Assembly (NCBI RefSeq): GCF_044704955.1
Contig: NW_027252668.1
Location: 11,904,001-11,968,000, forward strand
From: Pristiophorus japonicus
Lineage: Eukaryota
Direction of reading: 5' to 3'
Length of the DNA: 64,000 nt
A program made the translations under genes and the position numbers. Positions 1-64,000 of this stretch are shown here, piece after piece. The first letter of the stretch is position 1, and every line of letters begins with the position of its first letter. The notes under the pieces were generated by a model. The model did no database searches and was not told the DNA's origin. It saw only the letters and a list, made by a program, of their open reading frames with translations.

Positions 1-1821
1 CCAACATTGGGAACATTCTTCCTGCATCTAACCTGTCTAACCCCGTCAGAATTTTAAACGTTTCTATGAGGTCCCCTCTCATTCTTCTGAACTCCAGTGA
101 ATAAAAGCCCAGTTGATCCAGTCTTTCTTGATTGGTCAGTCCCGCCATCCCGGGAATCAGTCTGGTGAACCTTCGCTGCACTCCCTCAATAGCAAGAATG
201 TCCTTCCTCAGGTTAGGAGACCAAAACTGTACACAATACTCCAGGTGTGGCCTCATCAAGGCCCTGTACAATTGTAGCAACACCTCCCTGTCCTTGTACT
301 CAAATCCCCTCGCTATGAAGGCCAACATGCCATTTGCTTTCTTAACCGCCTGCTGTACCTGCATGCCAACCTTCAATGACTGATGTACCATGACACCCAG
401 GTCTCTTTGCACCTGCCCTTTTCCTAATCTGTCACCATTCAGATAATAGTCTGTCTCTCTGTTTTTACCACCAAAGTGGATAACCTCACATTTATCTACA
501 TTATACTTCATCTGCCATGCATTTGCCCACTCACCTAACCTCTCCAAGTCGCTCTGCAGCCTCATAGAATCCTCCTTGCAGCTCACACTGCCACCCAACT
601 TCGTGTCATCTGCAAATTTGGAGATACTACATTTAATCCCCTCGTCTAAATCATTAATGTACAGCGTAAACAGCTGGGGCCCCAGCACAGAACCTTGCGG
701 TACCCCACTAGTCACTGTCTGCCATTCTGAAAAGTCCCCATTTACTCCTACTCTTTGCTTCCTGTCTGAAGCAGTTCTCAATCCATGTCAGCACACTACC
801 CCCAATCCCATGTGCTTTAACTTTGATCATTAATCTCTTGTGTGGGACCTTGTCGAAAGCCTTCTAAAAGTCCAAATATACCACATCAACTGGTTCTCCT
901 TTGTCCACTCTACTGGAAACATCCTCAAAAAATTCCAGAAGATTTGTCAAGCATGATTTCCCTTTCACATATCCATGCTGGCTTGGACCTATCATATTAT
1001 CTCTTTCCAAATGCACTGCGATGACATCCTTAATATTTGAATCCATCATTTTACCCACTACCGATGTCGGGCTGACCGGTCTGTAATTCCCTGTTTTCTC
1101 TTTCCCTCCTTTTTTAAAAAGTGGGGTTACATTGGCTACCCTCCACTCCATAGGAACTGATCCAGAGTCAATGGAATGTTGGAAAATGACTGTCAATGCA
1201 TCCACTATTTCCAAAGCCACCTCCTTAGGTACTCTGGGATGCAGTCCATCAGGCCCTGGGGATTTATCGGCCTTCAATCCCATCAATTTCCCCAACACAA
1301 TTTCCCGACTAATAAGGATTTCCCTCAGTTCCTCCTCCTTACTAGACCCTCCGATTCCTTTTATATCCGGAAGGTTGTTTGTGTCCTCCTCAGTGAATAC
1401 CGAACCAAAGTACTTGTTCAATTGGTCCGCCATTTCTTTGTTCCCCGTTATGACTTCCCCTGATTCTGACTGCAGGGGACCTACGTTTGTCTTTACTAAC
1501 CTTTTTCTCTTTACATATATATAGAAACTTTTGCAATCCGTCTTAATGTTCCCTGCAAGCTTCTTCTCGTACTCCATTTTCCCTGCCCTAATTAAACCCT
1601 TTGTCCTCCTCTGCTGAGTTCTAAATTTCTCCCAGTCTCCGGGTTCTCTGCTATTTCTGGCGAATTTGTATGCCACTTCCTTGGCTTTAATGCTATCCCT
1701 GATTTCCCTTGATAGCCACGGTTGAGCCACCTTCCCTTTTATATTTTTACGACAGACAGGAATGTACAATTGTTGTCGTTCATCCATGCGGTCTCTAAAT
1801 GTCTGCCATTGCCCATCCACA

Positions 1822-2995
1822 GTCCCACACAAGAGATTAATGTGCAAAGTTAAAGCACATGGGATTGGGGGTAGTGTGCTGACGTGGATTGAGAACTGGT
1901 TGTCAGACAGGAAGCAAAGAGTAGGAGTAAACGGGTACTTTTCAGAATGGCAGGCAGTGACTAGTGGAGTGCCGCAAGGTTCTGTGCTGGGGCCCCAGCT
2001 GTTTACATTGTACATTAATGATTTAGACGAGGGGATTAAATGCTGTATCTCCAAATTTGCGGATGATACTAAGTTGGGTGGCAGTGTGAGTTGCGAGGAG
2101 GATGCTATAAGGCTGCAGAGTGACTTGGATAGGTTAGGTGACTGGGCAAATGCATGGCAGATGAAGTATAATGTGGATCAATGTGAGGTTATCCACTTTG
2201 GTGGTAAAAACCGAGAGACAGACTATTATCTGAATGGTGACAGATTAGGAAAAGGGAAGGTTAACGAGACCTGGGTGTCATGGTACATCAGTCATTGAAG
2301 GTTAGCATGCAGGTACAGCAGGCGGTTAAGAAAGCAAATGGCATGTTGGCCTTCATAGCGAGGGGATTTGAATACAGGGGCAGGGATGTGTTGCTACAGT
2401 TGTACAGGGCCTTGGTGAGGCCACACCTGGAGTATTGTGTACAGTTTTGGTCTCCTAATTTGAGGACGGACATTCTTGCTATTGAGGGAGTGCAGCGAAG
2501 GTTCACCAGACTGATTCCCGGGATGGCGGGACTGACCTATCAAGAAAGACTGGATCAACTGGGCTTGTATTCACTGGAGTTCAGAAGAATGAGAGGGGAC
2601 CTCATAGAAACGTTTAAAATTCTGACAGGTTTAGACAGGTTCGATGCAGAAAGAATGTTCCCAATGTTGGGGAAGTCCAGAACCAGGGGTCACAGTCTGA
2701 GGACAAGGGGTAAGCCATTTAGGACCTTGATGAGGAGAAACCTCTTCACCCAGAGAGTGGTGAACCTGTGGAATTCTCTACCACAGAAAGTAGTTGAGGC
2801 CAATTCACTAAATATATTCAAAAGGGAGTTAGATGAAGTCCTTACTACTCGGGGGATCAAGGGTTATGGCGAGAAAGCAGGAATGGGTTACTGAAGTTTC
2901 ATGTTCAGCCATGAACTCATTGAATGGCGGTGCAGGCTAGAAGGGCTGAATGGCCTGCTCCTGCACCTATTTTCTATGTTTCTATGTTTCTATGT
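1822..2995 (+). mobile_element. 5'-truncated CR1 inserted antisense into ORF2 of the outer CR1
   Basis: RT C-terminal half ([23 protein letters not shown]), 3' UTR and (TTTCTATG)n tail at 2971-2995. The outer element resumes directly afterwards. Confidence 0.95.
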
Positions 2996-3828
2996 ATCAT
3001 TCGCCAATCTATCCTAGCCAATTCACGCCTCATACCTTCAAAGTTACCCTTCTTTAATTTCTGGACCATGGTCTCTGAATTAACTGTTTCATTCTCCATC
3101 CTTATGCGGAATTCCACCATATTATGGTCACACTTCCCCAAGGCTCCTCGCACAACGAGATTGCTAATTAATCCTCTCTCATTGCACAACACCCAGTCTA
3201 AGATGGCCTCCCCCCTAGTTGGTTCCTCGACATATTGGTCTAAAATACCATCCCTTATGCACTCCAGGAAATCCACCTCTACCGTTTTGCTTCCAGTTTG
3301 GTTAACCCAATCTATGTGCATATTAAAGTCACCCATTATAACTGCTGCCCATTTATTGCACGCCCCCCTAATTTCATGTTTGATGCCCTCCCCAACATCA
3401 CTACTACTGTTTGGACGTCTGTACACAACTCCCACTAACGTTTTTTTTCCTTTGGTATTCTGCAGCTCTACCCATATAGATTCCACATCATCCAGGCTAA
3501 TGTCCTTCCGAAATATTGCCTTAATTTGCTCCTTAACCAGCAATGCTACCCCACCTCCTTTTCCTTTTATTCTGTCTTTCCTGAATGTTGAATACCCCTG
3601 GATGTTGAGTTCCCAGCCCTGATCATCCTGGAGCCACGTCTCCGTAATCCCAATCACATCATATTTGTTAACATCTATTTGCATAGATTTATTGCGGATA
3701 CTCCTTGCATTAAGACACAAAGCCTTCAGGCTTTTACTTTTAACACCCTTTGTCATTTTAGAATTTTGCTGTACAGTGGCCCTTTTTGTTCTTTGCCTTG
3801 GGTTTCTCTGCCCTGCACTTTTCCTCAT
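2996..3828 (-). pseudogene. CR1 ORF2 APE endonuclease domain (continues at 1821-864 as linker and RT)
   Basis: ORF 2974..3828 has the APE motifs ETWL, GVVYR, GDFN, LDWVL and DHNMV. Confidence 0.9.
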
Positions 3829-3905
3829 CTCCTTTCTGTCTTTTGCTTTTGCCTCCTTTTTGTTTACCTCTGTCTCCCTGCATTGGTTCCCATCACCCTG
3901 CCATA

Positions 3906-4852
3906 TCAGTTTAAATCCTCCCCAACAGCACTAGCAAACACTCCCCCTAGGACATTGGTTCCGGTCCTGCCCAGGTGCAGACCGTCCGGTTTGTACTGGT
4001 CCCACCTCCTCCAGAAGCGGTTCCAATGCCCCAGGAATTTGAATCCCTCCCTGTTGCACCACTGCTCAAGCCACGTAATCATCTGTGCTATCCTGCGATT
4101 CCTACTCTGAATATCACGTGGCACTGGTAGCAATCCCGAGATTACTACTTTTGAGGTCCTACTTTTTAATTTAGCTCCTAGCTCCTTAAATTCGTTTCGT
4201 AGGACCTCATCCCTCTTTTTACCTATGTCGTTGGTACCAATGTGCACCACGACAACTGGCTGTTCTCCCTCCCTTTTTAGAATGTCCTGCACCCGCTCCG
4301 AGACATCCTTGACCCTTGCACCAGGGAGGCAACATACCATCCTGGAGTCTCGGTTGCGGCCGCAGAAACGCCTATCTATTCCCCTCACCATTGAATCCCT
4401 AATCACTATTGCTCTCCCACTCTTTGCCCTGCCCTCCTGTGCAGCAGAGCCAGCCACGGTGCCATGTACTTGGCTGCTGCTGCCCTCCCCTGATGAGTCA
4501 TCCCCTCAACAGTACCCAAAGCTGTGTATCTGTTTTGCAGGGGGATGACCACAGGGGACTCCTGCACTACCTTCCTTGCACTGCTCTTCCTGTTGGTCTT
4601 CCATTCCCTATCTGGCTGTGGACCCTTTCCCTGTGGTACGACCAACTCGCTACACGTGATACTCACGTCATTCTCAGCATCGTGGATGCTCCAGAGTGAA
4701 TCCACCCTCAGCTCCAACTTCGCAACGCGGTCTGTCAGGAGCTGGAGGCGGATACACTTCCCGCACACGTAATCGTCAGGGACACCGGAAGTGTCCCTGA
4801 GTTCCCACATGGTACAGGAGGAGCATAACACCCGACCGAGCTCTCCTGCCAT
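3906..4852 (-). pseudogene. CR1 ORF1: zinc-binding and coiled-coil N-terminus plus SGNH esterase, one frameshift
   Basis: ORF 4406..4852 (CSSC...CGKC, heptad LLTDRVAKLELRV) overlaps ORF 3906..4457 (RDSMVR for GDS, PGA, HIGTND, DGLH). Confidence 0.9.
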
Positions 4853-4938
4853 GACTTAACACTTATATACACTTAAATTGGCAACAACAATGTTAAAAGT
4901 TACTCACTGATATCGGAGAAAAAAGAAAAACTACTCAC

Positions 4939-5190
4939 CAATAACCAGCCAATCACTGTGACGTCACCTTTTGATTTTTTTCTACTTCTTTTTTGCCTTC
5001 TCCCTGTAGCTGCACAAGTACGCCTTTTATAGGCCGCTCCACGCACCTCCTCGACGCTGCTACCGATTGCCGCCGACGCTGGGCCCCGGACTCCCTGCTG
5101 TGCCTTTTATAGGCCGCTCGACGCTGCTCCCGACTCCCTGCTGTGCCTTTTATAGGCCGCTCCACGCACCTCCTCGACGCTGCTCCCGAT
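4939..5190 (-). promoter_or_regulatory. CR1 5' UTR with three GAGCGGCCTATAAAAGGC repeats and a GTGACGTCAC palindrome; candidate internal promoter
   Basis: GCCTTTTATAGGCCGCTC on + near 5023, 5102 and 5145; GTGACGTCAC at 4958-4967. Promoter function is inferred. Confidence 0.5.
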
Positions 5191-8100
5191 TGGTGCCTCA
5201 TTGTAAGCGATCCCTGGATTTGTTGTATCAGTGTAAGGGGTCCCTGGATTTGATGCCTCAGTGTAAGTTGTCCCTTGATTTCGTATCTCAATGTAAGGGG
5301 TCCCTGGATTTGATGCCTCAATGTAAGGGGTCCCTGGATTTGATGCCTTAGTGTTATGTTTCCCCGAATTTTTCTTCTCAGTGTAAGGGGTCCCCGGATT
5401 TGAATCCTCAGTGTCAGGGGTCCCTGGATTTGATGCCTCAGTGTCAGGGGTCCCTGGATTTGATCCATCAGTGTAAGAGGTCCCTGGATTTTGTTTCTTC
5501 GTGTAAGGGGTCTCTGGATTTGATGCCTCAGTGTAAGGGCTGCCTGGATTCGATGTCTCAGTGTAAGGGGTCCCTGGAGTTGATGCCTCAGTGTAAGTGC
5601 TCCCTCGATTTGATGTCTCAGTGTTTGGTGTCCCTGGATTTGATGCTTCAGTGTAAGTGGTCCTGTGATTTGATGCCTCAGTTTAAGGGTCACTGGATTT
5701 GATGTCTCCGTGTAAGAGGTCCCTGGATTTGGTGCCTCAGTGTAAGTGGTCCCTGAAGTTGATGCCACAGTGTAAGGGGTCCCTGGATTTGATGTCTCAG
5801 TGGAAGTGGTCCCTCGATTTGATGTCTCAGTGTCAGGTGTCCCTGGATTTGAAGCCTCAGTGTCAGGGGTCCCTGGATTTGGTGTCTAATTATAAGGGGT
5901 CCCTGGATTTCGTGCCTCAGTGTTAGGGGTCCCTGGATTTGATGTCTCAGTGCCAGGGCTCCCTGGATTTGATGTCTTAGTGTAAGTGGTCCCTGGATTT
6001 GATGCCTCAGTGTAAGGTGTCCCTGGATTTCGTGCCTCAGTGTTAGGGGTCCCTGGATTCGATGTCTCATTGCAAGGGTTCCCTGGATTTGGTGCCTCAG
6101 TGTCAGTGATCCCTGGATTTGATGCCTCAGTGTATGTGGTCCCTGGATTTGATGTCTCAGTGTAAGGGGTCCCTGGATTTGAATCCTCAGTGTATGGGGT
6201 CCCTGGTTTTGGTGTCTCAGTGTTCGGGGTCCCTGGACTTCGTGTCTCAGAGTAAGGGTCCCTGGATTTGATGCCTCAGTGTAATGGGTCCCTGGATTTG
6301 ATGCCTCAGTGTTAGGTTTCCACGAATTTTTCTTCTCAGTGTAAGGTGTCCCCGGATTTGAATCCTCAGTGTAAGGGGTCCCTGTATTTGATGCCTCAGT
6401 GTCAGGTGTCCCTGGATTTGATCCATCGGTGTAAGAGGTCCCTGGATTTTGTGTCTTCGTGTAAGGGGTCTCTGGATTTGATGCCTCAGTGTAACGGCTC
6501 CCTGAATTTGATGTCTCAGTGTAAGGGGTCCCTGGATTTGATCCTTCAGTGTAAGAGGTCCCTTGATTTGATGCCTCAGTTTAAGGGTCACTGGATTTGA
6601 TGTCTCCGTGTAAGGGGTCCCTGGATTTGGTGCCTCACTGTAAGTGGTCCCTGAAGTTGATGCCACAGTGTAAGGGGTCCCTGGATTTGATGTCTCAGTG
6701 GAAGTGGTCCCTCGATTTGATGTCTCAGTGTCAGGTGTCCCTGGATTTGAAGCCTCAGTGTCAGGGGTCCCTGGATTTGGTGTCTCAGTGTAAGGGGTCC
6801 CTGGATTTGGTGTATCAGTGCACGGGCTCCCTGGATATGATGTCTCAGTGTAAGGTGTTCCTGGATTTCGTGCCTCAGTGTAAGTGGTCCCTGGATTTGA
6901 TGCCTCAGTGTAAGGGGTCACTGGATTTGATGTAGCAGTGTAAGGGGTTCCTGGATTTGATGTCTCAGTGTAACGGGTCCCTGGATTTGATGTCTCAGTG
7001 TAAGGGGTCCCTGGATTCGAAGCCTCAGTGTAAGGGGTCCCTGGATTTGATGCCTCAGTGTAATAACTCCTTCGATTTGACACCTCAGTGTAAGGGGTCC
7101 CTGGATTTGATATCTCAGTGTAAACGGTCCCTGGATTTGGTGCCTCAGTGTAAGGGGTTCTTGGATTTGATGTCACAGTGTAAGGGGTCCCTGGATTTGA
7201 TGTCACAGTTTAACGGAATCCCTGGATTTGATGTCTCAGTGTAAGGGGTCCCTGGATTTGATGTCTCAGTGAAAGGGGTCCCTGGATTTGGTGTCTCAGT
7301 GTAAAGGGTCCCTGGATTTGGTGCCTCAGTGTAAGGGGTCCCTGGATTTGGTGCCTCAGTGTACGGAGTCCCTTACTTTGATGTCTCAGTGTAAGGGGTC
7401 ACTGGATTTGACGCCTCAGTGTAAGGGGTCCCTGGATTTGATATCTCAGTGTAAACGGTCACTGGATTTGGTGCCTCAGTGTAAGGGGTCCTTGGATTTG
7501 ATGTCACAGGGTAAGGGGTCCCTGGATTTGATGTCACAGTGTAACAGTATCCCTGGATTTGATGTCTCAGTGTAAGGGGTCTCTAGATTTGGTGTCTCAG
7601 TGTAAGGGGTCCCTTACTTTGATGTCTCAGTGTAAGTGGTCACTGGATTTGATGCCTCAGTGTAAGGCGTCCCTTGATTTGATGTCTCAGTGTAAGGGGT
7701 CACTGGATTTGGTGTCTCAGTGCAAGGGGTCCCTGTATTTGGTGACTCATTGTAAGGGGTCTCTGCATTTGATGTCACAGTGTAATGGGTCCCTGGATTT
7801 GATGCCTCATTGTAAGGGATCTCAGGATTTGGTGCCTCAGTGTAAGGGGTCCCTGGATTTGATGCCCCAGTGTAAGTGGTCCCTGGATTTTGTGCCTTCA
7901 TGTAAGGATTCTCTGGATTTGATGCCTCAGTGTAAGGGCTCCCTGGATTTGATGTCTCAGTGTAAGGGGTACATGGATTTGGTGCCTCAGTGTAAGGGAT
8001 CCCTGGATTTGATGCCTCAGTGTATGGGGTCCCTGGTTTTGGTATCTCAGTGTTCGGGGTCCCTGGACTTCGTGTCTCAGAGTAAGGGTCCCTAGATTTG

Positions 8101-10520
8101 TTGCCTCAGTATCAGTGTCAGAGGTCCCTGGATTTGATGTCGCAGTGTAAGGGGTCCCTGGATTTGATGTCTCAGTGTCAGGGGTCACTGGATTTGTTGT
8201 CTCAGTGTAACGGGTCCCTGGATTTGATGTCTCAGAGTAAGGGGTCCCTGGATTCGAAGCCTCAGTGTAAGGGGTCCCTGGATTTGATGCCTCAGTGTAA
8301 TGGCTCCCTGGATTTGACACCTCAGTGTAAGGGGTCCCTGGATTTGATATATCAGTGTAAACGGTCCCTGGATTTGGTGCCTCTGTGTAAGGGGTCCTTG
8401 GATTTGATTCACAGGGTAAGGGGTCCCTGGATTTGATGTCACAGTGTAACGGAATCCCTGAATTTGATGTCTCAGTGTAAGAGGTCTCTCGATTTGGTGT
8501 CTCAGTGTAAGGGGTCCCTGGATTTGGTGCCTCAGTGTAAGGGATCCCTTACTTTGATGTCTCAGTGTAAATGGTCACTGGATTTGATGCCTAAGTGTAA
8601 GGCGTCCCTTGATATGATGTCTCAGTGTAAGGGGTCCCTGGATTTGATGTCTCAGTGTAAAGGGTCCCTGGATTTGGTGTCTCAGTGTAAAGGGTCCCTG
8701 GATTTGGTGCCTCAGTGTGAGGGGTCCCTGGATTTGGTGCCTCAGTGTAAGGGGTCCCTTACTTTGATGTCTCAGTTTAAATGGTCACTGGATTTGATGC
8801 CTAATTGTAAGTCGTCCCTTGATTTGATGTCTCAGTGTAAGGGGTCACTGGATTTGATGTCTCAGTGTAAGGGGTCCCTATATTTGCTGTCTCAGTGTAA
8901 AGGGTCCCTGGATTTGGTGCCTCAGTGTAAGGGGACCCTGGATTTGGTGCCTAAGTGTAAGGGATCCCTTACTTTGATGTCTCAGTGTAAGTGGTCACTG
9001 GATTTGATGCCTCAGTGTAAGGCGTCCCTGGATTTGATGTCTCAGTGTAAGTGGTCCCTGGTTTTGATGTCTCAGTGTAAGGGGTCCCTGGATTTGGTGT
9101 CTCAGTGTAAGGGGTCCCTGGATTTGGTGACTCATTGTAAGGGGTCTCTGCATTTGATGTCACAGTGTAAGGGGTCCCTGGATTTGATGCCTCATTGTAA
9201 GGGATCCCAGGATTTGGTGCCTCATAATAAGCGATCCTTGGATTTGGTATATCAGTGTAAGGGGTCGCTGGATTTGACGCCTCATTGTAAGGGGTCCCTG
9301 GATTTGATGTCTCAGTGTAAGGGGTCCCTGGATTTGATGCCTCAGTGTAAGTGGTCCCTGGATTTTGTGCCTTCGTGTAATTGTCTCTGGATTTGGTGCC
9401 TCAGTGTAAGGGATCCCTGGATTTGATGCCTCAGTGTATGTGGTCCATGGATTTGATGTCTCAGTGTAAGTGCTCCCTGGATTTGATGCCTCAGTGTATG
9501 GGGTCCCTGGTTTTGGTGTCTCAGTGTAAGGGGTCCCTGGATTTGGTGACTCATTGTAAGGGGTCTCTGCATTTGATGTCACAGTGTAAGGGGTCCCTGG
9601 ATTTGATGCCTCATTGTAAGGGATCCCAGGATTTGGTGCCTCATAATAAGCGATCCCTGGATTTGGTATATCAGTGTAAGGGGTCGCTGGATTTGACGCC
9701 TCATTGTAAGGGGTCCCTGGACTTCGTGTCTCACAGTAAGGGTCCCTGGATTTGATGCCTCAGTATCAGTGTCAGAGGTCCCTGGATTTGATGTCGCAGT
9801 TTAAGGGGTCCCTGGAATTGATGTCACAGTGTAAGGGATCCCTGGATTTGATGCCTCATTGTAAGGGATCCCAGGATTTGGTGCCTCATAATAAGCGATC
9901 TCTGCATTTGGTGTATCAGTGTAAGTGGTCCCTGGATTTTGTGCCTCAGTGTAAGGGGTCCCTGGATTTGGTGCCTCAGTGTAAGGGGTCCCTTACTTTG
10001 ATGTCTCAGTGTAAATGGTCACTGGATTTGATGCCTAATTGTAAGGCGTCCCTTGATTTGATGTCTCAGTGTAAGGGGTCACTGGATTTGATGTCTCAGT
10101 GTAAGGGGTCCCTATATTTGCTGTCTCAGAGCATGGGTCCCTGGATTTGATGCCTCAGGGTCAGTGTCAGGGGTCGCTGGATGTGATGCCTCAGTGTAAG
10201 GGGTCCCTGGATTTGGTGTCTCGTTGTAAGGGATCCCTGGACTTGATGTCTTAGTGTAAGGGGGTAACTGGATTTGATGACTCAGTGTCAGGGGTCCCTG
10301 GATTTGGTGCCTCATTGTCATTGGTCCCTGGATTTGATGCCTCAGTGTGAGGGGTCCCTGGATTTGATGCATCAGTGTAAGGGGTCACTGAATTTGGTGC
10401 CTCATTGCAAGGGCTCGCTGGATTTGATGACACAATGCAAGTGGTTCCTGGATTTGGTGTCACAATGTTTGTGGTCCCTGGATTTCGTGTCACAATGTAA
10501 GGGAATCTTGGATTTGTTGT
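5190..10520. repeat. 30-bp minisatellite, consensus GATTTGATGYCTCAGTGTAAGGGGTCCCTG, roughly 175-180 units
   Basis: 30-nt periodicity is directly visible. It explains the decapeptide-repeat ORFs seen on both strands. Confidence 0.98.
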
Positions 10521-11121
10521 CAACAGCACCTCGTCATTGGGACTCGTCATCACGGAGCCCAGCACATTCAGCACAGAAAGATCCAATTAAAATCTATTGC
10601 CAATTAACACTACCCATATTAATTCACCAGAAACAGCCCAGTGCCTGCAAGGAAGTGCTGCTCCGCATTTAGCTTCAGTGAAACACATTGCAAAACATTT
10701 TAAAAGAAAACTAAATCCATCATAGTTCAACAAAGGCAATTAATGGGCAGTAAATCTCACTGATTCATACACCTCCTTCACCCCTACTCTCCAACTCCCC
10801 CTCGCCAACTACTCTTTGACCGATACTTACCAAACCCCTCACCCCAACTCCTCTATCACCTTATTTCTTTCAAAACCTCACCCCAACTCCTCTTTCACCC
10901 TCCTCTCCAAACCCACCTCCTCCAACTCCTATTTCATCCATACAGTTTCATTTTCAACATCACTTACACAAGTCATCCACACTGGAGGTAAACCTGAGGA
11001 TCTTGTTTGTGATGGTGAGGTGATCATTGGACAATAAACTGCAGAGTCTGTTGGGTGGCTGCTCATTACCCTCGGTGAGATTTAATCCCCTTACCAATGA
11101 ATACTGCGGACAGACAGTATA

Positions 11122-12043
11122 CTTGGTAACGGAATGGTCATTGTGACATCACTTTCTAAACAAGAGCACACAACACAATGGGCCATCAATAAATGGTAAA
11201 GGGATTAAACACTCTGCAATTATATCGTAAATAATAGGAAATAAAATGCTGAAAAATAACTAACGAAGAAAATAGCTTATCTCTGGAATTAAATAATATA
11301 CAATAATAATGATCTGTTTCGTTTACACACACACACGTACACATATATATAGCAAAGACTGTGTGTACACACATTTCAGTTGTTGTGCTTAAGCTGATGG
11401 AATATGTTTCCTTCGGTCTTGCGTCAGGATATAAAGAGACTGCACACTGTTGCTCCTCCCGCTGCTTGGGGGAATGGAGCTGATATTGAAAGGGACAGGA
11501 ACTGCCTAGTTATACTTAATAGAACAGTCCGGTTTATCTCGGAGTGTTGGAGGACTTCACAAGCCGAGATCCCATTTACAGTCGCTCCCTTCAGTACTGT
11601 GCATTGATTGTAAAGCTGTTTAGTTTCAGTGGCGAGTTTTTCTATAATGTCTCATTGTTTTTAATGATCCATTTGATTTGCTTTTCTAATTTGAAAGGAT
11701 TTCAGAATTGTACATTGTGTAGAAGGTTTTGTTTAAAGGTGGATTAAAATTTGTTTGAAAATATTCTTTCTAACCCTCCCCCAACCCCACAAATTTTAGA
11801 GCACTCTGCAATACTCACTGCGATGGTCCCAAGTTTGGTCCTTGATCTGGGCTGTTCGTTGTTCTCAGTCAAGGCAGCAGTTCAGGGGTTCTAATTGTCC
11901 TCACTACCACTGGGCTAAATATGAGTAAAAATTATCCAGTGCCCTTGCTCTTGATCCCGATCCAGTGACATCAAATGGGGAGTGTGTGGCTGTCACTTGA
12001 GGGCAGGATTGAATTCGGCTCTGATGCCTATCACAGTGGTAAT
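11122..12043 (+). repeat. Left arm of a ~0.93-kb diverged inverted duplication; inner ~220 bp is LF-SINE-like
   Basis: CTTGGTAACGGAATGGTCATTGTGACATCACTTTCTA (11122) is the reverse complement, with one mismatch, of ~14074-14110. Inner GGCTCTGATGCC (~12017) matches GGCATCAGAGCC (~13173). Confidence 0.9.
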
Positions 12044-12308
12044 TTCTATCCTGTACTTAAAGTAACAACTTTTGTAACCTCCATTTGCAGGATATTAGAA
12101 GGGGAGCATCTGCAGCTGGGAATCTCAAACCAACCATCACGTCAAGATTTGAGGGAATCATCGGATTCATCAGGATCACCTGATAATCAGCCTTTGGAAA
12201 AACACCAATCACAGCGGGCAGAAACAGGACATATATTCTGTGTGTGGATGCATCTTCAACCAATCGTCTAACCTGTGAGACTCGTGTGCCCAGCTGACTC
12301 AACACTGT

Positions 12309-12417
12309 AAATGTGGGGACAGTGGGAATGGATGCAGATGCGCGTCGGGTGAAAACACAACAGGGAGAGACCATTTACTAATTGAGTGTGGAAAGCGATG
12401 CAGTCGCTTATCTCAAC
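12309..12417 (+). pseudogene. Highly degraded C2H2 zinc-finger relic
   Basis: Fragments translate to KCGDSGNG, ERPFT and ECGKR across frameshifts. Confidence 0.55.
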
Positions 12418-12849
12418 AACTGCTGTGTGCACATGTTAAGTGCTGTCGCTGAAAGTGATTAACAGACTGGGTTTTGCGTTCAGTCATCCCGGGCGTGTTA
12501 GCTATCCCTAACCGGAACAACAAGGCAAAGAGAGACACTCTGGAAGGTATGGGGACCTGGGACTTGTTCCTGAGAGTAACCAAAGGCATGTGAACTGAAA
12601 CAATTTACAGTTAGAAAGGAGAAAAGGACCAACATGGAGCAGTCGGTAACAAGACATCAATAGTCTCCGCTTATCATAGAGATATCAAATATTGACACAT
12701 TGTGCTTTTAGAAATATCAAATAATAAACTCCAGCCAAGTTTTAGGAATTATTAAGATCAGCAGAAACAAATCCCAACTGACAGAACGAAGACGGTTCAG
12801 TCAGGATGTGATTAACAGCAGTAATAACAGGAGAATCCAACCCCTGCAG

Positions 12850-13131
12850 TCACTTGTGAACTACCAAATCAGATGACTGAGTGAATCCTTCCCACACTTC
12901 CCCAGTGTGAACTCGCTGGAGTTTCAGCAGTACGGATGACTGAGTGAAGCCCTGTCCATATATGGAGCAGGAGAACGGCCTCTCTCCGGTGTGACTTTGA
13001 CAATGCATTTCACGATCAGACGGGGAACTGAATCCCTTCCCACAATCTCCACATTCCCAAGGTTTCTCCATGGTGTTAGTGTCCTTGTGCCCTCCAGATT
13101 GGGCGATCAGTTGAAATTTCGTCCTCACCAT
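12850..13131 (-). pseudogene. C2H2 zinc-finger pseudogene fragment
   Basis: KPWECGDCGKGFSSPSDREMHCQSHTGERPFSC is one intact finger with linker. The following fingers have lost Cys/His ligands. Confidence 0.85.
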
Positions 13132-13156
13132 CAGTCGACTTAGTGAGTGTCAGCAG

Positions 13157-14110
13157 GATTTCCACTGTGGTTGGCATCAGAGCCGAGTCCAATCCTACCC
13201 TCAAATGACATCCATACACTTCCCAATTGATGTCACTGGATCAGTATTACGAGCAATTGCAGTGGCTAAATTTTACTCTTATTTACCCCAGTGGTACTGA
13301 GGACAATTATAACCCCTGAACTGCTGCCTTGGCTGAGATCTTCTACCAGCCCAGATCAAGGACCAAACTTGGCACCTTCCCAGTCAGTATTGCAGAGTAT
13401 TCTAAAATCTGGGAGCTGAGGGAGGGTAAGAAAGAATATTTTGAAAAAATTTTACTCCACCTTTAAACAAATCCTTTGTCAAACTGCACAATTCTGAAAT
13501 TTTGACTAATTAGACAAGCAAGCCAAATGGATTTTAAAAACAATGTGACATTTTAGAAAGGCTCAATTCACTGAAATAGACAGCTTTACAATCACAGTAC
13601 AGTACAGAAGGGAACGAATGGTAATGGTAGCTCGGTTCGTGAAGTCTGCCAACACTCTGAGATAAACTGGACTGTTCCTTTAAGTATAAATAGGCAGAGA
13701 AAAGAGAGTCCCTGTGCGTTTAAATAGCTACGCGATTCCCCCGGGCAGTAGGAGGAGCAACGGCACGTTATCTCTTGAGATACTGAAACAACAAACACCG
13801 CCCGATGGCTTTCCGCGGGTTCCTAAAGTGCGAGGAAATAAAATTGCATCAGGTTAAGTGCAGCAACTGAAAAGAATGCACACAGAGTCGTTGCTATGTG
13901 TGTGTGTGTGTGTGTTTAAACAAAATACATCATTCGAAATGTTTGATAGAGACAAGCTATTATCTGCACCAGTTATTTTCTTGCATTTTATTTCCTATTA
14001 TTTACAATGCAATTGCAGAGTGTTTAATTCATTTACCATTTATTGATGACCCATTGTCTTGTGTGCTGTTGAATAGAAAGTGATGTCACAATGACCATTC
14101 TGTTACCAAG
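13157..14110 (-). repeat. Right arm of the inverted duplication
   Basis: Colinear reverse-complement similarity to 11122-12043, including the (CA)n/(TG)n tract. Confidence 0.9.
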
Positions 14111-14279
14111 GTGACCAGGTCTGCCCGTAGTGTTCAGTGGGAATGGGATTACATCTTTGCTCTGGGATTTGGAAGCTGTGGGAACATTGGCACAAAATCA
14201 TACGTTTTAATGTGAAATATATCTGTTTTCTCACATGTCGAGCGGCTGTGAGAAATGGAACTTTGATTAAAGAATGGCG

Positions 14280-14367
14280 GGGCTCGTCCGCGATTTGGAC
14301 CCGGGACCTCTCGCATATCAAATGTGATCATCCCGAAGCAAGAATCAAACCCCGACACCAAAGAGCC
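14280..14367 (-). tRNA. tRNA-Pro(CGG)-like gene with 16-nt intron (14316-14331); probably a pseudogene
   Basis: GGCTCTTTGGTGTCGGGGTTTGATTCTTGCTTCGGG-[ATGATCACATTTGATA]-TGCGAGAGGTCCCGGGTCCAAATCGCGGACGAGCCC; 72+16 nt, with substitutions in stems and T-loop. Confidence 0.88.
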
Positions 14368-14610
14368 ACCGACAGTGATTTGCGTAGTTCTCAGATTCTG
14401 ACGGGAGTGAGAAAAGGTATTTGGCCCATCGTGCTTGTGTTGTCCCTCAGAGACCTATCTAATTATTCCCTCTCTCCATAGTCCTACAAATGTTACTCCT
14501 TTGACGATTATATTTTTAGTTTGAGACATGACATGAGCAAAGTGCAGCATCCTTGTCAGTTAATGGGAAATTTGGCCTTGAGGTTAATTGTGATTGAAAA
14601 AACACAATAA

Positions 14611-14692
14611 GAACGAAAATGGGATTTGAATCCGTGTGTGCAGAGAACAATTAATTAGCAGTCCATCGCCTCAACCTCTCGACCACCTCGTC
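14611..14692 (-). tRNA. tRNA-Ser(GCT) pseudogene
   Basis: GACGAGGTGGTCGAGAGGTTGAGGCGATGGACTGCTAAT...; 82 nt, no intron, stem mismatches. Confidence 0.85.
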
Positions 14693-14929
14693 TCTTATTT
14701 ACCCCCGCGTCAGCCTTTTAATCTCCTGCTTTTTGTATCCAAACACAAATAATGTGCTGGGAAATCCACTTCACAGCTTGCTCCGCCCGTGCAACCAATT
14801 CGACAATGATCAAAACGTGCTATTAGATTGTGAAAGCAAACAGCCTCACTTTACTTCCAGTGAGTGATTGGAAGCGATGGTTGGTTTTTCGGCAGAATTA
14901 TAAGAAAGCATATCACGCAGCGAATTAAT

Positions 14930-15018
14930 TGACCGCCGCAGGACTTGAACCTGCAATTTTGCAATAAAGTCTCAGCTACAATCGAAGTCAAACACCTTAT
15001 CAATTAAGCCACGCGGTT
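14930..15018 (-). tRNA. tRNA-Arg(TCG) pseudogene with 16-nt intron
   Basis: AACCGCGTGGCTTAATTGATAAGGTGTTTGACTTCGA-[TTGTAGCTGAGACTTT]-ATTGCAAAATTGCAGGTTCAAGTCCTGCGGCGGTCA; 73+16 nt. Confidence 0.85.
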
Positions 15019-15888
15019 TCTGCCATGACCGCACCCTTTCTTGTTGTGACAATTGGGAGCTAATTTGGAGCGACTGCTGTATGAAGGAGTGGATTTCAGA
15101 AACATTGAGCGGATTTCGAGTAAATGAACAGATGCATTGCGATCTGTGTGCGCACCGGTGCAGGCAACCCTATTTTAACTTGGAACACAGCAGTTTATCA
15201 ATTCGGTCATTGCAGCTGAAATCACACTCCTTCTCAAACTATAAAGGATGAGGTGGGATTATGAGAAAATCAGTCTTAAATGGAGAGATTATGAAACGAA
15301 ACTGACAACCATCCTGTTTAAACAGGCACAGAATGATGCGGGACTGCAAGCACATCCCTTTTACACAACTGTGGAAAGACTCCTGACTGACAGCAATTCC
15401 CTTTTAAAAGAATAAGGTGAGATTGCTATAATCACTGAAGACAATTGTGCAGGCAGAACAAAAAAGCACATTTATTTTGGAAGTTAAAAAGTTGGGATTG
15501 GATATAAATATACATTTATACATACAAAGTCAGTCAGTGTTGTGTTGTCTTAATTTGAAAATAAGGGTGGAGGATGTCATCATGTCACACAGCCCACACG
15601 CAAGCCCTCGATAAAATCGCTATATTTCTAACTAGTTTATTTTCCCTTCTTTCAGATGTGGAATAGCAAAATCCCACAGCAGATTCTATTACCGTCAGAT
15701 AATCCACGAAGGAGTGTTCAATCAAATCAGTATGGTTTCAAGCTGCATGTAATGCATTTTTCTCACATGACAGTAAGATCGCACAGCACGCTTGCACACA
15801 CACTCGCTTACACAAACACACAAACAAACTAAAATTCCTGCACCCTCTAAAGGCAGTTTTAGAAATTTGAAATTTGAACTCCGGGACA

Positions 15889-16055
15889 GACAGCACATCG
15901 CTTTTAAACAGACACAGCATGATGCAGAGCTGATCGCACACCATTTTAAACAGACACACAATGATGCGGGTCTGATAGCACAGCATTTTAAATAGACAGA
16001 GAATGATCCCGGACAGACAGCACGTCACCTTCAGAGGGACACGGAAACAGAATGA
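15889..16055. repeat. ~42-bp tandem repeat (GACAGCACATCNCTTTTAAACAGACACAGAATGATGCGGGNCT), about 4 units
   Basis: Units start near 15889, 15932, 15974 and 16016. Related units occur near 15300, 17945, 19810, 38840, 45095 and 50110. Confidence 0.75.
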
Positions 16056-16913
16056 ATATAAACAAATAAATATGTAAAGCTCAGCAGGTCGTGCAGATTC
16101 TGTGGATGAAGAACCCGGATTCACGTTCTGTCGGATAATCATTCCTATATTTTAGGAAAAAGTTCAAGATTACAGATTTTTTTCAAAAAAATAGCGCCTG
16201 AAAATAATACGCAGCGAGAAACGTCAAATGGGAACGTCTGTGATACAGTGTAACGCAGGAGTGATTAAATAATAAATGGCGCAATGGAGAAAGGCAAAGT
16301 GGGGGTTTATCGGGCAATAACGTAACAAAGGATGGTCCAGAGGAGGTGTTCGTGGGAATAGCAGAACCATTATCAGACAATGGGAGCGGTGCTTATCACC
16401 CGATACGTTGAACCTCATGTTGAGGCCAGAAGACTATAACATGCCTGCAATATAAGGTGTCAACGCTTTTTTATCAGACCAAGATGCTTGGCCACCCCGG
16501 ATTGATTTCCTGTCCGCTCTGAATTCGGCAACCAAGAGAATAATTCAAAAGCCAGCTTCTCACATCTTTTCAGCTCTCGAGAAACAGGACGCATTCATAT
16601 TCAGGGCAGAGGTGCAGATTGACGCTGAATGTATGCTTATCCCAATTGAGGTGAACTGATGCGTACAGACAGGAAGATATACTGATCAATTATTGGCGGC
16701 AACTAAACACAGGCTTCGGTTATCCAACGAGTCACAGAGCCGAGTACCTCTGAGATACTTTAACTTTACTCAGTTGTGTGAGTTTCACTTTGCTCTGGGA
16801 TTTGGAAGCTGTGGGAACAATCGGCGCAAAATCACACGTTTTATTGTGAAATATATCTGTTTTCTCACATGTCAAGCTGCTGTGAGGAGCGGAACTTTGA
16901 ATAAAAAATGGCG

Positions 16914-17000
16914 GGGCTCGTTCAGGATTTAGCCCGAGACCTGTCGCATTGCAAATGTGATCATTCCTAAGGGAGATTCATACCCCGATACCAACGAGCC
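16914..17000 (-). tRNA. tRNA-Pro(AGG) pseudogene with 16-nt intron
   Basis: GGCTCGTTGGTATCGGGGTATGAATCTCCCTTAGGA-[ATGATCACATTTGCAA]-TGCGACAGG...ACGAGCCC, followed by a T6 run (A6 at 16903-16908 on +). Confidence 0.85.
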
Positions 17001-17265
17001 GCCGACGGTGAAGAGCGCAGCTCTCAGATTCTGACTGTAGTGAGAAAAGATATTAGGCCCATCATGCCTGCGCTGTCCCTCAGCGACCTATCGAATTAGT
17101 CCCCCTCTCCGCAGTTCCACAAATGTTTTCCTGTTGACGAATATATTATTAATTTGAGACATGACATGATCAAAGTGCAGCATCCTTGTCAGTGAAAGGT
17201 AAATTCGGCGATGAGGTTAATGTGATTGACAAAGTGACCAGGTGAGTCAAAGCTGAACACAAATA

Positions 17266-17347
17266 CGACGAGGATGAGATTCGAACACATGCGTGCAGAA
17301 CAACATTGATTAGCAGTCCATCGCCTTAACGTCTCGGCCACCTCGTC
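17266..17347 (-). tRNA. tRNA-Ser(GCT) pseudogene
   Basis: GACGAGGTGGCCGAGACGTTAAGGCGATGGACTGCTAATC...TTCGAATCTCATCCTCGTCG; 82 nt. Confidence 0.88.
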
Positions 17348-17588
17348 TCTTATTCAGCCAAGCGTCAGCCTTTCAATCTTCTGCTTTTTGTATCCCAACA
17401 GAAATAATGTCGAAGAAAGTCCAATTCACAGCTTGCTCTGCCCGTGCATGCAGATCGACAATGATGAAAACGTGCCATTAGAATCTTAAAGCAAACAGCC
17501 TTCCTTTACTTCAGGTGAGTGACTCGAAGAGATGGTTGCTTTTTCGGCAGAATCGCAACAAATATAAAATTTCACGCAGCGAGTTAAT

Positions 17589-17677
17589 TGACCGTGGCAA
17601 GATACAAATCTGCAATGTTTTGATAAGTTCGCGGTTATAATCGAAGTCAGAGGCCGTATCCATTCAACCACGCGGCC
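17589..17677 (-). tRNA. tRNA-Arg(TCG) pseudogene with 16-nt intron
   Basis: GGCCGCGTGGTTGAATGGATACGGCCTCTGACTTCGA-[TTATAACCGCGAACTT]-ATCAAAACATTGCAG...CACGGTCA. Confidence 0.85.
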
Positions 17678-18344
17678 GCTGCCACCATCATATAATGTGT
17701 TGTTGTGCATATTGAGAGCAAAATCAAGGAGTGGATTGAGGAAAAGATGAGCATGTTTCGAGTCAATGAACAGATGCACTGCGATCTGGGTGCGTACCCG
17801 GCACAGGAAACCGCAATGTAAATTGGAACACAACAGTTTAACAATTCGGTCATTGCAGCTGAAATCATACTCCTTCTCAAACGATACAGGATGACCCGGG
17901 TTTATGAGAAAATCCTTTTTAAAGAGGAAGATTATGAACCGGAACTGACAACCAGCATTTTTAAACAGACACAGAATGCAATGTGATCCCTTTTACCCAG
18001 ATGCAGAATCACCCTTGACTGTCCTCAGAACCCTTTTAAAAGAATAAAGTGAGATTGCTATCATCACTGAAGGTAATTGTGCTGTGGAGCTCAGGACCAC
18101 GAGGGGCAGATAAGGTTATTGAAGCAACAGGTGATAGACAGGCAGGAAGCAGGGAGGGACGTAAAACCAGCCCAGACTGAAAGCCAATTTACAAATATAT
18201 TAAACATTTTAAGAAAATAAATACATTTCAATTTTATTTTTAAAAAAGCGAATTTGATTTGTTTTAAATAAATAAATAATTGATTCATAATCTAGATATT
18301 TTTTGATTGAACGAAGGCTGTGTGACTGGAAGAATTCCATTGGA

Positions 18345-19110
18345 AATGAGCGGGTCCCTCTCATCAACAAAGGCAGACATTGATGTGGAGATTCAGCAAC
18401 GCCTTCAGTGCTCCTGTGCAGCTTTCAGCCGCCTGCGGAAAAAACTGTTTGAAGACCAGTCCCTCAAATCTACCACCAAACTCATGGTCTACAGGGCTGT
18501 AATAATACCCGCCCTCCTGTATGGGTCTGAGGCATGGACGATGTGCAGAAGGCACCTCAGGTCGCTGGAGATATATCATTAACGATATCTCCGCAAGATC
18601 CTGCAAATCACCTGGGAGGACAGGCGCATCAACATCAGTGTCCTCGACCAGGGTAACATCCCCAGTATTGAAGCACTGTCCACACTCGATCAGCTTCGCT
18701 GGGCAGCCCACATAGTACGCATGCCAGATGTGAGACTCCCTAAGCAATGCTTTATGTGGAGCTTCTTCATGGTAAACGACCCAAAGGAGGACAGCGTAAA
18801 CATTATAAGAACACCCTCAAAGCCTCGCTGGTAAAGTACGACATCACCACTGACACCTGGGAGACTCTGGTCGCAGATCGCCCAAGGTGGAAAAAATCCA
18901 TCCGAGAGGGCGTTGAGCTCTTTGAGGCTCGATGCAAGGAACATGAAGAGCCCAGGCGCACGCAGCAGAAGGAGCGTGTGGCAAACCAGCCCTACCGACC
19001 CCTTACCCTGACGAATGTCTGTCCCAACTGTGAAACGGTCTGTGGCTCTCGTATCGGACTGCTCAGCCATCAAAGAATTCTCTTTGGGAGTGGAAGCAAT
19101 CCTCCATAGG
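18345..19110 (+). mobile_element. RTE-clade LINE 3' fragment
   Basis: EIQQRLQC...TKLMVYRAVIIPALLYGSEAW; GKRPKGGQRKHYK; terminal CPNC..CGSRIGLLSHQR finger. Confidence 0.88.
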
Positions 19111-19149
19111 ACCCCTGGACCTGTTGGCTTATATCCTGTGGATACAACC

Positions 19150-19540
19150 AATGCACCCATAGGATATAAGCCATCAGGTCCAGGGGAATTGTCTGCCTTT
19201 AGTCCCATTATTTTATCTTATACTACTTCTTTAGTGATAATGATAGTATTAAGTTCCTCCCTCCAGATAGCCCTTGGATTATCCACTATTTGCATGTTTT
19301 TACTGACTTCTACCGTGAGAACTGAAACAAAATATTTGTTCAAAGTCTCTGCCATTTCCCTGTTCTCGATTATTAATTCCCCAGTCTCATACTCCAGGAG
19401 ACTAACATTTACTTCAGCCATTATTTTCCTTTTTCCATACCTGTCGGAACTCTTACTATCTCTTTTTTATATTTCGTTCAAGTTAACATTCATATTTTTA
19501 GTTGTTCTTTGCTGGATTGCAAAAATGTCCCAATCCTCTG
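19150..19540 (-). mobile_element. CR1 ORF2 fragment
   Basis: EMAETLNKYF and KADNSPGPDG motifs. Confidence 0.8.
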
Positions 19541-19668
19541 GACTCGTGCGAGTGGATGATTGGCTGAGCGTGTCAGAAGAGGTGGCCTAAAATTTGCTGC
19601 AAAATAATTACACCTCAAATGACCTCCAAACAGAGCGGATTACGTGCCAATGTCTACAGCTACTGACT

Positions 19669-19751
19669 CATTGTAAACAGGGCTCGAACTTACTCAGAAG
19701 CAATTCGATTATATTCCTAATCCAACGATTTAACCACCCAGCCACGGCAGC
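19669..19751 (-). tRNA. Very degenerate tRNA-Ser-like relic
   Basis: GCTGCCGTGGCTGGGTGGTTAAATCGTTGGATT...GTTCGAGCCCTG aligns by eye with the Ser(CGA) copies; length fits a long variable arm. Confidence 0.5.
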
Positions 19752-19984
19752 TAGCACGTCGCATTTTTTTAAACAAACACTGAATGAAGTAGCATTGAGA
19801 GCGCAAACCTTTTAAACAGATGAAGACTGATCCGAGACTGACAATACAACAATTTGATGTCGCTGTATTACACAATAGAAAGCGGGAATGGCTGAATCGC
19901 TTTCGGTGGGAATGAAATGATGTACTCCCTGCTTGTCTCAGCTAATCAGCTTGTTGGTCAAGGGATATGATTGTCACTTAGATA

Positions 19985-21300
19985 GGAAAATCATGGAACC
20001 CTTACTAATGGAGAAAATAGAAGAACATCTAGAAACCAAAAGTATAAAAATGAATAATCAGCATGGATTTCAACAGGGAAAGTACTGCTGGACCAAACTC
20101 ATAATTTTTGAAGAGGTTATCGAGTGGGTAGACATTGATCATGCAATAAGTGTATGGTATCTCGATTTTCAAAAGTCCCTCGCTATGATACCCAATAATA
20201 GCCTGCTGAGCAACGTCAGGGGATAAGCAGCAGAATGTACAGCGAGGTAGCTTCAAGACTAAAATCAGATTTGGAGGTAAAAGGCAGATATTTACATGGG
20301 TAGTGGTATTCCAAAAGGATCAATGCTGGAACCACTATTGTTCACTATTTATATTAACGATTTAGAATTTGGAACTAAAAACAGAATTTCCAAATTTGTC
20401 AATGATACCAAATTGGAGGGAATTTATACTGAGGAGGCCTGCAACAAATTAAGGACAACATTAATAAACACGCAGAATGGGCATATAATTTTCAATTAAG
20501 TTCCATACACATACATGTGAGGTATTACATTTTGGTAGGAAGAATATGGAGGTCACTTATTACTTAGAACAAACGACTCTAGGTGGAGTAGAGGAACAAT
20601 AGAATCTCTGAGTACAACTGCATAAATCACAAAAATTGTGACAGAGTTTAGCAAGGCAAAATAAAGGTAACTAAGCAGTGGAGGTTATTTCTAGTGGTAT
20701 AGAATTGCAAAATAGGAAGGTTATGCTAAACTTGTATTGAACCTCGGTTAGACCACACTTAGAGTACTGCATGCAGTTCTAGTCATCCTATTATTAAGAT
20801 GATATAGAGGCATTTGGGAGGGTGCAGAGAAGGTTTATACGGATGCTACCAGAAATGGGAGGTTATTCATAAGTGGAAATAATGAACAAGCTGGGTCTCT
20901 TTTCTCTTGAAGATTGATCTATAGGGGTGACCTAATAGATTTAGTTAAAATTTTGAAAGATTTTGATCGAGTGTTTATAAAGAGAATGTTTTCACATGTG
21001 GGGAAGAGCATAACTGGAGGCCACCAATATAAGATAGTCATCAAGAAATCCAGAAATCAAATAGAGAATTCAGAAGCAACTTCTTTCTGGAAAGAGTGAT
21101 GAGAATGTGGAACTGAAAAGCGTTGGAGTGGTTCAAGCGAATAGTATAGATACATTTAAGGAGAGGCTATACAAGCATATGATGTAGAAAGGAATAGATG
21201 GCAATGATGATAGATTTAAATCAAGAAAGACTCCAAAATATTCGAGTGGAACATAAACGCTGGCATGGTCAGAATAGCCAGAATGGCAGTATACGCTATG
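19985..21300 (+). mobile_element. Old degraded CR1 RT and 3' region
   Basis: QHGFQQGK, YLDFQK, GIPKGSML and SKFVNDTKL remnants. Confidence 0.8.
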
Positions 21301-21369
21301 CTGTCCTTTGTAAGCCTATTTAATTCAGTTATCTGCAGCATTATGTATTGGATTCAATGACAAGCTCTC

Positions 21370-22450
21370 TGTGTATAGGTTGGAGTGTCTGGTTCACTGT
21401 AAGAACTTTCTGTTTCTGTGTAATAGTTTCTGGGTCTCTTTAAGTGCTGTCTGGATCTGTGTTGCAGCTGCCTGTTTCAGATTTTGAGCTGACTGTGTCT
21501 GTTTAAGCGTTGTCCGGTTTTGTGTAGGTGCGTCGGGGTTTGTATTGCAGCTCCATGTGTCAGGTTTGGAGCTGACTGTGTCTGTGCAAGAGTTGTCTCT
21601 GTTTGTGCCGGAGAGTCTGCGTCTGTGTTGGAGTGTGTCTGTCTGTGTTTGATCTCCCTGGGTCAGTGTGGTTCTGCATTGAGCTTTTTGATTCAGTACC
21701 GGTGCTGCCTTGATCTTTAAATGAGGTGTCTGCATGTCCGAAGCGAGCTGTGTTGCTCGGTGAACGAGCAGTCTGGTCCTTTCTCGGAACAGTCTGCGCC
21801 TGTGTAAGAACTGCTTATATCTGTGTAGGAGCTCTTGGATCTGTGTTGGTGATGCCTTGGCCAGGGTAGAGCTGTCTATGTCGATGTAGGAGGGAATTAA
21901 TCAGTCTCGGAGATCCCTATGTCTTTGAACGGAGCTGTATGGGTTTGTGTAGGAAAGTTTGTGGCTGTGCTGTTAATCCCTGCTTCAGTGTAGCACCTGC
22001 CTGGTTCTGCATAATAGCTGCCTACTTTCGCGAAGGAAATGTCAGTGTCTCTGTCGAAGCTCTCTGGAAATGTGTTGGTGTTGTCTGCGGCTGATGAGGA
22101 CATGTTTGCTCCTGTGTAGGTATGCTGGGTCTGTGAAAGGAACTGTCTGAGTCTGTACGCAAGCATTTTGATGCTGTGTATGCGCTTTGCCTGTCTGCAC
22201 AGGAGTGTATGGATCTGTGCAGTAATGTCTGACTCGGTGTAGGATCAGTACTCCTCTGTACTGGAGCTGCCTGGCTCTGTTTCGCCGCTGTCTGGGTCGG
22301 TGCAGGAAAAGTCTGGATCTGTGAAGGTAGATTGTGGGACAGTGTCGGAAGATTGTGAATCTGTGAAGGTAGAGTCTTGGATTGTGAAAGAGCCGTCTGA
22401 ATATTGTTGCAGCTGTCTGGCTCTGTGAAGGAATAGTCTGCGGCTGTGAA
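21370..22450. repeat. Degenerate ~21-bp tandem repeat (approx. TCTGTGTAGGAGCTGTCTGGA)
   Basis: Recurrent GCTGTCTGG/ATCTGTG words at about 21-nt spacing and strong G/T strand skew. Confidence 0.65.
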
Positions 22451-23212
22451 AGTACATAGAAATCTAGATATCCATAGCGCTGTAGGAGGCCACTTCGGCC
22501 CTTTGATCAACAACCCTGAAGGCTATATATGAACCTGTGAAGTATGACAATGGCGGAAAGATAAAGAACGCCCAGCCCAGTAATTCCGCCCCACACAACT
22601 TCTACACACCTTGCACCGAACAAGTATACACACCACCCCAACCCGAGACTTGCGAACGCATGGGAGAAGCAAAAAAGCAGAAAAAAAAACAGGCTAATTG
22701 TGGGAAAAAAATCTGTTAAAATTCCTGTCCATCTACGCGATCAAAATTAGTCCAAGAGATCAACTTGGTCGTATTGGAATCCCTGCAGTACTTACCATCG
22801 TATCTGCGCCAGCCAACAAAAGGTTATCCAACCTAATCCCACTTACCAGCTCTCGGTCCGTAACTCTGCTGGTTACAGCAAGGACATTGTACTTGACTGT
22901 ATAAAACATTGTTTATGCCGCTGCTGGAGTACTGTGTGCTGTTCTGGTCACCACATTTAAAAAAAAAGATGTGATTGCGCTGGAAAGGTTACTGAGGAGA
23001 TTTACAAAAAAAGTTGCCTGGATTGGAGAATTTTGGTGATGAGGAAAGATTGGAAATGCTGAGTCTGTATTCTTTGGACCAGAGGAGGCAGAGGGGAGAC
23101 TATATTGAGGTGTATAACTTTATGAGGACCCTAGATAGAGTTGGTAGGAAGGTCCTGTTTCCCTTTGCAGAGTGGTCAACAACCAGGGGGAATCGATTTA
23201 AACTAATTTTGG

Positions 23213-24012
23213 GTTGGACCAATTCCCCTATCTCGGGCGCCTCCTATCAACAAGAGCAGGCATTGATGACGAGATCCAACACCGCCTCCAGTGTGCCAGT
23301 GCAGCCTTCGGCCGCCTGAGGAAAAGAGTGTTTGAAGATGAGTCCCTCAAAACTTTCACCAAGCTCATGGTCGACAAGGCTGTAGTAATACCCACTCTCC
23401 TGCATGGCTCAGGGACGTGGACTATGTACAGTAAACACCTCAAGTCACTGGAGAAATGCCACCAGCGATGTCTCCTTGAGATCCTGCAAATCCCCTGGCA
23501 GGACAGACGCACAAACATTTGCGTCCTGGTCCAGGACATCATCCCCAGCAGTGCACCACTTACCACACTTGATCAGCACACCTGGGTTGGCCACATGCCA
23601 CACACGAGATTGCCATAGCAAGCGCTCTTCTCGGAACTCGTCCACGGCAAATGAGCCAAAGGCGGACAGAGGAAAAGTTAAAAAGACACCCTCAAAGCCT
23701 CCATGATAAAGTGTGACATCCCCACTCTGACCTGGGAGTCCTTGGCCATAGATCGCCCTAAGTGGAGGAAGTGCCTGCGGGAGTGTTCTGAGTTCCTCGA
23801 GTATCGTCGCCGAGAGCAGGCAGAAATCACGTGCAGGCAGCGGAAGGAGCTGCGGCAAACCAGGCTCCCTTCCCATCCTTTCCCTCAACGACTGTCTGTC
23901 TGACCTGTGACAGAGACTGTGGTTCCCGTATTGAACTGTACAGCCATCTAAGAACACATGCTAAGAGTGGAAGCTAGTCTTCCTCGATTCCGAGGGACTG
24001 CCTATGATGATG
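23213..24012 (+). mobile_element. RTE-clade LINE 3' fragment with (TGA)n tail, inside an old CR1 (from ~22880)
   Basis: FPYLG...EIQHRLQCASAAFGRL; ends GGGACTGCCTATGATGATGA. Confidence 0.88.
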
Positions 24013-24404
24013 AATTAGGGGGAGGTTTAGAACAGCTGTGAGGATAAATGTCTTTACCCAGGGCGACGTTGTAGTCGGGAAATCAAAGCCTCAATGCGGC
24101 AGAAACCCTCACACATTTTAAAAATACTTGGATGCCATTTAAATTGCTGTAACCCATTTGACGGACTTAGAGCTGGCAAATGGGAATTAGGCTGGAAAGC
24201 TCTTGTTCGGCCTCCTCGGGCACTATTGGCTGAAATGGCCTCCTTCCATGCTGTACATTTTTTCATTTCCTGCACTGCAAAGTGATCACATTTTAAAAGT
24301 AATTAATTTGCTCTGGACTGCTTTGGGAAGTGCTGAGGTGAAAGTCGCTATAGGAATGCTATCATTTTAATGTAAAAGTACCACAAGAAAGTACATAGCA
24401 TGAC

Positions 24405-24468
24405 GACCGGTTGCCTCACTCGGTGAGCGCTTGATGTTACTAACGCCAAATTGGCGAGTTCGGGGCCA
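24405..24468 (+). tRNA. tRNA-Ile(AAT)-derived pseudogene (module B copy 1)
   Basis: GACCGGTT...TAACGCCAA...GTTCG.GGCCA resembles vertebrate Ile-AAT, with a deletion in the T arm. Same position as the copies at 41415 and 47749. Confidence 0.6.
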
Positions 24469-24764
24469 TTTATTTTATTTTTGGTGGTGTAGTTGGGCTG
24501 CAAGCATTTTAGAGCAGCTTAAACATTCCGGAACAAAACTCACACCAAACCTCTAATACATTGAAGCAATGCTGCAAAACATTAGTTATGCCGAGAGCTG
24601 GTGGCCCTGCCGAGTGTTTCCAGCATTAAATGAACAATTTCATATCCTCCGGGGATTTGTGACTTCTCGGATTTCAATCAGTGAAAGGCTCACTGCCGCT
24701 GATTGGTTTGTAGTGCAAAGTATGGAACTGCTCTAAATACAATTCCACTGCGTAATCCCTCATT

Positions 24765-27700
24765 ATAAGAACATAAGAATAGGCCATCTAGCTCCTCCAG
24801 CCTGATCCGCCACTCAACAAGATCATGGCAGATCTGGCCGTGGACTCAGCTCCACTGACCCGCCCGCTCCCAGTAACCATTAATTCTGTTATTGGTAAAA
24901 AATGTATCTATCTGTGATTTGAATACATTCAATGAGCTAGCCTCAACTGCTTCCTTGGGCAGAGAATTCCACACATTCAGAACACTCTGGGAGAAAAAAT
25001 TCCTTTTCAACTCGGTTTAAAATTGGTCCCCTAGTTCTCGTCTCCCCGCCCAGTGGAAACAACCTCTCTGCCTCTATCTTGTCTATCCCTTTCATTATTT
25101 GAAATGTTGCTTTCAGATCACCCCTCCTCCTTCTGAACTCAAACGAGTAAAGACCCAGTCTACTCAATCTATCATAATAAGGTAACCCCCTCATCTCCTG
25201 AATCAACCTAGTGAATCGTGTCTCTATCCCCTTCGAAGCTAGTATCTCATTCCTAAAGAAAGGTGATAAAAAATGGACGCAGTACTCCAGGTGCGGCCTC
25301 ACCAATACCCTGTACAGTTGCAGCAGGACCTCCCTGCTTTTGTACTCCATCCCTCTCGCAATTAATGCCAACATTCCATTCGCCTCCCTGATTACTTGCT
25401 GCACCTGCAAACTAACACTTTGGGATTCATGCACAAGGATCCCCAGGATCCTCTGCACATCAGCATGTTGTAATGTCTCCCCATTCAAATAACATTCCTT
25501 TTTACTGTTTTTTTTTCCCCAAGGTGGAAGACCTCACATTTCCCGACCTTGTATTCCATCTGCCAAACCATTGCCCATTCGCTTAACCGATCTAAATCTC
25601 TTTGCAGCCTCTCTGTTTCCTGCGCACAATCCGCTTTTCCACTAATCTTTGTGTCATCTGCAAATTTTGTTACACGACACTCTGTCCCCTCTTCCAGGTC
25701 ATCTATGTATATTGTAAACAGTTGTGGTCCAAAAACCGATCCCTGCGGCACACCACTAAACACCGATTTCCAACCCGAAAAGGACCCATTTATCCCGACT
25801 CTCTGCTTTCTGTTAGCTTGCCAATCCTCTATCCATGCTAATACATTTCCTATGACTCCGCGTAACTTTATCTTCTGCAGTAACCTTTTGTGTGGCACCT
25901 TATCGAAAGACTTTTGGAAATCTAAATACACCATATCCATCGGTACACCTCTATCGAACATGCTCGTTATATCCTCAAAGAATTCCAGTAAATTATTTAA
26001 ACATGCTTTCCCCTTCCTGAATCCATGTTGCGTCTGCTTGATTGTACTATTCCTATCTAGATGACCCGCTATTTCTTCCTTAATGATAGCTTCAAGCATT
26101 TTCCCCACTACAGATGTTAAACTAACCGGCTTATAGTTACCTGCCTTTTGTCCGCCCTCTTTTTTAAACAGAGGCGTTACATTTGCTGCTTTTTAATTCT
26201 CTGGTACCTCCCCAGAGTCCAGAGAAATTTGGCAGATTATAACGAATGCATCTGCTCGAAAGTCTGCCATCTCTTTTAATACCCTGGGATGCATTTCACC
26301 AGGACCAGGGGACTTGTCTACCTTGAGTCCTATTAGCCTTTCCAGCACTACCCCACTCGTGATAGTGATTATGTCAAGGTCCTTCCTTCCCACATTCACG
26401 TGACCAGCAATTTTTGGCAAGGTTTTTGTATCTTCCACTGTGAAGACCGAAGCAAAATAATTGTTTGAGGTCTCAGCCATTTCCACATTTCCCATTATTA
26501 AATCCCCCTTCTCATCTTCTAATGGACCAACATTTACTTTCGTCACTCTTTTCCGTTTTATATTTCTGTAAAAGCTTTTACTAACTATTTTTATGTTTTG
26601 TGCAAGTTTACCTTCGTAATCTATCTTTCCTTTCTTTATTGCTTTCTTCGTCATTCTTTGCTGTCGTTTAAAATTTTCCCAATCTGCTAGTTTCCCACTA
26701 ACCTTGGCCACCTTATACGCATTGGTTTTTATTTTGATACTCTCCTTTATTTCCTTGGTTATCCATGGCTGGATATCCCTTCTCTTTCCGCCCTTCATTT
26801 TCACTGCAATATATTTTTGTTGAGCACTATGAAAAAGCTCCATAAATGTCCTCCACTGTTCTTCAATTGTGTCACCGTTTAGTCTGTGTTTCCAGTCTAC
26901 TTTAGCCAACTCTGCCCTCATCCCACTCCAGTCCCCTTTGGCTAAGCATAGTACGCTCCTTTGAGACACTACTTCCTCACCCTCAATACTGTATTACAAA
27001 TTCAACCATGCTGTGATCACTCATTCTGAGAGGATCTTTTACTGGGAGATCGTTTATTATTCCTGTCTCATTACACAGGACCAGATCTAAGATAGCTTGC
27101 TCCCTTGCATGTTCTGTAACATACTGTTCTATGAATTCCTCCTCAAGGCTACCCAGTGCGATTTGATTTGATCAATCGAGTGTAGGTTAAAATCCACCAT
27201 GATTACTGCCGTTCCTTTTTCACATGCCTCCATTATTCCCTTGGTTATTGCCCGCCCCACCATGAATCTATTATTTCGGGGGCCGATAAACTACGCCCAC
27301 CAGTGACTTTTTCCCCATACTATCTCTAATCTCCACCCACAATGATTCAAAATTTTTTTCATTGGAGCCAATATCGTCTCCCACAACTGCCCTGATATCA
27401 TCCTTTATTAACAGAGCTACCCCACCTCATTTCCCTTCTTGTCTATCTTTCTGAATTGTCAGATATCCTTGTATGTTTAATTCCCTGTCCTGGCCAACCT
27501 GCAACGTTTCTGTAATGGCCACCAAATCATACCCATTTATGATGATTTGTGCCTTCAACTCATTTACTTTATTTCGAATGCTGCGTGCGGTTAGGTAGAG
27601 TGTTTTAATACGAGTTTTTAAACCATGATTTTTAGTTTTGACCCCTCCTGCAGCCCCTTTATATTCATGCATATTGTCCCTTCCTATCACCTTGTCGTTT

Positions 27701-27895
27701 ATACTTACCCCAGTGCTAGTCTGCTCTGTTGCCTCCTGCTTTTTGCATTTTTTCTTGGGGTCCTGTGACCTGAGCTCTCACCCACTCTAACTAGCTCAGA
27801 GCCCTCTCCTGGCTTCCGAATACTCCTTGCATTGCGGCACCGAGATTTCATGCTTGCCTTTTTATTACACTTTGACCCTTAAAATGTTGCTGTAC
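24765..27895 (-). mobile_element. CR1 (second subfamily, TTCTTATG tail), nearly whole ORF2, inserted between the Ile and Arg tRNAs
   Basis: ORFs 27427-27690 (APE start), 26193-26969, 25485-26108 (FADD) and 24943-25488. Tail reads ATAAGAACATAAGAA on + at 24765. Confidence 0.93.
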
Positions 27896-27918
27896 ATTTG
27901 TCTGCTGCAAACTGCAGG

Positions 27919-28006
27919 TGCCACGTCACTTAATGGATAAGGCATCAACTGTGATGCAAACACTGATGTAATCAGAAAATTGCAAGGTCAAACTCTGCCG
28001 TGGTCA
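27919..28006 (+). tRNA. tRNA-Arg(TCG)-derived pseudogene with intron
   Basis: GCCACGTCACTTAATGGATAAGGCATCAACTGTGA-[TGCAAACACTGATGTA]-ATCAGAAAATTGCAAGG...GCCGTGGTCA, then TTTT. Confidence 0.78.
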
Positions 28007-28302
28007 TTTTGTCAAAACTTGTTCATCTTTATAAAACCAAACCACGTTCGCACTCATTAACTAAAGGTGAGTTCCTCCCAAACAGTGCACTGATCTTGAT
28101 TAAAAGGCATTTCTTCATGCAGGGTATATTGCTCACTAATTTTTAGAGATAGTTTCCAACAAACCAACAATTATACTATTCATGTTTCCAGTTCGAGCAA
28201 CAGCTTCGCGTCAATCAGCGTAATAAAGAGCAGTGGAGGGAATTGAGATCAGATTCCAATGAGATCCCCTTGAGTCGATAAAAAAAAGAGCACTTGCAGA
28301 GT

Positions 28303-28385
28303 CGCTGCGTGCAGGGTTCGACCCTGCGCAGGAAAAACCCCATTAGATTTCGAGTCCAACGCCTTAACCACTCGGCCATCGCAGC
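28303..28385 (-). tRNA. tRNA-Ser(CGA), near intact
   Basis: GCTGCGATGGCCGAGTGGTTAAGGCGTTGGACTCGAAATCTAATGGGG...GCAGGGTCGAACCCTGCACGCAGCG. T54>G and a 7:66 mismatch; T-run terminator downstream. Confidence 0.92.
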
Positions 28386-29349
28386 TACACAGTAGAGCTG
28401 CTTTAATAGTCGAATCGTTGGTACAATTTATCAGAGAGACCGCCTGCATGCTTGCACTATTGAATCTCCCAGACGATGTGAAAATTAAATCGTAGAATCA
28501 CAGAATCTTACAGCAAAGAAGAAAATTTCGGTCAGAACAGAAAGAATTTACATTCCGGGAAAAACTGAACAGTCTGGAGAGCTTCTTTCTCGAAAAAGAA
28601 GTGAGATATATTTTTAACATGATGAAGGTATTTGATCGAGTTGATGTGGAGAAAATGTTTGCTATTGTGCAGGAGTTCAGAACGGGAGCTCACTGATAAA
28701 TTCAGCAGACAATTCAAGAGCAACTTATTTACCAAAGAGTGGTAAGAATGTGGAAGATGCTACAAGAGCAGTATTTGAAGCGAATAGCACAGATTCATTT
28801 TAAAGGGATTACCTAAGCACATGACTGAGAAAGCAATAGAACAATATGCTGATAGAATCAAGTGAAGTAGGGTAGTTTGCAGCATTAACTCTAGCATCAC
28901 CAGTTAGGTGCAATTGTCTGTTTCTGTGATGCAATCTCTACATAACGTTATGTAACACACATGTTAAACAACAACAACTTATGCATAATTAGCACCTTGA
29001 AATTTGCGAAACGTCCAAGGCGCTTCACAAGAGTACTATGCGATACAAATTTGACACCGAGCCACTAAATACAAATTAGCGCAGGTGACTAAAGGATTGG
29101 TCAACCAGGTATGCTTGATAATGAGGAAGAAAGCTGTACATTGCAGGAAGATATCAAAGAACTGGTCAGGGGTGCAATGGAATTCATCCCGGAGAAGTGT
29201 TAGATAATGCAGTTGGGGAGTGCTTATAGGTAAAGCGAATAAACATTAAATGTTAGGACACTAATAAGTGTAGAGGTGCAAATGGCCTTGGAGTGCATGT
29301 CCACAGAATCCTTGACGGTAGCAGGGCAGGTAGATAAGATGCTTGTGAA

Positions 29350-32300
29350 GTATAGACAGAAAGGAAAAGGAGGTGGGCTGGCGTTGCTGGTTAAAGAGGA
29401 AATTAATGCAATAATAAGGAGGGACATTAGCTTGGATGATTTGGAAGCAGTATGGGGGGAGCTGCAGAATACCAAATGGCAGAAAACGCTAGTGGGAATT
29501 GTGTGCAGACCTCCAAACAGTAGTAGTGAGGTTGGGGACAGCATCAAACAAGTAATAAGGGATGTGTGCAATAAAGGTACAGCAGTTACCATGGGCGACT
29601 TTAATCTATATATTGATTGAGCTGACCAAACTGGTAGCAATGCCGTGGAGGACGATTTCCTGGAGTATATTAGGGATGGTGTTCCAGACCAATATGTCGA
29701 GGAACCACCAAGAGAGCTGGCCATCGTAGACCAGGTGATGTGTAATGAGAAGGGACTAATTGGCAATCTTGTTGTGCGAGGACCCTTGGGGAAGAGTGAC
29801 CATAACATGGTAGAATTCTTTATAAGATGGAGAGTGACACAGTTAATTCAGAAAGTAGGGACCTGAACTTTATGAAAGGTAATTTCGATGGTATGAGGCG
29901 TGAATAGAATAGAATAGACTCTCAAATGATACTTAAAAGGTTGATGGTGGATAGGAATTGGCAAACATTTAAAGATCACATGGATGAACTTCAACAATTG
30001 TACATCACTGTCTGCAGTCAAAATTAAACGGGGAAGATGGCTCAACCGTGGCTAACAAGGGAAATTAAGGATAGCGTTAAATCCAAGGAAGAGTTATATA
30101 AATTGACCAGAAAAAGCAGGAAACCTGAGGACTGGGAGAAATTTAGATTTCAGCCAAGGAGGACTAAGGATTTCGTTAAGAGGGGGAACAAAGATTACGA
30201 GACGAAGCGTGCCAGAAGCATAACAAATGACTGCCAAAGCTTCTATATATATGTGAAGAGAAAAACATTAGTGAAGTCAAATGTAGGTCCCTTGCAGTCG
30301 GATTCATGTGAATTTATAATGGGGAACAAAGAAAAGGCAGACTAATTGAACAAATACTTTGGTTCTGTCTTCACGACGGAAGACACAAATAACCTTCTCG
30401 ATGTACTAGGGGACCGAGGGTCTAGAGCGAAGGAGAAACTGAAGGATATGCTGATTAGATGGGAAATTGTGTTGGGGAAATTGATGGGATTGAAGGCTGA
30501 TAAATCCCCGGGACCTGATAATCTGCATCCCAGAAAACTGAAGGAAGCGTCCCGAGAAATAGTGGATGCATTCGTGAACATTTCCCAAGAGTCTATCGAT
30601 TCTGGATCAGGTCATGGACTGGAGGGTTGGTAATGTAACACCACTTTTTAAAACAAGTGGGAGAGAGAAAATGGGTAATTATAGATCGGTTAGCCTGACA
30701 TCAGTCGTGGGGAAAATGTTGGAATCAATTATTAAATATGAAATCGCTGCGCATTTGGAAAGCAGTGACAGGGTCGGTCCAAGACAGCATGGATTATGAA
30801 GTGAAAATCAAGCATGACGAATCTTCCAGAATTGTCTGAATATGTAACTTGCAGAGTGGACAAGGGAAAACCAATGGATGTGGTGTTTTTGGACTTTCAA
30901 AAGGCTTTAGATAAGTTCCCACACAAGAGACTTGTGTGCAAAATCAAAGCACATGGTATTGGGGGTAATGTACTTACGTGGATAGAAACAGAGAAACAAA
31001 GAAAATAGGTGCAGGTGTAGGCCATTCGGCCATTCGAGCCTACACTGGCATTCAATCAGATCATGGCTGACCATTCCTTCAGTACCGCTGTCCTGCTGTC
31101 TCTCCATACCCCTTGATCTCCTTAACAGTAAGGGCCATATCTAACTCCCTCTTGAATATATCCAATGAACTGGCATCAACAACTCTCTGCGGCAGGGAAT
31201 TCCACAGGTCAACAATTCTCTGAGTGAAGAAGTTTCTCCTCATCTCAGTCGTAAATGGCCTGCCCCTTATCCTAAGACTATCTCCCCTGGTTCTGGACTT
31301 CCCCAATATCGAGAACATTCTTCCCGCATTTAACCTGTCCAGACCTGTCAGAATCTTATATGTTTCTATGAGATCCACTCTCATCCTTCTAAACTCCAGT
31401 GAATAAAGGCCCAGTTGATCCAGTCTCTCCTCATATGACAGCCCAGCCATCCCTGGAATCAGTCTTGTGAACATTCGCTGCACTCCCTCAATAGCAAGAA
31501 CGTCCGTCCTCAGACTCGGAGACCAAAACTTAACACAATATTCCAGTTGAGGCGTCATTAAGCCCTGTATAACTGCAGTAAGACCTCCCTGCTCCTATAT
31601 TCAAATCCCCTAGCTACGAAAGCCAACATACCATTTGCCTTCTTTACCACCTGCTGTAAATGCATGCCCACTTTCAGTCATTGATGAACCATGACACTCA
31701 GGTCTCGCTGCACTCCCATTTTTCTAGTCTGCCACCATTCAGATAATATTTTGCCTTCGTGTTTTTGCCCCCATTTATACAGATTATACTGCATCTGCCA
31801 TGTATTTGCCCACTCACCTTATCTGTCCACGTCACCCTGCAACCTCTTAGCGTCTTCCTCACAACTCACACCGCCACCCAGTTTAGTGCCATCCACAAAC
31901 TTGGAGATATTACATTCTATCCCCTTATCCAAATCGTTAATGTATATTGTAAAGAACTGGGGTCCCAGCACTGAGCCCTGCGGCACTCCCCTAGTCACTG
32001 CCTGCCATTCTGAAAAAGGACCCGTTTATCCCGACTCTCTGCTTCCTGTCTGCCAACCAGATCTCTATCTACGTCAGTACATACCACCAATACCATGCGT
32101 TTTGATTTTATATAACAATCTCTTGTGCGGGACCTCGTCAACAGCCTTTTGAAAGCCCCAAAACACCACATCCACTGGTTCTCCTTGTGCACTCTACTAG
32201 TTACATCCTCAAAAAATTTCAGAAGACTCGTCAAGCACGATTTCCCTTTCATAAATCTATGCTGACTCGGTCCGATCCTGTCACTGCTTTCCAAATGGGC

Positions 32301-33782
32301 ACATTAATGATTGATTCCAACATTTTCCCCATTACGGATGTCAGGCTAACCGGTCTATAATTACCCGCTTTGTCTCTCCCTCCATTTTTAAAAAGTGGCG
32401 TTACATTAGCTACCCTCCAGTACATAGGAACTGATCCAGAGTCGATAGATTGTTGGAAAATGATCACCAATGCATCTACTATTTCTCGGGCCACTTCCTT
32501 AAGTACTCTAACATGCAGAATATCAGGACTCGGGGATTTATCGGCGTTTAATCCCATCAACTTCCCTAACACAATTTCCCACCTAATAAGGATATCTTTC
32601 AGTTCCTTATTCTCACTAGACCCACTGTCCCCTAGTACATTCGGAAGGTGATCTGTATCTTCCTTTGTGAAGACAGAACCGAAGTGTCGAGAACTGGTTG
32701 GCAGACAGGAAGTAGAGAGTGGGGATAAACGGGTCCTTTTCAGAATGGCCGGCAGTGACTAGTGGAGTGCCTCAGCGCTCAGTGCTGGGACCCCAGCTCT
32801 TCACAGAATATATTAATGATTCAGATGAAGGAATTGAGTGTAATATCTCCAGGTTTGCAGATGAAACTAAATTAGCTGGCGGTGTGAGCCGTGAGGAGGA
32901 CGCTAAGTGGCTGCAGGCTGAGTTGGACAGGTTAGGTGAGTTGGCAAATAAATGGCAGATGCAGTATAATGTTGATAAATGTGCGATTAACCACTTTGAT
33001 GGCAAAACAACGAAGGCAGAATATTATATGCATGGTGGCAGATTAGGAAAAGGTGAGGTGTAACGAGACATGGGTGTCATGATTCATCAGTCATTGAAAG
33101 TTGGCATGCAGGTACAGCAGGCTGTGAAGAAGGCAAATGGTATTTTGGCCTTCATATCTAGGGGATTTGAGTATAGGAGCAGGGTCGTCTTACTGCAGTT
33201 GTAAAGGGCATGGGTGAGACCTCACCTGGAATATTGTGTTCTGTTTTATTCTCCTAATCTGAGGAAGGAAGTTCTTGCTATTGATGGAGTGCAGCGAAGT
33301 TTCACCAGACTGATTCAAGGGATGGCTAGACTGACATATGAAAAGAGACTGCATCAACTGGGTCATTATACACTGGAGTTTAGAAGGATGAAAGGGTATC
33401 TTGTAGAAAGATATAAGATTCCGACGGGACTGGACAGGTTAGATGCGGGAAGAATGTTCAAAATGTTGGGAAAGTCCAGAACCAGGGGACACAGTCTTAG
33501 GATAAGGGGTAGGCCATTTAGAACGAAGATGAGGAGAAACATCTTCACTCAAAGAGTTGTTAACCTGTGGAATTCCCTGCTGCAAAGAGTTGTTGATGCC
33601 AATTCATTGGATATATGCAACAGGGAGTTATTGTGGCCCTTATGGCTACAAGGATCAAGAGGTAGGGAGGAAACAGGAAAGCGGTACTGAGGGAATGATC
33701 AGCCATGATCTTATTCAGTGGTGGTGCAGGCTCGAAGTGTCGAATTGCGTAATGCTGAATCTATTTTCGATGTTTCTATGTT
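29350..33782 (+). mobile_element. CR1 (APE to 3' tail) interrupted by a nested antisense CR1
   Basis: ORF2 fragments at 29350-30986 resume at 32689 (TGGATAGA...GAACTGG) and end in TTTCGATGTTTCTATGTT. Confidence 0.92.
30987..32688 (-). mobile_element. 5'-truncated CR1 nested antisense
   Basis: Tail reads AGAAACAGAGAAACAAAGAAAATAGG on + at ~30985. RT ORFs at 31079-31558, 31995-32294 and 32249-32572. Confidence 0.92.
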
Positions 33783-34499
33783 CAGAAGCAACACGCAATA
33801 CTTGCCTTCATGAGATGAGCCATAGAATATAAGATCGGGGAAGTTATGCTTCAAATGTGTAAAACTCTAGTTGGGCCACCGCTAGATTATTGCATGCTTC
33901 TCTGGTCACCGCATTACAGGAATGATCAGACAGCACTCGTGAGCATACAGGTTAGATTTAGGCGGATGGTGAATTTAGCTCTGAGTAAATATTGCATCGG
34001 CTGGGTTTGTTTTCTTTGGAACAGAGGAGGCTAAGGGGGTCCGTATTGAAGTGAATAAAATTATCAGTGGCCTTGATCGAGTGCAGAGAAAGGATCTATT
34101 TGCCTAAGCAGAGTGGCCAACAACCAGGCGTCATAGATTTAAAGTAATTGGTAGGAGGTTTTCCGGAATTTGAGGTGCACTGTTTTCACCCAGGAGTGGT
34201 GAGAGTCTGGAACCCACTCCTGAAAGTGATTTAGAGACAGAAGTCCTCACCACTTTTAAAAGTCCTTGAATGTGCACATCAATTCCAGTAACCTAAAAGG
34301 CTATGGATCAAGAGCTGGAAAGTGGCATTAGTCTAGCTAGCTCGGATTTTAGTCGGAATTTAGGTCATGATCCGGTGTTTCGTCGGCACCTCAGTGCATT
34401 TTGCAGCAAATCAAAACTTCCGAGAAGGGAAACTGCGTTCCCTGCAATTCCTGCTACACAGCTGGCTTCAATCCCACCCACTTTTCCATTGAGTTCTCT

Positions 34500-34858
34500 T
34501 AGAACCTGCGTCTATTACACAGGAACAAGAGCAAGCCATCGAACATGTTACAGAAGGATAGTAGGATTCGATTAGTCCCTCGAGCCAGTTGCAAAGGACA
34601 AGAGGAAATAATTCAGATCCTTGGGCTTTTTATACAAGAATAGTAGAACGCCTTCGGCCGCTCGTACCTGCTGCATAGATGTCGAGGAGGCACCCTTTCC
34701 TGTTACACAGAATTAGCTGGAGGCCATTCAGCCGCACTGCACTGTTGCACAGGGAAATGAGGAGGCCATTAACGCCTCAAATCTGTGCCTTCGGAGAGGC
34801 AGAAGCCCATCAGTTCCTTGAGCTTGCTCTACAAGAGCTGTATAAGTCCATTTAGATA
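34500..34858. repeat. Degenerate ~40-bp tandem array (CCTGTTACACAGGAACAGGAGGAGGCCATTCAGCCCCTCGAG); continues at 37670-37850 after a CR1 insertion
   Basis: Repeated GGAGGCCATT..CCCTCGAG..CTGTT words. Sister arrays at 38550-38670, 39290-39690, 45570-45900, 50480-50850 and 52300-52710. Confidence 0.75.
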
Positions 34859-37520
34859 CTAGAACATAGAAACATAGAAAACGGGAGTAGTAATAGTCCA
34901 TTCGGCCCTTCGAGTCTGCACCACCATTTAATATGATCATTCCTAATCCTCTATCTCAATACCATATTCACGCTTTTCACCCATATCAGTTAATGTGTTT
35001 TGTGTCTAGAAATCTATCTCCCTCTTAAATATATTCAGTGACTCAGCATTCACAGCCTTCTGTGGAAGGAAATTCCACAGCTGCACCACTCTCTGAATGA
35101 AAAAAAATCTCACCTTCTCCTTCCTAAAGTTCCTACCCCGTATCCTGAGACTGTGACCCTTTGTTATAAACGTCCCAATCAGGTGAATCATCTTCCCCGC
35201 ATCCAGTCTATTCAACCCTTTCAGAATGGTATACGTTTCAATGAGATCCTCTCTCATTCTTCTAAACTCTACAGAATACAGGCCAAGTCGACCCAATCTC
35301 TGCTGATACGTCAGTCCTGCCATCCCAATAATCCATCTGGTGAACCTTCGCTGCACTCCCTCTATGGCAAGTATATACTTTCTTGGGTAACGAAAGCAAC
35401 ACTGCACACAATACTCCAGGCGCGGTCTCACCAAGGCCCTGTAGAACTGTAATAACACATCTTTTCTCATTTACTCACATCCTCTTTTGAATGAAGGCCA
35501 ACATAACATCTGCCTTCCTAACTGCTTGCAGCACCTGCATGTATGCTTTCAATAGACTATTTTGCAAGGACACCAGGTCCCTCTGCCCATCGATCCTGTT
35601 TCCTGTCCATTAAACAATTTTCAATCCATGCTAGTATATTACCCCCAATCATATATGCTTTAATTTTGCACACTACATCTTACATGGGACTTTATCAGAG
35701 GCCTTCTAAAAATCCAAATACACTATATCCACTGGTTCTCCCTTTACTTTTCGATCAGCTACATCCTCAAAAACTCGAGTAGGTTGTCAATCATGATTTT
35801 CATTTCATGAATTCATGTTGACTTTGTCTAATCCCTTTGGCATTATCTATGTGTTCCGTTATAATATCCTTTACTATAGATTCTCGCATATTTCCTTCAA
35901 CTGGTGTTCGGCTAACCAGTCTGTAGTTCCTTGTTTTCTCTCTCCCTCCATTTTTAAACAGTTGGGTTACATTTGCCACCGTGCAAACTGCAGGAACTGT
36001 TCCTTAATCTATAGATGTTAGGTAGTTGTCAACCAATGCATGCACTATTTCCATTGCAACCTCTTTTAGTACTCTGGGGTGCAGAAAATCAGGCCCTGGC
36101 GATTTATCGGCCTTCATTCCCATTAGATTCCTCAGCACTATTTTCTTACAAATAATCATGTCAGTTAATTCCTCTTGCTCACTAGACCTTTGGTTCACAA
36201 GCATTTTTGGGATGTTATTTATGTCCTCCGTGAAGACATAACGGAAGTATTTATTTAATTGTCCTGCCATTTCCTTGTTCCACATTATAAATTCCCCCGT
36301 TTCTGTCTGTAAATGCCTACATTTGTCTTCACTAATCTTTCCTTTTTACGAACTTGTAGAATCTACTGCAGCGGTTTTTATGTTCCTTGCAAATGCTCTC
36401 TTATACTCTATTTCTCGCCTGTCAATCAATCTCTTGGCACATTTTTGCTGAATTCTAATTGTTCCCCATCCTCAGACTTGTACTTTTTCTGGCAACTTTG
36501 TATAACTCTTCTTGAATCAAATACTATCCTTAATTTATTTTTTTAACCATGGTTGGGCCAGCATCCTTTTTTTTTACACCAGAAAGGAAAGTATAACTGC
36601 CGCAATTGATACATTCGTTCATGAAATGTTAGTCCTTGCCCATCCACCAACATGACGTTTATTGACTCTTCGCAATCTATCATACCACATGCAATAATTG
36701 ATTCCCCATGCATTCGTAGTTCCCTTTGCTTAGATTTAGGACCATAGATTCTGATTGGGCTACTTCACTTTCCATCTTAATAACGAGTTTAATCGAGTTA
36801 TTGCCACTCTTCGCTAAAGGACCCCAGACAACTTGACTTTTAATTAACCCCTTCTCATTATACGTGACCCAATCAAGGATATTATGTTCCCTAAGGCACC
36901 GCAAAATACTGGGCTAACAAAACAACTGGTACAAACGCCAGGAATTCATCGGCCACGTTATTATTACTTTAATTTATATGTAGTTGAAAGTCACCTTCGA
37001 TGATGGTAGTAACCTTGTTACATGCAGCTCTAATTTCTTGTTAATGTTATCCTTTACACTACCACAACTGTTTGGAGGCCGATGGGCAACTCACACCAAT
37101 CTTTTCTGGTCCTTCGTTCTCCTTCGTGCCATCCAACTGAATCTACATCTAGTCTTTCTGAGCCGAATACCTTTCTCATTATTGCGCTGATATCATCCTT
37201 TACAACAATACAACACAACCCGCTCTTCCTTTTTGCCTGTCCTTTCTAACTACCGAATATAATTTGATATTCAGTTCCCAACCTTGGTCATCGTGCAACC
37301 ACATATCTGTAATTGCAACGATATTGCAACTGTTTACATCTGTTTGCGCTGTTAATTCTTCTGTCTTATTACAGATCCTTCGTCCATTCAGATACAATGC
37401 TTTTGGATTTGTCTTTTTAACATTATTAGAGATCATCAAATGTTTTTGCACTGTAGCTCGATTTATCTTATCGCTTTTATTCTTGTCAGGATCCTATTTT
37501 TTAGTGCACTCTTTTGTTTG
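34859..37520 (-). mobile_element. Degraded CR1 ORF2 with tail
   Basis: AGAACATAGAAACATAGAAA tail at 34861; ORFs 35006-35470, 36004-36285 and 37200-37451. Confidence 0.9.
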
Positions 37521-37859
37521 AATACATGTCCCTTCTTGACATAATGTGGTTACATTAGAACAATCACTTTCCGGCATTGCTTCATTTTCATTTCTCTTTA
37601 GCAGTCTAGATTTCTCTGCATTGCGACCATCCTCCCCACCGCCTCCCCTCCCCCACTCTACTCTCCCCTTAATAGAAGTTGTTGCATAGGACGAGGCATT
37701 TCAGACACACAGACCTGTTATACAGGAACAGGTGCAGACTAATCAACCCCTAGAACCTGTTACATAGGATGCGGGGGATGACATTCCGTCCCTCAAACTA
37801 TTGCACAGGAACAGCCTGAGTCATTCAGCCCCTCTAGCACATTACACAGCCGGAGGCCT

Positions 37860-38220
37860 GCAGCACTGGACTCGTAATTCAGTGAGAGAAAATCACAGTC
37901 CACCAAGAGAATAGGACAATTTAAATTCAATTAAATACATCCAGAATTTTAAAAGTATTAATAATATTGACCATTGACGCAACACATCATCTCGTTCAAT
38001 AGTCTGCTTTAGTGAAGGAAATCTGCAGTCCTTACTGGTCTTGGCCCAATTGTGGCCTCAGATCCAGAGCAACGTGATTGGCTCTTTACGACCCTCTGAA
38101 AAGGCCTTGCGAGAAACTCATTTGCATAAGGTGGTTAACCATCACCTTCACAAGGGCAATTAGGGAAGTGCAATAAAGGCTGCTCCTGCGAGCATTGTCC
38201 ACATAATAGAATGAATAAAA
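37860..38220 (+). mobile_element. Old SINE-like element (copies at 45910-46295 and 50860-51200)
   Basis: Shared colinear blocks AATTTAAATTCAATT, GGAAA.CTGC.GTCCT, CCCTCTGAAA and AAGGGCAATTAG, with an A-rich end. Confidence 0.6.
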
Positions 38221-39065
38221 GAAACAATAGGATCTCGAGATTGTTACAAAGGAAAAAGAAGAACCGCAAGAGAGGTCAGAGAATGTGGAGTCTGGAGACA
38301 ACTAGATAAATGCATAGCTAGCTGGCTTTAAGACAGAAAGCAGAGAGTAGGGGTAAAAGTTAGCTTTTTAGAGTGGCAGAAGGTGGGTAGTGCTGTTCCA
38401 CAAGGATCGGTGCTGGGACCATTGTTGTTTACAATTTATATTAAAGACTTAGATCTCGGAATCAAAAACATAATTTCTCAATTTGCGGATGACGCCAAAT
38501 TAGTTGGATATTCAATACTGAGGATGACTGCAACAAATTCGGTCGCGGGAACCTGTTGCATAGATGAGGAGAAGGCAATGCCAAACCAACGAATCTGTTG
38601 CACAGAAATAGTAGGAGGCAATTGAGCCTCTCCAGACTGTTACACAAGAACAGGAGAAGGCAATTAACCGCTTGTTAGCGATGTCAACATGCTTGAATGA
38701 ATAAAATAAAAAAATAGATTGTTACTTGGTTACATGAAGAGTTGCAAAGTGGGATTAGGCGGGATAGCAATTTTCGGACGGTGCGGACACGCTTGGCCGA
38801 AGTGGCCTCCTTCCATGCTGAAAGGTTCTACGAGTCCATGACAAAACATCCCTTTCAAACAGAAACATGATGATTCGGGTCTGACAGGGCATCCGTTTTA
38901 GACGGCGGATATTGATCCAGTGGCGATTAAAGTTCATCGACCTGAAACGTTCATTCGGTTTCTCTCTCCGGAGATTCTGCCTCATCTGCTGAGTGTTTAC
39001 AGATTTTTTTTAGCTCAAATTACGCATCGACACTATTTTACTTTTGTATTGATGCACAATTTGGC

Positions 39066-39156
39066 GACTCTGCGGCGCAATGGATAGCACGTTGTTTTTC
39101 TAATTCTTGGCAAAGTAAACATTCAAAGTTTTTGGGCTCGACTCCCACCAGAGTCA
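39066..39156 (+). tRNA. tRNA-Arg(TCT) pseudogene with 18-nt intron
   Basis: GACTCTGCGGCGCAATGGATAGC...TTCTA-[ATTCTTGGCAAAGTAAAC]-ATTCAAAG...TCGACTCCCACCAGAGTCA. Confidence 0.85.
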
Positions 39157-51199: not shown

Positions 51200-52245
51200 A
51201 TTTAGAAAGCAGCGAGTGTGAGAAAAAGCTAGTTTTTCATAGCGGCAAAATGTGTGTATTTGTGCTCCACAAAGAATCGAGTCTGCGACTACTGTTGTTC
51301 ACCATTTATATGAACGATTTAGAACTAGGAATCAAAAACAAAATTTCTAAATTTGCGGATGACACCAAATTAGGGAGTGGGATAGTTAATACTGAGGACG
51401 ACTGCAACAAATTTAAGAAGGACGTTAATATTTTGCAGAATGCGCAGATAATTGGCAAATTAATTGCTAACTCTATAAATGTGCGGTATTACATTTTGGA
51501 AGGGGAATGGGGAGGTCACTTATTATTTGGCGGGGGGGGGGGGCGGGGTGGTGGCACAGTCTAGTTGCCGCAGAGGAACAAGGGGAACGTAAAGTACAAT
51601 TACACAAAACTGTAAAGTTACGACACAGGTTAGCAAGGCCATACAAAAGCAAAGCAACCTATAGGATTTATTTCTTGACGTACAAAATTGTAAAGTGACG
51701 AGGTTATTCTAAAACTGTGTCGAACGTCAGTTTGGCCACACGTAGAGGACTGTGTACTGTTCTGGTCGCCATATTATCAACACGGAATAGAGGCATTGCA
51801 GAGGATGCACAGAAGATTTACAAGGATAATACCAGAAGAGCCAGCGGATCAATATCAGAGTAAGATCAACAGGCTGGCTCATTTTCCCTTGAACGGTGGT
51901 GACCTAATCGAGAGATTTAACGTTATGAAAGGTGTTGATGATGCATACAATAGGAATGATCCACTTGTCTCTAAGAATATAGCCAGAGGCCATCATTATA
52001 AGATTGTCACCATTAAATCAGATGGGGAATTGAGAAGAAACTCATAATCCCAAAGCAGGGTGACATTGTGGAACTCGCTACTACAGGGAGTGGTTTAAAG
52101 GAATAGCATCATTGCATTTAAGGAGATGCAAGACAAGTATTTTCAGTAGAAGGGAAAAGTGGGTTCAGCTGACAGATTTAGATGAGGAAAGACGAGATGA
52201 GGCTCCTGTGCAGCATACCGACTGGCTGAGTCGAATGGCCTCTGC
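51200..52245 (+). mobile_element. Old CR1 RT and 3' region (related to 46330-47070 and 38280-38540)
   Basis: LLFTIYMNDLELGIKNKISKFADDTKLG. Confidence 0.8.
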
Positions 52246-53907
52246 ATGTGCCTTTTCTGCGAAATAATCCAATGTAATCCTAAGTGAGTTTATCGCGCAT
52301 GAACTGGAACAAGCCATACAGAACCTTAAATCTTTGACACAGGAGCAGGCTCTCATCCCCTCAAACATGTCCAATAGGAACAGGAGGCAGCCATTCAGCT
52401 TTTTAGGCATCTTACATAAGAAAATAAGGCGGGTGTTTCAGCATCTTCCAGACAGGTTTTGGAATAGGGAAACGTTATTCAGCCCCTCGATACTGTTGTA
52501 TAGGAACAGGAGGAGGCCATTGATACCATATAGTTTGTTTCACTGGAAAAGCAGTCGGACATTCAAAATCTCGAGCCTGTTATATAGGAAAAGGAGAAGG
52601 ATATACAGCACATAGAGGCAGGTTACACAAGAACAGGAGAAGTTCATTCAGCCACTCAAGCCTGTTGCATAGGCGCTGAAGGAGGCCATTCATCCCGTTG
52701 GCCACGTTACACAGTTGCGGGATGAAACTTAGTGCACGGCAGCACAGTGGTAATGTTACTGTATTTGTATTTCAGAGATATAAGTACAAATCCAACCATG
52801 GCGGCTGGGGTATTTAATTCAGTTCATTAAACAATTCTGGAATTAAAAAGTCGTTATCCTGCCTTTACTCATGCAACTTGATCAGCATAATGCTCTATTC
52901 CCTTCTCCCTCAAATGCTTAACTAACCCACCCGTTAAATGTATCTACACTATTTGCTTCAAGCACTCCCTGTGGTAACGAGTTCCACATTTTTACCACTA
53001 TCTGCGTAAATAATTTGTATTTGACTTTGCGGTGACTATCTTATATTGATGCCCTCTGGTTTTGTTCCAAACCACAACTGGAAATACGCTCACTGTAATT
53101 GCTCAGTCCAAGTATTTGATAATTTTAAGAGCTTTAGTCGGTCAACCTCAGCCTTCTCTTTTCAAGGTAAAATAAACCATGCATGTTCATCATTCCCTGT
53201 TCTGTATACCCTTGCCTTTATGGTATCTTCATTGTTAATCTTTTTTTCTGCCCTCTCCTGTGTCTCTTGTTGTGGATTCAAAATACCAGCGCGACCCAAG
53301 TCTATTAAAGTATAAAAATATGTTTCATTTCGAATACCTATACCTTGGCCCAGGGAGAACAGCAGTTTGAATTGAGTTCACACAAACCATTAATGCCTCC
53401 TTGGCTTGTGGCGATCAGCTTGCAGTACTTAATGCAAAAAATGCAATTCACTAAGTCACCTGCTCCACTACACTGAGGAATTTTACACTTTGCAGCTATG
53501 AAACAGCAAGCCATGTTTTCTGTTATTCAACAACTAGCCTAACCGCAAGTCTGCATTTTATATATATCTTTGTTAAGCTTGCCACCACATCCTCTTGCAG
53601 ATAATCTGCTTTCTGATTGCCCTTGCGAGTTGTTGCCAGACAAAAACGACTTGACATGCTTTTTTCTCTGATGCTGATCCTGAAACTCAATTTTACTACT
53701 TGTCCATTTCAGAAAACATTTCCCAGACTGCAACATTATTCCAATCTGGTGATTTCTAAAAATCCAACATCAATTCCCCATCTGGTCCTTGGCTCCCCCG
53801 AGCCCATGAGACCAGTAGAGCGAAGCTATCTAATGCTTCAGACTTCCCGCCACATTTTGCAGTGGTTTGCCACCAAGTTTGTGATGTATATTTCTTAATC
53901 CGGGGTA

Positions 53908-55500
53908 TTAATGTCCCCCGTGCAACAACAGTCTATCTTTCTCTTGCATACGTGTCATTGCTTTAGTTTGCTGCCGGTGTCTACACTTTCTACAAGCTGC
54001 ACATGCCATTATCAACCAGCATAGTGCCAAAATCAGTTGAAATGCCACCAATAAGTGAGAAATGATACGTATCCATGGCTGGATATTAACTTTCAGTCTC
54101 CAGTTCCATGCCTTCTCGTACCAGGTTGTAATTTGAAGGGCTTTTCCAATGTCCTAAACCAGTTCGCGCCGTTACTGTTTGAGCACTTGATATCATTTTA
54201 TACTTGTAGGCAGAAGATCCTTTATGTCTCTCACGTCCTCGGGCAGGTGGGGTATTGGTGCAGTCAGTTCACTTTCATATGGGTGCTAATCTTGTTTAAT
54301 GTCGTCATTCAGTCTCAGGCTCATGGTTTCTCCAGCATGGATATACTTCATTCGTGCTCCTCCGATTTTACCGGTAGCATCGGGGTGAAGCAGAAGTTGG
54401 GGTTAGTGATATTACAGAGATAATTTCCATTGACATAAGTTGGCTGGTTGGTTACCACACAGTATTCCCCCTTTCTGCGTTATGCTGAGTGGGTGTATTC
54501 GGTTCTGATGAGTTTATTTCTAAGACACACCCAATGATTTATTTAAATCCGCACCTATCGTCGCTTACCCAGCCTACTGAATGTGGACATATAATTAGAC
54601 ATCATACACTGCGGCACCCTGATAATGTGACCCCTCTCAGGATCCATTCGGTTTGATGGCATACTGATCCATTGGATAATAGCGCATGCAGTTCTCACCC
54701 AGGATTAAGCCCAGTTTTCTACCTCTAACTGGGGGTGTGATCCAAACTCCCGTTCGTCATTACCAGATTCATTCGGACTATCCCCACAAGGGCAGAAAGT
54801 GAATCTTTGCATCAGCCGGTTAATGGAAAAACTCTTGTCATTCCTTTCGGTGCACACGTACAGTGACCCTGGGTGCTGTGCTCGGTGAAAAGGCTTGGTT
54901 GCTGTTCATCCATTCATGGAGTTCACCCTTTTGCATTTTGTACAGGTTCTCCCTGACCTGCCCAATCATCCATCCCCCACAAGCGTGCAGAGGTCTCCCT
55001 GAACCTCTGCCTTTTCTGCAGTGAATTATCAGTCAATCCAGCGATTATGGTGGCAGCATGGCCCTACAGGACTGTAATCCCTTTGACTAACCTCCCTGCT
55101 GTCCCATCGCCTTCACGCCCAGCCTCTTTGACGGCATCTGTCTGCCCCTGCAGCAACTTCCTGACTGTGTCTTTAAGACTTTCCAATTGTCACTGTATAC
55201 CAAGGGCATTTATAAATCAGGTTCCCGTATTTACACTTGTTAAGACGTCATTGATCAGACCACGTTTCTGTCTGTAGGTCTGAACCACTTTTAGAGGGCT
55301 CCGGTATCTGGATGTTCCTGGGGCGCCCCGGGATTCTTTCAACACTATGCTTAGCATTCGAGAGTGAAATGCCCATACCTTAAGGTCACATTTTTCTCTT
55401 AGCCGTATATCCGTCAGGTTTACTATTACAGCTAATATCTCATGGTATATATTTTCTTACAATTGGATTCCCTCCGTTTTCAGGACTACCCTGCATGGTG
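53908..55500 (-). pseudogene. env: Degraded class I viral fusion glycoprotein (env), paramyxovirus-F-like / lokiretrovirus-type
   Basis: Manual translation gives ILAVIVNLTDIRLREKC, RQKR/GLINDVLTSVNTG (furin site at 55262-55273), a Cys-rich block (GVTLSGC, IICPH, RCGF, GCVLE, GEYCVVT, LCNITNPNFCFTP), WYEKAWNW, TM segment IISHLLVAFQLILALCWLIMAC and a short basic tail. Several stops and frameshifts. Confidence 0.75.
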
Positions 55501-56126
55501 GTCCCGCATTATGTGTGGAACATTCTAACGGTTTCGTTGGCGAGGCGGGCGGTGCCGTCGTTAATGGCCACTCGTCTGCCCATCTCACACGTAATATTGG
55601 CGAGGGATCTGACATGTCTTTTTAAATGCAATATAATATCCGTGTCGAAGTGTTCGTTCTGCCATGACGCATACCGTAATTACATTAGACTTATGAATTA
55701 TAACTTGTGAATCTGCATCATAGTATTGTTCCATTTTTTATTGCATGATTCCTTAAAGTCTTTATGGTCATAATAATGTTTGCGATAATAGTTGCGATCG
55801 ATAAGGTGTGTCCATATAAAGACACTAACAAGTTTATAGGATATACATGCCGTTCTGCGTGAAACCACAGAGATTCCTAAGATTTTAGGTTGCACCCAAG
55901 AGTATCTTCGGATGGTGCCAGTCGGTGTCAGACTAATGTCCACCAGACCTCATTCTAAACGAAATATCCCCGCTAAATATCCCACAATTATTCGCTTGAA
56001 TTCGGGATCCATGGGTCTTCCTCGTGCTGTTGATCCATTGTCTGGATCATCCATAACATTATCATCATCTGCCAGGCCGTCCTGTAAAAGGGAGCGACGC
56101 CCTTGTGCTATTCGCTATATATCACT

Positions 56127-56221
56127 GTATCTTTTCAACTGGGACCAAAGTTTCGACTGTCCGACTCCATTCTATGTACACATGCACAAGTATCACCACT
56201 GATCAATATCTCGTGTGGTCC
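56127..56221 (-). pseudogene. Retroviral-type integrase C-terminus remnant, cut off upstream by a CR1
   Basis: GPHEILISGDTCACV followed, after a frameshift, by WSQLKRY. This fits the GPY/F...SQLK pattern, and it lies upstream of env on the same strand. Confidence 0.6.
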
Positions 56222-56229
56222 TGAGCACG

Positions 56230-57650
56230 TCACCCAGCTAAGTGCCATCTGCAAATTTGGAGATGTTACACTCAATTCCTTCATTTAAATCAGTAATGTA
56301 TATCGTAAAGAGTTGGGGTCCCAGCACTGAGCCCTTTGGCACTCCACTAGTCACTGCCTGCCATTTTGAAAAGGACCCGTTTATCCCAACTCTCTGCTTT
56401 CTATCTGCCAACTACATCTCTTTCCACGTCAGTATATTCCCTGCAATATCACGTGCTTTGATTTTGCTCTACAATCTCTTGTGTTAGACATTATCAAAAA
56501 CCATTTGAAAGTCAAAATACACCACATCCACTGGTTCTCCCTTGGCCACTCTCCTCGTTACATCTTCAAAGAATTCCAGAAGATTTGTCAAGGAAGATTT
56601 CCCTTCCATAAATCGATACTGACTTGCACCAATCTGTCACTGCTTTCCAAATGTGCTGCTATTTCAGCCTTAATAATTGATTCCAAAATTTTCCCCACTA
56701 CTGATGGCTGGATAACCTGTCTATATTTATCAGATTTCCCTCGCCCTCGCGTTTTAAAAAGTGGCGTTACATGAGCTGCGCTCTAGTCCATAGGAGCTGA
56801 AACAGATTCTATAGACTGTTGAAAAATGATCAGCAATGCATCCACTATTTCTAGGGCCACTTAATTATATACTCTGGGAGGCAGACTATCAGGCCCCGGT
56901 AATTTATCGGCCTTCAATCCCATCAATTTCCCGAACACAATTTTCCGCCTCATCAGGATAGCCTTTATTTCGTCCTTCTCTCTAGACCCTCGGTCCCCTC
57001 TTACTTCCGGAAGTCTATCTGTTTCTTCCTTCATGAAGACTGACGAAAGTATTTGTTCAATTTGTCAGCCATTTCCTTGTTCCTCATTATAAATTCACCT
57101 GAATCCGATGGCAAGGGACCTACGTCAGTCTTCACTAATCTTTATCTCTTCAGATATCAATAGAAGCTTTTGCTGTACCATTATTTCACGCATCACTTAT
57201 TACTTATTTGATGCTTTCCCCAAACTCACTGCAACTGGTTGGTGGTCTGCACACAACTCCACGATCGTATTCTGCCTTTTTTACTATCACCTGGAAACCT
57301 CTTAATCATGACCCCTGTATTCAAGTTTAAATCATTGATAAATACCTTGGAAACTTCCTTCCAATCACAAAAACACCCATCAAACATTGCCCTTTGCTTC
57401 CTGCTTCTGAGCCAAATTTGGAAACAATTTGACGCCACGCCCTGGATCGCATGGGCATTTATTTTCATGATCAGACTGCCATAAGGGACCTTAGCGAAAG
57501 CATTAATAAAATCAATATTCAGTATATCTTACGCACTACTTCATCGACACAGCTGGTGAACTCCTCCAAAAATGTAATCAAGTTATTCAAACGCGATACT
57601 TCCTTATCATATCGTGCTGACTGTCCTGATTATCCAGTGTCTTTCTAAAT
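56230..57650 (-). mobile_element. CR1 RT fragments (two pieces, 56230-57180 and ~57290-57650)
   Basis: Colinear with the RT region at ~590-1530. Confidence 0.85.
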
Positions 57651-58369
57651 GTAGAAAATGTGCAAACTTTCAACGCTATCCTGCTTTCATGGGAGAACAT
57701 CATTAATTAACTGATGATCTTCATTTGCAAAACTAAAGCAATTTTAACCGAAGGAATGTCCTTAATTTAATAATTTGCTTGTGCTCTGCAATTTACCTCT
57801 TAAACAATAAACCATTTTAGACATTGTCCTTTAATGGTCTGCTTCATCATGTACATTGCTGCTAACATTTACGTGGGACTGGGGAAACTTTGAGAGAGAC
57901 TTTCGAGCAAGGGAATGGTACACCAAAGAAAATATACATTCTGGAAGAAGAACATCGACAACAAATGTGACCTCAACAGCCAGAAATAAGATTAAATGCT
58001 GAGGTCCTTTCAGCAAAAAATTACTTTCCCAAACGTTTAGCCGACCGAAATTCACAAAACAAAAATGATGCATTTAAAGTCATTAATCCCGACTTTGCGC
58101 GAACCCGAATCTTGTGAATCAGATGCCTAAAGTTTTGCCGAAACAATCCACATCCGTTTACAATATTCTGTTTTCATCCACACTATTAAATATATCACGA
58201 ACTGATATAATCACAGTCTAATGAAAATATTACAGCACGGATGAAGACCATTCGGCCGGTCGAGTCCATTACAGCTATCAATTAGTCCCACTCCCCTATC
58301 ATTTGCCTGCAGACGTGGATTTTCTTTTCCTTTAGATACATATCCAACTGCCTTTTGAATGATATCATT

Positions 58370-59810
58370 GACCACTTATAAGAAAGGAGGGGGAGAGAAA
58401 ACGGGTAATTATAGACGGTTTAGTCTGACATCAGTAATGGGGAAAATGTTGGAATCAATTATTAAAAATGAAACAGCAGCACATTTGGAAAGCAATGATG
58501 GGATCGATCCAAGTCAGCATGGATTTATGAAAGGGAATTCCTTATGGACAAATCTTATAGAATTTTCTGAGGATGTAACTGGCAGAGTGGACATGGGAGA
58601 ACCAGTGGATGTGGTGTAGTTGGACTTTCAAAATGCTTTTGACAGGGTCCCACACAAGAGATTGATGTGCAAAATTAAAACACATTTTATTGGGTGTAAT
58701 GTACTGACGTGGATAGAGAACTGGTTTGAAGGCAGGGAGCAGAGAGTCGGGATAAACGGGTCCTTTCAGAATGGCAGGCAATGACCAGTGCAGTACCGAA
58801 GGGCTCAGTGTTGGTACCCCAACGATTTACAATATACATTAATGATTTAGATGATGGAATTTAGTGTAATATCTCCAAGTTTGAAAACAAATGGAACATA
58901 GCTGTATGGTAGTGTGAGCTGTGAGTAGGACGCTCAAAGGCTGCAGGATGAAGTGGACCGATTCGGTGAATGGGCAAACGCGTGGCAGGTGCAATATAAT
59001 GTGGATAAATGTGAGATTATCCACTTTGATGGGAAAAACCCGAATGCAGAATGTTATCTGAATGGCGGCAGATTAGGAAACGGGTAGTTGCAGCGATACC
59101 TGGGTGCCATAGTACATCAGCCATTGCATGCAGTTTCAGCAGGTGAGGAACAATGCAAGTGGTATGTTGGCCTGAATAGCTGGGGGAATTGAGTATAGGA
59201 GCAGAGATGACTTAATTCAGTTGTACAGGGCCTTAGTGAGGCTTCACCAGGAATATTGCGTTCAGCTTAGTCTACTAATCTGAGAAAGGACGTTCTTGCT
59301 ATTGAGGGAGTGCAGCGAAGGTTCACCAGACTGATTCCCGGGATGGCAGGACTGACATACGAGGAGAGACTGGATGGACTGCGCCTTTATTCACTGGAGT
59401 TTAGAAGGATGACAAGGCATCGCATAGAAGGATATAAAATTATGATGGTACTGGAAAGGAAGATACAGGAAAAATCTTCTCGATGTTGGTGAAGTCCAGA
59501 ATCAGGGTATATCAAGTAAGGATAAGGATTAGGACTGAGATTATGGAGAAACGTCTTCACTAAGAGAATGTTAACCTGTGAATTTCCTTGCCGCAGAGAG
59601 TTGTTGCACCCAGTTCATTGGTTTTATTGAAGAGGGACTCAGATATGGCACTTACGGCTAAAGGGAGCAAGGGGTATGGAGAGAAAGCTGGAAAGGGGTA
59701 CTGACGTGAATGATCAGCCATGCTCTTATTGAATGGTTCTGCAGGCTCGAAGGGCCGAATGGCCTCCTACTGCACCTATTTCCTGTGTTTCTATGTTTCC
59801 TTGTTTCTAT
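58370..59810 (+). mobile_element. 5'-truncated CR1 with tail
   Basis: GNYRRFSLTSV, QHGFMKG and QRRFTRLIPGM; tail TTTCTATGTTTCC at ~59790. Confidence 0.9.
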
Positions 59811-59824
59811 TCAGATGGTTGATA

Positions 59825-60497
59825 GCATGCATGTATGAGCTGACAGAAATTAATAAGTTGCTGTCTGCCGCTCTTTGAGTAAAGAGTGAACCAGCTGCTA
59901 AATCACTACAGCCATGCCAGTCTGAAAAAGTCTACTCTCGGAGGCGAGGCAGACTACAGACCGGTAACTATTTGCAATGAGACCGACTGTGTATACCAGG
60001 TACTATAGTCTTTTGCTGCCACCACAGTCTGATCATAATATTCACACTGGCTTCAACCAATAAACGAATAGTTTGCTTCTCACCCTCGCCTTATTTTTCC
60101 AAATATTTGCTGCCCATTCTCCTGCTGCCATACAAAGTAAAGGACGTCCACACAAAACCAAACAAAATACACAGCATAAAAGTAACCGAGCAAAACAACT
60201 TATGCAAACCAATAAGTCCTTGACAACGTAAGCTTCCTCGACCAAACTGAGACATTGTGCTATAATTATCACATGTTGCTTATTTCTGCAACAAAGTAGA
60301 GACACGTCTCATTAGTACTTGCATAGGAGTTTCAATACCAGGTGCACTTTGCGTTTCCAATTAATATATGTTGTCGGTGCCTTCATTCAGCACTCCAGTT
60401 GAATTTCAATCCTGCGCTTTCAACAACTCTCTCTGTCGCTCTCGCTCTCCCTCTCACTCTCACTCTCCCTTTCGCTCTCTCTCTTTCTCTCTCCCTT

Positions 60498-60532
<35 letters not shown>

Positions 60533-61990
60533 GATCTCTCTCTCGATCTCTCTATCTCTCTCTACCTCTATCTCTCTCGCTCTCTCCAATAGCCTCAGAC
60601 CTGATTTGTAATTGCAATGGAGGCTCTGGCTTATTGTTTTTAAATGTTAGCGAAATAGGACGCGAAGTTAGACAGAAAACAAGGAGGAAAGGCAGGTAAA
60701 ATGAAATGTAAGATGGGCAAATGCTTCCGAGCTGTTCAATAGCATTCAAGTATGAGCTGACAGAGAACAAGAAGCTGTTGTCTGTCGCTCTATGTGTCAA
60801 GGGAGAGCCAGCTGTTAGATACCTACGGGCATACCAGTCTGAAATATCTGCTTTCTGATGCGAAATAGAGTAAGGCCTGGTTAATACTTGGAAGGGAGAC
60901 AGACTCGGAAAGTCAGGTGCTGTCGACACTTGCTGCCACCATAGGATGTTCGCAACATTCACACTGCCGTCAAACAATCAACAAGCTGTTTACTTCTCCC
61001 TCCTGCAATAAATTTCTCTCTCACCCTCTCCCCTTATTATTCCAAGTCATTGCTGCTCATTCTTCTGCTGCCATAGAAAGTCACGGGGGTCCAAACACAA
61101 CTAACGAAATATACAGCAACAAAATAACCGAGCAAAACACACAGAAACCATTAAAACCTTCTCATCCAAACCATCCAAGATCAAACTCAGACATTGCGCT
61201 ATAACTACCATATCGTAGCTTATTTCTCTAGCAAAATAGGGACAGGTCTGATTTGTGCTTGGATAGGATTCTTAATACCAGGTGCTCGGCTTGTACTTTT
61301 AGTCGAGCTTATTGCTGCCTTCATTCAGCACTCCATTTGTTGTTATTTACTCCGCTTTTTCAAGAACTCTCGCTCTCGCTCTTGCACTCGTTCTCTCTCT
61401 CTCTCTCTAATAGCCACAGATTTGATTTGTACTTAGCAATGGAGGCTTGGGCTTGAACATTGTGTGTGGGTTCGCGAGAGATGGCGCGAAGAGAGATTAA
61501 AAACAAGGTGAGGAGGCATGTAAAAGGAAATGTAAGAAGTACAAATTCTTCCGAGCTGTTAAATAGCATTCATGTAGGAGCTGACAGGAAGCTATTAGAG
61601 CTTCTGTCGCTATTTGTATAAAGAGAGAGCTATATGTTATGTCGCTACGGCCATGCCAGTCTGAAAATATCTGATCTCGGATGCGAAGCAGCGTAATGCC
61701 TGATTTTTACTTGGAATGGAGACCGACTGCAAATACCAGATGCTGTAGACTTTTGCTGTATCCACAGGCTGCTCGCAACTTTCATACTGCCGTCAAACAA
61801 TCAACAAGCTGTTCGCTGCTCCCTGCTGCGTTATATTTCTCTCCCACACTCTCCATTTATTTTTCTAAATCTTTGTTGCTCATTATCCCGCTGCCATCGA
61901 ACCTCAAGAGGATCCATACACAAATAAAGACAAAACAGTGCCACAAATTAACGGAGCAAAACAGCACACATAAAGCATCCGAGATCAAAC
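59825..61990. repeat. Diverged tandem triplication of a ~0.83-0.92-kb unit (third copy partial)
   Basis: GAGCTGACAG at ~59837, 60754 and 61578; CCAGTCTGAAA at ~59917, 60833 and 61656. Confidence 0.85.
60427..60587. repeat. Imperfect (CT)n microsatellite
   Basis: Directly visible; a shorter homologous tract lies at 61367-61408. Confidence 0.95.
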
Positions 61991-62029
61991 CCGCCGCTGC
62001 TGTCCCTGCCCGAAGGCCCACCGCCTAAT

Positions 62030-64000
62030 CAGAAACATCATCAACATTAACATTGCTCCAAAGCAGTGAGGACAGCAGATGCAGTTCCACAAAAATTTAA
62101 TGAAGTGACACTTCGCGACCATGCAAATAGATCCATATACAGCCAGCGCCTCACAGCCAATCTGTGGACCCTGAGATGCTGAATCCCCATAGCGTTTGGT
62201 CTGCCCATCCAGGCTTCTATATAAAGTGTCTGTGAAGATACACTTCGTCACTCAACCGGAAAACACTTGGACTGGTTTGAAGAAAATGATCGAAGAACTA
62301 ATAAATCAAAGCACAAAACATTTCTGAGCATCAAGCAACAGCCCAACTCGGGAGCGGCAAAAAATGTTATATACGGCTGAAGGCTCAGGTCCAACAAGAA
62401 ACCGTGACCTAAAGAACAGGTGGTGGATGGAGAAAGCACACGAGATACAACAACTGGTCGATAGCCATGATATGCGAGGATTATTCGCTGCAGTCAAGGC
62501 TACCTATGGTCCAAACTCCCAAGGCCCCAACCCACTCCTGGCGAAGAACGAAGATACACTCATCAATGACACCGATGCTCTCAGGGCCAGATGGAACGAA
62601 CACTTTGAAGATCTCCTCAATCGGGATCCGCCTTTGCCTCGAGTGTTCTCGATTCCATCCCGCAGAATGCGACCCACCATCAACTCAGTGAAACTCCAAC
62701 CTTGCACGAGGTAGGTTAACCATAAAACTGCCTAAGAATAACAAGGCTACGGGTGCGGATGGATTCCGTGCTGAGGAGTTAATATATGGCGGAGAGTCGC
62801 TGTTGGCGCAGACACATGAACTTATCTCTCTCATCTGGAGGGAGGAGAGCATGCCGGGAGATCTGAGAGATAGAGTGACTGTGACCAATATTTAAAAACA
62901 GAGACAAGTCCGACTGTGGCAACTACAGGGTAATCTCCCAGCTTTCATCCACAGGGAAAGATGTCGCCCGTGTTCCCCTCAATCGTCTTCTCCCAGTGGC
63001 TAAGGAGCACCTCCCGTAATCACAATTCGGATTTCTCCCCTACGGGGCACAACAGACATGATCTTTGCAGCACGTCAGCTGCAGGAAAAATGCAGAGAGG
63101 AGCGTCAATCCTTATAGATTGCCTTTTTCGATCTTATAAATGCCTTTGACACTGTCAATCATGAAGGTCCATGGAACGTCCTCCTCCGTTTCGGATGCCC
63201 CCAAAAGTTTATGAAAATAATTATCTTGCTTCACGATGGCATGCAGGTCATGATTCTTAACAATGGATCCATTACAGGACCAAATTACCTACGCACCGGG
63301 GTTAAACAGGGCTGCGTAATCGATCCAACCCTCTTTTCAACTTCCTCGATGCCACGCTCCACCTCACAACCAACTCGCTCCCCGCTGGATTGGCATTAAA
63401 TTACAGAACCAGTGGGAAACTGGTTAACCTACGCTGCCTCCAACCCAGGTTCAAGATCACGCCAACATCTGTCATTGAGCTGCAGTATGTGGACGATGCC
63501 AGCGACTGTGTACATTCAGAAGCTAAAGTCCAGGATATAGTAAATGTATTCACTGAGGCATATTGAAGCATGGGCATTTCGCTTAACATCCGTAAGGCAA
63601 AGGTCCTTCTCCAGCCTTTCATCGCCACACAGCACTGCCCTCCGTGATCAAGGTCCACTGCGCAGTACTGGACAACGTGGAACATTTCCGAAATCTCGGG
63701 AGCCTCTTATCACCAAAGTCAGACATTGATGTGGAGATTCAGCATCGCTTTCGGTGCACCAGCGCAGCCTTCGGCTGCCACCGGAAAAAAGTGCTTGAAG
63801 ACCAGGTCCTCTAAGCAATCATCAAACTCATGGTCTACAGGGCTGTAGTAATATCCGCCCGCCTGTATGGGTCAGAAGCATGGAAATGTACAGCAGGCAC
63901 CGCAAGCCGCTGGCAATATTTCAACAACGATGTCTGCGCAAGATCCTGCAAATCTCCTGGGAGGACAGGCGCACCAACGTCAGTGTCCTCGACCAGGCTA
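62030..64000 (+). mobile_element. Degraded RTE-clade LINE (linker and RT), running off the window
   Basis: RWNEHFEDLLNR, KATGADGF, GVKQGCVIDPTLF and LQYVDD. The 3' part matches 18365-18650. Confidence 0.88.

Follow-up and report, generated by a model that had tools for sequence, protein, structure and literature searches.

Canonical-type tRNA introns are a real feature of the genome of the shark Pristiophorus japonicus in isotypes that are reportedly intronless in animals, namely tRNA-Pro and tRNA-Arg(UCG). The sequence evidence points with good confidence to lineage-specific canonical introns that are likely removed by TSEN, and the intron-bearing Pro family is probably alive. The genes are likely spliced into working tRNAs, since many of them are perfect, are kept by selection, and carry their insert at the splice site.

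The TSEN-spliced families of vertebrates are Tyr-GUA, Ile-UAU, Leu-CAA, and Arg-UCU (PMC12530127, PMC12168002), and four spliced tRNAs are described in human (PMC12168002). According to surveys of GtRNAdb, next to no introns occur in metazoan tRNAs outside these families (PMC12530127). A literature search, outside of which lay subscription journals, GtRNAdb tables, and bioRxiv supplements, found no paper that names intron-bearing Pro or Arg-UCG families in vertebrates.

Two decayed Arg-Ser-Pro units in the window

The window, a 64,000-nt stretch of contig NW_027252668.1, contains two copies of a unit in which Arg-TCG with its intron, Ser-GCT, and Pro with its intron follow each other in this order (Table 1). 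The original prediction placed a 16-nt insert at 37/38 in both Pro copies and an A at intron position -3 opposite U32 in copy 1, and both statements hold. The boundaries of the insert in copy 1 are fixed and no sliding is possible, while A37 lets the left boundary in copy 2 shift by one. The C at -3 of the copy 2 intron is unable to pair with U32. The insert in the Arg-TCG genes of the same unit is absent from the original prediction.

Table 1 tRNA features of the window, counted from its first letter
Feature	Position	Strand	Remarks
tRNA-Pro(CGG) pseudogene, copy 1	14280..14367	minus	insert at 37/38; G37; 7 exon substitutions besides anticodon
Copy 1 intron, 16 nt, canonical position, ATGATCACATTTGATA	14316..14331	minus	A at -3, pairable with U32
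tRNA-Pro(AGG) pseudogene, copy 2	16914..17000	minus	10 substitutions; 1 nt deleted from the T loop
Copy 2 insert, 16 nt, at 37/38	16949-16964	minus	C at -3
tRNA-Ser(GCT), decayed, intronless	14611..14692	minus	Rfam tRNA 23.9 bits, under gathering score
tRNA-Arg(TCG), decayed, 16-nt insert at 37/38 (14966-14981)	14930..15018	minus	
tRNA-Ser(GCT), partly decayed, intronless	17266..17347	minus	45.9 bits
tRNA-Arg(TCG), decayed, 16-nt insert at 37/38	17589..17677	minus	
Arg(i)-Ser-Pro(i) unit, two copies	14155..18082	minus	copies 14155-15450 and 16788-18082

Both flagged Pro copies are dead pseudogenes. Compared to the intronless Pro gene L051 of the same genome, copy 1 has 7 exon lesions, which include U55 and C62 of the T arm, and copy 2 has 11. 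The B box and the T loop are broken in both copies, neither of which retains an intact body with both the A and the B box. Neither copy is called by default ARAGORN or by Rfam. Relaxed ARAGORN settings gave 93 calls that are mostly spurious, and a mir-135-like Rfam match at 19109-19189 was discarded as a palindrome that scores under the gathering score.

The two unit copies are 77.8% identical and are spaced by about 2.63 kb. The unit, which is decayed and duplicated here, is a homolog of tandem arrays elsewhere in the genome, with an identity of 80-85% to the unit of the C750 array and of 73-76% to the majority sequence of the C176 array. The copy 1 intron matches the intron of intact arrays at 10 of 16 positions (shuffle p = 0.02, uncorrected). 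A DNA search with copy 1 across the 5.9-Gb assembly gave 1461 candidates, 40 of which were scored; the 20 loci that were retrieved from among them all carry the window-type intron together with a damaged T arm. The exact pattern of this intron type combined with an intact T loop has 0 matches genome-wide, and the T loop of the sub-family was therefore probably already damaged when the sub-family spread.

Intron-bearing genes across the genome

The genome was searched with a Pro pattern in which the intact exon sequence flanking the junction encloses a gap of 6-30 nt at 37/38. The pattern has 574 matches as against 0 for the reversed control, so the insert is not a chance feature. The intronless version matches nine genes, and a 10th with one mismatch was found separately. 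The ten intronless genes cover AGG, TGG, and CGG, and the intron-bearing Pro genes are thus not forced to work; the ten could provide tRNA-Pro alone. Some matches may be haplotype duplicates (L149 and L150 do not differ across the stretch compared), and collapsed arrays may hide further copies.

Thirty of the 574 matches were fetched as loci together with 60 stretches of 10 kb near listed matches, about 0.86 Mb in all. This sample, which was deduplicated by coordinate, is skewed to pattern matches and includes 20 window-type loci. An insert at 37/38 is carried by 134 of 144 unique fetched Pro genes, most of which were chosen for having one, and it measures 16 nt in 113 of the 134. Against the intronless gene and with base 34 ignored, 14 of these 134 genes have no exon mismatch, 21 have one, 15 have two, and 84 have three or more. 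The perfect genes (seven AGG, four TGG, and three CGG) are spread over 10 contigs. A lack of intact intron-bearing Pro genes, which would have spoken against the original prediction, is thus not what the genome shows: such genes are numerous, and their exons bear the mark of purifying selection. By eye, a run of at least four T follows within about 25 nt downstream of most intact-exon Pro genes; it is absent from the 25 nt behind some copies of the C133-type lineage. A C at position 20 is private to intron-bearing Pro genes, as 6/6 genomic matches with C20 have the insert.

The corresponding Arg-TCG pattern has 746 matches, 745 with an insert and one intronless. Perfect exons are found in seven of 144 sampled insert-bearing Arg-TCG genes when bases 37 and 73 are ignored (most copies have A at both), and 125 of the 144 have at least three exon mismatches. 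In one copy on contig C32, both exons equal those of the intronless gene and a TTTT terminator is present; it adjoins intact Ser-CGA and Arg-TCT genes. The combination of A37 and A73 is private to intron-bearing Arg-TCG genes, the sole intronless match having G37 and G73. The exons of insert-bearing Pro and Arg-TCG genes are identical to the intronless counterparts of this genome, unlike the Arg-TCT body.

The 56 distinct Pro introns trace to about four lineages. The type A intron, which ends in TTGAAA, lies in an Arg-Ser-Pro unit of roughly 3.1 kb, and the intron of the window is an offshoot of it. The type B intron of the C133 array lies in a separate unit with Val-TAC and Leu-CAG; its flanks are dissimilar, differing by about 35-40% even in alignable parts, and the insert site is unchanged. 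Contig C13 holds three to four Pro genes with introns of 19-21 nt of two kinds at the same insert site. A “Thr-AGT” with an intron on C13 proved to be a mutated Pro copy. Among the ARAGORN calls in the roughly 0.86 Mb of fetched DNA, no other unexpected intron-bearing family was seen. ARAGORN labels many of the intron-bearing genes wrongly as Phe, Leu, or Ile, which is a warning to annotators. Older human annotations held a single low-scoring Pro-AGG prediction with an insert.

The standard families are intron-bearing here as well: gap matches number 702 for Tyr, 122 for Ile, and 28 for Arg-TCT, and there is one Leu-CAA. The shark introns resemble those of the standard vertebrate families in being single, short (16-21 nt), and located at 37/38, with a -3 base that is pairable with position 32 and with standard cloverleaf exons. 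They differ from them in their isotypes, which are Pro with three anticodons and Arg-UCG; in the Pro pair, which is U32:A and not C32:G; and in the coexistence of genes with and without an intron whose exons are identical.

The heavy mutation of both window copies would fit an assembly or sequencing artifact, or a chance insertion in two pseudogenes. An explanation of this kind has a negligible probability, as there are several intron types, hundreds of copies, and many contigs, and 0.58-0.63 of the sampled words of one intron-bearing locus are present in four DNA runs from a single sample. Those four runs may be the assembly's own sample. Another 18 runs contain 0.08-0.13 of the sampled words, which shared exons alone could explain, and two more from this species stand at 0.00, with next to no sampled words. 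No RNA run in this search contains more than a small share of the stretch.

Selection, transcription, and the splice site

Selection was assessed by comparing six mutually related type A arrays, each represented by the majority line of its 2-13 copies. Between these arrays, which were chosen via an exon pattern (an ascertainment), 1/71 sites of the Pro exons are variable compared to 268/1720 sites (15.6%) of the flanks (Fisher p = 0.00024), and the single variable site stems from a tie between two copies. Exon sites outside of the search pattern give 0/40 (p = 0.003). The neighboring genes of these units serve as an internal control: 9/66 sites are variable in the Arg exons and Ser has an internal deletion, which shows that taking majorities does not simply wipe out divergence. 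The Pro intron varies at 4/16 sites. By this comparison the Pro exons are under purifying selection, which is seen between arrays only. Inside arrays, the deviation of exons is similar to or higher than that of the flanks (for example 0.025 compared to 0.009 on C31) and no conservation of exons over flanks is found; individual copies are thus under weak or no selection.

The 20 bases 5′ of Pro are variable at 8/20 sites between the arrays (p = 0.007). A hypervariable 5′ flank is a signature of active tRNA genes (PMC6130373), and that of the Pro arrays, as a mutation signature, is an indirect sign of transcription.

The decay of most copies and the drift inside arrays would also suit intron-bearing arrays that were amplified from an ancestral gene with an insert and are by now a silent, satellite-like repeat, with exons that owe their identity to recent expansion or to conversion by intronless genes rather than to function. 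The service of all three Pro anticodons by intronless genes agrees with this, as does the window sub-family, which sits on many contigs although its exact search returned no intact T loop. A large Tyr-GTA array of this genome, furthermore, has A at -3 opposite C32, so big arrays need not be good substrates. Such a silent repeat is nevertheless unlikely, because the Pro exons stay nearly invariant between arrays while flanks vary and the neighboring Arg and Ser genes have decayed, because the hypervariable 5′ flank suggests transcription, and because conversion must mend each exon separately yet leave the insert in place.

The -3 base is a purine, and so pairable with U32, in 55 of the 56 distinct Pro introns (51 A and 4 G). 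In Arg-TCG, where position 32 is C, the -3 base is G in 13 of 15 near-intact introns and in 57 of 78 overall. As a calibration within this genome, G is found at -3 in 8/8 Arg-TCT and 8/8 Ile introns, but in 3/7 Tyr introns. The Pro introns consist of 42% A and 54% purine. The original prediction took the A of copy 1 as a sign of a spliced ancestor; intact intron-bearing relatives do exist, but a single A is weak as a sign in introns so rich in A. Minimum-energy folds contain the 32:-3 pair in one of 20 Pro arms and four of 11 Arg arms. When anticodon arms with their introns were folded against 300 shuffles, none of the 20 Pro and 11 Arg arms did better (lowest p = 0.08), and helix stability was dropped as support. 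The pair is compatible with splicing but is no proof of it, since few lineages are involved, 54% of the intron bases are purines, and the pair is rarely part of the minimum-energy fold.

TSEN recognizes the mature body and the 32:-3 pair and accepts varied intron lengths (PMC10539383, PMC10485636). Weak anticodon-intron helices, mostly of A-U and G-U pairs, and predicted folds that are often off the 32:-3 register may indicate that the genes are transcribed and the insert is removed inefficiently. The genes would then yield a tRNA-like RNA that stays unspliced or serves as a source of fragments, with selection acting on promoter and body only. An unspliced product is very unlikely, as selection covers the whole 71-nt body including the acceptor and anticodon stems, several unrelated inserts all lie exactly at 37/38, and the eukaryotic TSEN uses the body and a ruler mechanism for which a full helix is no prerequisite (PMC4090602, section 5).

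In the preferred reading, which is splicing by TSEN, the intron-bearing genes would be transcribed by Pol III, as their mutation signature suggests. Given the known biochemistry (recognition of the mature body, the ruler mechanism, and the 32:-3 pair), TSEN would cut at 37/38. The exon halves would be joined by RTCB ligation to a product identical to the tRNA of the intronless genes. Arg-TCG in the same unit shows the pattern seen in Pro, and the arrays turn over via birth and death.

Origin of the introns and relation to known systems

No donor was found among the sampled introns of the standard families. The Pro and Arg-TCG introns show no resemblance to seven Tyr, eight Ile, and eight Arg-TCT introns (of 276 shuffle tests, the lowest p is 0.04) and no match to the one Leu-CAA intron. 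Type B and Arg-TCG introns align with p = 0.0055, one of 55 pairs, which fails multiple-test correction; this likeness is a lead only.

The introns of Pro and Arg-TCG may be ancient, of vertebrate or deuterostome age, and lost in bony vertebrates, with the same mechanism and another history. The introns of the single-copy C13 genes, which are unlike the array introns, fit such an age, and Pro genes of other eukaryotes often have introns: metagenomes contain Pro genes with introns at 37/38 in at least 85 matches from 80 of at least 121 loci. Among the matches listed, 49 of 66 distinct introns have a purine at -3, and 0/85 genes have the acceptor stem of this genome, so the metagenomes provide no second animal among these matches. 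The contigs are presumably fungal by their look. The Pro introns of non-animal eukaryotes share the 37/38 site, whereas their acceptor stems and introns differ from those of the shark. Since that acceptor stem is missing from the listed genes and the GtRNAdb surveys report practically no introns in metazoan tRNAs beyond the four families, an ancient origin is improbable compared to lineage-specific introns.

Lineage-specific gains are known from yeasts, where Lachancea Ala-UGC and Kluyveromyces Gly-UCC acquired introns (PMC4090602, section 18). These gains affect 2-3 genes each, in contrast to hundreds of copies in the shark, and the same section calls the mechanism by which canonical introns are gained unexplained and hard to imagine. 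Among elasmobranchs, abundant clustered tRNA loci are described, and in sharks abundant intron-containing loci (Squalomix preprint, 10.1101/2025.06.08.657570). The available portion of that preprint names no isotype, reports no unexpected families, and includes no test of selection or splicing; the available portion of a further preprint (10.1101/2025.10.17.683076) has nothing pertinent. Elephant shark is included in the tRNAscan-SE data according to PMC8450103, and raw predictions may thus already be in GtRNAdb.

In their organization, the shark arrays resemble the Xenopus repeat, with a tandem unit of about 3 kb, multiple tRNA genes, and many copies. The Xenopus repeat is an oocyte-type tRNA gene repeat of 3.18 kb that is present in many tandem copies with several tRNA genes. 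Its intron-bearing gene is Tyr, whereas Pro and Arg-TCG are the intron-bearing genes of the shark arrays.

A bolder and tentative reading is that sharks repeatedly gained spliced tRNA introns, at least three times in Pro and once in Arg-UCG, and that amplified arrays supply much of the Pro and Arg-UCG tRNA via splicing, perhaps in oocytes. One intron may in this case have moved between Arg-UCG and Pro with a compensating change from G to A at the anticodon-intron pair.

Within a single exon body, this genome provides several separate inserts along with intronless twins as controls, and its private exon variants (C20 in Pro, A37 with A73 in Arg) make splicing decidable by ordinary tRNA-seq. The presence in a vertebrate of hundreds of Pro and Arg-UCG genes with introns breaks the four-family rule for animal tRNA introns. 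If repeated gain were true, the shark genome would be a vertebrate record of how tRNA introns arise and spread.

Arg-TCG genes in the window and across the genome

The genome-wide pattern search found an insert at 37/38, the TSEN splice position, in all but one of the 746 tRNA-Arg(TCG) matches (745/746). Most insert-bearing copies carry A37 and A73, positions at which the single intronless gene differs. On C32 (locus L138, G000:C32:13.37 Mb), Arg-TCG(intron), Ser-CGA and Arg-TCT(intron) genes form an intact cluster, and the right half of the window, at about 41700-50450, holds rearranged, decayed copies of it.

Arg-TCG, Ser-CGA and Arg-TCT copies in the window
Feature	Positions	Strand
tRNA-Arg(TCG), 16-nt insert at 37/38	14930-15018	-
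tRNA-Arg(TCG), 16-nt insert at 37/38	17589-17677	-
tRNA-Arg(TCG), 16-nt insert at 37/38	48157-48245	+
Ser-CGA, decayed copy of C32-cluster gene	28303-28385	
Ser-CGA, decayed copy of C32-cluster gene	42227-42308	
Arg-TCT, decayed copy of C32-cluster gene	45328-45419	

A 1-2 kb interspersed repeat with many direct and inverted copies (65-95% identity; 1-3600, 25000-26600, 29300-41000 and 56100-59800 of the window) also adjoins the C32 cluster. The window additionally contains a long tandem repeat of ~150 30-bp units (about 5080-10000) and a near-perfect palindrome of about 80 bp (19109-19189), whose score against mir-135 stays under the threshold on both strands.

On the large chromosomes, dispersed Arg-TCG(intron) copies (L083, L085, L086, L089, L091, L096) share a short flank that is inverted at some loci, and two copies on C5 are arranged back to back. 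The dispersed copies look as though a DNA-transposon-like element had transported them or been their insertion site.

Pro-AGG, Tyr-GTA and Leu-CAA loci

A small Pro-AGG cluster at G000:C13:24.629-24.635 Mb (L025, L026, L064, L065) harbors two kinds of introns of 19-21 nt and is a candidate for an old founder locus. Its two best-preserved genes carry C at position 20, and the anticodon of one copy has drifted to AGT. At L023 (G000:C8:172.87 Mb), a Leu-CAA gene with a 35-nt intron is immediately followed downstream by a perfect Pro-CGG(intron) gene, its exons identical to those of an intronless Pro gene apart from base 34. Tyr genes give 702 genome-wide matches, and Tyr-GTA forms a large tandem array with a period of about 2.3 kb (G000:C1:476.18-477.13 Mb). 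The array introns lack the usual anticodon-intron pair, as A at -3 faces C32.

Automated annotation

At array loci such as L034-L050 and L073-L074, ARAGORN assigns the wrong isotype: intron-bearing Pro genes are called as Phe, Leu or Ile, and Pro is reported for some of the Arg-TCG genes. Both families may therefore be hidden by automated annotation.
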